IMG/VR virus record: IMGVR_UViG_3300037452_000138
Coordinates: 1 to 62,509 of that record
Length of the DNA: 62,509 bases
Direction: 5' to 3' (one strand)
Source: a virus
Lineage: Duplodnaviria > Caudoviricetes
Position 1 is the first letter of the stretch; each line of letters begins with the position of its first letter. Below are positions 1 through 62,509 of the stretch, piece by piece. The position numbers and the translations under genes are program-made. The notes under the pieces were generated by a model. That model searched no databases and was not told where the DNA came from. It saw nothing but the letters and a program-made list of their open reading frames with translations.

Positions 1-127
1 CGTCGGTGACGCTGTCGGTCGGCGGCGCTGGCACGTCCGGCTCGCTGACGGCGAATGTGATGCAGACGGTCGTGGCCGCGACGGTGTCGGGTCCGGGCGT
101 CGGCTACGGCACCTCGAACACGCTGAT
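1..127. repeat. Terminal direct repeat, copy 1 (circular assembly overlap)
   Basis: Bases 1-127 are identical to 62383-62509. The length matches a common assembler k-mer and the repeat falls mid-gene. Confidence 0.95.
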
Positions 128-401
128 CACCACGGTGGGCGGGGTTCCGGCGACCGGCACCATCACCAACAACCCGGAAGCGACTTACCGGGCATGGCTG
201 CCGCGGCCGGCGCAGATCGGGCTGACCCCCGGCAACACCTCGGTGTCGATCGGTTCGTCCGGCGCGATCTACGACGGCGGGCTGTTCGAGGGTGCCCCCG
301 GCATCGTCGTGGCGCCGAACGGCATCCTGACCACGGTGGCGACCATTGCGCTCACCATGGGCAGCGCCTACGACACGGCGGTGATCCAGCAGGCGCCATA
401 A
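1..401 (+). CDS. 3' part of the junction-spanning virion protein starting at 61596
   Basis: Position 6 corresponds to 62388, and 62388-61596 is a multiple of 3; stop TAA at 399-401. Confidence 0.8.
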   Translation, partial: SVTLSVGGAGTSGSLTANVMQTVVAATVSGPGVGYGTSNTLITTVGGVPATGTITNNPEATYRAWLPRPAQIGLTPGNTSVSIGSSGAIYDGGLFEGAPGIVVAPNGILTTVATIALTMGSAYDTAVIQQAP

Positions 402-402
402 G

Positions 403-660
403 ATGGCCCAGACCTACAGCCAAAGTGTGACGGGCATCAACGCTGGCTCGCGCTATACGGCAAAGGCGGTTCAGGTTGGTGACGTCAGCATTATTGCCGG
501 CGACGTCATCGGCCCTGCGGCAGCTTCACAGGCAGGAGCCATGTCGCAGGGCGTGCAGGTGCTTTGTAAAAACGCGGATGGGTCGCAAAGCTGGTACACG
601 ATCGACGCCGAGCGTTCGATTCCGGGAGTATCGCTTGTGATGCGACCGGTAGGGCCGTAG
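403..660 (+). CDS. Hypothetical virion-module protein (85 aa)
   Basis: Starts 1 nt after the upstream stop, within the structural operon. Confidence 0.7.
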   Translation: MAQTYSQSVTGINAGSRYTAKAVQVGDVSIIAGDVIGPAAASQAGAMSQGVQVLCKNADGSQSWYTIDAERSIPGVSLVMRPVGP

Positions 661-693
661 GCTTGATCGGCAAAGGAGTGCTTTGCCTTGCCG

Positions 694-1218
694 CTATCCA
701 AGATTTACAAATTCACCGTGCAGGCGCTTAGCGGCTTCGCAATATGCGCTGTAAGCATCTTTTTTTGTTTTGTGCAGTCCCAATTCTTGCGGTTTGCCGT
801 AAGCCTGTATCGAGGCGCGCCATTTCCCGCTTCGTTTGTCGTAAGACACCCCCTTAAATCCCGAGGTATTATTTTTTTGCTTGCCGCGGTTGAACCCGTT
901 TTGCGAATTGTTTGCCGGACGTATATTTCTGTTATCGAGGGTATTGTTGGCAACGTGATCTATTTGGGCAATAGGCCACTCGCCGTTTTTGTGCAGGTAT
1001 GCCAAGCGGTGCGCGAGGTAAGAGCGCTTCCCTATTTTTATGTATCGATACCCATCGGAGCATATTTGTCCGGCAATTCTACCCCCGCGGGTATTTCCTC
1101 CAAATCCTTTGCTTCTGTGAGGAAGCGATTTTTTCCAAAACAAATCTCCCGTTTTAGTATCGTAGTAAAAAGTGGAGCGCACAAACTCGACGGTAATATC
1201 GTTTTTGGGAGAAGCCAT
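694..1218 (-). CDS. HNH homing endonuclease with AP2-like C-terminal domain
   Basis: YLAHRLAY..., IDH...DNR..., NNTSGFKGVSYDKRSGKWRASI. AT-rich and antisense to the operon. Confidence 0.85.
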   Translation of the reverse strand: MASPKNDITVEFVRSTFYYDTKTGDLFWKKSLPHRSKGFGGNTRGGRIAGQICSDGYRYIKIGKRSYLAHRLAYLHKNGEWPIAQIDHVANNTLDNRNIRPANNSQNGFNRGKQKNNTSGFKGVSYDKRSGKWRASIQAYGKPQELGLHKTKKDAYSAYCEAAKRLHGEFVNLG

Positions 1219-1244
1219 GAAATGTTCCTGCTTGGGGGTGCGTC

Positions 1245-2006
1245 ATTTTAACATTTTATTTGACACAGACAAGGGGGCTACTCCAGCTCCCGGGGTCCAA
1301 TTCAACCAGCCTTTACACCGACGCGGATCTCACGCGGTGGATCAACATTGCCCGCGGTCAGGTCGCCGGCGAGGGCGAGTGCATCCGGGTCAGCGGCCGA
1401 ATTTCAACCGTGGTCGGGCAGGAAGCCTATAATTTTTCAGGGATCAACGTCGGCACGCCGGCGGCTTCGGGCGTGCAGGGCGTCATCCACGTCAGCAGCT
1501 TGCATTACGGCGCCGGTAACGGGCAGTTGTGGATGACGCCTCGCCCGTGGCCGTGGTTCTCGCTGTACAACCGCAACACTGCTGTCCCGCAGTCCGGACC
1601 TCCCAAGGAGTGGTCCCAGTACGGCCAGGGCGCGGCGCCGAGCGGTGTTGCCAACACCTCAATCAACGGGGGGAGCTTTTATATTTCGCCGCTGCCGGAC
1701 GATGTCTACGTGCTGCAATGCACCTCGATTTGCTACCCAATTGCGCTGGCCGACGACACGACGGTGGAAGCGCTTCCCTACTTCTGGACCGACGCGGTAC
1801 CGTTCTTCGCAGCTTATTTCGCGCTGCTGTCGGCGCAGACCAACGCGCGCATGGCGGACGCCGCGCAGATGTACAAGGGGCATTACAACGAGTTCATGGA
1901 GCGGGCGCGCAAACAGTCCAACCCGAGTGTCAACAACTGGATGTACAGCCAGGCCGGTGATCCCGTGCAGGCTACCAAGATGGGCATCAAGGCAGGTGCT
2001 CAATGA
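1245..2006 (+). CDS. Putative head-tail adaptor protein, paralog A (probable ATT start at 1245; track uses TTG 1260)
   Basis: Position in the head-tail module; clear similarity to 2003-2944; GGGGG SD-like run 6 nt before ATT. Confidence 0.65.
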   Translation: MLTFYLTQTRGLLQLPGSNSTSLYTDADLTRWINIARGQVAGEGECIRVSGRISTVVGQEAYNFSGINVGTPAASGVQGVIHVSSLHYGAGNGQLWMTPRPWPWFSLYNRNTAVPQSGPPKEWSQYGQGAAPSGVANTSINGGSFYISPLPDDVYVLQCTSICYPIALADDTTVEALPYFWTDAVPFFAAYFALLSAQTNARMADAAQMYKGHYNEFMERARKQSNPSVNNWMYSQAGDPVQATKMGIKAGAQ

Positions 2007-2944
2007 TCACCAGTGCGTTCGAATATTTAAAAATGACCCAACGCTTCTTGCGCGAGCAGAAGCAGGATTTTTCCAATCCGGAAGATTTGCTCGTCTACAT
2101 CAACCGGGCTCGCCGGGAGGTCGCTGGTCGCACGCAATGCATTCGCCGCCTGACCCCGATCTCCGGGCAGGTGGTGTCGGCCACGATGCTGACGCCGGGG
2201 TCCGGTTACATCAACCCGGTTGCCACGATCACCTCGCCGGATTGGGCTAGTGGAGTGTTACCGAGTCCGAACGGCAGGCAGGCTACGGCTGCGGTCGAAC
2301 TCAATGGTCACGTTGTCAGCGGGGTCACGATCGAGGACGGCGGCGATGGATATTTCCAGCCGCAGATCGCGATTTCGGATTTGAACGGTCCGGGTACAGG
2401 CGCGACTGCATCGCTGACAATCTCGCCGATCAACACACTCAACCCGGGACAAGAGGTTTATAATTTCAGCGATATTTACGTCGGTAACTGGCCGGGTGTT
2501 GATTCGGTTTTCGCAGTGAAGTCGGTTTCGATCATATACTCTCAGTATCGGTACTCCCTTCCGGTCATCGCGTTTTCGCAATACCAGGCGCAGGTGCGGC
2601 AATTTTCAACGGGCACCTACCAGTACGTGCCGTCGTTTGGTTCGCAGTACGGACAGGGCGCGGGAGGTAGCTTTTATTTTTATCCGCCTCCGAGTCAATT
2701 GTACCAGACGGAATACGATTGCTTCTGCCTGCCAACCGATATGTCGCTCGACAACTCGGTGCCCGAGGCGATCCCGCTGCCGTGGACGGATGCCGTTCCT
2801 TATATGGCCGCGCAACTGGCATTTCAAGAGTTGATGAATTTCAATGCTGCTAAATTCTACGAGCAGCAGTTCGACAAAATGACACTTGGGTATTCACAAC
2901 ATGCCAGAATTAGCCGTGCAATTAATCCTTACGGGAGACCTTAG
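2003..2944 (+). CDS. Putative head-tail adaptor protein, paralog B, with an inserted GxGY domain
   Basis: Shares INxARxxVAG..CIR, GQExYNFS, SQYGQGA, GSFY and WTDAVP with paralog A; ATGA overlap. Confidence 0.65.
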   Translation: MITSAFEYLKMTQRFLREQKQDFSNPEDLLVYINRARREVAGRTQCIRRLTPISGQVVSATMLTPGSGYINPVATITSPDWASGVLPSPNGRQATAAVELNGHVVSGVTIEDGGDGYFQPQIAISDLNGPGTGATASLTISPINTLNPGQEVYNFSDIYVGNWPGVDSVFAVKSVSIIYSQYRYSLPVIAFSQYQAQVRQFSTGTYQYVPSFGSQYGQGAGGSFYFYPPPSQLYQTEYDCFCLPTDMSLDNSVPEAIPLPWTDAVPYMAAQLAFQELMNFNAAKFYEQQFDKMTLGYSQHARISRAINPYGRP

Positions 2945-3566
2945 CGATGAGAGCACGAGCGATGTCTACTAGTGTCGTGTCGTCGCTTTCTCCTTTGAAG
3001 GCGTTAAGCGCCCATAGTATGAAACGACAATTATCTTTAGTGTATTCTTTTTTAGGATCGATCTTGTCAACACTAAGAGTGAAAGGGCTTCGTGTAAGCG
3101 CGTCGAGCACAAAAGGAATTCCGGATAGTTCGCAGCATCCTGTCCACCTCGCGCTTGCCCACTCACTATCTAGATTAAACTCTATGCCTAACCTTTTGGC
3201 TTTGCTTTTGAGTGACATCAGCGTGAACTGCCAAGGAACAGTAACCCGTGTTTTACGATAGTATTTGTTTTTCCAGTCGTTTACCATTTTGCGATTCGTT
3301 CTCGCGTAAAAACGTGTGCGACATTTTCGCGTGCAATAAACAGAGGTTTTATGCGCAGGTAAAAATACAGTTCCGCAACCTACACATGGCTTCGGCGCTC
3401 GTTCTGCCGCGCGCCGTTCTTTTTGATACTTTCGCATCCGCGCGTTTACATACGCTCGATTATTTTTTTCCCAATTTCGCTGGTAGCACCTATTGGAACA
3501 CCAACGCTGGTCGCTTTTCTTTTTTGGGTGAACGCTTCCGCATTCTTCGCAAGAAAAATTTGCCAT
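2922..3566 (-). CDS. Zn-finger plus His-Me-finger (HNH-like) putative homing endonuclease
   Basis: CxxC/CxxxC repeats; C-terminal CELSGIPF...SVDKIDPKKEYTKDNCRFI...N..K; GGAG SD before ATG 3566; AT-rich. Confidence 0.7.
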   Translation of the reverse strand: MANFSCEECGSVHPKKKSDQRWCSNRCYQRNWEKNNRAYVNARMRKYQKERRAAERAPKPCVGCGTVFLPAHKTSVYCTRKCRTRFYARTNRKMVNDWKNKYYRKTRVTVPWQFTLMSLKSKAKRLGIEFNLDSEWASARWTGCCELSGIPFVLDALTRSPFTLSVDKIDPKKEYTKDNCRFILWALNAFKGESDDTTLVDIARALIAKVSRKD

Positions 3567-3615
3567 TTCGCTTACTCCGAATAGCATTAATATATATGTA
3601 TTACGGAGTTGTCAA

Positions 3616-5226
3616 GTGATCGAAGCTCCCCAACCACAGGGCGATCAGCCCACCCAGTATCTTCCGGCAGGTCCGGCCGATCCACTGATATTCGAGGCGT
3701 TTGAGGGCATCAACACCGCGACGACCAGGCCGGGCGTGGATGACAAGCAGTCGCCATGGCTCGACGGGTTCATGCCGCTCGGCCCCGGGCGAAACCTGCG
3801 CACCATGTGGGGCGTTGGCCCGGCGTTGTTCACGCCTCCTGACGGCATTTCGCATGTATCGTTTTTTGATTTTTTCAATATCGGCACGACGCCGTACATG
3901 CTCGTGGTAACTAATTTCGGCGCTATCTACGCCGTTAACACCAACACCGGCGTATCTAATTTGATCGCCGTCGGAGGCACTATATCGAACCCATCGCGCA
4001 GCACTGTAGGACTTGCACAATATGGCTCCAAGTATGTTCTGATCATTGCATTCCAGACCAACGGCTATTTTGCATGGGACGGCACCACGTTCTATTCCCC
4101 TGGCGGTGCGCCCTTGGCAGGCAACCAGTTGCCTCTCGGTATCGCAGGCACTGCGATCGAGATTTACGCCGGTCGTGTATGGATTGCCGAAGGGCCTACC
4201 ATTACGTACAGCGCTCCCGGTTCGGTAACTGATTTCTCGTCTGCTAACGGTGGCGGCAACTTCACTTCGTCCGATAGTTTCTTGCGCGTCGGATTTACCC
4301 AATTGAAGCAAACCAACGGCTTCCTTTATTTGATCGCCGACTCGTCGATCAATTACATCTCGGGAGTTCAGACATCCGGATCGCCGCCGGTCACGACGTT
4401 CACCAACCAGAACGCCGATCCGGAAGTCGGTTCGGCGTGGGCTTCGACCGTCGATGTGTTCAGCCGCAATATTCTGTTCGCAAACGCCTTTGGCGTACAT
4501 GTGTCGTATGGTGGCGCGGTTACCAAGATCAGTGAAGCCCTGGACGGCATTTACAACACGGTGCCGAATTTCGGTAACATCACGCCTTCGGCGGGCAAGG
4601 CGATCATATTCGGCAAGAAATGCTGGGTGGTATTGCTGCCCATCATCGATCCGATCAAGGCGCAACAGGTCAACAAACTCCTGCTTTGGAACGGCAAAAT
4701 ATGGTGGGCGTCCGAGCAGGATGTGCCTCTGATTTATATCCAGCACCAGGAAATCAAGTCGATTATTAGCTGCTACGGAACCGACGGCAGTTCGATTTAT
4801 CCGTTGTTTGCCCGACCATCTACGGCATTCCAGAAAACCGCACAGAGCAAATTGTGGGACAAGCCGGGCGGCTACCAGCTGACGAAATTCGTAACGCGGC
4901 TGTGGGGCATCGTCCAGTTTTACAGCGGATTAAGTCCGACGATCAACGTGTCGATCGACAATGAGACGGGGTCAAACACTAATCCGACGATAGTGGTTCC
5001 GAAGGTGATTTCGTGGGTCAACAATTCCGGACAGATCGTGGCATGGCTCAATAATCTCGGCGCGGCGATCCAGTGGCAGTCCAACGGCGGAGGGTACTCG
5101 GTGCTTGCCCCCGATGCTGTCGCACAAAATGGCGCCCTGACGGGGTTCACCATCTCGACAAACGCCGCAGACATGGCCATCGTGTCGATGATGATCAAGG
5201 CCGAGATCGCCGGGTATCGAGGGTAG
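3616..5226 (+). CDS. Putative tail nozzle / DNA-stabilisation protein (536 aa)
   Basis: Beta-rich, propeller-like sequence (GRVWIA, GFLYLI) in the position of the podovirus nozzle gene. Function inferred from synteny. Confidence 0.6.
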   Translation: MIEAPQPQGDQPTQYLPAGPADPLIFEAFEGINTATTRPGVDDKQSPWLDGFMPLGPGRNLRTMWGVGPALFTPPDGISHVSFFDFFNIGTTPYMLVVTNFGAIYAVNTNTGVSNLIAVGGTISNPSRSTVGLAQYGSKYVLIIAFQTNGYFAWDGTTFYSPGGAPLAGNQLPLGIAGTAIEIYAGRVWIAEGPTITYSAPGSVTDFSSANGGGNFTSSDSFLRVGFTQLKQTNGFLYLIADSSINYISGVQTSGSPPVTTFTNQNADPEVGSAWASTVDVFSRNILFANAFGVHVSYGGAVTKISEALDGIYNTVPNFGNITPSAGKAIIFGKKCWVVLLPIIDPIKAQQVNKLLLWNGKIWWASEQDVPLIYIQHQEIKSIISCYGTDGSSIYPLFARPSTAFQKTAQSKLWDKPGGYQLTKFVTRLWGIVQFYSGLSPTINVSIDNETGSNTNPTIVVPKVISWVNNSGQIVAWLNNLGAAIQWQSNGGGYSVLAPDAVAQNGALTGFTISTNAADMAIVSMMIKAEIAGYRG

Positions 5227-5229
5227 CAC

Positions 5230-6000
5230 ATGGCTTTCAGCATTACCCAGTTTCAGAACAGTCCGGGTCCGGATCAGTTGTCGGCGCTTGACAACAATTT
5301 CACGACGCTGAGTGCGCAGGCCCCGATCCCTTGCGGCGTGTCGGGCACCAATACGCTGGTGCTGACGCAGAATGCCGCTGGCCTCGTGCCGACCGTTACG
5401 ATAGCGGCTTATACGCAAGGCATGTCGTTTTCCGGCATAGCGTCCGCGACAAATACCGGACCGGTGACGGCGAATGTCGGCACTGCCGGTGCGCTGAATG
5501 TTTACAAGGATACGCCGTCAGGGCCGCAGGTGTTGTCCGGCAGCGAGATCGTCATCGGCAACGCCTTCACCATGGTCTACGATCCGGCGTTGAACAGCGG
5601 CGCCGGCGGCTTCCATTTGGTGTCGACCACGGCGCAGTGGAATACACGCATCAATCCGTCGGCAATTCAGGTCAACGGCAATGCCACGATAACGAACCTG
5701 TTGTCGGGCGGGGTGAGCGTCACGTTCAACGCCACGGCGGGCTGGTCGTCGCAGGATCAGTCATTCACGCTGACCGGTCTGCCCCCGAACATCCCGCTCG
5801 TCGGCGATTTCGTTCAGGTGACCCCGCCGTCGCTGGCCGCCGTCGGCGTCGATTTTTCCGCCATGGTTACGGCGGTGGGGTCGCTCAGTTCGGTAGCGTC
5901 GGTTGCAACCGTCAATATCCGCCTGCTGAACGCGGCCTCGGCGTCGCTGGCGTCGAACAGCGGGCTGTACCGGTGGGCAGCGTGGAGGACGGTGCCGTGA
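5230..6000 (+). CDS. Short tail fibre / fibre-attachment protein without signal peptide
   Basis: N-terminal LSALDNNF-type segment and a T/S/G-rich beta body; follows the nozzle-like gene. Confidence 0.5.
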   Translation: MAFSITQFQNSPGPDQLSALDNNFTTLSAQAPIPCGVSGTNTLVLTQNAAGLVPTVTIAAYTQGMSFSGIASATNTGPVTANVGTAGALNVYKDTPSGPQVLSGSEIVIGNAFTMVYDPALNSGAGGFHLVSTTAQWNTRINPSAIQVNGNATITNLLSGGVSVTFNATAGWSSQDQSFTLTGLPPNIPLVGDFVQVTPPSLAAVGVDFSAMVTAVGSLSSVASVATVNIRLLNAASASLASNSGLYRWAAWRTVP

Positions 6001-6338
6001 GCGGGCTGGCCGACCTCTACAACGTCCCTTCGAACGACGCCGAGCGGGCAGAATGGGCGTTCGCGCACATGGCCCACCACCGGGACATCAACCGGCGGCT
6101 TTATGAACTGGTCAAGGCGGCACTTCCGGAGTATCCCTTGGACCAGATCGACCCGAAAGATACCGGCCAATGGGAGTATCAGCATCAGGTGATGCATGAT
6201 AATCAGAACCAACTGCTCGGGATCAGCGGGCAGGATCTGACCGGCATCGACTGGAAGGATCAGAACTTGCTGGCGGGCTGGATATGGCTGAATGCCAACG
6301 AGCACGTCCAGGCATCGAACATATTGGAGATCGGCTAG
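5997..6338 (+). CDS. His/Trp-rich hypothetical virion-module protein (113 aa)
   Basis: GTGA overlap with GGAGG upstream; HMAHH, HQVMH and NEH motifs. Confidence 0.7.
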   Translation: MSGLADLYNVPSNDAERAEWAFAHMAHHRDINRRLYELVKAALPEYPLDQIDPKDTGQWEYQHQVMHDNQNQLLGISGQDLTGIDWKDQNLLAGWIWLNANEHVQASNILEIG

Positions 6339-6802
6339 TGAGCGAAGCAGCATTGAAGATCGAACCCCACGAACCCGCCTTCATGCGCCGGTTCGAACTG
6401 GCGGACCTGTCACGGCACGGCCCGTGGCTGATGAAGCGGTTCGCGATGAAATTGCCGGATATCCCGGAGCGGCAGGTGGCCGGATATTTGAACGGACTGC
6501 TGACCAGCAACGAGCACACTTTTCTGTACCAGGATCACGCGGTCGCACTGGCGCAGGTTGTCCATAGCTTCGGAATCAAGTCCGCGAAGATCGTTCAGGA
6601 GCGTTTTGTCTGGGTCGAGAACCGGGAGGACAAGGCCCAGCTCGAAGCCGCCGCCGATTTCTATCTGATGTTCAAGGAGTGGGCGAAGCGGCTCGACGCC
6701 GAGCGCATTTTCGTGTGCGAGGACAGCGACGTGCCGAAGTCGTTGATCGAAGTCCGTCTCGGCCGCCTGTTCGACACCAAGATCAGCCACGCGAGGATGT
6801 GA
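6338..6802 (+). CDS. Hypothetical protein, possibly a degenerate GNAT fold
   Basis: TAGTG overlap; ERFVWV...FKEWAKRLDAERIFV resembles a GNAT C-terminal pattern. Confidence 0.5.
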   Translation: MSEAALKIEPHEPAFMRRFELADLSRHGPWLMKRFAMKLPDIPERQVAGYLNGLLTSNEHTFLYQDHAVALAQVVHSFGIKSAKIVQERFVWVENREDKAQLEAAADFYLMFKEWAKRLDAERIFVCEDSDVPKSLIEVRLGRLFDTKISHARM

Positions 6803-6912
6803 TGACGTACCTCAAAGTGCTTGCAATCGTCTTGCTAATCGACGGGACTTTTTTATGGATGCTATGGCGGCTGTTCGGAGGCTGCTTTGTAGGGCCGTGC
6901 TATCATGATTGA
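6802..6912 (+). CDS. Small membrane protein (36 aa)
   Basis: TGATG overlap; single hydrophobic stretch. Confidence 0.45.
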   Translation: MTYLKVLAIVLLIDGTFLWMLWRLFGGCFVGPCYHD

Positions 6913-7351
6913 GTTCGCCGTCGAAACCATCGGTGCGGTGTGGGAGCGCATGGACGTGGTTCGACGGCATTACGAGGAAATCGCGCAGTTCAAGGATGTG
7001 CAGCAACTTGACCCGGACTTCGAGGCTTACGATCGCATGGAGAAGGCGGGCAAGCTCTGGGTGATGACGGCGCGGAATGGCGACGACCTTGTCGGGTACA
7101 TCGTGATGTTTTTGGCGTTCGATCTGCACTATCGGAAACTGAAGCGGGCGACCGAGGATATTCATTTTATCCTGCCCGAGCACCGCAAGGGGCTTGTCGG
7201 GTACCAGATGCTGGCGAAGACCACACAGGCAATGCGGGACTTGGGGGTCCACACCGCGACTTTCAGGACCAAGGCCGACAACAGTCATGGGGTGCTGTTC
7301 GAGCGGCTGGGTGGAGTTTTGCACGATCTGGTGTATACCATCGTGCTGTAG
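6905..7351 (+). CDS. GNAT-family acetyltransferase-like protein
   Basis: LVGYIV...DIHFILPEHRKGLVG acetyl-CoA-binding-like motif; ends in LFERLG. Confidence 0.75.
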   Translation: MIEFAVETIGAVWERMDVVRRHYEEIAQFKDVQQLDPDFEAYDRMEKAGKLWVMTARNGDDLVGYIVMFLAFDLHYRKLKRATEDIHFILPEHRKGLVGYQMLAKTTQAMRDLGVHTATFRTKADNSHGVLFERLGGVLHDLVYTIVL

Positions 7352-7360
7352 GAGTGTGCC

Positions 7361-8677
7361 ATGGGCGATTTGGTCGGAATCGGCATCGATGCTTTAGCCA
7401 GCATATTCAGCAGTGGTGCGGGTGATGCAGCGGCGGGGCTAGGTACTGCCGCGGCGGATGTCGGTGCTGGCGCGGCCGGCGGGGGGATTGCCGATATCGT
7501 GGGTACCGGTGCAGGACTGGCTGGCGGTGCGACGGGGTTGGAAGGTACCCTGGCCAGCGCCGGCGGGCTCGGGCTGGCCGATGCTGCAGGAGCCGGGGGA
7601 TTGGGAGCCTTGGGTACTGCGGCTGATTTCCTGGCCGCCCCAGCGGCATCCGGATTGAGTGCCGCGGCCCTAACGCCCGGTATTTCGGGCGCTGCGGCGG
7701 ACACTGCGCTGACCAGCGCAGCCGATACCGGGCTCGCCAGCGGTGTCAGCGGCATTACCGGCTCGCCGTCGATCTCCAGTTTAGCGGGCGATCCCAGTGC
7801 TTTCCCCGGGGTGTCTTCGTCCTCCCTGTCGCCGAACGTCGCCAATGCGAACGCGGCTGCCCCAGGGTCTTCGGTGTTCAACACCGGCACCTCACCTGTG
7901 GCTGGCGTGAACCCTGCGGGAACGCCCAGCGTCAATCCGGGGGGAGCCAGTGCTGCGGGTGTATCGGCGCCCAGCGGCGTGACTGCCCCGACCGATGCGA
8001 CCGCCGCAGGCGTGCCCGGGAATGCTGCCGGTGGCGGGTCGCCTACCGGTACGCCGGCCGGCGGTTCAACCAGTATTTCCGATATGCTGAGCAATGCTGG
8101 CTCGAAAACCATGGATTCACTGACCAACAATCCCCTCGGCGTTGCGCTGGGAGCGGGCGGGCTCGGCTACAACATTTTAAAGGGTCAGCAGCAGACAAAG
8201 AACCAGAATGCGCTGTCGGCGGATGCCGCGCAGGCGACGGCGAACAGTAACAAGCTGACGGCGAGCGGCACCGATTTGCAGAAGTACCTGACGGACGGCA
8301 CCTTGCCGGCGAATTATCAGAAGATCGTCGATCAGTCGATCCAGGACGCCAAGACCACGGCGATCTCGAACGCAGCGCAGCAAGGGCTGCCGACCGATCC
8401 GACGCAGAACACGGCGCTGGCCGCCACGCTGGCCAAGATCGACGCTTCGAGGGCCGGCATGCAGGCGCAGGTAGCGCAGACCCTGTTCTCGTCAGGCAGC
8501 TCGCTGGTTAGTGCAGGCCAGTCGGCAGCTGGATTGTCCGGGAATCTCTACCAGACCCTGGTGCAGAACGACACCGCGCAGGCGGCGAACACCGGCAAGG
8601 CGATCGCCACGCTGGCGTCGGCGCTGAATGGCAAGTCGTCGGCGAATATCAACGGCACCAACGTCACGATCGGGTAA
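7361..8677 (+). CDS. Putative internal virion / ejection protein 1 (A/G-rich)
   Basis: Low-complexity hydrophobic A/G N-terminus and Q/A helical C-terminus; AGGAG SD; podovirus synteny. Confidence 0.6.
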   Translation: MGDLVGIGIDALASIFSSGAGDAAAGLGTAAADVGAGAAGGGIADIVGTGAGLAGGATGLEGTLASAGGLGLADAAGAGGLGALGTAADFLAAPAASGLSAAALTPGISGAAADTALTSAADTGLASGVSGITGSPSISSLAGDPSAFPGVSSSSLSPNVANANAAAPGSSVFNTGTSPVAGVNPAGTPSVNPGGASAAGVSAPSGVTAPTDATAAGVPGNAAGGGSPTGTPAGGSTSISDMLSNAGSKTMDSLTNNPLGVALGAGGLGYNILKGQQQTKNQNALSADAAQATANSNKLTASGTDLQKYLTDGTLPANYQKIVDQSIQDAKTTAISNAAQQGLPTDPTQNTALAATLAKIDASRAGMQAQVAQTLFSSGSSLVSAGQSAAGLSGNLYQTLVQNDTAQAANTGKAIATLASALNGKSSANINGTNVTIG

Positions 8678-8680
8678 CGC

Positions 8681-10378
8681 ATGGCCGACACGCAGCCGCA
8701 GGACACCGGGCAGTCGTCACCCGCGATCGCCGATCTGGCGGGCAGCGACGACAAGTCGATGTCCGGACTGGTGTCGAGCCTGACCGAGTTGCAGCGCAAG
8801 AAGGTCGGAAGCGATACCAAGCTCGAGGGCGAGTTCAACGTCGAGTCCGCGCAGGATCGCGCCCGCCGCGAACAGGCGTTCAAGGCGGAAGGTGTGGCGG
8901 CGTCCGAGATGCCGAAGGCATGGGACGCCGACAAGGAGCACAAGAAGTGGGAGACCAACCCGATCGAGGGGTTCGGGTCGGCCGGCGGCCTGTTCGCGAT
9001 GGTGGCGTCGGCCTTCACCAAGGCCCCGATGGAGAACGCCATCAACGGCATGGCGGGCGCGATCAACTCGATCAAGGAAGGCAACGAGGCTGGTTACACG
9101 CGGGCTTACGATGCGTTCAAGGAGAACGTGAAGCTGGCCGACCAGCGTTTCAAGACCCAGCACGAGCTTTACAACGACGCGCTGTCGCTCGGCACCGCCG
9201 ACATGGCGGCCTCGCAGGCCAAATTTCGCAACGCGGCAACCAAGTTCGGCGACAGCCAGATGCTGATGCTGGCCGAGCACGGCATGATCAAGGAAATCTA
9301 CGAGCTTCAGTCGGCGCGGGCGACAGCCAATGAGCAGATGATGAAGGCTGCCGACGCCATTGACCTGCATACCGTGCAAAAGGCCGCCGTCAACGCGATC
9401 AAGGCCAACCCGCCGGCGACCGGCGACCCCGTGCAGGACAAGATGATGCTGGCCGCGCAAATCCAGCGGGTGTACGACGCCAACGGCAAGTATGGCACCG
9501 CCGAGCAGGAGGCGGTCGGCCGGTACATGCAGGCCAATATGCAAAAGAGCCCGCAGGAGATCGCCGACGGGCTGGCCGAGATACACCAGAAATTCAGCGT
9601 CAAGGCGCCGAACATCCAGGGCTATCAGGAGGCACGCCAGGCTTACATGGATGCCCATGACGGTGCGATCCCGCCGGACGAGGATGCAAAATTGCTGCAG
9701 CAGTTCGGGCTGACCTACCGGCCGCCGGGGGCCACCGGCTCGGGCGGCGGGGCCTCGCTGACCAACGAGCGCGTCATCAACCGCGATGCCGAGGCGCACA
9801 AGCAGCAGATGGCCAAGGAGCATCCGGACTGGGACGAGGCCAAGCTGGAAGCCGACCGCGACAAGTATGTCAAGGAGCGCAAGATCGCGACCACCGCACC
9901 GACGGCAACCAATCTCGACACGATCCGCGGCAAGCAGGACCGCATCACCAACATGGATCACACCATCGACGAGGTCGAGGCGCTGCTGAAGAAGCACAAT
10001 GCGCTGACCGGTCTGGGTGGCAAGATCACCCGTCCGGCGGAAGTCGTCGGCAACATCTTCGGATCGAACGAGACCGACCGCAAGCAGTTCGAGCGTTACG
10101 TGGCAGAGTTGCAGGAGTGGGCACCGGCGGCTTTGAACGATCGCAACGGGCGTCCGCTGTCGTCGGAAGCGTCGAAAATCCAGACCATCATCGCAGGGCT
10201 TAACCTTGGAGACACGACCGCCAATACCGCTCGCGCCTATGCCGAGTTGCGCCCGCTTCTCAAGACGATCAAACAGCAGCTGGAGGCGCGCGGTGCGGGC
10301 GGGTCATCGCCGCCACCCGCGAAGTCGGAAGATACCGGCAAGGATGCCCCGTGGCTCCGGGATCCGGTGAAGCCGTGA
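8681..10378 (+). CDS. Putative internal virion / ejection protein 2
   Basis: 565 aa, helical, Cys-free, middle of three large genes. Confidence 0.6.
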   Translation: MADTQPQDTGQSSPAIADLAGSDDKSMSGLVSSLTELQRKKVGSDTKLEGEFNVESAQDRARREQAFKAEGVAASEMPKAWDADKEHKKWETNPIEGFGSAGGLFAMVASAFTKAPMENAINGMAGAINSIKEGNEAGYTRAYDAFKENVKLADQRFKTQHELYNDALSLGTADMAASQAKFRNAATKFGDSQMLMLAEHGMIKEIYELQSARATANEQMMKAADAIDLHTVQKAAVNAIKANPPATGDPVQDKMMLAAQIQRVYDANGKYGTAEQEAVGRYMQANMQKSPQEIADGLAEIHQKFSVKAPNIQGYQEARQAYMDAHDGAIPPDEDAKLLQQFGLTYRPPGATGSGGGASLTNERVINRDAEAHKQQMAKEHPDWDEAKLEADRDKYVKERKIATTAPTATNLDTIRGKQDRITNMDHTIDEVEALLKKHNALTGLGGKITRPAEVVGNIFGSNETDRKQFERYVAELQEWAPAALNDRNGRPLSSEASKIQTIIAGLNLGDTTANTARAYAELRPLLKTIKQQLEARGAGGSSPPPAKSEDTGKDAPWLRDPVKP

Positions 10379-13300
10379 GTGAATTAGGGCTCGACACCGA
10401 AAGCATGGCGTCCGGCGATCCCGGCGGTGGAGCCGCGCTCGATCTTGGCGAGCAGACCCTCGAAAGCAAGAACTATCCGAAGGTCGCGAATGAGAACGAT
10501 TGGCGGGCGTTGCCGCATGGAGCGACCTACCTTGATCCCGAAGGCAAGCAGCGCTTCAAGCCTATTCGCAATAAGGACGATTATCTCGGACTTCCGGAAG
10601 GGGCGGAATACGCCGATCCGGAAGGCAATGTTCGGACAAAGCCGAAATACGAGGGCATCGACTTCACCCCGCAGGCCTTGTTCGACATGGCGCATTCCGA
10701 CAAGGGGCGGAAGAAGGCGCTTGAAAAATACTACCCCGGCAAGGTCCGCGACGACCCGCAAGGCGGGTTTTTTATCGAGGACGACGGCGGCAAGCTGCGC
10801 AAGCCAGGCCGTGGAGCAAGTTCTGTCGGCGGCTTCCTCGCTTCGGAAACTGCTCCCTCCATACTGGCCGGTCTCGGCTCAATGGCGGGCGGGGCGGCGG
10901 GCACGGCCGTTGCTCCCGGCGTGGGCACGGCCGCAGGAGGCGCTGGGGGTGCAGCCCTTGGCGGCTATGTCGGATCGAAATTCAACGACACGATCTCGCA
11001 ACTGGCGGGTGTTTATGACGACGAGGGCGCCGATACGGCGGCAATGACCAGTGCCGCGTTTTCTGCTGTCGGTGATGTCGGTGGCCGGGCGCTGTCGGCA
11101 ATCCCGGCGGTTGCGAAAGGAACCGGGCAGCTGGCTGCTCGCGGCGCGGCAAAAACCGCCAACAAATTCCTCGGTACCGATCAGGAAGCACTGGAAACCG
11201 CGGTCCCGATCGCCGAGGCCGGGGAACAGCCGGGTAAAGGACCGCTAGGCTTATCCAAGGCTGGCACCGAGGTGTCGCCATCGGCGATTTTCAAATCGTC
11301 ACCGCATTTGACCAACGTCGCCGAAATCCTCGCGCAGAAATTCGACTCGTCCGACACCTATCTGATGCACGCCGAACGCTTCATGGATCAACGGGCCAAG
11401 GATATCCTCGCGCACAAGGATATCGGTGCCATCGTCGAAAGCATCGTCCATCCCAAAGCGGCGGTGCCGACGGAGGAAACCGGCTGGCTTCTCAAACGGT
11501 CGGCGGAAGCCAAGGCGGTGCAGCAGTCGGCCGAGCACGACCGCGCGCTGGCCGACGCGCTGGCAAACCGCAAGGCTGCCGTCGAAGACAAGTACAAGCC
11601 GGATATCGAGAAGTACCGTCAGCGCAACGAGAGCGTCGTGGTCACCGCCGAGCAGGCAAAAAAATCCGCCGATGAACTGGTACAGCAGGGGTTCAAGGAC
11701 ATCGAGAAACAGGCCGATGACGCCTTCAAGGTTGCCAAGGTCGGGCATAACAGCGGTGACCTCTGGCGCACGGTAGCGGAGAGTTTTGTCAAGCTGCGGC
11801 GCTCGATCGGCATGCGGGCCGAGAAAATGTACGGCGATGCCGAGACCGCGTCAGGAGGGTTGGTACCACAGGGTTCGAACGGCTTGTCTCGTCCCGCCGA
11901 GCAACTGCTTTCCGAGTTGCCCGAGGGCTTCGAGTCGCTGCACCCGTCGATAGTTAAAAAACTGCGCGACATGGCGGGCGTAAAAGACCCGAAGACTGGT
12001 GAGTGGGTCAAGGAGCCCGCCGATGCGTCGTGGGTGCAACTGCACAACCTGCGCACTCAGATCAGGCAGGACATCAAGTGGAATGACCTGACCTCGGACG
12101 TACGCAACGGCACCCTTAAATTCCTTGATGGCAAGATCAACGAAGTACTGCATCCTATCGAGGACTCGGCGGCGCCGGAGATCAAGGAAGCCTCGCGACT
12201 TTTGAAGCTGGCCGATGGTTTTTACCGCGAAAACATGGGTCCGCTGAATGACCGTCAATTGCGGACGCTGGTAAAGGCGCTTGAGACCGGCGGCGTGCAG
12301 GCCGATCCCAAGGCGCTGCTGAAGGTAGCGATCAGGGACGGCAAGACCGAGACGGCCAACGTCATTAAGAAAACGGTCGGCCCGCAGGTGTGGGACGCCA
12401 TGCGCGCGGCTGACGTCAAGGAGATGCTGGCGCAGTCGCAACAGATCGGCACCAAGGCATACGACGGTGTCGCGTTCGCCAAGCAGATACTCGACCGCAA
12501 GAAGAACGGCGTGCTCGACGTGCTGCACGGCGATGCCGGGGCGGCCAGGCTCGAACAGCAGGCGGCTTATGTCGAGAAGCTGCGGGGCAAGCTGGAAATA
12601 GAACCTCGTCCGGGCGATACCGCCAACGATATCATCCTGCGCGCCCGCGCCGCGGCGGCGGATGCGGAGGCAAAGGCGGCGTCCGACCCGCTGAAGGCCA
12701 TGCAAAACGAGATGCGCAAGGTGGAAGCGGCAACCAAGAAGGAATTTGCCGCGCAGCAGGCCGAGCGTACCGCTGCCGACCCGCTGGCGTTCCTCAACAA
12801 CGCTACCGTCGGCGCCCACGCCGCCGTGGACAAGATACTCGGAAATCCCGACCTGATCGTGGCTGCCGCCCGCTCGTTCGCCGGCGGCGAGCAGTCGCCC
12901 GAATTCAAGCTGCTGCGACAGGCGTGGACCGAGCGATTCATGCGCGAGACGCTGGAACCGGGAGAAAAACTGGCGAAGGTGAGCCCCGAAATCCAGGAAC
13001 TGATGTTCCCGGGCGTCACGCTCGATGACATGCACATGCTGGCCAAGGAGATGAAGCTGCTGATGAGCGGGCATACCATGCGCGGCGAGGATACTGCTGG
13101 CGGCATGATGGCGCAGGCGGCGGTTGAACACCCGTTCGGGCAGATAACGGGACTGGGTAAGCTGGCAGGACCGATAAAAATCGCCCCCGGTGCCAATTTC
13201 GCCGCTAGAGCGGGGTTGACCGCTTTTTACAACACGATCCGTGGGGTTTTGACCTCCCCGTCGACTTTGAGATGGCTGCGGAAAGGGCTACAGTCCCGCG

Positions 13301-13431
13301 ACCCCGCGGAGCGTGAGGCAGCTCGCGAGGGGCTGAAGGCCGCGCTACAGCGCGGAGGGGCCATGGGAGCGGCCATGGGACAAGGCGTAGGGGACTGGAT
13401 GGAAGAACCTGGAGCAGGAACATCACAATGA
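10375..13431 (+). CDS. Putative internal virion / ejection protein 3 (about 1018 aa)
   Basis: GTGA overlap; glycine-zipper segment GSMAGGAAGTAVAPGVGTAAGGAGGAALGG; long helical body. Confidence 0.6.
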   Translation: MSELGLDTESMASGDPGGGAALDLGEQTLESKNYPKVANENDWRALPHGATYLDPEGKQRFKPIRNKDDYLGLPEGAEYADPEGNVRTKPKYEGIDFTPQALFDMAHSDKGRKKALEKYYPGKVRDDPQGGFFIEDDGGKLRKPGRGASSVGGFLASETAPSILAGLGSMAGGAAGTAVAPGVGTAAGGAGGAALGGYVGSKFNDTISQLAGVYDDEGADTAAMTSAAFSAVGDVGGRALSAIPAVAKGTGQLAARGAAKTANKFLGTDQEALETAVPIAEAGEQPGKGPLGLSKAGTEVSPSAIFKSSPHLTNVAEILAQKFDSSDTYLMHAERFMDQRAKDILAHKDIGAIVESIVHPKAAVPTEETGWLLKRSAEAKAVQQSAEHDRALADALANRKAAVEDKYKPDIEKYRQRNESVVVTAEQAKKSADELVQQGFKDIEKQADDAFKVAKVGHNSGDLWRTVAESFVKLRRSIGMRAEKMYGDAETASGGLVPQGSNGLSRPAEQLLSELPEGFESLHPSIVKKLRDMAGVKDPKTGEWVKEPADASWVQLHNLRTQIRQDIKWNDLTSDVRNGTLKFLDGKINEVLHPIEDSAAPEIKEASRLLKLADGFYRENMGPLNDRQLRTLVKALETGGVQADPKALLKVAIRDGKTETANVIKKTVGPQVWDAMRAADVKEMLAQSQQIGTKAYDGVAFAKQILDRKKNGVLDVLHGDAGAARLEQQAAYVEKLRGKLEIEPRPGDTANDIILRARAAAADAEAKAASDPLKAMQNEMRKVEAATKKEFAAQQAERTAADPLAFLNNATVGAHAAVDKILGNPDLIVAAARSFAGGEQSPEFKLLRQAWTERFMRETLEPGEKLAKVSPEIQELMFPGVTLDDMHMLAKEMKLLMSGHTMRGEDTAGGMMAQAAVEHPFGQITGLGKLAGPIKIAPGANFAARAGLTAFYNTIRGVLTSPSTLRWLRKGLQSRDPAEREAAREGLKAALQRGGAMGAAMGQGVGDWMEEPGAGTSQ

Positions 13432-13634
13432 TTGAAAGCGAAACACAAACTTTGTTAGCACTAGGCTATACCGCAGAAGGCATAAGCGAAGTCGAAAGAG
13501 TTATGCGGGAAAATGGTGTGAGTGCATTGGTCGCCCACGAACTTATTTCGGCAGCCCCCGCGTATGACGCCGAAAGGGATAAGCACATTCCCGGCATAGG
13601 ACCGTATCTTCCCGAATTTGCCCGAAGGTGCTGA
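13428..13634 (+). CDS. Hypothetical protein (68 aa)
   Basis: ATGA overlap; AT-richer than its neighbours. Confidence 0.5.
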   Translation: MIESETQTLLALGYTAEGISEVERVMRENGVSALVAHELISAAPAYDAERDKHIPGIGPYLPEFARRC

Positions 13635-13850
13635 GTGACCGATTTTACCGACGAGATGGACAAACTGGCGGCCCAGCTCGCTCACGATGCCAATATGTCG
13701 GAAAAGGCGTTCGGTGACCGGCTCGACGCCTTCAAGGCGCTGATGCCCTACTACGCCCTGCTGAAGAAAAATGCGGGCAAGGACGATCCCGAGGACGGCG
13801 ACCTGCCGAATTTCGATAATTTCCGAAGCAATATCCACGCGGTCAAGTGA
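13635..13850 (+). CDS. Hypothetical protein (71 aa)
   Basis: Abuts the upstream stop; high GC3 codons. Confidence 0.65.
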   Translation: MTDFTDEMDKLAAQLAHDANMSEKAFGDRLDAFKALMPYYALLKKNAGKDDPEDGDLPNFDNFRSNIHAVK

Positions 13851-13862
13851 CGGAGTACACCG

Positions 13863-14144
13863 ATGGCACAAACCAATCCGGGGTTCGAAGTGGTCGGCGG
13901 CACCGAGGCCGAGCCGAAGCCGCCCGTCGATAACGGCGTGGCCGTCGCCATGCTCCAGATAGGGCTGAAGGCACTCGGCCAGCGGGCGCTGACCGCGGCA
14001 GCCGACCTGTTCACCCTGATCACCTGCGTCGGTGCCTGGTGGCTGTGGCGCATGACCCCGGATCCCAACCCGCAGCAGATCGTCCACAACTCGATTTTCG
14101 CGTTGTTCGTGCTGGCGGCCAATTACATCGTGAGGCGGAAATGA
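13863..14144 (+). CDS. Small two-TM membrane protein
   Basis: GGAG SD; two hydrophobic segments and a basic RRK end. Confidence 0.7.
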   Translation: MAQTNPGFEVVGGTEAEPKPPVDNGVAVAMLQIGLKALGQRALTAAADLFTLITCVGAWWLWRMTPDPNPQQIVHNSIFALFVLAANYIVRRK

Positions 14145-15532
14145 AGCGATTTATCAAGCGCCTCGCGCTCGGTTTTATCCTCGCACTGCCGTGGATCGGG
14201 GCGGCGTCGGCGCAGCAGGTCAATATGTACTGCGTCGTCAATCCGGCCTCGCCGCCGTACCAGTGGACGCCTTGCCAAACTTCGTCACCATTACCGACGA
14301 CGTCAGTCTCCCTCAACGGCATCGCGCAGGGTGTTTCCGCTCCCGGCGCCGCGGCGCGCGTGGCGCAGGAACCCACACAGCTGTTCTGGGACGATTTCGG
14401 CACCGGCACGCTGGACACCACCGCGAAGTGGACATCGCCCACCACTGGCGGCGGGGGCAACGCAACCGCTGCTTCGAACGCGGTGGGTTTTACCGCACTC
14501 GGTTCGGGCACAACCGCCGGCGGATGGTCGCTTTTATCGTCGCAGTTCTCGTTTCCCGGTAAAAATCCCTCGTGGAATTTTTTCCAGGAGCAAAACAACT
14601 TCGAATTTCCGGTGTTGCTGAATGCCGTCAGGTTCTGGGGTTTTGCTACATTCCCGGCAGCGCCCACCGCTGCCGCCCCCTACGCTGACGCAGTCGGATT
14701 TGAACTCGGCACCGACGGGCATCTTCGCGCGGTGATGTCGGCCAGTGCGGGCTCGCTGGCCGCCGGCACCAAGACGGTCATCGCCGACTTGTCCGTCGCT
14801 TGTCTATCGGCAAACCCCTATGGCGGGCCGCTGGGCACGGGCACGACGACCTCGGGCTGCGCGTCCGGTTTGATCGGTAAAGTGGCCCAGCCGCAGGATA
14901 ATGGCGTCCACAAGTACATCATCTATTTCCGCGGCGACAACACTTACTGGGCGATCGACGGCATCGACAACATCGTCGCGTTCACCATCACCGGCGCTCC
15001 CGGACCGAACGTCAACACGCTGCCCGTCGCCCATGCGGCGATCGCCAATACCGGCACCGGACCTACCGGCACCGCACTTCTGACTGTTAACCAGACGACG
15101 GTTGGCGACACCGGGCGCAACGAGATCAGGATATGCGACCCGACCAACCCGTGGAGGTGTGCTGCCGTCAGTTCGGGCGGCGCATTGTCGGTCTCGGCGG
15201 TAACGACCGCCAACACGGCAGCCTCGGCGCTTGCCGCCAACCTCGTGGTCAACAACGCGGCTTCCAGCCTGTATTCATTCAACGTGTCGGCGGATTCCAC
15301 GCTGTCGGCCGCCGCGTGGTGGATCATGGTCTACAACGCCACGACGCCTCCCGTGGACGGCGCGGTCACGCCTGCGCGCTGCTACGCCATGGCTTCGGGC
15401 AGCACGAGCTTTTCCGCGGCATTTCCCACCGGGCTTCCTTTCGGTACCGGCATCGTTATCGGCGTCAGCACCACCGGCTGCTTTACCAAGACCGCTTCGA
15501 CCCACGCCTTTATCGCGGGGGATTTCAAATGA
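14141..15532 (+). CDS. Fibre/spike-like protein 1 with Sec signal peptide
   Basis: MKRFIKRLALGFILALPWIGAASA-QQ; lectin-like beta domain; 8 Cys. Confidence 0.75.
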   Translation: MKRFIKRLALGFILALPWIGAASAQQVNMYCVVNPASPPYQWTPCQTSSPLPTTSVSLNGIAQGVSAPGAAARVAQEPTQLFWDDFGTGTLDTTAKWTSPTTGGGGNATAASNAVGFTALGSGTTAGGWSLLSSQFSFPGKNPSWNFFQEQNNFEFPVLLNAVRFWGFATFPAAPTAAAPYADAVGFELGTDGHLRAVMSASAGSLAAGTKTVIADLSVACLSANPYGGPLGTGTTTSGCASGLIGKVAQPQDNGVHKYIIYFRGDNTYWAIDGIDNIVAFTITGAPGPNVNTLPVAHAAIANTGTGPTGTALLTVNQTTVGDTGRNEIRICDPTNPWRCAAVSSGGALSVSAVTTANTAASALAANLVVNNAASSLYSFNVSADSTLSAAAWWIMVYNATTPPVDGAVTPARCYAMASGSTSFSAAFPTGLPFGTGIVIGVSTTGCFTKTASTHAFIAGDFK

Positions 15533-16644
15533 TCCGGTTGATCACGGGCCTGCTGCTTCTTTTTGCGGGTGCGGCTGAAGCGCAGCAGGGGCAGGCGGTC
15601 GGACCCACTGCGCCCTGTTCGGCCTTCGGTACGGCGAGCGGCACCTGCGCGCAGGGTAATGACATCCGATTCGGTGTCATCACCGCGCAAGGTCGCCTGA
15701 CCCTGACCGCCAACACCCCGGTGATGACGGCGACGGCCTCCGCGCAAACCACCCTGCGATACGACTGCTACCTCGGCAACACCGTGCCCTACTTCAACGG
15801 CACGGTCGACACGCTCGACACCGTTGCATCGTGCGAGGTCACCGATGCGATGGTGTCGGCAGCCAGTGCGGGGCAAGTGGTCAACAACAACGTGTACGAC
15901 GTATGGTGGGTTACCGGCGGTGCGAATAAAATCTGCCTGGCCATGTCGGCAGCGGTTGGCGGCGGTGGTGGCTGGTCTGCCGATACCGGCGGTTCAAATA
16001 CGGTACGCGGCACCGGCTACACGCAGCTGGATCGTATAACCCGGCCTTACATCACCAATAAAAACTCGATTACCAACTGCTTCAACGGAGCCACTAACTA
16101 CGGTCCGGTAAGCGCTAATCAAGGCACTTACCTCGGGACGGTTTATGCCAGTGCTAACGGGCAGATCAGCTGGACACTGGGAGCTTCGGCATCAGGCGGC
16201 ACCGCTGCCGTGCTCGGTGTTTGGAATATGTACAACCGCGTGAATGTTTTTACGTCCGTAACCGATAGTGGAGCTGCCTATACCTACACCACGGCGACCA
16301 TACGGCAGGCGCGGGCCAGTGCGGGCAATCAGGTGACCTGTGTTACCGGACTGCAAGAAGATGCTTTTACCGCAACATATCAGGTCAATAACCATCCCGT
16401 GGCAGCTATCGCCGCAAATATGAAAATCGGCGTAGGGCTAGATACAACTTCCGCTTTTACGTCGCCATTTTGGACAACTACCTCAATGGCGGCTAATTCG
16501 GAAGCTGAAGGAGCCATGGCTTTTTTAACTTCAACTGCCATTGGATTGCATGTCATTTCCGCCAATGAAAACGGAGATGGTGTAAACGCTAACACCTTCG
16601 ACAACGACTCGCTGAACACTTTCAGCGTGAACCTGAGAATGTGA
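15529..16644 (+). CDS. Fibre/receptor-binding-like protein 2 with Sec signal peptide
   Basis: MIRLITGLLLLFAGAAEA-QQ; paralogous to the C-terminal half of the next gene; 7 Cys. Confidence 0.75.
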   Translation: MIRLITGLLLLFAGAAEAQQGQAVGPTAPCSAFGTASGTCAQGNDIRFGVITAQGRLTLTANTPVMTATASAQTTLRYDCYLGNTVPYFNGTVDTLDTVASCEVTDAMVSAASAGQVVNNNVYDVWWVTGGANKICLAMSAAVGGGGGWSADTGGSNTVRGTGYTQLDRITRPYITNKNSITNCFNGATNYGPVSANQGTYLGTVYASANGQISWTLGASASGGTAAVLGVWNMYNRVNVFTSVTDSGAAYTYTTATIRQARASAGNQVTCVTGLQEDAFTATYQVNNHPVAAIAANMKIGVGLDTTSAFTSPFWTTTSMAANSEAEGAMAFLTSTAIGLHVISANENGDGVNANTFDNDSLNTFSVNLRM

Positions 16645-16646
16645 CG

Positions 16647-19343
16647 ATGAAAAAAATCCTTGCCCTGATCGCGCTGCTTCTTGCTCCCTCGGCGCTTGCC
16701 CAGAACGTCCAGTATTCCGGCACGATTACCCGCAACCAGATCCCGGTATGGGTCACCAACGGGGTGATCGGCGCCGGCACCTCGGCCGCCGACAGCCCGA
16801 TCTCGTCGATCGGCGTGACCAACGAGGGCGGCGCCGGGTTCTGCGTGTCGAGCCAGCGGCAGACCGCGGCGGGGCGCAACCAGCTTTGCCTGTCGGCCTC
16901 GACCACTGGCCCCGCGACGATCAGTGTGCAGAACTATGGCACCGCGGCCCCGCAACCCCTCCAGTACGTCATCAACGGCACCGTCGTCACAATCCCGACT
17001 GGCGGCGGCTCGTTCATTTTCGGCAACCCGCCCTTCACAACCGGCGACGTGCCGTGCTTCGTCAATACCTCTGGCCTCTTGCAGGACTGCGGGCTGGCAG
17101 TTAACAGCGGCACCGTCACGACGGGCGTTTGGAACGGCACCGCTGTGGCCGTCGGATTTGGCGGCACGGGCAGCAACAATGCTGCGGGAGCCCGGACCAA
17201 TCTCGGCCTCCTGTCGATGGCGACCCAGGCTTCCAACAGCGTGTCGATCACTGGCGGCGCAATTACCGGCATGGCCTCGCCGGTCGCTGCTTCCGACGTC
17301 GCCACTAAATCCTACGTCGATGCCTCGTCCAGCGGCCTCAACATCCTGGCTCCCAGCAGGCTGGCTACGGCAGCTGCCCTCCCGAACACCCCGACCTATT
17401 CCAACGGCACCGCCGGCGTCGGCGCGACGCTGACTGCCGGTTCGAACACGACGTTGACCGTGGACGGCACCGTTGCGAATCTCAACGACGTCGTTCTTGT
17501 CAAGAACCAGGTATCGACTTTCCAGAACGGTATCTATCAGGTCACGACCGCGGGCGGCGGCGTGCCGTGGGTGCTGACCCGGGCTACCTACTTCGACACC
17601 GCCGCGAAGATGAAGGTGGGCTCGTACACCTTCATCACTGCCGGCTCGGTCAACATCAACTCGTCATACACCCTGCAATCGACCGTGGTAACGGTCGGCA
17701 CCGACGCCCTGACTTTCGTGCAATTTTCGGCCGGCAATGCTGGCACGGTGACTAGTGCTACGATTGCGGCGGGCACCGGCATCTCGGTCACCGGTACCTG
17801 CACGATCACCACCAGCGGCACCTGCACCATCGCCAATACCGGCGTTACCTCGGTCACGGGCGGTGTCGGATTGCTGGGCGGGGCCATCACCACAACCGGG
17901 ACGCTGTCGGTCGATCCGACCATCATCAACTCGCAGGGCGGACGGCTGACACTGGTGTCCGGGCAGCCTTATATGACCGCCGATGCCGTCGGCGCGCAGA
18001 CGATCTATTATGCGCCCGACACTGGGCAATTCGTTCCGGTCTATAGCGGTAGTGCGTGGACGCTCAACCAGTTCACGTCAGGCAACACCGACCAGGTTGG
18101 TTTGTCACTGGCGTTGGGCGGGTCCGCCAGCTGGGCCGCCAACAGCATCTTCGACGTGTTCGCCGTGATTAACAGCGGATCGCTGGTGCTCGCCACCCGT
18201 GCATGGGACGCGAGCATGCTGCCGACTACGTCGCAGATCGCCAACAACGCAACGATCACGACCGGCACCACGCCGACGGCGTGGACCAATCCCAATAATG
18301 CTTTTGACGGCATCGTGGTGAAAAGCAGCACGACGGCGGCCAATATCCAGCCGGGTAATGCCGGAACCGCCAACTGCCTGGGACAGAATTTCGGGTCGCC
18401 GCAGACGGTTTCGCAGGTGGTGATAACGGCGCCGACCGATAAACAGCTAGTCGGTAGCGCCAGCACGACGGACGTCCGCACCTACGCATCTTCGGACGGC
18501 ACTAATTTTTATCTGATGTCGGTTAACTGGGTTGACGATCTCTCGATAGGTGCTGGTTACACACTCCCGATCCCCGTCGGCACCCAGCTTCCGTTCCAAT
18601 ACTGGCGGACATGCATCGATAGCAACTTCAAAGGGGGCGGTCCGTATAATGTGTGGGTCGCGCAAATCCAGTACAACACCACGGCTGCGCCTTCCACGCG
18701 CCGCCTGACGCATTTCGGCGGCATCCTGGTCAACGATGCGTCGATGACAGCACGTGTGTCATCGAGCACAACGATTACCACTGGACAATACCAGGGCACT
18801 TATCTGGGCTCATTCCAGACCGATGCTGCCTCTGCCGGGCAAGTGTCGGCTTATTTCTCCTACGGTCCGAGCCGGGTGTTCAACATCTGGAATGCCTACC
18901 GACAAACCGACATCACGCTACAAGCCGGTTTGGTCGCAGACACCAACACGTCTTACGTGCTTACCAACCAACTGTTCAGTCCGTGCGAGAACTCGACATT
19001 CAGCGTCGTGCCGTTCCTCGGCCTGGCGCAGCAGTCGATTACGGCACAGGTACAGCGGGCGGTGGCGCTGAATTCTATTACGCCCAATGCTTCCGCGGCT
19101 TATGAAGTAGGCATCGGAGTGGACACCATCACGGCCTTATCAGGGACCGACGCCAGCACTAATTTCGATGTGCTCAACATTGTTCACGGGCTTCCGATCC
19201 CATCGAACGTGGTGCTTCCTCCGTACTTCGGCACTCACACGCTGACTTGCATCGAACGCGCCGGGAACGGCTCTGCCGGCGGCACGGTCACGTTGTTCAC
19301 CGGGGCAAGAAACACTTTCCTGCAAGTGAAATATAAGGGGTAA
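16647..19343 (+). CDS. Long tail-fibre-like protein 3 with Sec signal peptide
   Basis: MKKILALIALLLAPSALA-QN, followed by fibre motifs GGTG...ARTNLGL, DVATKSYVD, VLVKNQ...QNGIY and GTVTS, plus a discoidin-like insert; 10 Cys. Confidence 0.8.
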   Translation: MKKILALIALLLAPSALAQNVQYSGTITRNQIPVWVTNGVIGAGTSAADSPISSIGVTNEGGAGFCVSSQRQTAAGRNQLCLSASTTGPATISVQNYGTAAPQPLQYVINGTVVTIPTGGGSFIFGNPPFTTGDVPCFVNTSGLLQDCGLAVNSGTVTTGVWNGTAVAVGFGGTGSNNAAGARTNLGLLSMATQASNSVSITGGAITGMASPVAASDVATKSYVDASSSGLNILAPSRLATAAALPNTPTYSNGTAGVGATLTAGSNTTLTVDGTVANLNDVVLVKNQVSTFQNGIYQVTTAGGGVPWVLTRATYFDTAAKMKVGSYTFITAGSVNINSSYTLQSTVVTVGTDALTFVQFSAGNAGTVTSATIAAGTGISVTGTCTITTSGTCTIANTGVTSVTGGVGLLGGAITTTGTLSVDPTIINSQGGRLTLVSGQPYMTADAVGAQTIYYAPDTGQFVPVYSGSAWTLNQFTSGNTDQVGLSLALGGSASWAANSIFDVFAVINSGSLVLATRAWDASMLPTTSQIANNATITTGTTPTAWTNPNNAFDGIVVKSSTTAANIQPGNAGTANCLGQNFGSPQTVSQVVITAPTDKQLVGSASTTDVRTYASSDGTNFYLMSVNWVDDLSIGAGYTLPIPVGTQLPFQYWRTCIDSNFKGGGPYNVWVAQIQYNTTAAPSTRRLTHFGGILVNDASMTARVSSSTTITTGQYQGTYLGSFQTDAASAGQVSAYFSYGPSRVFNIWNAYRQTDITLQAGLVADTNTSYVLTNQLFSPCENSTFSVVPFLGLAQQSITAQVQRAVALNSITPNASAAYEVGIGVDTITALSGTDASTNFDVLNIVHGLPIPSNVVLPPYFGTHTLTCIERAGNGSAGGTVTLFTGARNTFLQVKYKG

Positions 19344-19348
19344 ATGAA

Positions 19349-20104
19349 ATGACTTTTTCTCTCTTGTGGCTTCCCGGCATCCTGCGAGCCGCCGGGCTCA
19401 TCGTGAACGAAGTGCCGGGCTGGCAGAACCGCGGCCATGGTGACGAGGGCAAGGTGCTTGGCGTGTTGTGTCATCACACCTGCGGGCCGCTACATGGCGA
19501 TCTGCCCGATCTCAACGTGCTCATTGACGGCCGCCCCGATCTGGGCGGTCCGCTCTGCAATCTTGGCCTTGGCCGTTCCGGGCAGTACTGGATGATCGCG
19601 GCCGGCAAGGGCTGGCACGCCGGCGGCGGCAACTGGCAGGGCATCACCGACGGCAACGCACATCTGATCGGAATCGAGGCCGAGAACATCGGCACCAGTG
19701 ACCGGCAAGGCAACCCGCTCGAGCCGTGGCCGGCGGTGCAGATGGATGCCTACAAGCGGGGCTGCGCGGCCATCCTTCGGCACATCGGGGCGCTGCCAAT
19801 CATGTGCGCCGGGCACAAGGAGTACGCCCTGCCGCACGGCCGCAAGGACGATCCGAATTTCGACATGGTGGCCTTCAGGCGCGACGTGGCCGCCTTGATG
19901 GCGCTGCCTGCTGGCGTCTCACCAGTTGCAGTGCCTTCCCCCGTTGCGACGCCTTCCTCGGTCGCCCCACCCGTGGTTTCCAGCCCACCGCCTGCGTCCC
20001 CGCCGCACACACCCCTTCCCAACACACCGACAAAGCCCGCACAAACCGACGTGGATACCGCCTTCGACGCCGCCGCGTCCGATACACCCGGCAGCACAGG
20101 CTAG
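19349..20104 (+). CDS. Endolysin, N-acetylmuramoyl-L-alanine amidase (Amidase_2-like)
   Basis: HHT, WHAG, IGIEAEN and GHKEYA..RKDDP motifs; Pro-rich tail. Confidence 0.9.
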   Translation: MTFSLLWLPGILRAAGLIVNEVPGWQNRGHGDEGKVLGVLCHHTCGPLHGDLPDLNVLIDGRPDLGGPLCNLGLGRSGQYWMIAAGKGWHAGGGNWQGITDGNAHLIGIEAENIGTSDRQGNPLEPWPAVQMDAYKRGCAAILRHIGALPIMCAGHKEYALPHGRKDDPNFDMVAFRRDVAALMALPAGVSPVAVPSPVATPSSVAPPVVSSPPPASPPHTPLPNTPTKPAQTDVDTAFDAAASDTPGSTG

Positions 20105-20154
20105 ACGCTCCCTCGTAATTGTGGCAGGTTCCGACAACCTAGGAGATATGTCAG

Positions 20155-20520
20155 ATGGCGTTATCCACCGAGACTGTTGGAAGGCTGCTCGCCTCCGGGC
20201 GCAATTACGTCAGCATCGTCGTCGGTTTCGTCGGTGGTATCGGCCTGATGTCGGCCTCCCAGCAGCAGGGGCTGAAAGACGCCTTCAACCAGATATTCGA
20301 CGGGCTCAGCCAGGTCGTCCATGGCGCGACGTCGCTATGGCAAATCCTGATCGTGGCGTTCCCGGTCATCGGCGTGGTCATGGCCCAGCTCGCCAGCCGC
20401 AGCGCCAAGGTCACCAGCCAGGCCGCCGCCGTGGTCGCTGCGGTCAAAGACCCCAATACCCCGATCCCCGCCGAAGCGAAAACATCCATCGTCACCGCCG
20501 CCAACGAGGTCACCAAATGA
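20155..20520 (+). CDS. Putative holin (two TM segments)
   Basis: AGGAG SD; two hydrophobic segments; follows the endolysin. Confidence 0.55.
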   Translation: MALSTETVGRLLASGRNYVSIVVGFVGGIGLMSASQQQGLKDAFNQIFDGLSQVVHGATSLWQILIVAFPVIGVVMAQLASRSAKVTSQAAAVVAAVKDPNTPIPAEAKTSIVTAANEVTK

Positions 20521-20891
20521 AAAAGCTCCTGCTGATTATCCCGCTCGCGCTGTCGCTCGGCGCCTGCGCCTCCCTGCAAACCGCGTGGTCGGTCGTCACC
20601 GGGGTCTCGGTGTCGCCAACCCAGATACTCGTGGCCGCCAATGCCTTCGATGCCGGCGAGGCCAGCGCCACCCAGTACCTGCTGTTTTGCAAGGCCAACC
20701 CGGCCCAGTCGGTCTGTGCCCTGAAAACTCGGCAGGCCGTGGTTTCCGCGGTGCGCGCCGGCCGCGTCACCCGCAACCAGCTCGAGCCGTACATCGTCTC
20801 GAACACCGCTGGTCCCGCCGCCCTCTACAACGCCCTGGTGGCGACGGTCACCGCCCTCAAGTCCCAGATCCCCGCAGGAGCCGCCCAATGA
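20517..20891 (+). CDS. Lipoprotein, spanin-like candidate
   Basis: MKKLLLIIPLALSLGA-C lipobox; within the lysis cassette. Confidence 0.7.
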   Translation: MKKLLLIIPLALSLGACASLQTAWSVVTGVSVSPTQILVAANAFDAGEASATQYLLFCKANPAQSVCALKTRQAVVSAVRAGRVTRNQLEPYIVSNTAGPAALYNALVATVTALKSQIPAGAAQ

Positions 20892-21190
20892 CCATAGCAA
20901 TCACCGCCCTGCTCTCGCTGATCGAGCAGCTTCTGCCGCTATTGGGCACGGGTGCGAACGTCGTGCTGGTCGACTCGATCCTCAACGCACTCACCCAGTT
21001 CCTGCCGTTCATCGTCAACGAGATCGCCTCGCTGTACCAGCCGGTCAAGAACATCATCGCGGCACTCAGCGCCTCGCCGGCGGCCAATGCCGACCAGCTG
21101 GCCACCCTGCAGGTGCTGGACAAGCAGGTCGATGCCGCGTTCGACGCGATCGCCTCACAGACCGATAGCGATGGAACGGCGCCTGCGTAG
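20888..21190 (+). CDS. Amphipathic helical protein of the lysis cassette (100 aa)
   Basis: AGGAG SD, ATGA overlap; L/I-rich helices. Confidence 0.7.
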   Translation: MTIAITALLSLIEQLLPLLGTGANVVLVDSILNALTQFLPFIVNEIASLYQPVKNIIAALSASPAANADQLATLQVLDKQVDAAFDAIASQTDSDGTAPA

Positions 21191-21221
21191 AATCGTTGAT
21201 TTCCCGCCGGGGTAGGTGAGA

Positions 21222-21548
21222 ATGGCACGAAATCCGAGACGCCGCATGAACGAATTCAGCGACAATGGGAATGCTGAATCAGAAAGCCACTGGCACGTCA
21301 ACCGGGGGATACCGGTCGTCTGGCTGGTCGGCAGTGTGTTCATCGGGATCGCCCAGTTCGGCGGCTTCGTCTGGTACGCCTCCCAGTTCAATACCCGGGT
21401 CGACGTCGTTGAAAAAACCGTGGCGCTGATCGCCCCGCAAGGCGAGCGGCTGACCCGCGTCGAGGAAAGCCTGAAAGGCGTCAAGGAAGGCATCGGCGAT
21501 CTGAAAATCGACATGAAGACCCTTCTGACACAAGCCAAGGCGCGGTAA
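21222..21548 (+). CDS. Single-TM plus coiled-coil protein
   Basis: Hydrophobic segment followed by heptads (RLTRVEESLKGV); start uncertain. Confidence 0.6.
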   Translation: MARNPRRRMNEFSDNGNAESESHWHVNRGIPVVWLVGSVFIGIAQFGGFVWYASQFNTRVDVVEKTVALIAPQGERLTRVEESLKGVKEGIGDLKIDMKTLLTQAKAR

Positions 21549-21551
21549 GTA

Positions 21552-22025
21552 ATGCCAACCAGTTCCAGCAACGGAGACTGGATACGCACCATGATCGGCG
21601 CACTAAGCGCCATCATCGTCACCATGGGAAGTCTCTACTCGGTTGTCATTATTCCGCAGACGGCGCGGATCGAGAAGCTGGAGATCGGGCGGGAAAAGGA
21701 CAGCGACCAACTCGCCAAACTGTACACTTCGATCCAGACCAACGACGAGTACAAGAAAACCGTCGCGACCGAATTCCTGTGGATCAGAAGCGACATTGCA
21801 AAAAACATCGGACGGATCGATCATATTGAAGGGGAGCAGCTACGACGCACCTCTGCTGTGGCGATTGTGGCATCGCTTGAAGCGCGGATGGATCGAATCG
21901 AACGCCGCAACGAGGAACAGGACCGGCGATCCGCACCGACGATCATCGAGGAAGTGAAGACGCTGCGTTCGGAACTCGAAAGTTTGCGCCAGCGAATCAT
22001 GGTTCCGATAACGACGAGCAAATGA
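21552..22025 (+). CDS. Single-TM plus coiled-coil protein
   Basis: N-terminal TM segment, charged heptads. Confidence 0.6.
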   Translation: MPTSSSNGDWIRTMIGALSAIIVTMGSLYSVVIIPQTARIEKLEIGREKDSDQLAKLYTSIQTNDEYKKTVATEFLWIRSDIAKNIGRIDHIEGEQLRRTSAVAIVASLEARMDRIERRNEEQDRRSAPTIIEEVKTLRSELESLRQRIMVPITTSK

Positions 22026-22026
22026 C

Positions 22027-22212
22027 ATGCCGTTTGCAGCCAAATGCTCAGCGATTGTCGCGCATAACGGCATCGTCAAGGTTCTGCTGACCGTCGAATC
22101 CGCACCCAACTCCCAGGACGAACACCTGCTTTGCAATCTGCTGAAGTCTCGTGTAAATTTCGAGCAGGACGACACGGTCGAGATAACCTTCAGAAAACTA
22201 CCCCGTTCGTAA
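22027..22212 (+). CDS. Hypothetical protein (61 aa)
   Basis: Fills the gap between co-oriented genes. Confidence 0.45.
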   Translation: MPFAAKCSAIVAHNGIVKVLLTVESAPNSQDEHLLCNLLKSRVNFEQDDTVEITFRKLPRS

Positions 22213-22230
22213 CTACTTCAGGAGCATCAC

Positions 22231-22851
22231 ATGAAGTATCTGGTTTCCGCACTGATCCTGCTCGGCCTTGTTTCCTCGGCCGAAGCCAAGTCCCGACATC
22301 ATGCTGCTTCCGGCCTGCATCCGATGTGCAACATCACGATGCCCTGCGAGATCCCGGCGACGGTCGCAGCGGTCAGGGAGACCCAGCGCGTGGCGCGCGG
22401 CAAGTACGTGGCCCGGCAGATGGGGTTCGGCGGGGTCGCTCCGCTCAAACACCGGAAGGAGGCGATGCATCATTCCACCCGATTACGACAGGGCCTTTAT
22501 AACGCACGACCCCGGCCTCACACCCAGCAGGCCGGGGCCACGCGCGTTGCTTCGCAGATCGTAGCACACCCGGCGGGGTGTCCGTCGCGGGCGTTTTGCG
22601 GTTGCGGCGCTGCGGTCCGCCTGCTGGGGGCACCGGTTCGCGCGTTGTGGCTGGCCGCCAACTGGTTTCGGTTCCCCCGTGTAGCGCCGGCTCCTGACAC
22701 GGCCGGCGTCCGCCGGCATCACGTCATCGCCTTGATCGAGCATCGGCACGGCAGCGTGTGGCTGGTCTACGACGCCAACAGCGGCGGCCACGCCACCCGC
22801 ATCCACGAGGTCGATATTTCCCGGTATACGATCGTCAATCCGAGGACTTAG
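22231..22851 (+). CDS. Secreted protein with CHAP/NlpC-P60-like Cys-His domain
   Basis: Signal peptide ending SAEA; AFCGCG...AANW...HHV...YDANSG. Confidence 0.6.
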   Translation: MKYLVSALILLGLVSSAEAKSRHHAASGLHPMCNITMPCEIPATVAAVRETQRVARGKYVARQMGFGGVAPLKHRKEAMHHSTRLRQGLYNARPRPHTQQAGATRVASQIVAHPAGCPSRAFCGCGAAVRLLGAPVRALWLAANWFRFPRVAPAPDTAGVRRHHVIALIEHRHGSVWLVYDANSGGHATRIHEVDISRYTIVNPRT

Positions 22852-23545
22852 GCTTGCCGCCGTCAGGGCGGTCCAGCGTTTTAGCGGCGCGACCGCGTAG
22901 CTGCCCCGAAAATTCGCGGATCATGTCGCCAACCGTGTCGCCGTGGCCTGTAGCCAAACCGTGTTCGGCTGCGAGTTCAAGGCAGGCATTGCTCGCGTCA
23001 TCCAACTCGGAGATTTGCGCTGCGCTCTTATCGGAGGACGGTTGTGCTGGCGGGAGGGCGGCGAGGGCCGACCTCGCTAAATTCAATGCGCCCGCGAGAT
23101 GATTTAGAACCATCTCGTCATAAGAATTTCCCGCGACCAGAAAGAAATATTCCGCAGGAGGCTTCCCAAACACGCCGCACAATTTTCCTTCACACAGTCC
23201 GGTGACCGGCGTTTGAACAGAAAACTGATTAACGAAGTTCTCCAGCGCCTCCCTCACTCCCGTCCCCGCCGTCAGGGCAGGGGCGGCAGCCGGCAGAGAT
23301 TCAATGCCTGCAATTGCCCGCTCATACGCTTCTTCATGTTCCGGCAAGAGCGTGATCGCCAAATTTAATCGGACGGAATTCAGATCAAGCGTTCGCGTCA
23401 ACTGATTGGAGGCGGTGCGGAGCTTACCGAGCACGTCAAGCATCACGCCTCGACGGAATGGCCAATCCGAATTGTAGATGCTGTACTCCCGAATGAGAGT
23501 TTCTAATTCGTCCGCCAGTTCCAACATCTTCTTCGTGCCTGTCAT
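22835..23545 (-). CDS. Hypothetical protein
   Basis: ATGA overlap with the upstream minus-strand gene; last gene of the leftward operon. Confidence 0.55.
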   Translation of the reverse strand: MTGTKKMLELADELETLIREYSIYNSDWPFRRGVMLDVLGKLRTASNQLTRTLDLNSVRLNLAITLLPEHEEAYERAIAGIESLPAAAPALTAGTGVREALENFVNQFSVQTPVTGLCEGKLCGVFGKPPAEYFFLVAGNSYDEMVLNHLAGALNLARSALAALPPAQPSSDKSAAQISELDDASNACLELAAEHGLATGHGDTVGDMIREFSGQLRGRAAKTLDRPDGGKPKSSD

Positions 23546-23871
23546 GATGTACTGTCCGGTGTTTTTTCGCGAGGCATAAACCAACAGCCGGGAATGTGTA
23601 AATTTTCGAGGCTAGAATCATGAATGATGCAGATGTGGCAGCGATCGTCCAATGACGGCGCCACCCAGCCCTTTTTTCCTCTAAACTTTTGCCACACGAT
23701 TTCATCGCCTTCGAATTTTACTTCCTCGCATGGAATTGGATGGCAGTCTTTGCCTCCGCAACAAGCTGATGGATACCAATCGTGCGCAGATGCATTTATA
23801 GCTATTGAGCTAACGATGACCGCGCAGGTTATAGCTATGGCCCAGTCGTAAAGGGATTTAGAGAAATTCAT
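23542..23871 (-). CDS. Secreted Cys-rich protein
   Basis: Signal peptide ending ASA-HDWY; CCGGKDC, CHIC and C motifs. Confidence 0.7.
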   Translation of the reverse strand: MNFSKSLYDWAIAITCAVIVSSIAINASAHDWYPSACCGGKDCHPIPCEEVKFEGDEIVWQKFRGKKGWVAPSLDDRCHICIIHDSSLENLHIPGCWFMPREKTPDSTS

Positions 23872-23880
23872 GGGCGATCC

Positions 23881-24012
23881 TTAAAAGGCTGGATGGCTTA
23901 CGGCATAGGCCGTTCGTTCCAAGTCCTGAAAACTCTGCAAAGCAATCGCACCGAAATAAAGCACTGCGCTTGCAAGCAAGACGCCGCCAGCGATTTGAAA
24001 AATCAGTTTCAT
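23881..24012 (-). CDS. Small membrane protein (43 aa, not in track)
   Basis: MKLIFQIAGGVLLASAVLYFGAIAL...; GGAGG upstream. Confidence 0.5.
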   Translation of the reverse strand: MKLIFQIAGGVLLASAVLYFGAIALQSFQDLERTAYAVSHPAF

Positions 24013-24051
24013 CCTATCCGCCTCCCGCCTCGCCGGCAGCGCAAGCAGGCA

Positions 24052-24225
24052 TTATGCCTGCCGCTCCAGCATCGCCACCCGCTTCTCGATTGCCTTGTCC
24101 GGCTTCCGGCCGTGCAGCACCCACTCCCGGACCGTGGTGTAGGGGGCGCCCAGGGCGCGGGCGAGGTCGGCCACCCTCATGTCCCGCCGCCGCATGATCC
24201 GCTTCAGCCGCTTCTGCAGGGTCAT
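24052..24225 (-). CDS. XRE/Cro-like HTH protein (57 aa, not in track)
   Basis: MTLQKRLKRIMRRRDMRVADLARALGAPYTTVREWV. Confidence 0.75.
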   Translation of the reverse strand: MTLQKRLKRIMRRRDMRVADLARALGAPYTTVREWVLHGRKPDKAIEKRVAMLERQA

Positions 24226-24228
24226 GGC

Positions 24229-25434
24229 TCAGCCCTTGAAGAAGCTGTCGAGCACAGCGGCGATCGCCGGATCCGCGCCGGCCGGCTGCCCCTGACCCAT
24301 GCCGAATGCGTCGAGCTGGCCGGGCAGGGCTCCGGGGGCCACGGAAGGCTGGAATTGCCCTTGGGGAGTTGTTTGCTGCCTCGGATGCGGGAACGGGGCC
24401 TGCGGGGCGGCAGGCGCTGGCTGGCCCGTTGCGGGCTGCGCAGCTGCCATCTCGGCCGCGGTGCGCCGGCGCCGGCGGGTAGGGGCGGGGTCAGACGAAG
24501 ATACCTGTGGGGTCGCAGACCCCGCACCAGTGTCCGTTGGCCACGCGGGCTGCACAGTCTGGACAGGGGCCGTCACCGGAGGAACGAAAGGGGTGGGCTG
24601 TTGCACCTGCATGGTGCTGCCGGGCTGCGCGGTAAGCAGGGGGGCCTGACCGGTCGAATTCGGCGCAAGCTGCTGAACGGGAGCCTGCTGAACAGGCGCT
24701 GAAAGCATCCCCGCCGTCCTCGGCGCGTCGTTCCGGCCAACCAGGGCGTCGGTCTTCTTCTCGGCATAAGCCGCCTGCCGCAGCTTGGCGATGTCCTCGC
24801 TGATATAGCTCACCGGCTGGAACTGGAGGGTGCCCTGCACGCCCGGGACGAACGAGATACGTGTGACCAAATTGGCCATGTTGGTGCTGTTGCCCTTGCA
24901 CTTCTCGACGTACTCCCGCAGCGGCCCGTGGGAATTGGGCGGAATCGCCAGCAGGAACAGAGTCGGGAAGCCGGGGATCAGCAGTGCTACCTTCTGCTTC
25001 TGCGAACAGGCCGGAACCTTCTTGCCGTTGGCGTTGATCTTCGATCCCCACACCGCCCATTTGCAGCCGTGCTGGCCGGTCGGATCCGGCTGGCAGGAGT
25101 TGGCCTGCGGGGAGTTCGCACTGATCGACGGGCCGATGCCGTTGTCGGACCAGCAGTCGGGACGGACGCCCTCGGCGTCGGCATCGTAGGCACCGGAGAA
25201 GTAGATGCGACTCATCACGCTGTTGACATCGACGATACAGGCGTCGAGGTAAACGCCGATCTGGGGGTCGAAGGTCGGAACCGGGATCTCGTTGTTGCCC
25301 GCGTCGATCAGGGTGAACCGGCCACCGCCGATCGAGACGTGCGGAGGCATGGCCGAGCCGAGATTGGCTGACAGGGCAGCGCCAACGTCGGGGGCTTCGT
25401 ATTGCTGGAGGTAGGCAGGCAGGTTCTGAGTCAT
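24229..25434 (-). CDS. Putative ssDNA-binding protein with Cys cluster and disordered P/Q/A tail
   Basis: PDCWS...C...C...GS...AC pattern; replication-module location. Confidence 0.55.
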   Translation of the reverse strand: MTQNLPAYLQQYEAPDVGAALSANLGSAMPPHVSIGGGRFTLIDAGNNEIPVPTFDPQIGVYLDACIVDVNSVMSRIYFSGAYDADAEGVRPDCWSDNGIGPSISANSPQANSCQPDPTGQHGCKWAVWGSKINANGKKVPACSQKQKVALLIPGFPTLFLLAIPPNSHGPLREYVEKCKGNSTNMANLVTRISFVPGVQGTLQFQPVSYISEDIAKLRQAAYAEKKTDALVGRNDAPRTAGMLSAPVQQAPVQQLAPNSTGQAPLLTAQPGSTMQVQQPTPFVPPVTAPVQTVQPAWPTDTGAGSATPQVSSSDPAPTRRRRRTAAEMAAAQPATGQPAPAAPQAPFPHPRQQTTPQGQFQPSVAPGALPGQLDAFGMGQGQPAGADPAIAAVLDSFFKG

Positions 25435-25435
25435 T

Positions 25436-25897
25436 TTAGCTCCGTTTGATGTTCAGTCGGGAAAAATACGAGATCGAGATGCCCGGCGGCGGGCGGCCTT
25501 CGTTCTGCTCCATATGCGAGCGGACCACGCCGACGGGGACGCTGATCTTCACCTCGGAGCCGACCTCGGCCCAGTGATCGGCCACGAAGTCGAACAGCGT
25601 CTCCACGCTCTCGATCTTCTGGTTCATGATATTGGAAATGTAGGCGGTGCCGGCGTCGGTCTTGGTTGAGTCGGCCCCGCGCTCGAGCAGCCGGCGCTGA
25701 ATCTCGTTCTCGATTTCCGCGATGCGGTCCTTGTGTGGCTTGGCCCACTCGTTGAACTTGAGGGTCGCGGCCTTGATCAAGTCCTCGAGCTTGTGGTTCT
25801 CGGCGATCAGATCGTTGTCGGTCACCTGGCTGTTGTGGCCGACGGCGGGCACGACTTCAGGTATGATCTTCGGAGCGGGTGTGCGGCGGGGGGGCAT
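25436..25897 (-). CDS. Hypothetical replication-module protein (coiled coil plus small beta domain)
   Basis: AAGGA SD; high GC3. Confidence 0.7.
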   Translation of the reverse strand: MPPRRTPAPKIIPEVVPAVGHNSQVTDNDLIAENHKLEDLIKAATLKFNEWAKPHKDRIAEIENEIQRRLLERGADSTKTDAGTAYISNIMNQKIESVETLFDFVADHWAEVGSEVKISVPVGVVRSHMEQNEGRPPPGISISYFSRLNIKRS

Positions 25898-26060
25898 TTA
25901 GGTTCCTTCTAAGACCATGATGCCGGGGCTTTCCCCCGGCTGATTTCATGGACGGCTCCTGCGTTCGTTACGTTCCATATATTCAGGAATTTGGTCATTA
26001 CTCAATATGCGGGATCAGTGCTCTGCGCTACTTCATGACTTACCCTCCCTGAGTTCGTAA

Positions 26061-26089
26061 TTTCTACGAGCATGTTTTATCGTTGTCAA
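26061..26089 (-). promoter_or_regulatory. Sigma70-like promoter
   Basis: TTGACA-N17-TAGAAA on the minus strand. Confidence 0.55.
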
Positions 26090-26090
26090 C

Positions 26091-27746
26091 CTAAAAAGTG
26101 CCGTCGCGAATCGCCTGCAGCATCAGTCCCTGCATCGACGTGTTGTTCTCCAGCCGGTCGAATATTTCTTCCTCCAGCTTGTTGGACACCAGCTGGAAGC
26201 AGTTCGACGGGTATTTCTGGCCGGGCCGGCGGACACGGGCGTTGCCCTGAATCCATGCCTTGGCGCGGTCGGTAGCGCCGAACCAGACCACGGTATCCGC
26301 GATCACGAATTCGTTGATCCCCTCGGTGGCGGTCTGGGGGTCGGCCACCACCAGCTTGAAGTCGGGATCGCTGACGAACGCCTTGATCACGGCGTCACGC
26401 TCCTTGCCGGCCTTAACCTCACCGTTGATGAAGTCGCATTTCCACGGCAACTGCTTTTTCTTCCACGTCTCGCGCAGGTACTTGACCACCAGATGCACCA
26501 CGCTGGTGATCGGCACGAACACCACCACCTTGCGGGATGTCGCCTCGACGATTTCCTCCAGCTCACGGTACCGCGGCAAGGCGTCGATCAGGTGTGCGAC
26601 GTGCTCGCCGTCGTACACCGCGCCCAGCGATAACTGGATCAGTTTCTGGCGGGCCGCCGATTCGTTGGCGGCGCTGATGGCATGGCCGGACGCGGCGATA
26701 ACCTGCAACTCGTTCTTGAGCCGCTTCATCTCCTTCTTCTGATCCTCGGTCAGATCGACCTTGCGGCGCTGCACCGTCATCGGCGGGCCGTCCCAAATCT
26801 CGTCCAGGCCGAACCGGATCGCGGGCGTCAGCAGGCGGCGGGCCTTGTCGTAGCCGTCCTTCTGGGGCACCCACTTGAACTCGGTCACCTTCAGCATCGT
26901 CTCCATGCGGAAGCGGGTGAACGACTTTCCGAACGCATTGTTGGACAGCTTCGCCATGCCATAAGCGTCCGTGGGCGCGGTGGCGTTGGGCGTGCCGGTG
27001 AGCTGCTTCAGCATCGGCCGCTTGCCGACACCGAATATCATGTCGGCTACCGCCGAGCGGGCCGAGCGAGGGTCACCAAAGCCGTGGGCCTCGTCTACCA
27101 CCACCATTTTGATGTCGGTGCGGGCGGCGAGCGCGGCCGAGAAGCCGTCGAGTTCGATCCGCTTCTGTTTTGGCGCCCTCGGATCGACCTTGTGACGGAT
27201 ATGGGCGCCGACCTTGATACCGTCATGATTGACGATAAACACATCGACGTCGGATTCGAGTTTTTTCAGCCGGCGCTCGGGCGTGCCGGTGAGGATTTCG
27301 AACGTACGGCGGCCGAGGAAGTTCCTGAAAATGGCCGAGGCCCATGTGGTTTCGAGGATGGTCAGCGGGGCCACGATCAGGCAGCGGAACCGCTCGCGGG
27401 CCTGCATCATCAGATAATCCATCGCCCAGAGTGTACTGAGCGTCTTCATCGTCCCGGGATCCCCGAGGTTGAACATCCGGTTGTGCAGGACGGTGAAGTT
27501 GGCGTACATTTTTTGGTGAGCTAGAGGAGTCTTCCCGGGTTCGATGGGGAAGTCGTAGGTTTCATCCGTCATCACGAACGGGACCGGGTAGTTGTACCAC
27601 GCCATCACCTGCAGGGAAGGCAGGGTTCGGGGGACGGCGAAAAAAGCGGGGGACAGGACTGCGAGTTTGGGGATGTATTGCGCGAGGGCGCCGGGCTGGC
27701 CGGGGTAGATCACCAGTGATCGTTTTTCATCCACCCAAAAAGTCAT
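26091..27746 (-). CDS. SNF2-like SF2 helicase
   Basis: PGTMKT, VVVDEAH, LTGTP, EGIN, QGNARVRRPGQ. Confidence 0.9.
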   Translation of the reverse strand: MTFWVDEKRSLVIYPGQPGALAQYIPKLAVLSPAFFAVPRTLPSLQVMAWYNYPVPFVMTDETYDFPIEPGKTPLAHQKMYANFTVLHNRMFNLGDPGTMKTLSTLWAMDYLMMQARERFRCLIVAPLTILETTWASAIFRNFLGRRTFEILTGTPERRLKKLESDVDVFIVNHDGIKVGAHIRHKVDPRAPKQKRIELDGFSAALAARTDIKMVVVDEAHGFGDPRSARSAVADMIFGVGKRPMLKQLTGTPNATAPTDAYGMAKLSNNAFGKSFTRFRMETMLKVTEFKWVPQKDGYDKARRLLTPAIRFGLDEIWDGPPMTVQRRKVDLTEDQKKEMKRLKNELQVIAASGHAISAANESAARQKLIQLSLGAVYDGEHVAHLIDALPRYRELEEIVEATSRKVVVFVPITSVVHLVVKYLRETWKKKQLPWKCDFINGEVKAGKERDAVIKAFVSDPDFKLVVADPQTATEGINEFVIADTVVWFGATDRAKAWIQGNARVRRPGQKYPSNCFQLVSNKLEEEIFDRLENNTSMQGLMLQAIRDGTF

Positions 27747-28315
27747 GCGAACTCGCCGCGTAACTCTTTAGCTTTCTTTCGATAAGATTTTCCGGCCGCC
27801 GCAGACGTTTTAAAATACCCCAATGCGTGTCTTACGCCGTCGAATTGTATTTCCGCTTTCCACGGCTTGTTCTTAGAATTTAGATTTCGACTGACACCTT
27901 TAAACCCAGAAGTGTTATTTTTGTATTTTTTTGTGTTTCCTAGGTTTTGCGCTCGTGTTGCTGGTCGCAAAAATTTCCAGCGGTTATCGGCTCCATTTCC
28001 GTATCTATGATCCATGTGAAATGGAGGCCATTCGCCCGTCATATAAAAATAAATGATGCGTTGTGCTACGTACACACAGCCGTCAAATCGCAACTGAATG
28101 TACCCGTTACTGCGATTTATAGTAGTTGCAATATCTCCCGGCTTGCGAGAACCTTTTTGTTTTATCCATTTCAAAACGCCCGTTTTTGGATTGTAGTGTA
28201 TAAATTCTTTCAATCGTTGTTGTGTTATTCTATAGCGCGTTCCTTTGTGCGCGTAGTAGTGCGCTCTTGAACGCCGCGCTGCACGTTCTTTTTGGTCCGG
28301 TGTTCGTGCGGTCAC
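27743..28315 (-). CDS. HNH homing endonuclease with AP2-like domain
   Basis: MDH..GNGADNR; NNTSGFKGVS; GTGA overlap; AT-rich. Confidence 0.85.
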   Translation of the reverse strand: MTARTPDQKERAARRSRAHYYAHKGTRYRITQQRLKEFIHYNPKTGVLKWIKQKGSRKPGDIATTINRSNGYIQLRFDGCVYVAQRIIYFYMTGEWPPFHMDHRYGNGADNRWKFLRPATRAQNLGNTKKYKNNTSGFKGVSRNLNSKNKPWKAEIQFDGVRHALGYFKTSAAAGKSYRKKAKELRGEFA

Positions 28316-28626
28316 ACCACAACCCCTCGCACCGCCAGCCAACCGCGCAGTTCCTCGATCACGACCTCGGCGGTGCCGGCGACGGCCAGTCCGTTGGTTC
28401 GTGCGATCTCGCTCATCCGCCGCGTCTGGATTGGCGTCGGTTTCTTGCCCGGTCGCTTCACCTCGATTCCGAAGCACGCGCCTAGCAGGCTGCCCATGAT
28501 GTCGGGCACACCGGACTTGCCGTATCCCGCCATCAACGGCATGAAGTACCAGCAGCGCTCGGGGCCGAGCGAATCAAGAAACTGCTTGATCGCCTGTTTT
28601 TCATGCCATTCGGGGCTACGCATCAT
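28312..28626 (-). CDS. VRR-NUC domain nuclease
   Basis: SGVPDI...GIEVKRPGKKPTPIQ. Confidence 0.88.
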   Translation of the reverse strand: MMRSPEWHEKQAIKQFLDSLGPERCWYFMPLMAGYGKSGVPDIMGSLLGACFGIEVKRPGKKPTPIQTRRMSEIARTNGLAVAGTAEVVIEELRGWLAVRGVVV

Positions 28627-29354
28627 TTTGCCTTTGCATCAAACCAGTTTTCGCAATCCTTTACGCCACAATAACCGCACAACGGTCCCTTGGTCTTCGG
28701 CCACTCGCCGGCCGCCATGGCGTCCTCGATCACCTCGACCTTGTTATTGACCTTGGCCCACGTCGAGTTGCATTCGGACAGGTCGTAAAGCTGCCCCATC
28801 CGGTTTTCCTTCAGCCATGCGTACTGACCGAGTATCCTGGTCAGCTGCGGGTTGGCCGCCTTCACCAGCAGCGCCTGGATTTCCAGTTCGAACGGATCCT
28901 CGTACTTGCTCGATCCCGTCTTCCAGTCCGGCAAAAACGCGGCGGCGCCGTGCATTATCGTGACGTCGACCTTGCCGCGAAGGAAAACATCCTTGCCGAA
29001 AAACTCGGTCGGCTTGGCTTCGCGGGTGATCCCCATCTTCATCTCGGCGCGGGGTTTGCGTTCGGCGAAGGCCGCGGCGATCGGCTCCCACTGCTGCATG
29101 TTGAGCGGCAGCGGCTTGCCGCCCATCCGGTGCTCCATGGCGGCATGGACCTCGTTGCCCCACTTCATCTCCGGGGTCTCGACATAAGGGATGTCGCGCT
29201 TGACGTATTGCCGGTAACAGCGATGCAGGCAGGTATCGGCCGTCTTCAGCAAAGTGAAGCTGTAAACAAGCGGCTTGAAGACGGGTTCGGGCATCCGGTT
29301 ATCCTTGGTTCGGCGCAAATAGTCGGGGATGTCGATGTCAACTATCGCGGACAA
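28623..29354 (-). CDS. PD-(D/E)XK (Cas4/RecB-like) exonuclease
   Basis: GNEVH, RGKVD, DWKTG; C...CGYC..KDC cluster. Confidence 0.85.
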   Translation of the reverse strand: MSAIVDIDIPDYLRRTKDNRMPEPVFKPLVYSFTLLKTADTCLHRCYRQYVKRDIPYVETPEMKWGNEVHAAMEHRMGGKPLPLNMQQWEPIAAAFAERKPRAEMKMGITREAKPTEFFGKDVFLRGKVDVTIMHGAAAFLPDWKTGSSKYEDPFELEIQALLVKAANPQLTRILGQYAWLKENRMGQLYDLSECNSTWAKVNNKVEVIEDAMAAGEWPKTKGPLCGYCGVKDCENWFDAKAK

Positions 29355-29505
29355 TCTCGATCTCCAATGGCTTTATTTTTCCATCGACATATTCGTAAAC
29401 TCGTAAGGAAGTCGCAAGCAAGATTCGATCTCGAAAGTTAACCATCGCTACGATCGGTTCCTCGGGAGGAAACTGGTGGGTGATCTCGATTTTGCGTTCA
29501 GGCAT
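29338..29505 (-). CDS. Hypothetical protein (55 aa)
   Basis: GAGG SD; overlaps its neighbours. Confidence 0.5.
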   Translation of the reverse strand: MPERKIEITHQFPPEEPIVAMVNFRDRILLATSLRVYEYVDGKIKPLEIEIVRDS

Positions 29506-29629
29506 TGACTTCCTCGACCAGTTTTTCAACCGCCGATTCGAGATCGTCAACAATGTCCGCCAGCACCACGCCGGGATGGTCCCGCCACTTGTCGATCAAT
29601 TCCTTGAGTTCTTCGGCGAAGTTGTTCAT
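29498..29629 (-). CDS. Hypothetical acidic protein (43 aa, not in track)
   Basis: ATGA overlap; MNNFAEELKELIDKW... Confidence 0.55.
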   Translation of the reverse strand: MNNFAEELKELIDKWRDHPGVVLADIVDDLESAVEKLVEEVNA

Positions 29630-29904
29630 TTGGTCAGCCCATGCACGATGCCGAGAACCAGCGCGCGGGAGGCGGGGCTGAGCCCCATCAACTCGCCGAT
29701 CAGGCGGTAGGCCTCGGGCGTGAACCGGCCACCGGCGTGTTCGGCCTTGACCGGTGTGGCCTTGCGCTTTTTGCGGCGGCGTTTCTTCGGGGTTGCCTTG
29801 ATAATGGTTCGCGTGGGCGGGATCTTAGTGCGTTTACGCCGAGGTCTTCGGGAGGGTGCCGAGGTTTCCGGCTGCTGTGGCTGATCGAACTGCGGCAAGT
29901 CCAT
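29626..29904 (-). CDS. Basic hypothetical protein
   Basis: AAGGAG SD; R/K clusters. Confidence 0.6.
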   Translation of the reverse strand: MDLPQFDQPQQPETSAPSRRPRRKRTKIPPTRTIIKATPKKRRRKKRKATPVKAEHAGGRFTPEAYRLIGELMGLSPASRALVLGIVHGLTK

Positions 29905-30034
29905 GGGGATTCTCCTTGGTTAAACGCTTTTCGAGCGCGGCGATCAGGTTTCGAATCTCGTCCTGCTGCGTGTTGACGTTGAGCGAGGCGCGAACATGGA
30001 TGGTGTCGTTGACGTCGTCTACGAGGGTCCACAT
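29834..30034 (-). CDS. Hypothetical protein
   Basis: GGAG upstream of ATG 30034; 3' end overlaps the next gene. Confidence 0.35.
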   Translation of the reverse strand: MWTLVDDVNDTIHVRASLNVNTQQDEIRNLIAALEKRLTKENPHGLAAVRSATAAGNLGTLPKTSA

Positions 30035-30130
30035 CAGTAGCGAACTCCATTGCCAGAGTGGTACGCAGGAAGTGCGAACAAGTGGTAACTCCACCACCAC
30101 GGGTTGGCGAAGGAGTGGCGGACGATGAGG

Positions 30131-31999
30131 CTATTTCTCATAGCGATCTGACAACGCTCCTTCCGCAGCAAGAGGTAATCCGGGCAGCCATGAAGGTTCG
30201 ACGATCATCTCGGCAATGCACAGTTGAAGCATTTCTTCCTCGCGGCCATTACGAGGGATCAGCAACAATAGCTCATCGTAAGGCCAGTTCAAGGTGCGGA
30301 TGCCGTATTTTTTCTTGATCCGGGTCATCGCCTGACTGACGATCATCCGGCTGACACCTTCGCAGATATTCTGCGTCAGCTTCGAACCCCAGATGAACCG
30401 CCAGCCGTCGCGCTTCTTGACGCGCCAGCCTTTCTTGCCGTCTTCGTCGTCGGGCTGCGGCGTGTGATACTCGATGGTGTTGTAGATCATCGGGCAGCCC
30501 TGAATGTAAATCCGCCCATTCTCGACATGCATGGGGCCAAATTCCATCGGCGGGCCGCCACCCAAGCGGGCCAGCAGGCGTTCGCATTGCGCCCAGTAGC
30601 CGGTGTTGCGGGCGCAGATCGACGGGTTGGTGGCGCGATAAGTTTCCACCCACTGGTTGGCAACTTCGATCGACATGTCGACGCGAGGGCCGTACTGCCC
30701 GGATGCGGCGGTTGCCTTGAACATCTTGCCGGATGAACCGTAACCGCACATGAGTCTCCCCTGCTTGCCTAGGCCCCGTTTGGCGGTCATCTCGGCGTAC
30801 CGCGGATCATCCGGCTTCGGCTTGTAGACTTCCTCCTTGTAGAAGTGCGACGCCAGGTCGGTGTACGGATCCTCGTTGTTCCTGAATTTTTGCACCACGG
30901 GCTCATCGGGACCGCCGGCGAGATAGTGCAGCACACGGCATTCTATCTGACTGGCGTCTACCGGGGCCAGGTAAAATCCAGTCGGTGCCTTGACCGCGCG
31001 ACGGATAGGGGAACCACGTTTGAAATTGAGCCAGTTGCATCCGTCTCCCCCCGACGGTCGTAGCGTTCCAGCTCCAGAGTAAAATAGATAAACAGGTGCA
31101 GGTCCGCGTGACGCCACCCAGCCCAGGGTCTCGGCGCGCGTCTGCAAGAGAGTGGATTTTTCCGCGAGGCGTGCTTCCGCCAGCGCACGAACGCGCGGGT
31201 TGTCGTGCTCACGCAGGTAATCCCGCATGAACGGGTCGTTCTTGGCGATGGCGGGGATCGGTGCATTTTTGCCGTCCTTGTATTCGATCTCGATGCCTTC
31301 GGCTTCCAGCAAGCCGCAGAACAACTCGGCGGAACGCAACTCGCTACCGTCGACACCCAGCAGCGCATTGCCTTCGGCCTTCCGCGTGTTCTCCGACTCC
31401 CACAGGTCAGCCAGCATGGCGGTGTCGAGTTCGAGCACGGGATCGGTGAACATCCGGATGACGCTGTCGACGACGTCCAGTTCGGCGGGGGGAAAGTCGG
31501 CCTGCATCAGGAGGCCGAAGATTTTCCAGATCGACTCGACCTCGTCGACCGCGCCTTCGCCGATCAGTCGGCGGGAATTGGCGTCGATCTCGGACCAGTG
31601 TTTTCCGCGGAAAAGGTGGTAGGGCGTGACTTTAGCCGCGATTCCGAAATGCTTTCTAACAGAATCAAGACTGACTGAGAGATGATTTCCAAGGAGCAAG
31701 CGTGCCATTGACAGCGTGCATCCGAACATCGCTGGAGAGACATTGTAGTGATGTTTGAGGATGAACCCGTCAAATTGAGCGTGGTGATGGATAAGGAACA
31801 CATCGGACCAGTCTTCCTCCTTCAGGATGTACGCGAGTTCGCGCTGATCGTACCACTGCGCCGACGTGTTCTTGTCCCACTTGATCGCGGCGCCGTGGGC
31901 CTCGAAACGAGGGTCGCGAATATATGACTCAGTGCTGAGCTTAGACAGTGTGTAATCGTCGCCAAAATGAGTCTCGAAGTCGATGACAACCGGCCTCAT
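30131..31999 (-). CDS. polA: Family A DNA polymerase with 3'-5' exonuclease domain
   Basis: IDFET, HHAQFD; motif A DASQIECR; motif B RGLGKQGRLMCGYG; motif C PYDE. Confidence 0.9.
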   Translation of the reverse strand: MRPVVIDFETHFGDDYTLSKLSTESYIRDPRFEAHGAAIKWDKNTSAQWYDQRELAYILKEEDWSDVFLIHHHAQFDGFILKHHYNVSPAMFGCTLSMARLLLGNHLSVSLDSVRKHFGIAAKVTPYHLFRGKHWSEIDANSRRLIGEGAVDEVESIWKIFGLLMQADFPPAELDVVDSVIRMFTDPVLELDTAMLADLWESENTRKAEGNALLGVDGSELRSAELFCGLLEAEGIEIEYKDGKNAPIPAIAKNDPFMRDYLREHDNPRVRALAEARLAEKSTLLQTRAETLGWVASRGPAPVYLFYSGAGTLRPSGGDGCNWLNFKRGSPIRRAVKAPTGFYLAPVDASQIECRVLHYLAGGPDEPVVQKFRNNEDPYTDLASHFYKEEVYKPKPDDPRYAEMTAKRGLGKQGRLMCGYGSSGKMFKATAASGQYGPRVDMSIEVANQWVETYRATNPSICARNTGYWAQCERLLARLGGGPPMEFGPMHVENGRIYIQGCPMIYNTIEYHTPQPDDEDGKKGWRVKKRDGWRFIWGSKLTQNICEGVSRMIVSQAMTRIKKKYGIRTLNWPYDELLLLIPRNGREEEMLQLCIAEMIVEPSWLPGLPLAAEGALSDRYEK

Positions 32000-32316
32000 T
32001 GCACTGCCCGCTCAATCATCATCTCGTGGATAATCGTCAGCAGCGTCTTGTCGTCATCGGCGATCGCCTCGTCGGCGAACATCAGGAACGGGATCTTGAG
32101 CAGGTGATTGGCGTGGGTCGGGTGGTCGGCAGGTGTCTTGTAGACGATGATTCGCCGGCGCTTTTCGTCGTGGGAGCCAAGCGATCGGAATTCCAGCTCG
32201 CACTCGCTCAGGTACCGAACGGAACGCTGCTGGTCCCTGAACGGCTCCCGGCCGGGCAGGCGGATGCGCGCCCTGCGGTCCGGGTGATCGGTGAAAAATT
32301 GCTGGTCCTGGTCCAT
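31996..32316 (-). CDS. Hypothetical protein
   Basis: TAATG and ATGA overlaps on its two ends. Confidence 0.65.
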   Translation of the reverse strand: MDQDQQFFTDHPDRRARIRLPGREPFRDQQRSVRYLSECELEFRSLGSHDEKRRRIIVYKTPADHPTHANHLLKIPFLMFADEAIADDDKTLLTIIHEMMIERAVQ

Positions 32317-32495
32317 TATACAGTGTCTTGTGCTATCGTCCAATCGGCCAGCCTTTTATTTGTCACGGCTTCAGCCAAGCGCCGTGCAGCATTTTCGGAT
32401 AATTTTAATCCGATCGTTTTTGCGGCGCTTAGCAATTCGTCAGAAGTGACCCGGCGCATTGCTTTTTCACGTTCCATTACTTCTCCTAATGTCAT
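32316..32495 (-). CDS. Hypothetical protein (59 aa)
   Basis: TGATG overlap; GGAG SD. Confidence 0.5.
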   Translation of the reverse strand: MTLGEVMEREKAMRRVTSDELLSAAKTIGLKLSENAARRLAEAVTNKRLADWTIAQDTV

Positions 32496-32902
32496 CACAG
32501 CAACTCCAGTGCTCTCTTGGCGATCAGCAGTGTCCACTTCTCCAGCGCCACTTTCGGATCGTCGCCCGTCACCTTGTTCGATGCCGTGGCGAGGTCGACC
32601 AGCTGCACCGCGATCTGCTCGGCATTGGCCCGGATCTTGCGCTGCTCGTGCGAAATTGCTGTCGCCGTCATCCCGGCGTCGCGGACAACATCGCCGTCGT
32701 TCTGCTGCGCCACCGCCATGCCTTCGGGCGTGATGTAGTTGTTGAAATGGCCGGTGGGGTCGCCGGGGTGCGGGCGTGGCTTCATGTAGCCGCGGGCGAT
32801 CAGGTTGACTGTCGGCTCCCGCCAGCGGCCGATCGGCATCATCGGCTCGCCCTTGGAGGCGATCAGGAGGACAGTCAGTTCGTCTTGGGAGAGGTCAGAC
32901 AT
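32495..32902 (-). CDS. Hypothetical protein
   Basis: GGAG SD; high GC3. Confidence 0.65.
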   Translation of the reverse strand: MSDLSQDELTVLLIASKGEPMMPIGRWREPTVNLIARGYMKPRPHPGDPTGHFNNYITPEGMAVAQQNDGDVVRDAGMTATAISHEQRKIRANAEQIAVQLVDLATASNKVTGDDPKVALEKWTLLIAKRALELL

Positions 32903-33197
32903 CGAAGCGCTCCAATCTATAGCCGCCGCCTTCACCGTGGGTTTCCGATGTGATCCTGATACCCGCCTTTGCCAGCCGCTCGTTCGCCCGTTTGATTTGC
33001 ACCTGCACCGAGTTGTAGGCGTTGATGGGTCCGCCGTCCGATCTGTGGGCGTAAACCCTGTCGACCAGTGCGGTGCCGGGAATTCCGTACTTTGAACGCC
33101 TGACGATATCGTAAATCCGGAACTGAATCGGCGACAAAGGAACCGGCGCGCGTTCCTCGATCTCGCCTTTGCCCATGCAGCAGGGGCAGGTGATCAT
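32895..33197 (-). CDS. Zn-ribbon plus OmpR-type winged-helix DNA-binding protein
   Basis: CPCC; LSPIQFRIY...LVDRVY...NSVQVQIKRANERL...GYRL. Confidence 0.7.
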   Translation of the reverse strand: MITCPCCMGKGEIEERAPVPLSPIQFRIYDIVRRSKYGIPGTALVDRVYAHRSDGGPINAYNSVQVQIKRANERLAKAGIRITSETHGEGGGYRLERFDV

Positions 33198-33424
33198 CAC
33201 CACTCGAATTTCCTCCCCGCCTTCAACTGAGCCTCGACGCCGGCACAGGCCATCTGGTAGCGATGCCACACCCACTCCGAGTGCTTCTCGCCGGCCGCCC
33301 GGCGCCGGAAACCGGATTCCAGTTTTCGAATCGCAATTACCGAGTACCCCGTGAGATCCGACAACTGCTCGCGGGTGAGGTCGCGGCGTTCGCGCCAGGC
33401 CTTTGCTTTTTCGTGGGGTTTCAC
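33197..33424 (-). CDS. XRE-family HTH regulator
   Basis: AWRERRDLTREQLSDLTGYSVIAIRKLESG. Confidence 0.85.
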   Translation of the reverse strand: MKPHEKAKAWRERRDLTREQLSDLTGYSVIAIRKLESGFRRRAAGEKHSEWVWHRYQMACAGVEAQLKAGRKFEW

Positions 33425-33696
33425 AATTCAACTTCCTGCGTTCTGCCCGGCATGCTCCAACGACGTCGGCCGGTCTTCTTCGGGAACGTGTCCGGCTCGC
33501 CGTTCCAATAAGTTACTACGTCGACACGACTGTGCAGTGCGCACACACTTCTGCCGGCCCGCCCCTGTGTTGCTCGACGCACACAGCGGTGCGCATCGCG
33601 CCGCCAATCCTGATACGTGTCGGTTGGCTTTGCCATGGCCTCGCAGCGGAATTCGCTTGCAGGTACCATGCAATCCGGATGCGTGCGGTAGCTCAC
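33421..33696 (-). CDS. Hypothetical Cys/His protein
   Basis: GTGA overlaps at both ends; RC...RC...CxxH pattern. Confidence 0.5.
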   Translation of the reverse strand: MSYRTHPDCMVPASEFRCEAMAKPTDTYQDWRRDAHRCVRRATQGRAGRSVCALHSRVDVVTYWNGEPDTFPKKTGRRRWSMPGRTQEVEL

Positions 33697-33878
33697 TGGC
33701 GTTCCATCTTCAGCAGGTTTAACTCGGTGGTCGCTTTCTTCGGCAGATAACCGTAAAAGGTCAGGCTGCGGATGTACGTCGCATCGCCGATCGCGCCCTT
33801 CCTCCACGCCTGATCCATACGCAGTTTTTGCATGTCGAGCAGCGCCGGGCGCTCAGAATCACTGAAATGTGGCTGCAC
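33693..33878 (-). CDS. Hypothetical protein, first gene of the leftward replication operon
   Basis: AAGGGG SD; promoter upstream. Confidence 0.6.
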   Translation of the reverse strand: MQPHFSDSERPALLDMQKLRMDQAWRKGAIGDATYIRSLTFYGYLPKKATTELNLLKMERQ

Positions 33879-33912
33879 GATTTCCCCTTAGGCAAGCCTC
33901 GCCGAAGCGTGT

Positions 33913-33959
33913 TTGACGCGAACGCGGGTACAATGTACAGGAAAAACTACGAGGTGCAA
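33913..33959. promoter_or_regulatory. Divergent promoter region with TACAATGTA palindrome (33929-33937)
   Basis: Minus strand TTGCAC-N16-TACATT; plus strand TTGACG-N17-TACAGG. Confidence 0.55.
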
Positions 33960-34044
33960 GCGGAAAAATGCGCAACTTTATTGCGTGTTAGATTTCGCTT
34001 GACGAAACAACGGTGTCAGGCGCAAGTTCGAACTCCGCACAGAA

Positions 34045-34077
34045 AAAGGCCCGCCGCGGGGACGCTGACGGGCCTTT
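34045..34077. terminator. Hairpin in the primase leader (terminator/attenuator-like)
   Basis: AAAGGCCCG-N15-CGGGCCTTT. Confidence 0.45.
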
Positions 34078-34160
34078 AACCACCGAGCGGCGCCAAGGGG
34101 GATCAACGACCGCTCCCCCTTTTTAGCATCCCGCACGGATGATGGTCAAGGGGTAAGGGA

Positions 34161-36410
34161 GTGAATGTAAAGCTCGAAGCGGCTCTCGCATACTCCCGCA
34201 TGCGCTGGCGCATTTTCCCGTGCCACTCGATTGTGGATGGCCGATGCAACTGCGGCAAGAAGGACTGCGGGTCGCCAGGGAAACACCCGCGGACGCGCGG
34301 CGGGTTCAAGGACGCCACCGACGACCCCGCGCAAATAAAGCGGTGGTGGGGCCGCTGGCCGGACGCCAATATTGCACTGGCCACCGGCTCGGGTTTGGTG
34401 GTGCTCGACATCGACGGACAGGAGGGCAGCAATGAATTCAAGGCGCTGGTGGCGGCGAACGGTCCACCCCCTGAGACGCTTATCGCACAGACAGGACGCG
34501 GTTATCACCTTGTATATGCAACACGCCCTGATTCGCCTGAAGTACGGTCTTCGGCCCGGGGCCATGTACACGTCCGAGGGGAAGGTGGCTATTGTGTCGT
34601 GGCGCCTTCCAGTCACATATCAGGCAATGAATACAAATGGTTGCACAAAAAACCCGTAGCATTACTTCCGGAATGGTTGAGGCAATGGAGCCAAGGCTAT
34701 GAGATTACAAATAAAACTGCCGGGAGGCAGAGTTTTGACCATCTTGGTGCTATGCCAGCGTATCTTCAAGGATCGCAACGGGATATCTCCCAACAGTTAA
34801 ACGAGTCTCTTAAAGCCGTCTGGTCGATTCCCGAGGAAATGCGGCTCAAGTCGGCCTTATCCGCCATCGATGTCAAAGCCTGCGGCTACGAAGACTTCCT
34901 CCGGGTCGGCATGGCGCTGAAGGAACTGGATTGGGAGCGTTCAGACGGAACCTCAATTTCGTTCGATATCTGGGACGAGTGGTGCCAGCGATCCGAGCAT
35001 TACAACCAGGCCGGCCTCGAATTCAAATGGAAGTCGTTCCGCCGGACCGGGGTGACCGTGGGGACCGTCTACCACCTCGCCCAGCAGCACGGCTGGAACG
35101 GCGGGGCGCCGATGCCGCAGAACTTGGGCGCCGCCGCGCTGGCGAGCCCACCGGTGGGCGAGAAACCAGTCGGCCTCAATGGACACCACGCCGGCCCGGC
35201 GGCCCTGCCGGCGGCCTTCGGCGGCCTTAAACCGATCTTTTTCCCCGACATGACCGAGGAAGGCAAAATCAAGTCGACCATGTTGAACGCCAAGGTGGCG
35301 ATCGCCGCGCTGGGGCTGGAATGCCGCTACGACCTGTTCCACAACCGCATGCTGGTGGCGGGCGAACTGATAAACAAGTGGAATTCCAGCGAGTTGAGCG
35401 ACCATGTTGCCACCATGGTTCGGGATATCATCCGCTACCGGTTCGGATTCGACCCCAACAAGGCCAATGTGCAGGACGCCTGCGAGGCGCTGTGCCTGTC
35501 CCGCCGGTTCGACCCCGTGCTGGACTATCTGGACAGCCTGCGCTGGGACGGCCAGCCGCGGCTGGACCGCTGGATGAGCCAGTATTTGGGCGCCGCCGAC
35601 AACGACCTCAACCGCGCCATCGGCCGGCTGTCCCTGCTCGCCGCGGTACGACGCGCCCGCCGCCCCGGCGCCAAGTTCGACCAGATCATCGTGCTCGAAG
35701 GACCGCAGGGACAAGGCAAGTCCGAGGCGATCGAGATCCTCGCAGGCGCGGAAAACTTCTCGGACCAGTCGATCCTGGGGGTCGACGACCGCAAGCAGCA
35801 GGAGTTGACCGAGGGGGTGTGGCTGTACGAGATCGGCGAGTTGTCGGGCCTGCGGCGCGCGGAGATCGAGCACGTCAAGGCGTTTGCCTCCCGCAAGGTC
35901 GACCGTGCGCGGCCGGCCTATGGCCGCTACAGCGTCTCCCAGCCGCGCCGGACCGTGTTCTTCGCCTCGACCAATAAGGACGACTACCTGCAGGACGAGA
36001 CCGGCAACCGCCGGTTCTGGCCGGTGGCGCTGGGGCGCATCGACCTGGCCGGGCTGCGCCGTGATAGGGACCAGCTATGGGCGGAAACCAGTTTGCGGGA
36101 GGCGGCGGGCGAGTCGCACTTCCTGCCGGAATCGTTGTGGAAGGCGGCCGGCGACGTCCAGGAAAGCCGGAAAATCTATGACGAATGGACCGAAGCTATC
36201 AACCAGTACGTCACCCTGAAAAACCGGAACGAGGTCAGCATCACCGAGGTGCTGGCGGATAACCAGTTCCTGCAGCTGCGCGCCGGCGATATCGGGCAGA
36301 AAGAGCAAAGTCGCGCGGCACGGGTGCTGCGCGACCTCGATTTCGTGCGCTACCAGAAGCGGACCGCCGAAGGCAAGCGGATCTGGCGCTACCGTCGACC
36401 TTCGCCCTGA
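34161..36410 (+). CDS. Bifunctional primase-polymerase / PriCT-2 / VapE-like helicase
   Basis: PGKHP, ANIALATG, VLDID, TGRGYHL; VGMAL..WDEWC; GPQGQGKS, DETGNRRFWPV. Confidence 0.92.
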   Translation: MNVKLEAALAYSRMRWRIFPCHSIVDGRCNCGKKDCGSPGKHPRTRGGFKDATDDPAQIKRWWGRWPDANIALATGSGLVVLDIDGQEGSNEFKALVAANGPPPETLIAQTGRGYHLVYATRPDSPEVRSSARGHVHVRGEGGYCVVAPSSHISGNEYKWLHKKPVALLPEWLRQWSQGYEITNKTAGRQSFDHLGAMPAYLQGSQRDISQQLNESLKAVWSIPEEMRLKSALSAIDVKACGYEDFLRVGMALKELDWERSDGTSISFDIWDEWCQRSEHYNQAGLEFKWKSFRRTGVTVGTVYHLAQQHGWNGGAPMPQNLGAAALASPPVGEKPVGLNGHHAGPAALPAAFGGLKPIFFPDMTEEGKIKSTMLNAKVAIAALGLECRYDLFHNRMLVAGELINKWNSSELSDHVATMVRDIIRYRFGFDPNKANVQDACEALCLSRRFDPVLDYLDSLRWDGQPRLDRWMSQYLGAADNDLNRAIGRLSLLAAVRRARRPGAKFDQIIVLEGPQGQGKSEAIEILAGAENFSDQSILGVDDRKQQELTEGVWLYEIGELSGLRRAEIEHVKAFASRKVDRARPAYGRYSVSQPRRTVFFASTNKDDYLQDETGNRRFWPVALGRIDLAGLRRDRDQLWAETSLREAAGESHFLPESLWKAAGDVQESRKIYDEWTEAINQYVTLKNRNEVSITEVLADNQFLQLRAGDIGQKEQSRAARVLRDLDFVRYQKRTAEGKRIWRYRRPSP

Positions 36411-36415
36411 AAGTA

Positions 36416-36427
36416 GGGCTTCGGCCC
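36416..36427. terminator. Short C(UUCG)G hairpin between convergent genes
   Basis: GGGC-TTCG-GCCC; no clear U-tract. Confidence 0.35.
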
Positions 36428-36440
36428 GACAAGTCGGCCT

Positions 36441-37019
36441 TTACGTGAACGACCAGGTTGGGCCGACGGCGCTGGGACCGGCCGGCGTGGTCACGACCAC
36501 GGGCAGGCTGGCGCCGACGACAGCCGCGGGGGTCACTGCGGTCAACGTGGTATCATTTTTCACAGAAAAAGAAGCTGCCGGGATGCTGGAGAACGTCACC
36601 TGGGTGGTGCCGGTGAAGTTGGCGCCGGTCAGGGTCACCAGCGTGCCGCCGGCGGCCGGACCGGATGTCGGGCTGAGCGAGGTGACCTCGGGCAATGCGG
36701 GAGGCGGCGGGGGAACCGGGGCGGCCAGCGAGTTGTTGAGGACGGCGGTCATGTCCTTGATTTTCTGCACGCTGGCCTCGATCGCCGGGGAGTTGTTGAC
36801 GCCTTGCGCGTTCATGGCGGCCTGGAGGGCGACGACTTCGGCGGCAATGGCGGTGCCAATGCCGGTAATGGCTGACTGGAGATCGGCGAGGGCTTGGGCT
36901 TCGGTGGCGGCCATGAGCTGGAATCCTTCCTTGATGGCGGTTGAAATGCGGTGCGCGGCGTGGCCGATCGCTTCGATCAAGTCGTCGCTATGGCGTTCGG
37001 CCGGCTCTTTCCACGGCAT
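36441..37019 (-). CDS. Coiled coil plus IPT/TIG (Ig-like) domain protein
   Basis: PEVTSLSPTSGPAAGGTLVTLTGANF...VVVTTPAG; alternative start at 36914. Confidence 0.8.
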   Translation of the reverse strand: MPWKEPAERHSDDLIEAIGHAAHRISTAIKEGFQLMAATEAQALADLQSAITGIGTAIAAEVVALQAAMNAQGVNNSPAIEASVQKIKDMTAVLNNSLAAPVPPPPPALPEVTSLSPTSGPAAGGTLVTLTGANFTGTTQVTFSSIPAASFSVKNDTTLTAVTPAAVVGASLPVVVTTPAGPSAVGPTWSFT

Positions 37020-37081
37020 AAGCGACGTTTCCGGGGGAGTACGGAGAACGGCATAGCACGGGTTTGGTTGCGTGGCTAGGG

Positions 37082-37171
37082 CTATCGCCCCTTGAGCCAC
37101 GGCGGCGAGATCCGCCAGATCAGCCATCCGGCCGCGGCGCCGAGGGCCAGGTGGGCGAGGAAGGAGGTCAC
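37082..37171 (-). CDS. Small membrane peptide (29 aa, not in track)
   Basis: GTGA overlap; MTSFLAHLALGAAAGWLIWRISPPWLKGR. Confidence 0.4.
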   Translation of the reverse strand: MTSFLAHLALGAAAGWLIWRISPPWLKGR

Positions 37172-37479
37172 GTCGTCAGCGCTGCAATGGCAAAATCAAT
37201 ATCGGATAACGTATCCGGGCAGACGACAGCGCAGTGCAGCGAAATAGCCTGTTTTGCCGCGCGCAAGGCGCATAGCGCGAACCATGCGGAACGGTCGTAT
37301 TCCTGTCCCCACTCCCGCTTATAGTCGACGGCGAGCTGGCGCTGCTGCTTTGGCGTGATAACCACCGAATCGGGGTAACGCGCTTTGAGCCGGTCGCTGG
37401 TGCGTTGCGCATAGACCCACTTCGGGCCGTAGCGCTCGACGATGAATTCGCCGAATGATTTTTGCACTAAAAAAGTCAT
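37168..37479 (-). CDS. Hypothetical early protein
   Basis: GAGGGAG SD-like sequence upstream. Confidence 0.55.
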   Translation of the reverse strand: MTFLVQKSFGEFIVERYGPKWVYAQRTSDRLKARYPDSVVITPKQQRQLAVDYKREWGQEYDRSAWFALCALRAAKQAISLHCAVVCPDTLSDIDFAIAALTT

Positions 37480-37512
37480 CCCAAATGCTCCCTCTTGTCT
37501 CGCCGAAGCGCA

Positions 37513-37719
37513 CTATTGCGCGAAGGCGGATGCGTTGTTGAATGCGTCGGCGATTACCGCGGCGGCCTCGTCGCGGGTAGCAAACTCCTTGGCGCCCCAT
37601 TGCCCGAGGGCGCCTACCAGCCAATGCCTGCCGTCGTAACCCAGCCAGGCGCCGTGGTACTCGTACAGGCTGGGGGACTCGGCGCGGAAGGTGAGGCCGG
37701 CGAGGGTGCGGGTGGTCAT
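37513..37719 (-). CDS. Hypothetical early protein
   Basis: AGGGGA SD. Confidence 0.65.
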   Translation of the reverse strand: MTTRTLAGLTFRAESPSLYEYHGAWLGYDGRHWLVGALGQWGAKEFATRDEAAAVIADAFNNASAFAQ

Positions 37720-37738
37720 CTGCTAATCCCCTAGTTAT

Positions 37739-37770
37739 GGCCGCCACACCCGTTTAAAAGTGTGGCGGCC
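37739..37770. other. Intergenic 11-bp hairpin
   Basis: GGCCGCCACAC-N10-GTGTGGCGGCC. Confidence 0.55.
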
Positions 37771-37778
37771 GGTTAAGT

Positions 37779-38165
37779 CTACTCCTTCTCGGGCGCGATG
37801 CGATAGCGCTTGATGGACTGGGCCTGGATGTTCTCGCCCTTGGTTCGCAAGCGCGTTATCAGCGAGTGGACGCGGTTGGCGGACCAGCCGCTTGCCGCGC
37901 ACAATGCCGCGATCTCCTGCCATCCCGAGCGCAGCATGTCCGTGATCTTGACGGTCTCCGGCGATGTCGGGCGCACGGGCGCCGCGGCCGGCAGCTGTTC
38001 CTCGGCCATGATGTCAAGCGCGGCCTTGAGATAGCGGCGGGCCGACTCGGTGTCGCCTTGCTGGCGAGCATGATCGGCTCGCAACAGCAAATCGCGGGCC
38101 ACGGTGTACAGGTCGTCGGAGACAGGCGCTTCCTGCACCATTTCCACTTCTGGGGCACTCAACAT
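37779..38165 (-). CDS. Hypothetical protein with C-terminal winged-HTH
   Basis: IAALCAASGWSANRVHSLITRLR...RYRI; GGAAGGGG SD. Confidence 0.65.
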   Translation of the reverse strand: MLSAPEVEMVQEAPVSDDLYTVARDLLLRADHARQQGDTESARRYLKAALDIMAEEQLPAAAPVRPTSPETVKITDMLRSGWQEIAALCAASGWSANRVHSLITRLRTKGENIQAQSIKRYRIAPEKE

Positions 38166-38216
38166 TTGCATTCCCCTTCCATGTTGCCGGGGACAGAATT
38201 GTCCCCGGACACTGTT

Positions 38217-38245
38217 GTATACATTGTATCGACGGCGGCTGCAAG
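38217..38245 (-). promoter_or_regulatory. Promoter with ATACATTGTAT palindrome (38219-38229)
   Basis: TTGCAG-N17-TATACA on the minus strand. Confidence 0.55.
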
Positions 38246-38263
38246 CCGTTTTCTGTCGTATGG

Positions 38264-38659
38264 TTATTTGCAGACGACAATGCCGCGAGAGTAGCAGGAG
38301 TCCATGGTGGCCCCTTCCGGAATGTCGCCGGGCCGCAGGATGTACAGCGCGGCACCGCGGGGATCTCCCTGCACGTAGGACTCGAAGCCGGGATAGCGGG
38401 CCATGATCGCGGCCAGGCGCTTGAGGGCGCCGCGCTCGCGGTCGGCGATCCTGCTCCTGCCGCGCGGGCCTTTGTTGCCGGGCCAGTCCCATGTAAGATA
38501 GGGGACGTCGGTTTCGTCCTCGCGTTCGATGCAGCCGGCATCCGTGCCGCATTCCAGCTCGTGCCAGCGGTGCAGCGTCATCGAGATGCGGCGCAAGGAC
38601 ATGGCGTCCTCGTACGAGAAGCCGGCGTTTTCCAAGGTGTGGACGCAATCATATTTCAT
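38264..38659 (-). CDS. Hypothetical early protein
   Basis: AAGGGG SD; TLHRWHELEC and YVQGDPRGAALYI motifs. Confidence 0.75.
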   Translation of the reverse strand: MKYDCVHTLENAGFSYEDAMSLRRISMTLHRWHELECGTDAGCIEREDETDVPYLTWDWPGNKGPRGRSRIADRERGALKRLAAIMARYPGFESYVQGDPRGAALYILRPGDIPEGATMDSCYSRGIVVCK

Positions 38660-38685
38660 TTTGGTTCCCCTTTGAGGTTTGGTGG

Positions 38686-39081
38686 TTAGCGGTGGCTGGC
38701 GAGCAATTCCAAACCTTGCGCCAGTTTGGAAGTGAACTCGTCAAGCGTCGCGGCGATCGTCGTGGCCTTCTGCTTGTGATAGGTGTTGAGCGAGCCGACG
38801 CGCCAAAATGTGTCGGGATAGGTCTTGGCGCGGTCGCCGTCCGGCGCGCGGTTCATGTGCCAATGACCCAGGAAGGCGCCGATTTTCTCGCCGCCGTCGA
38901 AATGCATCATGCAGGCGTATGGGCCATAGTGCAGGTCAAGCCCGACTTCGCGCGGTCCGTTGAACTCGTGCAGTTCCACGGCAGCGCCAGCAAAGCGCTC
39001 GGCAACCAACCGGACGGCGGTGAGACAAAGCTCGCGGCCTTTTTTGGTAGCACAAAGCCTGTCGTATTCGTTGTCGCGCAT
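38686..39081 (-). CDS. Hypothetical early protein
   Basis: GGAG SD. Confidence 0.7.
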   Translation of the reverse strand: MRDNEYDRLCATKKGRELCLTAVRLVAERFAGAAVELHEFNGPREVGLDLHYGPYACMMHFDGGEKIGAFLGHWHMNRAPDGDRAKTYPDTFWRVGSLNTYHKQKATTIAATLDEFTSKLAQGLELLASHR

Positions 39082-39109
39082 TTGATTCGCTCCGGTTGGG
39101 GGTGAGGGG

Positions 39110-39418
39110 TTAGACTTCCAAGATGGCGCCGCGCGACACGGCGAATATTTGTTGCCTCAATTTTTGCATGGCGCGGAAATTGTCATCGCGCCGGGCTTGG
39201 AAGTGGAAAGCCGACATGCCGGTATCGGTTTCTTTCAATCCCGTGGTGCAGCACGGATAAGAGCGGCCGCTTTCAAGGTAGCGAGCTGGTGCGCGGCAAT
39301 CGAGCGACCGATCCAGGGTGTAGCCTAGCGCGGCAAAGCGCGCGGCGAATTGCTTGACGGTCAAATGCTCGCAACCGTGCGCAAGGAGGTGCGCAATCTC
39401 TTGTTCCAAGGCGCTCAT
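39110..39418 (-). CDS. Hypothetical early protein
   Basis: AAGGGG SD. Confidence 0.7.
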   Translation of the reverse strand: MSALEQEIAHLLAHGCEHLTVKQFAARFAALGYTLDRSLDCRAPARYLESGRSYPCCTTGLKETDTGMSAFHFQARRDDNFRAMQKLRQQIFAVSRGAILEV

Positions 39419-39437
39419 GGTAGTTCCCCTTGCGTGG

Positions 39438-39662
39438 TTAGACGCGTTCGGACGTGAACGTGCAAAGCGGAAAATGCTTGCGCGCGTGTTGTCGGCACAG
39501 CGACTCGGCCGCAGCGCGAGCGCGCACCGTGCGGGGATAGGTGGCGTAGTTCCGGGAATGGCCGATCAAGAGCCAAGTTTTCCCGTCGCTCGCCAGAACG
39601 AACGCGGCGCCATAAGAGGCGGTGCCATCGCGGTTGTCGCGGACTTCAGTTTTGTATTTCAT
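39438..39662 (-). CDS. Hypothetical early protein
   Basis: GGAAGGGG SD; promoter upstream. Confidence 0.65.
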   Translation of the reverse strand: MKYKTEVRDNRDGTASYGAAFVLASDGKTWLLIGHSRNYATYPRTVRARAAAESLCRQHARKHFPLCTFTSERV

Positions 39663-39693
39663 GGCGGTTCCCCTTCCGTTGTTCGGTCCACGC

Positions 39694-39721
39694 AAGATAC
39701 ATTGTATAGCCAGGCTTGCAA
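39694..39721 (-). promoter_or_regulatory. Promoter with ATACATTGTAT palindrome (39697-39707)
   Basis: TTGCAA-N16-TATCTT on the minus strand. Confidence 0.6.
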
Positions 39722-39802
39722 GGGGTTTATTATCACGAAAGCGTGATTACAACGGGTGACGCGGTTTGCTATGGTGCTTGATGTATTACAATGGAGGATA
39801 GC

Positions 39803-40018
39803 ATGACATTTTTTATAGAAAGCGGCGTTCCCATGCCTGCAGGTCAAACCAGGCGCAAGTATCCTTTCCGGGATATGCAGATCGGGCAATCGTTCGCGGT
39901 CGCCAAGGGTGAGGGGAAACGATTGAGGATGGCAGCAGCACACATGACCATGCGAACGGATATGCGGTTCGTGGTGAGGGCTAGCGAGCTGGAAGTGCGG
40001 TGCTGGCGGGTCGAATGA
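39803..40018 (+). CDS. Small putative DNA-binding phage protein
   Basis: GGAGG SD; IESGVPMP...KYPFRDMQIGQSF...VRCWRVE. Confidence 0.7.
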   Translation: MTFFIESGVPMPAGQTRRKYPFRDMQIGQSFAVAKGEGKRLRMAAAHMTMRTDMRFVVRASELEVRCWRVE

Positions 40019-40021
40019 GGC

Positions 40022-40312
40022 GTCACCACTATCCGGTGACGGTTTCGGATAGTGGTGACTCAAAAAACCCTTGCGCCGCAGTCACCGGCACCACGTCTCC
40101 ACTTGTCTCCACTTCTTTATATATGGATTTGTAGAAAGGGGTACAAGGGTGACATGGTGCACATAAGCATGTAACCACTATGTATCGGTAGTACGGGAAT
40201 AAGAGGGAAAAAAAGTGGAGACAGTGAAGGCACCGGTGACAGCGTTGATATTGCTAAGGAAATCGAGTTTTTTAAGCGGTGACAGTACCGGTGACGGACC
40301 GGTGACGGTGAC
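40022..40312. repeat. Non-coding GGTGAC/GTCACC repeat cluster, candidate replication origin
   Basis: Ten hexamer copies, a 14-bp hairpin, and GTCTCCACTT direct and inverted copies. Confidence 0.6.
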
Positions 40313-40324
40313 ATAAAATAGGTG

Positions 40325-40353
40325 TTTACGCGGTAATTTATACAATGTATAAG
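40325..40353 (+). promoter_or_regulatory. Promoter with TTATACAATGTATAA palindrome (40338-40352)
   Basis: TTTACG-N17-TATAAG. Confidence 0.6.
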
Positions 40354-40382
40354 GTGATTTGTGGATTCGGATGGAGGATAAA

Positions 40383-40664
40383 ATGACAGTTTCAGCTAAC
40401 GCAAGAGCGGTTTTAGCTTGGTGTGCAACGCACCAGGATCCAACTGCTACGCGCTATGTGGACGGTAAGTCTTGCCCGGTCGTTAATCTTAATTGGCACG
40501 GCATGGCGCAGGCTCAAGGGTTCCGAGACGATAACACGCCAGGCGCTACGCGTTCGACGTTGAATGCTTTGGATGAGTTGCGCGCGGCCGGGCTCTTGGC
40601 ACACTATGATGAAGGCATCGAAACTTTCGGGCACACGACTACGGTTTTCGTGACGCAGGACTAA
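40383..40664 (+). CDS. Hypothetical protein, possible winged helix
   Basis: GGAGG SD; RSTLNALDELRAAGLL. Confidence 0.65.
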   Translation: MTVSANARAVLAWCATHQDPTATRYVDGKSCPVVNLNWHGMAQAQGFRDDNTPGATRSTLNALDELRAAGLLAHYDEGIETFGHTTTVFVTQD

Positions 40665-40698
40665 GAGTGTCAATACACTATTCGCGCGGGTTTAGCGC

Positions 40699-41001
40699 TT
40701 AGCGTTCCACGCCATGACGTTGCGCTAGCCATCGCGCTAGATTGAACGCTCCTGCTTTCTTGCCGGGGCGTTCTTTCGTTTGTTCGGCGATCTCCGCGAC
40801 CGTGGCCAGCTCGGACATTCGCGCGCGGATCTGTGTTGCCAGGAACTGCAGCGCCCAACGTGGTGCGTGACGTCGGCCGGCAAGCCAATGGTTCGCTACT
40901 TCGCGGGATACCCGGTTAGCGAGTAACGCCGCGGCTTGGCTTCCACTGGCGCCAGGCTGCAAAGCGTCGACGGCTTGCCGGAACGGCGGAACGTCTCGCA
41001 A
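40699..41001 (-). CDS. Putative HTH protein
   Basis: AAALLANRVSREVANHWLAGRRHAP; GGAG SD before TTG. Confidence 0.55.
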   Translation of the reverse strand: MRDVPPFRQAVDALQPGASGSQAAALLANRVSREVANHWLAGRRHAPRWALQFLATQIRARMSELATVAEIAEQTKERPGKKAGAFNLARWLAQRHGVER

Positions 41002-41527
41002 ATCGAAATTCTCCGTGTGGCCTAGAGGGGCTTTCTATACCGCTTCGCACATAATGCATACTACCACACCAGACTCACCCCTAACCACCATCCAACCCGC
41101 GATCCCAGATCGCCAGGAACCCCCATCCCCTCGCCGCTCGTATATCTCACTCAAGAGTGTGATACGTTCCGATAGCCAACTATTTTTGTTTGATAATATA
41201 ATCAATAGCTTAGGAGGATTTTTGCAGGTGACTACGTGCAGAACGCCAGCGCGGCCAGGTGCCGGTTCCACGTCCGGCCGACCTCGATAGTCACGCTTCT
41301 GTGATGATTCGCGCGGAGCGTGCGCGAGGTCGGCGGCCCAACCGGGAGTGTATTTATGGGTACGTCCGACCCTACGGTCCCAAATTTTTTTCAGAAAAAA
41401 CTTGCGATTCGCAACTAATTAAATTACCGTCCCCCACGCCACTTAAAACACTCACCACCGACCCCCAAACGCTCACCCGTTCGTTTCTACGCCCTCACCG
41501 CTAAAAACACCGGAGAAAGATACGCAG

Positions 41528-41797
41528 ATGTCCAGCGATGCCAATGCCTCCTTTGAGCCGTTTATCACTGTGTCGCTCGGTAATGTGCGCCAGCCTTATC
41601 AGTCGCATAGCACGACCATGATTGCGATCGGTTCGCACGCCCCCGGCGTCACCTCCATCCACTGGCACGACGCGCCGACCGCTCGCCGCTTGGTTGCTAC
41701 AATCAACAAGCTGATTGACGTGCTCGATCCCCCGCCGACTGCCGCAGTGCAGAAACCCGCTAGGCGGCTCTCCAAACTGCACAAAGGAAGCCGTTAA
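41528..41797 (+). CDS. Hypothetical protein
   Basis: First ORF of the rightward operon; TAATG coupling to the next gene. Confidence 0.5.
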   Translation: MSSDANASFEPFITVSLGNVRQPYQSHSTTMIAIGSHAPGVTSIHWHDAPTARRLVATINKLIDVLDPPPTAAVQKPARRLSKLHKGSR

Positions 41798-41964
41798 TGC
41801 CTCCCCTCACCCCCGAACAGGTCATCCACCAGCTCCGTGCCCCGCTCGAGCCCTCCCATGGAATCTACGAGGTCTACCGTCGCGCCCTCGACGGTCTCGC
41901 CACGCTGATCGAGCAGAACGAGGCGATCCTGGCCGAACTCAGGCCGCAGCCGAAGGAGAAGTAA
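41797..41964 (+). CDS. Hypothetical protein (55 aa, not in track)
   Basis: AAGGA SD; MPPLTPEQVIHQLRAP... Confidence 0.55.
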   Translation: MPPLTPEQVIHQLRAPLEPSHGIYEVYRRALDGLATLIEQNEAILAELRPQPKEK

Positions 41965-41965
41965 G

Positions 41966-42181
41966 GTGCCGATCGATCAGCCGTCAGCAATCATCGAACA
42001 GACAACGCCGGGAAAGCACTTCTCGGTTTACAAAGCCCGCAACGGATGGTGGGCGCACATCGAAGGTCACGCCTATCCGTTCGGGGCATGGCGTATGGAT
42101 CGCGGCCCTTACCTGTTTCGGTGGATGGCTGAACTGGAGTTTCCGATCGAACGGCTAACAAAAGATGGGCCGCGGCGATGA
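41966..42181 (+). CDS. Hypothetical protein
   Basis: AAGGAG SD before GTG. Confidence 0.6.
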   Translation: MPIDQPSAIIEQTTPGKHFSVYKARNGWWAHIEGHAYPFGAWRMDRGPYLFRWMAELEFPIERLTKDGPRR

Positions 42182-42417
42182 CTGCTGACCGCTGCCCCCG
42201 CAACCATCTCTACACACCGCAGACCGAGAAGTGGTACACCCATTCCAACGGCAAGCGGTACCGGACCTGTGGCGCCTGTGCCGCGATGCGAGCCCGATTG
42301 AGGTACCGCCATGACGCCGCGTTCAGGGAGCGGGAGAAGCAGCGAGGCATCGCCCGATACTGGGCCGCCTGCGAAGCCAAAACCCAACCGCAATACGATC
42401 GCCACGCGCCCGCATAA
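42178..42417 (+). CDS. Small Zn-finger protein
   Basis: CPRNH...RTCGAC. Confidence 0.6.
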   Translation: MTADRCPRNHLYTPQTEKWYTHSNGKRYRTCGACAAMRARLRYRHDAAFREREKQRGIARYWAACEAKTQPQYDRHAPA

Positions 42418-42480
42418 GCACGTCGAGAGGACTAAGGCCGAGATGTACGAGGATCTGCGCAAGGCAGTGGAGAATACGAA

Positions 42481-42609
42481 ATGAACGATCTTATTTGGAT
42501 TGGCAACACGTTGTATCTCCGCTGGTTCGTCATTGCCGTGCCAGTAACGGTGCTACTGGTGATTATCGTGGTAGCCGCTGTCGCGGCACATCTATCGGAT
42601 AAGGAATGA
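42481..42609 (+). CDS. Small membrane protein (42 aa, not in track)
   Basis: GGAG SD; one TM segment. Confidence 0.5.
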   Translation: MNDLIWIGNTLYLRWFVIAVPVTVLLVIIVVAAVAAHLSDKE

Positions 42610-42890
42610 CCCCCTCCCAACTCGAAACCGCCGCCCACAAAATCTATGGCCGCAAGAAGTGGAAGCCTTCTCTCGCCCGCGACCTCGGGGTGGACACCAG
42701 CACGGTGTTCCGGATCATGCATCGCGAGCAGGTGCCGGGGCCGGTGGAGGTGGCGGTCAAGGGGCTGCTGCAGAACCGGCTGGCGCAGATCAGGCTGGAG
42801 AAGGAGGCCCGCAGGCTGCTGCCGCGCATCCGGCGCGTGCGCATCAAACCGCCGAAGCAGCGAGAGAAAATAAAGGCAGCAGGCACATGA
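42606..42890 (+). CDS. HTH DNA-binding protein
   Basis: WKPSLARDLGVDTSTVFRI. Confidence 0.75.
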   Translation: MTPSQLETAAHKIYGRKKWKPSLARDLGVDTSTVFRIMHREQVPGPVEVAVKGLLQNRLAQIRLEKEARRLLPRIRRVRIKPPKQREKIKAAGT

Positions 42891-43360
42891 CCCCTCGCCC
42901 CAACATCAGCTTCGAGAAAATAGCCGCCCAGATCGAGCGCGACGTAGCCCAGGTCGCCCGCAACCAGGCCGCCATCGACAAGATGAAATCGCTCACGCTA
43001 AAAGGAAAACTCATGGCCTTCGCCCGCCGCCTCCCGCTCGACGCCATCATTTTTGCCGCCGCCGTCCTGCTGATCCTTGTGTTGGTGACGCGCCATGCGC
43101 GTGCCGACGACCTTCCCCACGCCCAATGCCCGACCGCCGGCGAGACCTGCAAGATACTGGTCCTGACCGCGCAGGAGGAACGGATGCTGATGGGGCCGAA
43201 CGGGATACTGGACACCGCGGCGCAGGCGCGAGCCCTCGACCTCGGCCAGTTCGTGGTGTACCTCAAGACCCGGATCGCGGGGGCGCCGTCCGGCACCGTG
43301 CAGCCGCTGCCCGAGACGAAGCCGGAAAACACGGCACCGGTTGACAACACCAAAAAGTAG
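42887..43360 (+). CDS. Membrane-anchored/secreted hypothetical protein
   Basis: Internal TM segment ending ARA-DD, then a Cys pair. Confidence 0.6.
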   Translation: MTPRPNISFEKIAAQIERDVAQVARNQAAIDKMKSLTLKGKLMAFARRLPLDAIIFAAAVLLILVLVTRHARADDLPHAQCPTAGETCKILVLTAQEERMLMGPNGILDTAAQARALDLGQFVVYLKTRIAGAPSGTVQPLPETKPENTAPVDNTKK

Positions 43361-43374
43361 TGCATACTGACTAC
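43341..43374 (+). promoter_or_regulatory. Promoter with GTAGT-N8-ACTAC inverted repeat
   Basis: TTGACA-N16-CATACT; inverted repeat at 43357-43374. Confidence 0.6.
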
Positions 43375-43485
43375 ATCCCGCGAACCTCCCTGGTTATTTG
43401 TCATCGCGGGTCCGCACCGCCATCCGGCCTTGCGGCACCTGCCGGGACGCCGCCCCCAGCCCCCATCCTCGGCGTCCCGGCTTTT
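43375..43485 (+). ncRNA. Candidate three-hairpin small RNA / structured leader
   Basis: Three stems with C-rich loops; the last is 12 bp followed by TTTT; promoter immediately upstream. Confidence 0.5.
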
Positions 43486-43499
43486 CATCCGAGGTTTAC

Positions 43500-43688
43500 T
43501 TGGTTCTTCTTCGTTCTACCTTCAAGCGCCGGCCCCGCAAAAGGGTTGTGAGTCGGTCGTTTAGAATTGCGCCAGACATCGATAAAATGCTTGATGCGGA
43601 GGCAAAAAAACGGGACTGGTCAAAATCTTTTTTAATCCGTGATATCCTAGTGTCGTGGTGCCGCTTTCAGCGAGCGAGTGAAAAATGA
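43500..43688 (+). CDS. Ribbon-helix-helix DNA-binding protein
   Basis: SRSFRIAPDIDKMLDAEAKKRDWSKSFLIRDIL; GAGG before TTG 43500. Confidence 0.7.
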   Translation: MVLLRSTFKRRPRKRVVSRSFRIAPDIDKMLDAEAKKRDWSKSFLIRDILVSWCRFQRASEK

Positions 43689-44380
43689 TTGCTATGGTAG
43701 CGCCTAGATCACGCGGAGTTTCCCCCGAAGATAGATTTTTTGATTTTTTTATTCCCGAACCCAATAGCGGTTGTTGGTTATGGATGGGGCAAATTTCCAA
43801 TAGTGGTTACGGCAGGTTCAGCGTCGGTAACCGCATTCAGGTGCAGGCGCACCGTTTTTCTTGGGAACTGCATAACGGAAAAATTCCGGAGGGATTGTTT
43901 GCCTGTCACAAGTGCGATGTTCGATGCTGTGTGAATCCAGAACACCTGTTTATCGGAACACAATCTGACAATCTCAACGACATGGTTCAAAAAGGGCGTG
44001 ACAACCCGGCGCGCGGAGAACGCAGTGCTCGGGCACGTTTGACCGAAGCTCAGGCACAAGCAATCCGCCTTGATCCCAGGAGACTTCGGATAATCGCCGA
44101 AGAGTACGGGATTCATAAAAGCTGGATATGGGCTATCAAGCACGGCGAAGGCTGGAAGCATTCACATGCAGATAATCCCGAAGAGGCAGAACGTTCGGAT
44201 CGACATCGTGCGTTTAAGGGATTACGAGGTGAAGCCCATCTAAGCGCAAAACTAACGGCTGAACAAGTGCTGAGCATTCGCAATGATCAGCGCGGATGCA
44301 ATAAATTAGCTGCTGAATATGGCGTGAGTCGTAGCTCGATTAAGCGCATAAGAAACGGAAAATGTTGGGGGTACATCTGA
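43685..44380 (+). CDS. HNH homing endonuclease with two C-terminal HTH modules
   Basis: SGCWLW, AHRFSW, CHKCDVRCCVNPEHLFIGTQSDN; ARLTE..IR and AKLT..IR. Confidence 0.88.
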   Translation: MIAMVAPRSRGVSPEDRFFDFFIPEPNSGCWLWMGQISNSGYGRFSVGNRIQVQAHRFSWELHNGKIPEGLFACHKCDVRCCVNPEHLFIGTQSDNLNDMVQKGRDNPARGERSARARLTEAQAQAIRLDPRRLRIIAEEYGIHKSWIWAIKHGEGWKHSHADNPEEAERSDRHRAFKGLRGEAHLSAKLTAEQVLSIRNDQRGCNKLAAEYGVSRSSIKRIRNGKCWGYI

Positions 44381-45381
44381 TGCGTTTGGCCCTGTGTACG
44401 ACTACGATACACATTCCCCATGCCCTCAAGTTGTTGAGGAAGTGCGGACCGGATGTGCGGTTTTTCGTTGCGGGGGACAAGAAAACTCCGAAAGCTGCCC
44501 TAGATTTTGTCGTCAATATCGACAACGCGCAGCATTACTACCACGGCGGCGGCAACTGGAAGTGTTCCGAGGCCATTGGTTTCGACACTTTGGCCCGCCG
44601 CAACATCGCTTTCCTCGAGGCCCTGAAGTGGGGTGCCGACGTCATCTATTCGTGGGACGACGACAACCTGCCGGTTAACCGAACGCATTTCGATCACATC
44701 GAGTTTCGTTTCGACAGCCTGTTTTCCGGTCTCAAAATCGCCGGTGACGACAACTGGTTCGACCCCGGCTTCCTGCTGGTGCCGCGGACAAAGCACCGCG
44801 GCTTTCCGCACGACAAGTCGCGCATGGTGACCATGGAGCATGTTGTGGACGCCAGGATCGGTGTTGCTGCCGGCCTCGTCATCGGAGATCCCGATATCTC
44901 GGCTGCTACGCGAATGGAGTTGGCCCCGGATATTCAATCCGTCAGCGTTGTTGGACACTCAGGAGTCGTGGTTGACCGCAACACGCGGACTGTCTTTAAC
45001 TCGCAAAATACCTCTGTAATCCGCGAACTGATGCCTTCATGGTTCATGGCACCCGGGTGTCAGCGATTTGATGACATTTACGCGAGTTTGATAGTGCAGC
45101 GAGTTATGCGTGAGCGCGACATGCACGTGCATTTCGGCCCACCGTTCTGCTATCAAGAACGAAACAAACACGATTTGTTGGTTGATCTCCGTGCCGAGAT
45201 TGACGGGATGTCCCATATCCTGAAGATGGCTGAATTGCTGGATAACATCGTTCTCGTCGGCAATAGCGTGATTGACGATACGCGCTTAATTTATCGCGCG
45301 CTCGCCAAGGCAGAGTGGTATCCGAAACAAGGGGCGGCGGCAGCGATAGCATGGTTGGAAGATTGCGAGAACATATTTTGA
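44380..45381 (+). CDS. STELLO/RGP-like (GT75-related) GT-A fold protein
   Basis: VAGDKKTP, RRNIAFL, DDDN, RGFP, GDPDI, FNSQNT, RFDDI, QERNKHD. Confidence 0.75.
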   Translation: MRLALCTTTIHIPHALKLLRKCGPDVRFFVAGDKKTPKAALDFVVNIDNAQHYYHGGGNWKCSEAIGFDTLARRNIAFLEALKWGADVIYSWDDDNLPVNRTHFDHIEFRFDSLFSGLKIAGDDNWFDPGFLLVPRTKHRGFPHDKSRMVTMEHVVDARIGVAAGLVIGDPDISAATRMELAPDIQSVSVVGHSGVVVDRNTRTVFNSQNTSVIRELMPSWFMAPGCQRFDDIYASLIVQRVMRERDMHVHFGPPFCYQERNKHDLLVDLRAEIDGMSHILKMAELLDNIVLVGNSVIDDTRLIYRALAKAEWYPKQGAAAAIAWLEDCENIF

Positions 45382-45896
45382 GAACTTTACCCACACAAAA
45401 CTATCTACGTGAATGCTTTTCCTATTCGCGGGACACAGGAAAGTTGTTTTGGTGCATTCGACCGCCATGCCATTTTAAGAACGCGAGGGCTATGAAATCT
45501 TGGAATTCGCGATATGCCCAAAAAGAAGCGTTTACGGCAATCAGTGCGGAAGGGTATTTTCACGGGCGCTTAGATGATAGGGGATATCTCGCGCATCGGT
45601 TGATTTGGAAGTGGGTAAAAGGTGCCGAACCGCCGCCTTTGATAGACCACGAGGATACAGTACGCAGTAACAATAGATGGAAAAACTTGCGTGCGGCCAC
45701 TAAGGGACAAAACAATGTAAATTCAAAGCGCGGCGCTGGCGTGCATTTTGATAAATCACGAAAAAAGTGGGCGGCGTACACAAAACTGAACGGTAAAAAG
45801 ATTCACTTGGGCAGGCATAGTACCGAAGAACAAGCTAGGGCGGCCAGAAACGCAGGCGCTGTAAAGTACCACGGAGAATTTGCTCGATGCGTTTAG
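45378..45896 (+). CDS. HNH homing endonuclease with AP2-like domain
   Basis: YLAHRLIW, IDHED..RSNNRWKNLR, GVHFDKSRKKW. Confidence 0.85.
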   Translation: MRTLPTQNYLRECFSYSRDTGKLFWCIRPPCHFKNARAMKSWNSRYAQKEAFTAISAEGYFHGRLDDRGYLAHRLIWKWVKGAEPPPLIDHEDTVRSNNRWKNLRAATKGQNNVNSKRGAGVHFDKSRKKWAAYTKLNGKKIHLGRHSTEEQARAARNAGAVKYHGEFARCV

Positions 45897-47134
45897 CGAT
45901 TGCCTATTCGACCAGGGATCAGGTCGATCTGACCGAGCAGACCTTGCCCATGCTGGCCAAGGGCAGTTTTGCCTTGTTCTGGGCCGATGGGTCCGTGACC
46001 GAAGCCGGCCGGCGGCTGTTTGAGGACCATCCGGCGGGCGCCAGGAATTACGGCTGCGCACGGGTTATCGGCGGCGCCGACGCGGCGATCGCATGGAAGC
46101 TATCGAGGATGTTGAACGACCCTGCGGACTACACACACGTTGGCCTCGCGGAATCCGACGTCCTGCTCGATCCCGACTGGTTCGAGCCTACCATGGAGTT
46201 GTTCAAAAAGGGAGTTTCAGATGGTCTTTCCGTCGGAGCTGTCTCTCCTCGCAGCTACGTCGATCGCGTCCTTATCCAACGCGATCAATATGCCATTATG
46301 CACAACCTTGGTGCCGGCATCGTCATCTTCACCCGAGAAGCCGCCGAGATCGTGCTGCGATCCTTCCGGACCCAGTGGTGGCCCGACAACTGCAAACTGT
46401 TCGCCCAGCTATCCGGCATCGACCTGCGCACCTATGCCGCCTTCCGCGGCCAGGAGCACTTCGTCACCACCGACTGGGGCTGGGAAGCCCAGCTTGCCCG
46501 CCACGGCCTTGCCAGCCTCGCGCTGACGCCCGCGAAGTGCCAGATGATCGGCCAGGATCCTCCGCTTGAACAGCAGGGCCTGATTCTTACGACACACAGT
46601 GAACGCGATCAGCGTTCCGCTATGTTCGATCTCTATCGAGACAACCTGCAAATGCTCCACGAGGGCATTTACAAATTCGAACGGCCCGATATCATCCACC
46701 GCGACGGCGCGGGTCAGTTGTTTTTTCCGCATCAGGTCAAGGCAATCCTGGGGGCTTCATGGCAAGGCAATTTGGAATTGGTATGGAAGCAAGGATGGGG
46801 ACCGTTCCTGTACCGCGCTGGTCCGGGCGGCGCGTCTCTCTCGGTGCATATTTCTGGTACTTCGTCCTTCCTCGTCACTGGCGGCAGCGCCGGCGCACGG
46901 GTGGCCATCACGGACACCCGCTCTGGATTTAACTTCGCGCCGGATCTCCCAGGCGGCCAACAGGAGTTCGTCCGGATCGACGTGCCGGGCGGTCCGATCC
47001 CGAGGGCGGTGACGTGCGAGATGGCCGAGGGTGCCGTGTTCCACGGACTGGCGACCACCGACCCGCAGATGCTGGATGACACGTTCAGGTTTGACTGGTG
47101 GCAGCTTCCAGAAGTTGCGAATGGAGAGCGTTGA
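45887..47134 (+). CDS. Putative GT-A glycosyltransferase with C-terminal beta domain
   Basis: IAYSTRD, ADGS, ESDVLLDPDW, VGAVS, TDW; GT2-like layout. Confidence 0.6.
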   Translation: MRLAIAYSTRDQVDLTEQTLPMLAKGSFALFWADGSVTEAGRRLFEDHPAGARNYGCARVIGGADAAIAWKLSRMLNDPADYTHVGLAESDVLLDPDWFEPTMELFKKGVSDGLSVGAVSPRSYVDRVLIQRDQYAIMHNLGAGIVIFTREAAEIVLRSFRTQWWPDNCKLFAQLSGIDLRTYAAFRGQEHFVTTDWGWEAQLARHGLASLALTPAKCQMIGQDPPLEQQGLILTTHSERDQRSAMFDLYRDNLQMLHEGIYKFERPDIIHRDGAGQLFFPHQVKAILGASWQGNLELVWKQGWGPFLYRAGPGGASLSVHISGTSSFLVTGGSAGARVAITDTRSGFNFAPDLPGGQQEFVRIDVPGGPIPRAVTCEMAEGAVFHGLATTDPQMLDDTFRFDWWQLPEVANGER

Positions 47135-47244
47135 TGCCGTGGTCAGAAGCCCTCCTTTGGACGATCTTCGGCATCTGTCTTGCCGTCGGATGCCGACCAT
47201 TTATCGAGTGGATGACCTACATCAACAACAGGGACTGATCTGCC

Positions 47245-47457
47245 ATGCCTCTAGTTGACAACATTATCAACCCAAACATGAGCGACATCGACGCGATGGA
47301 GCTTGCATATGGCCTTTTATGGATGGTCGGCTGCGATCGAGGCACCAAGAACGGCGAAGCGCTTTACCTCGCTCGTAAGGCGCTTTACGAGCGGATGACC
47401 AAGGCTGGACAGGCGCGCGGCATCACGGCGGCGCGCGCCGCGCTACAGCCGTCATGA
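47245..47457 (+). CDS. Hypothetical protein
   Basis: Co-oriented ORF with plausible codon usage. Confidence 0.5.
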   Translation: MPLVDNIINPNMSDIDAMELAYGLLWMVGCDRGTKNGEALYLARKALYERMTKAGQARGITAARAALQPS

Positions 47458-47596
47458 GCAGTTACTTCTGACGAGAAAGTTGCAAAATGACCGAAGCACA
47501 GGCGCTGGCGAGATTGTACAGGTACTGGTCGACGTGGTTTGCCCTCGCCGGTGCTTTGCTTTTTCTGTCTTCGATCGCGGCAAGGAAAACTAAAAA

Positions 47597-48589
47597 ATGA
47601 AAAAAGTTCTTGTGCTCGGTGCCGCCGGCTTCCTCGGGGGCCACTTAGAGCATCGGCTGAAAGCCGAAGGCCATTACGTCGTCAGCGTAGCGCGAAAACA
47701 TCCTCCTTATCGAAAGTCGGTGGCCGATGAGTACAACATCCTTGATCTTACGAACGTCGCTGATTTCCACACTCATTTTCACCGTCACCATTTTGACGAG
47801 TGCTACCAGCTCGCCGGCGATGTGGGCGGGCTGGGTTATATCGGCGTTGGCAGTCATGACGCTGACATTCTTACGAACTCCCTGAAGATCAATCTGCACA
47901 CACTGGAAGCGATCCGGAAAACCGGCAACTGCAACAAGATTTTCTTCGCGTCCAGCCAGTGTGTTTACCCTGATAGATTCGAGGTCGATCCGTTCGCTGC
48001 GGAGCGGATTGTCGATACCGCGGCGCACCGCGAGATCGACGCCCACTTCGACACCTTCGCATTCGGCCAGGAGAAACTGTATGCCGAGAAACTGTACGAC
48101 GCCTACGCCCGCAATTACGGACTCAATATCCGGGTGGGACGAATCGGAAATACTTATGGCCCGTATTGTCCATGGGATGGAGATCGCGCGAAGGCGCCGG
48201 CAGCAATTTGTTGCAAGGTGGCACAGGCATCCTATGCCGGCGTCGTCGACCTCTGGGGAGACGCCCAGGCTCGGCGCTCCTACACCTATGTCGACGACGT
48301 GATCGACGGCATTTTGCGCCTGATGGCGTCCGGCTACGGCCAGCCGGTCAACATCGCGAACGCCGAGACGGTGACGGTGGAGGAACTGTTCGAGACGGTG
48401 TGCCGTGTCGCCAACAAGGTGCTGGCGTGGAAATCGGTTCCGGGACCGGCCGGGGTGCAGGCGCGGGGGTCGGACAACACCCTGTGCCGGACGGTGCTGC
48501 AGTGGGAGCCCATGACGTCGTTGTGGAACGGGCTTGCTATGACGTACCCGTGGGTGCGGGATCAGGCATTGACGAAGGTGCCGGCCTAG
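47597..48589 (+). CDS. NAD-dependent epimerase, GDP-mannose 3,5-epimerase-like
   Basis: GAAGFLG, LAGDVGGLGY, ASSQCVYP, KAPAAIC, WGD; YxxxK reads FGQEK. Confidence 0.85.
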   Translation: MKKVLVLGAAGFLGGHLEHRLKAEGHYVVSVARKHPPYRKSVADEYNILDLTNVADFHTHFHRHHFDECYQLAGDVGGLGYIGVGSHDADILTNSLKINLHTLEAIRKTGNCNKIFFASSQCVYPDRFEVDPFAAERIVDTAAHREIDAHFDTFAFGQEKLYAEKLYDAYARNYGLNIRVGRIGNTYGPYCPWDGDRAKAPAAICCKVAQASYAGVVDLWGDAQARRSYTYVDDVIDGILRLMASGYGQPVNIANAETVTVEELFETVCRVANKVLAWKSVPGPAGVQARGSDNTLCRTVLQWEPMTSLWNGLAMTYPWVRDQALTKVPA

Positions 48590-48608
48590 TGTAGTACAAG
48601 TTGACTAC
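48569..48608 (+). promoter_or_regulatory. Promoter with GTAGT-N8-ACTAC inverted repeat
   Basis: TTGACG-N17-TAGTAC; inverted repeat at 48591-48608. Confidence 0.55.
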
Positions 48609-48621
48609 ATGGGAGAGGAAT

Positions 48622-48852
48622 ATGCGCTTTATATCAAACAAGGTAAATACGGAGTGGAAACGGTTTTTTGCGTTTTTGCCGGTTGAAGCCGGTACCGTAG
48701 GCGACAAAACCATAAAGATATGGTTGGAGTACGCCGAATTTCGTTATGTGCCTCGTGATAAGGAGTGGTGCAACGCGATTTGGGAATGCCGTCCGCTGGA
48801 TGTGCCGGCTGGTTTCGTAGCGAATCGTCAGACTGAAGGGCAATGGGTATGA
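48622..48852 (+). CDS. Hypothetical protein
   Basis: GGAGAGG SD; WKRFFAFLPV...IWLE. Confidence 0.6.
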   Translation: MRFISNKVNTEWKRFFAFLPVEAGTVGDKTIKIWLEYAEFRYVPRDKEWCNAIWECRPLDVPAGFVANRQTEGQWV

Positions 48853-49541
48853 TTCTTGGATACATCAGGTGCTCGACAGCCGACCAGGCCAAAGACGACC
48901 GTTCGTCCCTGCAGGTTCAAACCGATGTGATCGAGGGCTTCGCCCGCATCCGCGGAGCCCACAGCCTCGACGTCCAGATTTACACCGACGCCGGGGTGTC
49001 CGGTGCGGTCCGGCTGGCCAAGCGAGAGGCCGGTGCGCAGTTGCTCGCCGACATGAAGCCGGGGGACATCGTCGTGGCGTCGAAGCTCGACCGCATGTTC
49101 CGCAGCGCCTCTGACGCCATCGACATGTTCGACGAGTTCAAGAAGCGCGGTGTCGACCTCGTGCTGTTCGACATCTCCCACGAGCCGGTATCCGCCGGGG
49201 TCGGCAAGCTGATCATGACGATCCTGGCGGCGGTGGCCGACATGGAGCGTATCCGGATCAAGGAGCGCACCGCCGACGGCCGCAGGGCCAAGAAGGCCAA
49301 GGGCGGGCCGGTGGGCAATGTCCCGTTCGGTTACCGGAAGGTAGGGGATGGCCGCAGCGCGGTACTGGAAATCGACGCGAAAGAGCAGGAAGCCGCCAAG
49401 TTCATGCGTGGATTTTACGCGCAAGGCGAAAGCCTGCCTGCTATTTCCAAGCGCCTGTTCAATGTCGGCTACGAATCTCGTAACGGCAAGCCCTTCACGC
49501 CGATGGCGATCCGGCGGGTGGTGATGGAGGCGAGGCAGTGA
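48849..49541 (+). CDS. Serine recombinase (resolvase domain plus short recombinase domain)
   Basis: GYIRCST, DAGVSG, KLDRMFRS, ERIRIKERT, PFGY. Confidence 0.9.
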   Translation: MILGYIRCSTADQAKDDRSSLQVQTDVIEGFARIRGAHSLDVQIYTDAGVSGAVRLAKREAGAQLLADMKPGDIVVASKLDRMFRSASDAIDMFDEFKKRGVDLVLFDISHEPVSAGVGKLIMTILAAVADMERIRIKERTADGRRAKKAKGGPVGNVPFGYRKVGDGRSAVLEIDAKEQEAAKFMRGFYAQGESLPAISKRLFNVGYESRNGKPFTPMAIRRVVMEARQ

Positions 49542-49623
49542 TATTCGAGCAGCTTACCGATCCGTGGTTTGCCCTCTTAATGATCGCTGCATTTGTGTCG
49601 GGTATATATTTCGGAATGCGTCA

Positions 49624-49839
49624 GTGACCCCCGCCGAATTCGAAGTCCAGTGCAAAACCCTGTGCCCGCACTGCGCGGCCGGCGAGGCCGTGCGGCAGCG
49701 GGAAGACACGAAAGAATTTTGCCACGACTTCTCGTTCGGCGAGACCGATGCGAAGATAGGCCGCCGCGTCGGCATGGGCCACGGTATCTGCCGGGCGCAT
49801 GCGTTCCGGCTTGAGTGGACGGGGAAGCTGGATGGGTAA
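49624..49839 (+). CDS. Small Cys/His protein
   Basis: CPHC...H...C; GTG start. Confidence 0.5.
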   Translation: MTPAEFEVQCKTLCPHCAAGEAVRQREDTKEFCHDFSFGETDAKIGRRVGMGHGICRAHAFRLEWTGKLDG

Positions 49840-51241
49840 TCGCGACCAAGCATTACAGCTTTTGATGAAAGGCGAGGAAGCGGCTAGGGATAAATCACAG
49901 CCGACGAATCAGGATCATGGCTATCAGCTTTTTAGTTCGGCTTGCTATGCCGATCCTAGCTATGGGCATGCCTTCTACGTCAACGGTTGCGCTGCTTCCG
50001 ATTTGGTTAGGCCGCACGCCGCCGTAGCTCTTTTCCGTAGAGCCATCGAAGGCGATCTTGATGCTGTCGAGCGACCCAAAGCCGAGGTTAATCTCGCGTG
50101 GGAGCTGATGAAAGTCGGCGGGCAGCAGGAAGCCCTTAGTATTTTAGAAAAAGTTACCAGTGAGCATCCTAAATTGGTGCTTGCGTGGATGCATAAATCT
50201 ATGTGTTTTCAGATATTCGGCCAGACTAAAATTGCGGTTTCTTGTGCGCGAAAGTGTTTTGAACTCGCTGATCCTAACGACGGCATGGGCTATCCGATTG
50301 CTGAATTTCAATTAGCTTTTGCCCTTTTGTTTGACGGGCAGTATGCAGCGGGCTTGAAAGCATTCGAATCTCGCTTCGCTGCGAGACTGCCAAATTTTTT
50401 ACTTTACCCATGGCCCAAGTGGCGGGGGGAGAAGGGTAAAACATTGTTTCTCGTAGCCGATCAGGGTCTCGGCGACACACTTTCGTTTTCGCGCTTCCTG
50501 GAAGCGGCTTCGAAGCGGTGCAGATTTATTCATCTTTGTGTACAGTCGGAATTGCGCAGAGTTTTCGAACACGCTTTCCGCCACCTCGACAACATTAACT
50601 TTATGCCGTCGCCTTCTAATTTTCCCGGCGATGCCGATGTATGGAGCACGTTCGTAAGTCTTCCATACGCCCTCGGGCTGACCGATGCCGAGATCATCGA
50701 TGCGCCGAACATCGACGTTCCACGGTACGTGATGCCAACGGCGTGGAAAGTGCCAAGTCGTAAATTTCACATCGGCATCGCGTGGTCCGGTTCGCCGCTG
50801 AACGATATTGACAAACATCGCAATATCCCAATCCACCACTTTATTGATTTGTACAAAGTCCCAGGCATCCAACTTTATGCTTTGCAGTGCGACGCGAGAA
50901 AATCCGATCTAAATCTGTGGGGGTTCGCTCCGCTTATCAAAGACCTGTCGGGTTACATCCGTTGTATTGCTGATACCTATTCCATCTTGCCGCACCTGGA
51001 CTTGGTGATAAGCGTAGAATCGGCTTTAGGACACATTTGTTCGATGGGCGACCATGAGTGCTGGACGCCCTATAGCTGGCTAGGTCGAGATTGGCGCGCG
51101 GGTCCGAACGGAAAAGATAGCCAGAGAGTTTGGACCCCCAAAGCAAGATTCTTCCAGCAATCCGACGACATGCGCTGGGAGCCTGTGTTCGAACGGATCG
51201 TTGAAGCGTTGAAGGAGAAGGTCGATGGCACAGTATCGTAA
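49832..51241 (+). CDS. TPR-repeat GT9-like (GT-B) glycosyltransferase
   Basis: TPR-like helices; DQGLGDTLSFSRF, IGIAWSGSP, LDLVISVESALGHI, WR. Confidence 0.82.
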   Translation: MGNRDQALQLLMKGEEAARDKSQPTNQDHGYQLFSSACYADPSYGHAFYVNGCAASDLVRPHAAVALFRRAIEGDLDAVERPKAEVNLAWELMKVGGQQEALSILEKVTSEHPKLVLAWMHKSMCFQIFGQTKIAVSCARKCFELADPNDGMGYPIAEFQLAFALLFDGQYAAGLKAFESRFAARLPNFLLYPWPKWRGEKGKTLFLVADQGLGDTLSFSRFLEAASKRCRFIHLCVQSELRRVFEHAFRHLDNINFMPSPSNFPGDADVWSTFVSLPYALGLTDAEIIDAPNIDVPRYVMPTAWKVPSRKFHIGIAWSGSPLNDIDKHRNIPIHHFIDLYKVPGIQLYALQCDARKSDLNLWGFAPLIKDLSGYIRCIADTYSILPHLDLVISVESALGHICSMGDHECWTPYSWLGRDWRAGPNGKDSQRVWTPKARFFQQSDDMRWEPVFERIVEALKEKVDGTVS

Positions 51242-51473
51242 GAAGCCGGTCGTGATCGAGGCCGTGCAGTTGCCTGTCTTAGAAGCGCCTGCTTGGCTCG
51301 CCGACGCGATGGATGCCGGTACCGTGAAGATTTACACGGACGGGATAGCGACGATTTATACGCTGGAAGGCCGGATGCGAGCCGAGCTGGGTGACTGGAT
51401 TATCCGTGGCGTCAAGGGCGAACTTTATCCGTGCAAGCCGGATATTTTCGCTGCGACTTACGAGGTTGTGTGA
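51225..51473 (+). CDS. Conserved small phage protein (YRKKPVVIEAVQ...YPCKPDIF family)
   Basis: AAGGAG SD; recognisable motif. Confidence 0.8.
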   Translation: MAQYRKKPVVIEAVQLPVLEAPAWLADAMDAGTVKIYTDGIATIYTLEGRMRAELGDWIIRGVKGELYPCKPDIFAATYEVV

Positions 51474-51691
51474 TGGCATGGAACAAACCAGTTCTCTCCG
51501 AGATGATCGCCGAAGTCGGCTGGGATGACGAGACCCAAGAATTGCTGGTGACTTTCCTGAAGAAGGGCCGCACCGCCGCCTACAAGGGTTTCGAGGAATC
51601 GGATGCCGACCGCCTGTCCCGCGCCGGTTCGGTCGGCGGGATGTTTTTGAGCGAGATCAAACCGTTTGCGACGGACTGGCGTTACATATGA
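51473..51691 (+). CDS. KTSC domain protein
   Basis: SEMIAEVGWD...LLVTF...Y...AGSVGGMF..EIK. Confidence 0.7.
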   Translation: MAWNKPVLSEMIAEVGWDDETQELLVTFLKKGRTAAYKGFEESDADRLSRAGSVGGMFLSEIKPFATDWRYI

Positions 51692-51915
51692 TAGAACTTT
51701 TTTGTTATATAGCCCGAAATTTTGTCAATCGCGGACTTAATCCTGCGCAGTATCGTATTGTGATTACACCGCTTGATACGGCTGCCGAAGCCGATTTGAT
51801 GTTAAATTGGGCGGTAGAAGCCGGCCGGTTGCGGTTGAATTCAAATAAGCCGGTTACGGAATTTCGAGAAGGGTTTATTAGTGGTATGCCTTTTAAGATC
51901 GAGTCTGCCAAATGA
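51688..51915 (+). CDS. Hypothetical protein
   Basis: ATGA overlaps at both ends; AT-rich. Confidence 0.55.
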   Translation: MIELFCYIARNFVNRGLNPAQYRIVITPLDTAAEADLMLNWAVEAGRLRLNSNKPVTEFREGFISGMPFKIESAK

Positions 51916-52172
51916 CCGACGATCAACACCCGTTCGATCCCTCCGAAGCCCGCGCCCGCCTGTTCGACGAGATGGCCGCCCAGATACGGCTGAACAAGGA
52001 CGCCAAGTTCGGTGGCGCGTTCCTGATGATCCCGCCGGATGTCGGCGAGCCGTTTTCGAGCCTGATGCTGAATCAGGAGGAACCGTCGATCTTCTGGGCC
52101 GCCGTCAAGACCTTGGCCGACGTCGCCATGGGCCAACTGGATCGCCAGCAGCGGCAGGGGTTCGGCAGGTGA
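51912..52172 (+). CDS. Hypothetical protein
   Basis: High GC3; coupled to its neighbours. Confidence 0.65.
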   Translation: MTDDQHPFDPSEARARLFDEMAAQIRLNKDAKFGGAFLMIPPDVGEPFSSLMLNQEEPSIFWAAVKTLADVAMGQLDRQQRQGFGR

Positions 52173-52597
52173 GTAAGCCGTCATGGTGGACCAGTGATCA
52201 TTGGGCTACGCCTGAGTCCTTAGTGCGCGGCCTCGAAGCCGAGTTTGGAAGATTTGATCTCGATCCGTGTTGCCGGATTGAAACGGCGAAAGCGCCGCTC
52301 TGCTTTACGGAAGAAGATGACGGCCTTGCACAGGAATGGTTCGGTAGGGTGTTTATGAACCCGCCGTTTAGCAAGCCCGCCCCATGGCTGACCAAAGCGG
52401 CCAAGGAGGTTGCCGACCGCCGAGCCCGATTGGTAGTGGCTCTGCTTCCCGTTCGGACAGACACACGTTGGTTTCACGATTTGGTTTTGGGCAAAGCCGA
52501 ACTTCGATTCGTGAAAGGGCGAATCAAATGGATAGGCTGGCAGGGAACGCCGATTCCCGCTCCTAAAGATCCGAGCATGTTTGCCGTATATCGCTAA
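52169..52597 (+). CDS. Phage DNA N6-adenine methyltransferase
   Basis: WATP, FDLDPC, DDGL..W, NPPF, LLPVRTDTRWFH. Confidence 0.85.
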   Translation: MSKPSWWTSDHWATPESLVRGLEAEFGRFDLDPCCRIETAKAPLCFTEEDDGLAQEWFGRVFMNPPFSKPAPWLTKAAKEVADRRARLVVALLPVRTDTRWFHDLVLGKAELRFVKGRIKWIGWQGTPIPAPKDPSMFAVYR

Positions 52598-52678
52598 CAG
52601 CCGCGACAGATCGGTTTCGGAGGCGGACCAAGGTCCGGATCGGGTATGTCGCTGCCGTTGTAAAAGCGCGAGGGCGTG

Positions 52679-52930
52679 TTATCGAGCGGGAAAGTGCATC
52701 AGACCACCCCCGGAGCCGATCAGGCAGGAGATCAGCGCGAAGATGATATAGACGCACATGATCGCGACCACGGCCCACAGCACGATGTTGATGATCTGGG
52801 CAACCAGCGGGATGCCGATCAGGCCCATCAAATAGGGTACCAGCAGGCGGATGATGGAGACGATCGCAATAACCATGATCAGCCAGATGCAGAGTTGTTC
52901 AATCCACGCAAGTGAGAAACAGCCGCCCAT
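52679..52930 (-). CDS. Small membrane protein
   Basis: GGAGG SD; 2-3 TM segments. Confidence 0.75.
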   Translation of the reverse strand: MGGCFSLAWIEQLCIWLIMVIAIVSIIRLLVPYLMGLIGIPLVAQIINIVLWAVVAIMCVYIIFALISCLIGSGGGLMHFPAR

Positions 52931-52973
52931 GGCGTAGTCCTCCGGGGGTTAGATGCTTTGAACACCTTATGCG

Positions 52974-53002
52974 TTGATAAGTTCCCCCGTCTGTCCTAAA
53001 TT
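52974..53002 (+). promoter_or_regulatory. Promoter for terminase (probably leaderless transcript)
   Basis: TTGATA-N17-TAAATT, 6 nt before the ATG. Confidence 0.55.
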
Positions 53003-53008
53003 GCTCAC

Positions 53009-54925
53009 ATGGCAGGCTGGTCCCACCAAAAACGAGAGGCGTTCGAGGAAGCGTTTTATGCGTTTCTCGCCAAGTGCCGGATCAATTCGAAGAATCTCGG
53101 CTTCGTCTCCCTCGGCGACAACCTCTACTACGGCCAGAAGCGGTTTATTACCGCGGTGCTCGACGGGCTGGAGGAAGACAAGCACGACATCTACGTCCTG
53201 AAATCCCGCCAGCTCGGCATCACCACGATCGCCCGCGCCCTTTCCACTTTCTACCTCGGCATCCACCGCGGCCTGTCCGGCGCCCTGGTGTTCGATTCGA
53301 ATGAGAACAAGAACCTGGCGCGTGACGAACTGGTTACCATGATCAGCGACCTGCCGGACACGCTGAAATTCCCGCCGATCAAGAAGGACAATCGGGATGG
53401 CCTCACCCTCAACAATAATTCAAAAATCCTGTTCAAGTCCGCAGGCGTCAAGAAAACAAAAACGTCCGGTACCCTGGGCCGTTCGGCCGGTCTTACCCTT
53501 AGTCACGGATCCGAACTCTGCTCTTGGGATAACGACGAAGGACTGGTCTCCTATCGTAGGTCGCTTTCCGACAGTCATCCTGACCGGCTTTACATCTGGG
53601 AATCCACCGCTCGCGGTCCTAACGCATGGCAAGACATGTGGTACGAGGCACGAGCCGACGTAAACCACTGCATCTGCGTTTTCATTGGGTGGTGGGCGCA
53701 TGATGGTCAGCGCATCGAGCAGGACAGCAAGGACTGGGAGTTCTACGGCGTCCAGCCTCCCACCACCGACGAGCAGAAAAAAATCGACAGGGTCAAGGAG
53801 CTTTACGATTTCGACATTTCGCAGGAGCAGCTTGCGTGGTACCGCCGACTGGTTGATCCGGCTTCTCGCGATAGTGGTGATACTGACGCTGGTTTTGAGG
53901 CAAATCAGTACCAGAAGCAGGAAGACCCGTGGGATGAGGACGAGGCTTTCCAGATTACGGGAAGCGTGTTCTTCTCGGGCGAGAGCCTGAAGGATCAGTC
54001 CGACAAGTACGTTTCGAACAAGTTCAAGTCCTATATGTTCCTGCCGGGCACCGAGTTCTGCGATCTCAAGGTTTATCCGGCCGAGACCTCCCGCAACATC
54101 GAGTTGAAGGTGTGGGAGCCGCCGCAGCGTGAGGCGGTGTACTCGTTCAGCATCGATCCTGCTTTCGGTGAGAACGAGAACAACGATCGTTCCAGCTTCC
54201 AGGTGCTGCGTTGCTATTCCGACGGGGTGGATCAGGTTGCCGAGTACGCCTACCCGCTGATATCGACCAAGCACTTCGCATGGGTGATCGCCGCGGTGAT
54301 GGGCTGGTACGGCGCCGAGCCGCTGACCGAGATATTCTGGATTCTCGAACTAAATGGTCCCGGTAGTGCCGTGCTAGATGAGATGAAGGGGCTTAAATTC
54401 CAGATCGAGAATTCCTATGCGCCGCTGTCGGAGCAGGGACTGCGCAACATTTTTCACAACGTGAAGCAGTACATTCACGCTCGCCCGGACTCGATGACGG
54501 GCGGTAGTGCATGGCATTGGAAAACGTCCGGACAGAATAAGATCATGATCCTGGAAAAATTCCGGGCACTGGTCGGCAATGGCCAAATGCATATTAGGTC
54601 GCAGGAACTGATCCGGGAGATGCAGCGGGTGGCGCGGGATGGTGACACCATCAAGGCCACGGGTACCGGGGACGCCGGGAAAGACGACCGGACCCTGGCC
54701 GGGGCGCTCGGGGTTCACAACTGGGATATCAAGATAAGGCGTAATCTGATCGTGCAGAAGCGGTCGCGGGAGGCCGAGAAGGTCAAGAAGTTGCGCAGTG
54801 TGATTGACCAGACGCAGTTGTTCAATCAGAACATGATGGCGGCGTTCATGGGCAACAAGCAGCAGACCCGGATGCAGGCGCAGCGGCTGGCGATGAAAAA
54901 TGCATGGCGATACGGTCGGAGATAG
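53009..54925 (+). CDS. terL: Terminase large subunit
   Basis: LKSRQLGITT, HGSE, ESTARG, IDPAFG, KDDR. Confidence 0.9.
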   Translation: MAGWSHQKREAFEEAFYAFLAKCRINSKNLGFVSLGDNLYYGQKRFITAVLDGLEEDKHDIYVLKSRQLGITTIARALSTFYLGIHRGLSGALVFDSNENKNLARDELVTMISDLPDTLKFPPIKKDNRDGLTLNNNSKILFKSAGVKKTKTSGTLGRSAGLTLSHGSELCSWDNDEGLVSYRRSLSDSHPDRLYIWESTARGPNAWQDMWYEARADVNHCICVFIGWWAHDGQRIEQDSKDWEFYGVQPPTTDEQKKIDRVKELYDFDISQEQLAWYRRLVDPASRDSGDTDAGFEANQYQKQEDPWDEDEAFQITGSVFFSGESLKDQSDKYVSNKFKSYMFLPGTEFCDLKVYPAETSRNIELKVWEPPQREAVYSFSIDPAFGENENNDRSSFQVLRCYSDGVDQVAEYAYPLISTKHFAWVIAAVMGWYGAEPLTEIFWILELNGPGSAVLDEMKGLKFQIENSYAPLSEQGLRNIFHNVKQYIHARPDSMTGGSAWHWKTSGQNKIMILEKFRALVGNGQMHIRSQELIREMQRVARDGDTIKATGTGDAGKDDRTLAGALGVHNWDIKIRRNLIVQKRSREAEKVKKLRSVIDQTQLFNQNMMAAFMGNKQQTRMQAQRLAMKNAWRYGRR

Positions 54926-54927
54926 GC

Positions 54928-55050
54928 ATGGGACACGTCATAACGCTAGGTGATGTTTTAATGTTTTCAGGCGCTGTAATCGGATTGATTGCTGTGCTGG
55001 GCATATTGATTTTTGTTCTGTCAGCGATAGCGGCGGGGTTTAAGGACTAA
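54928..55050 (+). CDS. Small membrane protein (40 aa, not in track)
   Basis: GGAG SD; TAATG coupling; one TM segment. Confidence 0.5.
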   Translation: MGHVITLGDVLMFSGAVIGLIAVLGILIFVLSAIAAGFKD

Positions 55051-55589
55051 TGGCAATCTTATTGAAGTGTCCCGCTTGCCGGGAAAAATTCAAGTACGAC
55101 GTCACCGACGGATGGCCCGACGCCTGTCCGATCTGCCACACCAACATCAGCAACAAGCGCGACGATGACGATGTGGTTGTCCCCAACATCCTGTCGTTCA
55201 AGACCAAGAACAACGACAAGGTGGCGCGCGACATCATGAACGGGTCGGAGACGCGGGCCGAACTGGCGGCCGGCATGGCCGGTGTCCCGGTGTCCGAGAT
55301 GTCGGGGCTCAAGATCACCGACCTCAACGACCGCAACGACTCGCTGTTTGCGACGCGGGACATCGTCAATCCGGTCACCCAGCAGATGGACATGATCAAG
55401 GCCTGTGGCGGCCAGGTCGGGTTCGGCGCCACCCAAGCCGCGGAATTCGCCGCCAACGCCCACACCAACGTGGAGCCCTACGCTGGCGCCCGCGCCCGTA
55501 ACCGGATACAGAATGCGTTGCGGCCGATCGGCCAGGCTCCGCTGCCGCGCGAGATCGCGGATAATCCGAACTACAGGTCGCGTGTATGA
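55050..55589 (+). CDS. Zn-ribbon protein
   Basis: CPAC...CPIC; lies between terminase and portal. Confidence 0.7.
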   Translation: MAILLKCPACREKFKYDVTDGWPDACPICHTNISNKRDDDDVVVPNILSFKTKNNDKVARDIMNGSETRAELAAGMAGVPVSEMSGLKITDLNDRNDSLFATRDIVNPVTQQMDMIKACGGQVGFGATQAAEFAANAHTNVEPYAGARARNRIQNALRPIGQAPLPREIADNPNYRSRV

Positions 55590-57304
55590 TCCCGCTTCCG
55601 ACAGGCGAAAAAGAACTCATCCCCGTTGCGAATGAGTTGATCGAGACCTGCCGGGTCAGTCAGGGCAACCGTACCGCCTACTACCGCCTGCTGAATCAGA
55701 TAGCCGAGACCGGCAGGCCCGACGGCTCGAAGGCGCTCATCAACATGATGAACACGCACCTCGAGCGCACCGCCTCCCACCTGTATTCCCCCGTGGAATT
55801 GAAATTCGCCTATGACTTCGACAACGAATACAAGCCCGACACCATCAAGCGCGGACAGGTCGCGGCAAAACACCTGACCCGGCACTGGGAGCGATCCGCG
55901 ACCGGCACCCTGTTCGGGCAGGGTGTGTTCGAGGGGCTAAAATACGGCTGTGCGCTGCTGAAGCAGTGGCCGAAATCCGAGGGGTCGGTTGGCAAGGAGC
56001 GCATTTCCTACGAGAAAAAACTGGTGATGCCGTGGAATTTCGGTGTCTACCGCGAGAGCGAGAGCGACATCGAGAACCAGGAGGCGATGTGCGAGACCTC
56101 GTACCTCACCGGCCCGGAGGTGTGGCAGCGCATCTGGCGCTTTCCCAAGGCGGAAAAGCTGTTCGAGCAGATCATGACCCACGCCCAGATGGGGCAATCG
56201 ACCGGCAGCGGGCCGGATAGTTTTTTCCATCAGGTGCTGTCGACATCCCAACTCAACACCGGTGTGCAAAGCGCGACGCGCCCGCTGCCGGGCGGCATCG
56301 TGCAGATGGGCAACGATCCGAATTACCCGACCATCAGCCCGACCGACGGGGCGCCGACGGTCAAATTTCAGGAGTTGTGGGTCAAGGGCGAGGACGATTA
56401 CCAGACCATCCAGATGATCGAGCCCGACATCCTGATCACCCGGTTCAAGCTGTCAAATCTGACGGGCATCGAACACGCGCAGCCGTACCGGCTGATCCAG
56501 CCGAATCCGATGGTGAACTGGTTCTGGGGCCGCAGCGAGTTGATCGACCTGATCGAGCCGCAGGGGTTCCTGGCGCAGTTATGCGACGACCTGAAGCGGC
56601 TGATCGGGCTGCAGATCGACAAGATACTGTCGTTTTCCGGCGAGAACACCATGACCGACGAGGCTTACGGCCAGTTCCGACTCGCCGGGTACTGGAACGG
56701 CGGGCCGAATTCGAAGGTCGAGGATCTGACACCGAAATTTCCGGCCGAGTTGCTGCCGATCATCAAGTACGTGCAGGAGCAGATCAACACGCTCGGCAGT
56801 TTCCCCGACATCATGCAGGGCAAGGGCGAGTCCGGGGTGCGCGCCGGCGTTCACGCCAACACGCTGCTCAAGACGGCTTCGCCGACGCTGCGAGATCGGG
56901 CGCTGCTGGTCGAACAGCAGTTGGCGTCGTGCGCCGACCTCACGATGACGATGATGGAGGCGAAGGAAAACCGGAAGTTCTGGACCGACCCGGAGAAGAT
57001 GGACGATAATTTCATGCTGACGGACCTGCCGGAAGACTGGAGGGTCACGGTGGACAGCCATTCGTCGAGCCCGATCTTCTCGGACGAGACCACGCAGTTG
57101 CTGTTCGCACTTCGGAAGACCGGCGATATCGACGGTGAGTTCATGATCGACAACACTGCGGTGCCGAACAAGGAGAACGCCAAGGCCCAGTTGCGCGAGC
57201 GCAAGAAGGCGGGGCAGGCAATGCAGAAGGAACTGTTCGGCCAGCTATCGCCGGAAGGCAAGGACAAGGCGATCGAGAAGATGCTGGGTGGAAAGCATCA
57301 CTGA
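55586..57304 (+). CDS. Portal protein
   Basis: 572 aa, after the terminase; FWGRSE..L, MQGKGESGVR. Confidence 0.75.
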   Translation: MIPLPTGEKELIPVANELIETCRVSQGNRTAYYRLLNQIAETGRPDGSKALINMMNTHLERTASHLYSPVELKFAYDFDNEYKPDTIKRGQVAAKHLTRHWERSATGTLFGQGVFEGLKYGCALLKQWPKSEGSVGKERISYEKKLVMPWNFGVYRESESDIENQEAMCETSYLTGPEVWQRIWRFPKAEKLFEQIMTHAQMGQSTGSGPDSFFHQVLSTSQLNTGVQSATRPLPGGIVQMGNDPNYPTISPTDGAPTVKFQELWVKGEDDYQTIQMIEPDILITRFKLSNLTGIEHAQPYRLIQPNPMVNWFWGRSELIDLIEPQGFLAQLCDDLKRLIGLQIDKILSFSGENTMTDEAYGQFRLAGYWNGGPNSKVEDLTPKFPAELLPIIKYVQEQINTLGSFPDIMQGKGESGVRAGVHANTLLKTASPTLRDRALLVEQQLASCADLTMTMMEAKENRKFWTDPEKMDDNFMLTDLPEDWRVTVDSHSSSPIFSDETTQLLFALRKTGDIDGEFMIDNTAVPNKENAKAQLRERKKAGQAMQKELFGQLSPEGKDKAIEKMLGGKHH

Positions 57305-57546
57305 TGCCGATAATTAGCGGCTATGTAGACAGATAGAGGTTGATAGTTAGCTGCGCGACCCTGTTCGCACGCTAAAATTTTTCCAATTTCAGCCCAACTG
57401 AATCCTTCGTGTTTTAATTTCCAAGCCCGCTTGGTATCAATCCGGGTTCGTCGCGGCGCGCGAAGTTCTTCTTCGTGCAGGGGAGCTAGTTCGACCCCGT
57501 CGAAGTTATTTTCATCGGGGTCGAATCCTGCGTAGCGGGTTATCAC
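57298..57546 (-). CDS. Small HTH-containing protein
   Basis: AWKLKHEGFSWAEIGKIL; ATGA overlap. Confidence 0.55.
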   Translation of the reverse strand: MITRYAGFDPDENNFDGVELAPLHEEELRAPRRTRIDTKRAWKLKHEGFSWAEIGKILACEQGRAANYQPLSVYIAANYRHQ

Positions 57547-57902
57547 TGACGAAATCCCCCACCCATCGGTGTCAGCACCGGAGCGCCTTGCTGCGCGGCG
57601 CGGATCGTCGGGTCGGTGCGGGCACGGCCCTGTAGCTTGGCGGAAGCGCGGGCGTCGGCAAGGCTGCGCTCGATGCGGGCTTCCTCCATCGCGTTGATAT
57701 CTTCGAGCAAAATGCCGCTGATTTCACTTGTCGGGATAGCGAAGGCTTGTCCGAAATCGTCGGTGCCGATGAGCATCGCATCAGCCATGTTTGCTTTGGC
57801 ATCGACGTAGGTGTTGTACACGACACCGGCCTTTTCTTCCGTCTTGAAAAGAAACTGCCACTGGATCGCGTTCGGGCCGAAGTGGATGGTGAGGCTGTAC
57901 AT
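57543..57902 (-). CDS. Hypothetical protein
   Basis: AAGGA SD before MYSLTIHFG. Confidence 0.65.
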   Translation of the reverse strand: MYSLTIHFGPNAIQWQFLFKTEEKAGVVYNTYVDAKANMADAMLIGTDDFGQAFAIPTSEISGILLEDINAMEEARIERSLADARASAKLQGRARTDPTIRAAQQGAPVLTPMGGGFRQ

Positions 57903-57906
57903 CGGA

Positions 57907-58125
57907 CTATCCTTGTTTTTGGGCGCCACCATTGGCCCATGTGATGAACTCGTTTTTCGGAAAGCGAAGGCCGCCTTTTGTTTTTCCGGCGAGTCGAAAA
58001 AACGGGGGGCGGCCTTTTCGTAGTTTCAGATAGCTGTACAGCGTACCGGGGGTGACACCGATGTATCCGGCGGCTTCCTTGGCGGTGAACCACGCTCGTT
58101 CGGGTGTCGACTGACTGATTTCCAT
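57907..58125 (-). CDS. MerR/excisionase-like HTH protein
   Basis: FTAKEAAGYIGVTPGTLY...PPFFRL...LRF...W. Confidence 0.8.
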   Translation of the reverse strand: MEISQSTPERAWFTAKEAAGYIGVTPGTLYSYLKLRKGRPPFFRLAGKTKGGLRFPKNEFITWANGGAQKQG

Positions 58126-58158
58126 AAAAAACGAGCCATTCCTGCAAATCCGATGAAA

Positions 58159-58187
58159 CCAATACAAAATGCGTCGAATTTTGTCAA
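58159..58187 (-). promoter_or_regulatory. Promoter with ACAAAAT-N7-ATTTTGT inverted repeat
   Basis: TTGACA-N17-TATTGG. Confidence 0.55.
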
Positions 58188-58280
58188 TTCCACGTCTCGC
58201 CTTCTTTTCGGAACCCAACGAGGTTGTCCGGGCACACAACGTGCGATGACTTCAACCCCTAGATAGGAAAGGGCCGCCAG

Positions 58281-58325
58281 ATGTTCACCGCCAACAAGCG
58301 CAAGCACCGCAAGGGCCGGAAGTAA
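58281..58325 (+). CDS. 14-aa basic micropeptide MFTANKRKHRKGRK
   Basis: Purine-rich SD-like sequence upstream; high GC3; stop 8 nt before the next gene. Confidence 0.55.
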   Translation: MFTANKRKHRKGRK

Positions 58326-58333
58326 TTCCGCCA

Positions 58334-58723
58334 ATGCCAACCCCAGTTCCTGCAAGCCCGGGCGGACAGCCCCCGCAACCCCCCTTCGGATCGACCCAGG
58401 CAACTGGATCGACGCCGAACAAGGGTTACGAGGCTGCCGGGCTGCAGAAGCTGGGGGTCATTCTCAAGCAGATGGAAGGCGCTCTGCCCGAACTGGGCGC
58501 CAGCTCGGATGCCGGCAAGGCGCTGCTCGACTGCATGAGCAAGCTGGCCAAGTTCGTGCCGTCCGGGTCGGTGACGCCGGCCGCACAGAAGAATTCGATC
58601 GAGGCTCAGCAGCGGCAGGCCGCGCAGAGCAATCAGCAGATGCAGGCGCTCGCCCAGATGCGACAGAAAATGGCGCAAGGCGGCGGGCAGCAACAGCAAC
58701 CCGGCATGGGAGCGGCGGCGTGA
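58334..58723 (+). CDS. P/Q-rich head-module protein
   Basis: Between portal and scaffold. Confidence 0.7.
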   Translation: MPTPVPASPGGQPPQPPFGSTQATGSTPNKGYEAAGLQKLGVILKQMEGALPELGASSDAGKALLDCMSKLAKFVPSGSVTPAAQKNSIEAQQRQAAQSNQQMQALAQMRQKMAQGGGQQQQPGMGAAA

Positions 58724-58899
58724 GGGACACCCTTTTCAAGTCGTCGCAGGAAATGCCGCCGAAGAACAACAGCCCGGATGTGGTGCGCGTGGCGCAGACC
58801 ATGCCCGAACGGAACCGGAATTATCTGCCCGCCGCAATGCCGAACGACGATGCCGGCGTGGAAAACGTCGAGCGGCCCCGCCGCGGCCACGGCTACTGA
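58720..58899 (+). CDS. Small head-module protein (59 aa, not in track)
   Basis: GGAG SD, GTGA overlap; MRDTLFKSSQEMPP...RGHGY. Confidence 0.65.
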   Translation: MRDTLFKSSQEMPPKNNSPDVVRVAQTMPERNRNYLPAAMPNDDAGVENVERPRRGHGY

Positions 58900-58910
58900 A
58901 GGAGACCGCT

Positions 58911-59099
58911 ATGTCCAATTTCAACATCTTCCAGAATTCGGCGAAGTCGATCCCGACCTCGGACGACCAGATCGTCCGGGTTAGTATGGAGCAGATCGAT
59001 ATCGGCGGGCGCAAGTCGCACCTGCCGGCACAGGAGAAGTCCGGGGCGCTGACGCTCAGCCATGTGCCGAATTCCGGCACCGCGATCGGGACCAAGTAA
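58911..59099 (+). CDS. Small head-module protein (62 aa)
   Basis: AAGGAG SD. Confidence 0.75.
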   Translation: MSNFNIFQNSAKSIPTSDDQIVRVSMEQIDIGGRKSHLPAQEKSGALTLSHVPNSGTAIGTK

Positions 59100-59102
59100 G
59101 TC

Positions 59103-59708
59103 ATGGCCAAGACAGTCGAGGTCGACGAGGCCGAGTACAACCAGATGGTCGCGCTGCGAGGCGTGGCCGCCAAGATAGTGGCCAAGCCGGAATCCCGGCG
59201 GCTGCTCGAGCAGGCCCAGAAACTGGTTGATCCGAACGCGCCGACCCCGCTGCTCGACCAGGATGCGCAGCACCTCGCGCCGGTCAACGCACTCAAGACG
59301 GAACTGAGCGAGCAGATCGCCGCGCTGAAGAAAGAGCGCGATGACGAGAAGCGCGAGCAGACCCTGGCCAAGATCGCCTCCGACCAGGAACGGGCTTTTG
59401 GCCGCCTGAAGACCCAGCACCACTATACCGATGAAGGTGTCGAAGCCGTCCGCAAGCTGATGGAGGCCAAGGGCATCATCGATGTCGACGACGCGGTCGC
59501 CATTTTCGAGCGTTCGAATCCGCCGCAGATGCCGGTCACGCCCGGCGGCGGCCTCACGGGCGACAAGTGGAATTTTGCCGACACCACCGGGGCCGACAAG
59601 GCCATCGCGGATCTCATCGCCAGTAAAGGCGACGGGGGGATGGCGGACGCCATCGTTAACCGGATGGCGAACGAAACCCTGGTTGAGTTGCGGGGAGGTC
59701 GTCGCTGA
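59103..59708 (+). CDS. Putative capsid scaffolding protein
   Basis: Charged coiled coil upstream of the capsid gene. Confidence 0.6.
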   Translation: MAKTVEVDEAEYNQMVALRGVAAKIVAKPESRRLLEQAQKLVDPNAPTPLLDQDAQHLAPVNALKTELSEQIAALKKERDDEKREQTLAKIASDQERAFGRLKTQHHYTDEGVEAVRKLMEAKGIIDVDDAVAIFERSNPPQMPVTPGGGLTGDKWNFADTTGADKAIADLIASKGDGGMADAIVNRMANETLVELRGGRR

Positions 59709-60465
59709 GATGACTGATCGGTCGCAATTCGTAGCCGGCGGCAGCCGCGAACTCGGGGTACAAGGTCAGTATCTCGATGGCGAATTGCACCTTGTCGACC
59801 ACACGCTGGCCGGGGCCGTGGCGGCTGGAGAAAAGCTCGAGGTTTTCATCGCGGTTGTCAGCGCGAATGCCGTTGATGTGATGCACAGTCTCTTCAGGAC
59901 GCAGATCACGTCCAAGTCGCTTCGACATGACGTAGCGGTGTTCCATAATATGGCGTTGTCCGTTCTTGCCGCGAGCAAGTTCAGGAACATTAAGCCATAC
60001 ATATCCATGGCGTTTGGTGTGTTTTTTGTACCCGCCGTTTTCAAACTTGTGCAGTGCTTTTTTTCTTTGTGCATCAACTTTGCAGTTGTGATTACAGTAT
60101 TTCTGTTGTTCGTAGAGGCGACCGCCCGGTTTACGGCGTTTTGGGTTTTCTTTGCCGCACGACAGACACACGAAAGTGTTGCCCGATTCGCTTGTTTTGC
60201 GGCGGCCAGCGCCCGAGCACTGTCGAGAGCAGTACCAAGGATCTCGTCCATATTTCTTGTGGTACGCAGCAACAAAGTTTTTCATCATCGAAAATACCTT
60301 ACCGCATTCGCGGCAGGTGAAATTCAACGGCGTTCGTCTTTCGGCAGGAATGCCCTTGGAGAAGCGGTGCGCACTTCGGCAGGCGAGGCCGCAATACCTC
60401 CTGTTTTCGCTAGGGAAACAGGTAAAAGGCTGCTGGCAGTTTTCACAGACTTTCTCAATCGGCAC
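59656..60465 (-). CDS. Zn-finger-repeat HNH homing endonuclease
   Basis: Three CxxC...YC..xC modules; MEHRYVM...VHHINGIRADNRDENLEL; AAGGAG SD before GTG 60465; TTGACA-N17-CAAGAT upstream. Confidence 0.85.
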   Translation of the reverse strand: MPIEKVCENCQQPFTCFPSENRRYCGLACRSAHRFSKGIPAERRTPLNFTCRECGKVFSMMKNFVAAYHKKYGRDPWYCSRQCSGAGRRKTSESGNTFVCLSCGKENPKRRKPGGRLYEQQKYCNHNCKVDAQRKKALHKFENGGYKKHTKRHGYVWLNVPELARGKNGQRHIMEHRYVMSKRLGRDLRPEETVHHINGIRADNRDENLELFSSRHGPGQRVVDKVQFAIEILTLYPEFAAAAGYELRPISHLSDDLPATQPGFRSPSG

Positions 60466-60542
60466 AGTGAGACTCCTTTGTTTGGCGATAAAGGCATCTT
60501 GCTGCTGTCGATTGAGAATGTCAAGTAAATAGGTACAGAGAA

Positions 60543-61583
60543 ATGCCCCTTCCAGGTCTAGGTGTTGCCCCCGCCGCTGGGTCACTTTATACGGAGTTGT
60601 CGGCAGTAACACGCCGCGCGTTCGTTCCGAAATTGTTCGTCCAAATTTATTTTGGATCACCGACTCTGTTCTACATGACCGGCAATGCGCAGCGCGCGGC
60701 CGGCGGCTTGAACCAAGTGACGATTCCGTTGCAAGGCTCAAGTATGGTGCAGGGTCAATTCACCGGCTACGGCGGTGGCTTTAACAGCCCCGTCATCACC
60801 CCCGGCGTACAAAACGGCCAGTGGAATCTGGCGTACTGGGTGGTCCCGGTCCCGCTGCCGTTCGGTGAGACCGTGATTCAGGCCACCGAGCGCGAAGTCA
60901 GTCTGCTCAAGACCCGCATGAACGACGTCTATGCGGTCACCCGCCAGAACATGGCGCGGCTGATGTTCACCAACAACTCGGCCAATCCGCTGCTGCCGGA
61001 TTCGTTCACCAACGCCTTCGACAATGGCACTAACAACCCGACCTACGGCGGCATCAACCGCAACGCGCAGGGCAATTCGGCCTTCCAGGGTCAGTACATC
61101 AACCTCAATTCCGGCACCTACTCGCAGGGTGCCGCTGGCTTCACCCGCGCCGGCATGGCGACGCTGCTGGCCGGCGTGACCGACGCGGCCGGCGGTGAGT
61201 CGCCCACCTTCGTGGTGATGAACCCGGGCGACTACGCCACGCTGAACAACACCTTCATCTCGATCGAGCAGTTGAACCCGCCGCCGGGCTCGACCTACAC
61301 GATGGATACCGCGGTGCGGACCTCGTTCCCGAACCTCGTGGTGTCGGGGGTGCCGATTTTCGCCGACCACTTCTGTCCGAAGGGCAACGTCTTCGGCGTC
61401 AACGTCAAGTACACGTCGATGTACATGAGCGAGGACGCCGCGTTCGACTTCTCGGGCTTCTACTCACTCGTTCCCCTGGGCCAGATCGGTCAGCAGGGCG
61501 TGGTGGTGGTCGGCTACGACATCCTGAGTGCGAAATCCGTCTCCGGGTTCTGGGGATACAATTTGCAGGGCGCGTCCTTTTAA
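60543..61583 (+). CDS. Major capsid protein
   Basis: 346 aa, after the scaffold; YGGINR and GVPIFAD motifs; HK97-like size and position. Confidence 0.8.
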   Translation: MPLPGLGVAPAAGSLYTELSAVTRRAFVPKLFVQIYFGSPTLFYMTGNAQRAAGGLNQVTIPLQGSSMVQGQFTGYGGGFNSPVITPGVQNGQWNLAYWVVPVPLPFGETVIQATEREVSLLKTRMNDVYAVTRQNMARLMFTNNSANPLLPDSFTNAFDNGTNNPTYGGINRNAQGNSAFQGQYINLNSGTYSQGAAGFTRAGMATLLAGVTDAAGGESPTFVVMNPGDYATLNNTFISIEQLNPPPGSTYTMDTAVRTSFPNLVVSGVPIFADHFCPKGNVFGVNVKYTSMYMSEDAAFDFSGFYSLVPLGQIGQQGVVVVGYDILSAKSVSGFWGYNLQGASF

Positions 61584-61595
61584 GGAGATCGAAAT

Positions 61596-62509
61596 ATGCC
61601 TACTCCCCTTTCAGGCCCCGGCGTCGGATTGGCGTATCCGCAGAACTACTACCCGTCGCAGCTGCAAAACGCGCCGCAGGATCCGTCGTCCAACCGCCTT
61701 GCGCTGTCCCCCGGCGATTCCTTCGTGCTGCCTGCCGGTGACTGGTACATCAATCTCGGCCTGTACAACATCATCCAGTTCCTCGATCCGGTCACCAACA
61801 TCTGGCACACGGGCTCGGGTGCTGCGTGGGAACGCGGTCAGGTGTTCGTCAAGTCGGACGGGTTCAATGCGCGCGTCGCCAACCTGACCGGTTGCGTGAT
61901 CTCGGCCTCCGTCATAAACGGCGGCACCGGCTACGTGCAGGCCACCACGACCATCACGGCGATCGGCACCTTCGGCAACGGTGCGGCTCCGACCCTGCTG
62001 CCGATCGTCGGCGGCGCACTGGGCGAAACCGGTACCTTCACGATCGACATCCCGACCAAGGGCGCCGGCTACGGCGTGGCGCCGCTGGTCATGATCCCGC
62101 CGCCCCCGCCGGCGCAGGCCAATGCCAACGGTGTCGGCGGCATCCCGGCCACGGCGATCGCGGTCATCGGCGCCAGCGGCTCCCTGACCTCGATCAGCAT
62201 CACCAACCCCGGCGCGGGTTATCCCGTGGCCCCGGTGGCGGTCGTGGTACCCAGCCCGTTCGATCCGAACCTCTCGGTCGGCATCACCCAGGCCTCGGTC
62301 GTGTTCTCCCTGACGTCGGCCGGCGTGATCATGGGCGCCCTGGTGACCAACAACGGCTCGCCGCTCAACAACGGCTCGCTGGCGTCGGTGACGCTGTCGG
62401 TCGGCGGCGCTGGCACGTCCGGCTCGCTGACGGCGAATGTGATGCAGACGGTCGTGGCCGCGACGGTGTCGGGTCCGGGCGTCGGCTACGGCACCTCGAA
62501 CACGCTGAT
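61596..62509 (+). CDS. Putative capsid decoration/minor virion protein, 5' part (continues across the junction to 401; about 395 aa)
   Basis: Absent from the ORF track. ATG at 61596 follows TAAGGAG and reads MPTPLSGPGVGLAYPQNYYP..., in frame with ORF 6..401. It lies directly after the major capsid gene, is G/T/S/V-rich and has repeated GxGY motifs. Confidence 0.75.
   Translation, partial: MPTPLSGPGVGLAYPQNYYPSQLQNAPQDPSSNRLALSPGDSFVLPAGDWYINLGLYNIIQFLDPVTNIWHTGSGAAWERGQVFVKSDGFNARVANLTGCVISASVINGGTGYVQATTTITAIGTFGNGAAPTLLPIVGGALGETGTFTIDIPTKGAGYGVAPLVMIPPPPPAQANANGVGGIPATAIAVIGASGSLTSISITNPGAGYPVAPVAVVVPSPFDPNLSVGITQASVVFSLTSAGVIMGALVTNNGSPLNNGSLASVTLSVGGAGTSGSLTANVMQTVVAATVSGPGVGYGTSNTL
62383..62509. 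repeat. Terminal direct repeat, copy 2 (circular assembly overlap)
   Basis: Identical to 1-127; implies a unit genome of 62382 bp. Confidence 0.95.

Follow-up and report, generated by a model that had tools for sequence, protein, structure and literature searches.

Three neighbouring genes in the late operon of an uncultured phage encode fibre-like proteins (here A, B and C) that begin with signal-peptide-like leaders and carry paired cysteines. Both features recur in many hundreds of relatives, and this comparison suggests that these fibres fold outside the cytoplasm. Their export is well supported by the conservation of the leaders. The explanation we favour, at somewhat better than even confidence, is that A, B and C are Sec-exported, disulfide-bonded receptor-binding fibres that would join the tail once holin action and lysis merge the compartments. 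If that is so, their folding would be unlike that of any tailed-phage fibre described so far, and our literature searches returned no precedent for tailed-phage fibres made as secreted, periplasm-folded proteins. The initial annotation had proposed periplasmic maturation of these fibres; export and oxidative folding are now strongly supported by comparison, while for placement in the virion and joining at lysis we infer more than we observe.

Organization of the late operon

The window, by which we mean the whole stretch of 62,509 nucleotides that was analysed, is a complete, podovirus-like genome of 62.5 kb. We found no cultured relatives, the best large-terminase match being at 36.5% identity, and protein A had no match among 50,697 phage records. 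The features that enter the argument are the following.

5230..6000, + strand: leaderless 256-aa protein that follows the putative nozzle gene
7361..13431, + strand: three large Cys-free proteins (438, 565 and 1026 aa), internal-virion or ejection-like by position
13863..14144, + strand: 93-aa protein with a pair of hydrophobic segments; stop codon overlapping the A start
14141..15532, + strand: protein A, 463 aa; leader, Cys-pair N-module, lectin/glucanase-fold domain and C-terminal beta-sandwich
14141..14212, + strand: leader of A, MKRFIKRLALGFILALPWIGAASA, followed by QQ; predicted cleavage before Q25
15529..16644, + strand: protein B, 371 aa; leader, Cys-loop C30-C40 and a ~320-aa conserved domain starting at QGRLTLT
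15529..15582, + strand: leader of B, MIRLITGLLLLFAGAAEA, followed by QQ; predicted cleavage before Q19
16647 (ATG) or 16641 (GTG) to 19343, + strand: protein C, 898 aa from the ATG
16647..16700, + strand: leader of C, MKKILALIALLLAPSALA, followed by QN; predicted cleavage before Q19 (alternative GTG start 16641)
16701..17216, + strand: N-terminal module of C, residues 19-190, with Cys pairs 66-81 and 137-148
17214..17846, + strand: central fibre domain of C, ~residues 190-400, with GGTG..NLGL, DVATKSYVD and VLVKNQ..NGIY
17937..19343, + strand: distal part of C, ~residues 430-898, beginning with GGRLTLVSG; variable among relatives
19349..20104, + strand: endolysin (Amidase_2; PF01510, E 1.1e-12; phrog_880, E 3.1e-40)
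20155..20520, + strand: holin candidate with two hydrophobic segments, named by inspection
20517..20891, + strand: lipoprotein with an LSLGAC lipobox, a spanin-type outer-membrane component by position, named by inspection

The starts of A, B and C overlap the stop of the gene before (ATGA, ATGA and GTGA), and the endolysin gene begins with an ATG 5 nt 3′ of the C stop. Coordinates, overlaps and leader readings bear out the description of three neighbouring coupled genes with AxA leaders given in the initial annotation. Its cysteine counts also hold: eight in A (positions 31, 45, 221, 240, 332, 340, 414 and 447), seven in B (30, 40, 80, 102, 136, 184 and 271), ten in C (66, 81, 137, 148, 385, 393, 577, 656, 780 and 868), one in the major capsid protein and none in the 7361..13431 proteins. 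These last proteins have no Pfam match and one weak PHROG tape-measure match (phrog_167); the label of ejection proteins comes from position and composition, and ejection-like is as far as we take it. They are conserved 5′ of the fibres in L082, L083 and L086, relatives in which the order of ejection-like genes, leader-bearing fibres and lysis genes recurs. The same order is present in L003 (a complete genome, GC 0.40) and L005 (a ~49% complete fragment, GC 0.58), in neither of which we found a homolog of the window's capsid protein.

The 93-aa protein has no Pfam or PHROG match; its homologs are 59-67% identical; in L083 and L086 they lie directly 5′ of leader-bearing fibre genes, and L087 also has one. 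On the other side of the fibre genes, the N-terminus of the endolysin is by eye neither a leader nor SAR-like. The holin candidate and the lipoprotein have no family matches, and their region has homologs in L085 and L086. A spanin-type outer-membrane lipoprotein implies a diderm host.

Are A, B and C simply host-derived cargo ("morons"), for example secreted adhesins unrelated to the phage life cycle? Bacterial surface proteins typically have signal peptides and Cys pairs, and one Bradyrhizobium genome does have a leader-bearing B-type domain, within a small integrated element. But we see no signature of an insert: promoter-like and terminator-like sites around A-C are not above shuffled expectation, the GC content of A-C is that of the neighbouring genes, and the overlapping starts and stops lie inside the operon. 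Moreover, a search of 185,579 prokaryote species, each represented by one genome, gave no match to the N-module of C, the A/B/C family is conserved in all five related phage genomes, and C is homologous to virion fibres. This reading is already disfavoured, and we regard it as very improbable.

Leaders and cysteine pairs in the homologs

A, B and C each begin with an n-h-c leader of 18-24 residues that ends in AxA followed by Q. Leaders were called by a home-made rule together with reading by eye, and not by SignalP. Conservation in homologs, which the initial annotation had named as a check on its idea, is extensive: among the 120 best listed homologs of each protein, the rule finds a leader in 97 for A, 83 for B and 117 for C. 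Most B homologs that it misses are fragments truncated at the N-terminus; in two it overlooked a visible leader. In a further set of representatives of the C N-module (clusters at 50% identity), 115 of 116 have a leader by the rule, and in the last one a leader can be seen by eye. While the sequence of the leaders varies widely, their features stay: the median length is 19-22 residues, Ala occupies position -1 of the predicted sites in 86/97 (A), 71/83 (B) and 90/117 (C), and Gln occupies position +1 in 60/97, 46/83 and 88/117, respectively. As for background, the rule flags 12 of the window's 194 six-frame ORFs of at least 100 aa; in 76 other phage loci it flags 45 of 792 ORFs of at least 150 aa, or ~6%, so that three flagged ORFs in a row would be expected about 2 times in 10,000. 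That the leaders are real and selected is thus well supported by the comparison.

The cysteines go with the leaders. The mature parts of the leader-bearing homologs have an even number of Cys in 264 of 295 cases (even/odd, 86/11 for A, 67/14 for B plus two without Cys, and 111/6 for C), with a Cys content of 1.5-1.6%. A binomial test on these even and odd counts gives p<=2e-9 with relatedness ignored, the homologs being mutually related and the counts not independent events. The further representatives of the C N-module divide into 103 even and 12 odd. On the other hand, 23 A homologs not flagged for a leader have 0.38% Cys (10 even, 9 odd, 4 zero), and 58 complete leaderless metagenomic fibres that have the central domain of C have 0.19% (13 even, 30 odd, 15 zero). 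The even-number bias and the covarying Cys pairs are found only in leader-bearing members.

Across homologs, Cys pairs are gained and lost jointly. The eight Cys of A, with C31-C45 in its short N-module, would make four pairs for which we propose disulfides, and all four are missing in 12 of 12 leaderless A homologs. In alignments, the B pairs C80/C102 and C136/C184 are each present or absent together; in the N-module of C, C66-C81 is kept in 40/40, and for C137-C148 both are present in 32, neither in 8, and one alone in 0. The odd count of B is a point against the reading we favour. Its lone C271 is found only in this genome, and the nearest relatives have eight Cys.

These observations also bear on whether there is export at all. 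The N-terminal helix could be structural or embedded in the tail, the fibres folding and attaching in the cytoplasm as usual and their Cys oxidising only after release. Virion proteins of phage Milano do carry disulfide networks, and the parts of the published account drawn on here do not describe them as exported (PMC10811340). These leaders, however, share a basic n-region, are 18-24 residues long and have small residues at -3 and -1 with Gln next, none of which a buried helix would require, and they keep these features while the sequence drifts. Leaderless fibres with the same domain are almost Cys-free, and an even bias with covarying neighbour pairs fits oxidative folding of each chain over late cross-linking. 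We consider fibres that never leave the cytoplasm before lysis to be improbable.

Fibre architecture and the site of action

C is fibre-like, as judged from its homology to a virion tail fibre of known structure and from modular swapping of C-termini. The motifs singled out in the initial annotation (GGTG..ARTNLGL, DVATKSYVD and VLVKNQ..NGIY) are indeed there, and the profile of the central domain matches orf22, the LME-1 tail fibre (PDB 9efk, E 5e-42), the SU10 tail fibre (7z47), and PHROG 30390, 2647 and 17264, and tblastn finds annotated tail fibres of cultured phages. In two cultured phages whose fibres have this domain, the fibre N-termini are leaderless, as they are in the 58 complete metagenomic fibres. 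LME-1 tail fibres are six trimers touching adaptor and nozzle, according to the parts of the account drawn on here (PMC12407071). Because the orf22 alignment starts at residue 220, this homology gives no evidence of tail attachment for C, and a profile search detected no likeness of the C N-module to known tail-binding domains. Modelled as a monomer, C gives a poor result (mean pLDDT 55.4).

The N-module itself is widespread (1032 cluster representatives at E<=1e-3, 658 at E<=1e-10) and always sits at the extreme N-terminus; for the 150 listed matches, profile position 1-9 is aligned with protein residue 1-31. Homologs of C keep the first ~40-47% and exchange their C-termini, which are of tailspike type and bring in pectate-lyase, beta-helix, Collar, Peptidase_S74 and LamG domains (PF12708, PF07484, PF13884, PF13385, PF13229). 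The GGRLTLVSG motif of the C distal part resembles the start of the B domain, which elsewhere is the C-terminus of longer fibre-like proteins. Most of the 271 B homologs cover 80-90% of B and have unrelated N-termini, and in P0177, P0208 and P0216 C-type N-termini are fused to B-type domains. In the five relatives the capsid protein is 90-93% identical, against 51-65% for the N-module of C, and a conserved capsid with a diverged N-module and exchanged distal parts is the pattern expected of host-range determinants.

The AlphaFold2 model of A (mean pLDDT 79.3) has a concanavalin-A-like lectin/glucanase fold at ~residues 80-345 and a C-terminal beta-sandwich at ~368-463. Foldseek against the PDB gives GH16 glucanases and L-type lectins, with E down to 2.6e-6 and TM by target of 0.5-0.65; the ExDxxE motif, which we looked for in A, is absent. 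Such domains are frequent among uncharacterised Caudovirales proteins.

Every line of evidence for export fits equally well with A, B and C being exported and disulfide-bonded, yet not part of the virion and at work as free proteins, either in the infected cell's envelope or once released. From the periplasmic side, such proteins could attach to the receptor polysaccharide or cleave it, blocking superinfection and keeping progeny off debris, or could clear exopolysaccharide around the burst. The lectin/glucanase fold of A, the pectate-lyase or beta-helix depolymerase-type ends on C relatives, the lack of a recognizable tail-binding domain in C, and the position of the genes abutting the lysis cassette all agree with this, and the sole virion appendage could in principle be the leaderless protein at 5230-6000. 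But a free enzyme has no evident need of a conserved N-terminal part of ~400 aa that includes a domain homologous to fibre shafts, and a conserved N-terminus with swapped C-termini is a hallmark of docking to a conserved virion site. The genes also occupy the position of T7-like fibre genes, and do so again in contigs without the capsid homolog. Apart from A, B and C, no convincing fibre or spike family match was found in the ~40 larger ORFs scanned, where weak matches to fibre-labelled families occur at 61596-62507 (E 3e-5) and 2003-2944 (E 1.5e-3). As for the 5230-6000 protein, it has no Pfam, PHROG or PDB match and no domain swapping; it is full-length at 62-68% identity in all five relatives, and beyond that conservation the docking role suggested for it in the initial annotation is so far unsupported. 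We hold free action to be possible but rather unlikely. Display on the cell as adhesins or receptor blockers is likewise less easily reconciled with the ~400-aa conserved N-terminal part and the gene position.

If A, B and C are virion fibres, as we prefer, they would be translated late, from the operon that also holds the genes for the internal virion proteins and for lysis. Host Sec would carry them across the inner membrane, and signal peptidase I would cut after AxA to leave an N-terminal Gln. In the oxidising periplasm they would fold and neighbouring Cys would join (four pairs in A, three and one free Cys in B, five in C), while the cytoplasm would assemble fibre-less particles. The holin would then open the inner membrane, endolysin and spanin would complete lysis, and the particles would meet the fibres, whose attachment would be the last assembly step. 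Actual export and cleavage, disulfides formed by the host Dsb system, and virion attachment and its timing are what we infer.

One point against this order of events is dilution at lysis, which would compete with fibre attachment once the compartments have merged.

Comparison with known systems

Spanins, SAR endolysins and exclusion lipoproteins such as T5 Llp are phage proteins exported before lysis. They share with A, B and C the use of host Sec late in infection, and the lipoprotein at 20517-20891 is of this kind; they are small lysis or exclusion factors, whereas the architecture here is large, fibre-like and apparently receptor-binding. Late addition has its own precedents in P22 tailspike "tailing" and T4 fibre attachment in vitro, where fibre-less particles are completed by free fibres last. 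This is the final step that the proposed mechanism needs, but in those cases both partners are cytoplasmic and there is no change of compartment.

With T7-type fibres the likeness is one of architecture and position. The gene for T7 gp17 follows those of the internal or ejection proteins, T7-type fibres are modular with variable distal ends, and the C central domain is homologous to residues 220-534 of LME-1 orf22. The differences lie in the Sec-type leaders and paired Cys of A, B and C, and in the tail-proximal N-terminal domain of C, which is unrelated by sequence. In the Agrobacterium phage Milano, a tailed phage of an alphaproteobacterium, many disulfides lock virion proteins in a network, and its bonds link sheath and baseplate subunits, described in the parts of that account used here with no mention of export (PMC10811340). 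Virion disulfides can thus form without export. In A, B and C, by contrast, neighbouring Cys lie within one chain and go together with a signal peptide.

The nearest functional analogy is pIII of the Ff phages, a receptor-binding virion protein with a cleavable signal peptide that acquires its disulfides by folding in the periplasm. There is no homology between pIII and A, B or C. pIII is anchored in the inner membrane and its virion is extruded without lysis, whereas here a tailed capsid filled with DNA would be put together in the cytoplasm and set free by holin, endolysin and spanin. What the two would have in common is a secreted, disulfide-bonded, receptor-binding virion protein.

Gene neighbourhood and predicted leaders

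The window, 62,509 bp long, is a complete virus record from IMG/VR, and an exact direct repeat of 127 bp stands at its termini. Its landmarks, together with the three fibre-like genes that concern us here, are the following.

2003-2944: SU10-type adaptor (PF24175)
14141-15532, plus strand: protein A, 463 aa
15529-16644, plus strand: protein B, 371 aa
16641/16647-19343, plus strand: protein C, 898 aa
19349-20104: Amidase_2 endolysin (Pfam and PHROG family searches)
53009-54925: large terminase, best cultured match at 36.5% identity
60543-61583: major capsid protein (phrog_9953)
Also recognisable by family search: a primase-helicase and a weak PolA match

No tRNA genes were found in the window. 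Neither the 5.2 kb fibre region as DNA nor protein A has a match in 50,697 phage records, and the phage is podovirus-like and lacks a close cultured relative.

Three large Cys-free proteins (7361-13431) are followed by a small two-helix protein (13863-14144), by A, B and C, and by the endolysin. The starts of A, B and C each overlap the stop of the gene before, and the endolysin starts 5 nt past C. Between 13000 and 22500 we count 1 promoter-like site (2.7 expected from shuffled sequence) and 6 terminator-like sites (8.1 expected), and the GC content of the A-C region, 0.61-0.63, is the same as that of its flanks. The overlapping starts and stops, the lack of any promoter or terminator excess, and the flank-like GC all indicate that A, B and C are part of the late operon and not an insert, which agrees with the coupled placement between ejection-like proteins and endolysin described in the initial annotation. 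The same three observations speak against the proposal that A, B and C are host-derived cargo (a moron), and we consider that proposal very improbable.

Several other features of the window deserve mention in their own right.

694-1218, minus strand, and 2922-3587, minus strand: ORFs within the plus-strand structural module, HNH/AP2-type homing endonuclease-like by eye
6905-7351, plus strand: acetyltransferase (phrog_1249, E 5.8e-12), after the putative nozzle region and before the internal virion proteins
13863-14144, plus strand: conserved 93-aa protein with two hydrophobic helices, translationally coupled to A
22231-22851, plus strand: 206-aa protein with the leader MKYLVSALILLGLVSSAEA and 5 Cys, just past the lysis genes

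The two endonuclease-like ORFs coincide with a dip in GC (0.52 at 2001-4000). The 93-aa protein, which lies directly upstream of leader-bearing fibres in relatives too, could be a membrane protein of the ejection complex or, alternatively, have a role connected with the export of fibres. The 206-aa protein matches no Pfam or PHROG family and has a homolog at the equivalent place in the related contig L082 (15595-16170); from its N-terminus, it is a further predicted exported protein.

The N-termini of A, B and C have the basic n-region, the uncharged h-region, the length, and the small residues at -3 and -1 of a Sec-type signal peptide, and as sequences they read as textbook n-h-c leaders. In A (24 residues), KR..KR is followed by 17 uncharged residues and the leader ends in ASA before QQ; in B (18 residues), one R precedes 13 uncharged residues, with E at -2 and the end AEA before QQ; in C (18 residues), KK is followed by 15 uncharged residues and the end ALA before QN. 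To count leaders in homologs we used a rule that takes a basic residue, then an uncharged 10-residue window with mean hydropathy of at least 1.6, then small residues at both -3 and -1. Applied to arbitrary ORFs, it flags about 6% as background: 12/194 from the window and 45/792 from other phage loci.

Our searches found 148 homologs of A, 271 of B, and 1124 of C, and leaders were counted on the best 120 of each. The rule flags 97/120 for A, 83/120 for B, and 117/120 for C. Most of the 37 B misses come from truncated gene calls, whose start falls within the conserved domain, and in two B homologs (P0190 and P0208) a leader is visible by eye although the rule missed both. The 23 misses among the best 120 of the 148 A homologs look genuinely leaderless and have other N-terminal parts instead. 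Leader sequences differ widely among homologs while the leader features are kept: the median length is 19-22, Ala stands at -1 in 86/97 (A), 71/83 (B), and 90/117 (C) of the leader-bearing homologs, and Gln at +1 in 60/97, 46/83, and 88/117, respectively.

The N-terminal module of C (N-module) was also searched as a profile of its first 177 aligned positions against 1.84 billion cluster representatives. The number of matches was 1032 at a cutoff of E<=1e-3, dropping to 658 with E<=1e-10 and to 182 with E<=1e-30. In all of the best 150 of the 1032 matches, the module sits at the extreme N-terminus. Among the 150 listed, 116 representatives were new, 115 of them are flagged by the rule, and the remaining one has a leader by eye. 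The leaders first noticed on A, B and C are thus predicted in diverged homologs as well, far above the 6% background.

Cysteine pairs and their association with leaders

The counts of 8, 7 and 10 Cys in A, B and C, at the positions of the initial annotation, are borne out by translation, as are the single Cys of the major capsid protein and the absence of Cys from the three large upstream proteins (7361-13431). As a leaderless control we used an IMG/VR scan for the central fibre domain of C, which caught a generic fibre domain and not relatives: its 80 loci come from many kinds of phage. A leader at the first start is found in only 4 of the 80 (L002-L005); the rule also gives seven flags at internal starts, none of them leader-like. 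Three of the 61 complete ORFs in the scan are leader-bearing, with 10, 18 and 8 Cys, and the 58 leaderless ones appear in the last row of the table.

Cysteine content and parity in leader-bearing and leaderless proteins (number of proteins with an even, odd, or zero Cys count)
Set; Cys; even/odd/zero
Leader-bearing A homologs, mature part; 1.5-1.6%; 86/11/0
Leader-bearing B homologs, mature part; 1.5-1.6%; 67/14/2
Leader-bearing C homologs, mature part; 1.5-1.6%; 111/6/0
Further C N-module representatives (115); 1.56%; 103/12/0
A homologs not flagged for a leader (23); 0.38%; 10/9/4
Complete leaderless fibres with the C central domain (58); 0.19%; 13/30/15

These counts are not independent events, because the homologs are related to one another; the use of 50%-identity representatives, and Cys totals that range from 4 to 28, reduce this concern without removing it.

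Within the alignments, the cysteine pairs behave as units. C66-C81 of protein C is present in 40/40 aligned homologs, and for C137-C148 both residues are found in 32, neither in 8, and one alone in 0. For C80/C102 in the B family, both are found in 23, neither in 11, and one alone in 0. In the A family, 7-12 of 29 leader-bearing members have both partners of a pair, and all four pairs are absent in 12/12 leaderless members. The seventh Cys of B, the lone C271, is peculiar to the window genome; in the two nearest relatives the count is 8. What had been put forward as paired cysteines in three proteins is therefore a matter of even counts and of joint gain and loss in leader-bearing homologs, not seen in the leaderless controls. 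The pairs as such could also be accommodated if the proteins were never exported and their cysteines oxidised after release, as in phage Milano; set beside the way in which pairs and leaders go together, we find this improbable.

Fibre homology, relatives and host

Profile positions 195-488 of C match chain 'orf22' of PDB entry 9efk (E 5e-42), and the profile also matches the 'putative tail fiber' of SU10 (7z47, E 1.7e-6) via the GGTG..NLGLG repeat. Entry 9EFK comes from Legionella phage LME-1 and is its portal-tail complex, in which the LME-1 tail fibre forms six trimers that contact the adaptor and the nozzle, as in T7 (PMC12407071). By tblastn, the central domain of C is found in 23 cultured-phage records, covering at most 21% of C and annotated mostly as tail fibre; two of these fibres, whose N-termini we examined, have no leader. 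Among the matches listed, homologs of C retain its first 40-47% and differ in their distal ends, where PF12708, PF13229, PF07484, PF13884 and PF13385 are found. Such swapped Pfam ends are the usual repertoire of receptor-binding proteins. The description of C as fibre-like is thus upheld by a central domain homologous to that of a solved virion fibre, with the proximal part kept and distal parts exchanged.

The N-terminus of C is another matter. Its alignment to orf22 begins only at orf22 residue 220, which weakens its full-length membership in that fibre family, not its function as a fibre. In the fibre of L003, one of the leader-bearing scan loci, the 9efk match is likewise confined to the central domain. 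In the profile search of the PDB, residues 1-190 of C matched nothing solved, tail-binding domains included; residues 1-195 match only unnamed viral clusters in the ESM Atlas (scores <=0.90), and the full-length monomer model (mean pLDDT 55.4) is too poor for fold searching. A sequence search of the PDB gave nothing for the 5230-6000 protein, the docking partner proposed initially, nor for the 3616-5226 protein, the putative nozzle. It is here that one has to weigh whether the proteins, if exported, are free factors that act on the envelope and not virion parts. The N-terminal searches leave room for such free factors and the virion-fibre homology of the C central domain points the other way; we regard free factors, the main alternative, as rather unlikely.

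The model of protein A is better (pLDDT 79.3 overall and, for the greater part of residues 80-330, >90). It contains a concanavalin-A-like lectin/glucanase jelly roll, which Foldseek matches to GH16 enzymes and L-type lectins with a probability of 1.00, E between 2.6e-6 and 7e-5, and TM by target of 0.4-0.65. The GH16 catalytic motif is ExDxxE; neither E.D..E nor E[ILVF]D is found in A, so that A is better named lectin-like than glucanase. It resembles many uncharacterised Caudovirales proteins. In profile searches of the PDB, A and B have no sequence match, PHROGs give nothing for either, and Pfam assigns no family to A, B or C, the sole hit being a sub-threshold Fn3 for A. Among the matches listed, many leader-bearing proteins longer than B end in the B domain (about 320 aa), and the N-terminus of some of these is C-type or GGTG-type. 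The distal half of C opens with a GRLTL motif shared with that domain.

We compared six related contigs, L082-L087. In L083-L087, identity to the window is 90-93% for the capsid protein, 62-68% for the 5230-6000 protein (full length), and 51-65% for the C N-module. The order of ejection-like proteins, small two-helix protein, leader-bearing fibres and lysis genes is kept in L083 and L086; L082 has a matching order, its gene list having missed the small two-helix protein. In L084 and L085, fibres and lysis genes form a block that no longer adjoins the ejection genes and lies upstream of a 637-aa ORF (putative terminase). In both contigs, a resolvase/invertase-like gene (N-terminus MIL.Y.RVSTADQ; L084 6763-7461, L085 6699-7394) precedes the C-like fibre gene by about 2.5 kb.

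In four records with leader fibres, two of them complete, no homolog of the window capsid protein was found (0/4). In L003 (complete genome, GC 0.40) and L005 (about 49% complete fragment, GC 0.58), leader fibres again come after Cys-free ejection-like proteins, and in L003 they precede a lysis block that contains a lipoprotein. Leader fibres in contigs that lack a homolog of the window capsid indicate that the trait is not a quirk of one lineage. G007 (L129-L131, about 47.8-56.1 kb) is a complete 60 kb phage with GC 0.40 in which no window-capsid homolog was found. Its leader-bearing fibre has 1208 aa and 18 Cys. Another six ORFs of at least 200 aa, such as one of 835 aa with 10 Cys and one of 350 aa with 8, are flagged for leaders, and they cluster upstream of the packaging genes.

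As for the host, a search for the C N-module in one genome each of 185,579 prokaryote species gave 58 pattern hits, none confirmed. A narrower alignment of the B domain gave 20 loci in species genomes, mostly Alphaproteobacteria MAGs and a Bradyrhizobium isolate, with others in Rhodopseudomonas, Reyranella and Tardiphaga. The lysis-block lipoprotein and the alphaproteobacterial B-domain loci point to a diderm host, one that is probably alphaproteobacterial, which we take from sequence matches as a hint and not as an assignment. One of these genomes, Bradyrhizobium sp. 190, holds a small integrated element (L107, about 1-8903) with an integrase, a VapE-like primase and a ClpP-like protease. Its 527-aa fibre begins with a TTG-started leader (MKIISLIAAALLWAGAAFA, followed by QG), contains the motif GGTA..TSLGL and ends in a B-type domain. 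The element may be satellite-like, bringing its own leader-bearing fibre.

Proposed assembly outside the cytoplasm and known systems

The best-supported reading is that A, B and C would be exported by Sec, lose their leaders by cleavage, and form disulfides in the periplasm; the fibres might then attach to cytoplasm-built particles after the holin opens the inner membrane. By eye, the N-terminus of the endolysin is neither a leader nor SAR-like, so that a hole-forming holin is expected. Judging from work on lambda, such holes would be large enough for particles and periplasm to mix, and in P22 and T4 fibres or spikes can be added last, onto finished particles. The initial annotation had proposed export and oxidative folding, with joining at lysis: what the sequences show, namely the conservation of the leaders, their coupling to cysteine pairs, the fibre homology and the synteny, argues for the former, while we infer export and cleavage themselves, the part played by Dsb, and virion attachment with its timing. 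More generally, widespread uncultured podoviruses, including contigs of other GC and without the window capsid, may carry out their last assembly step outside the cytoplasm, with fibre-less particles joining Sec-secreted, periplasm-oxidised fibres only at the holin breach; for this full proposal, we see the balance as about even.

If virion attachment is confirmed, this would be a new two-compartment assembly route for tailed phages, since part of virion maturation would take place in the periplasm. Infectivity would then depend on host Sec, LepB (the signal peptidase) and Dsb, a new kind of host dependence, and it would be explained why such fibres may fail in cytoplasmic expression for engineering or structural work. 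If A, B and C are not virion parts, they would belong to a large unrecognised class of secreted fibre-like phage effectors acting on the envelope, which makes either outcome new. With virion attachment, a leader together with an even number of Cys could also serve as a sequence signature by which receptor-binding proteins are recognised when soil and freshwater viromes are annotated.

To our knowledge, tailed-phage virions are built wholly in the cytoplasm, with fibres that carry no signal peptide, a picture with which the 58 leaderless control fibres agree. PMC3556154, PMC12656738, PMC12923769 and PMC12210884 deal with spanins or eCIS cargo signals, irrelevant to fibre leaders. The literature searched gave no report of Sec leaders on tailed-phage fibres. 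What appears to be new is the predicted combination, in tail fibres, of a secretion leader and oxidative folding, in a family that for the C N-module alone has at least 658 clusters at 50% identity. The nearest known functional analogue of A, B and C is pIII of the filamentous phages.
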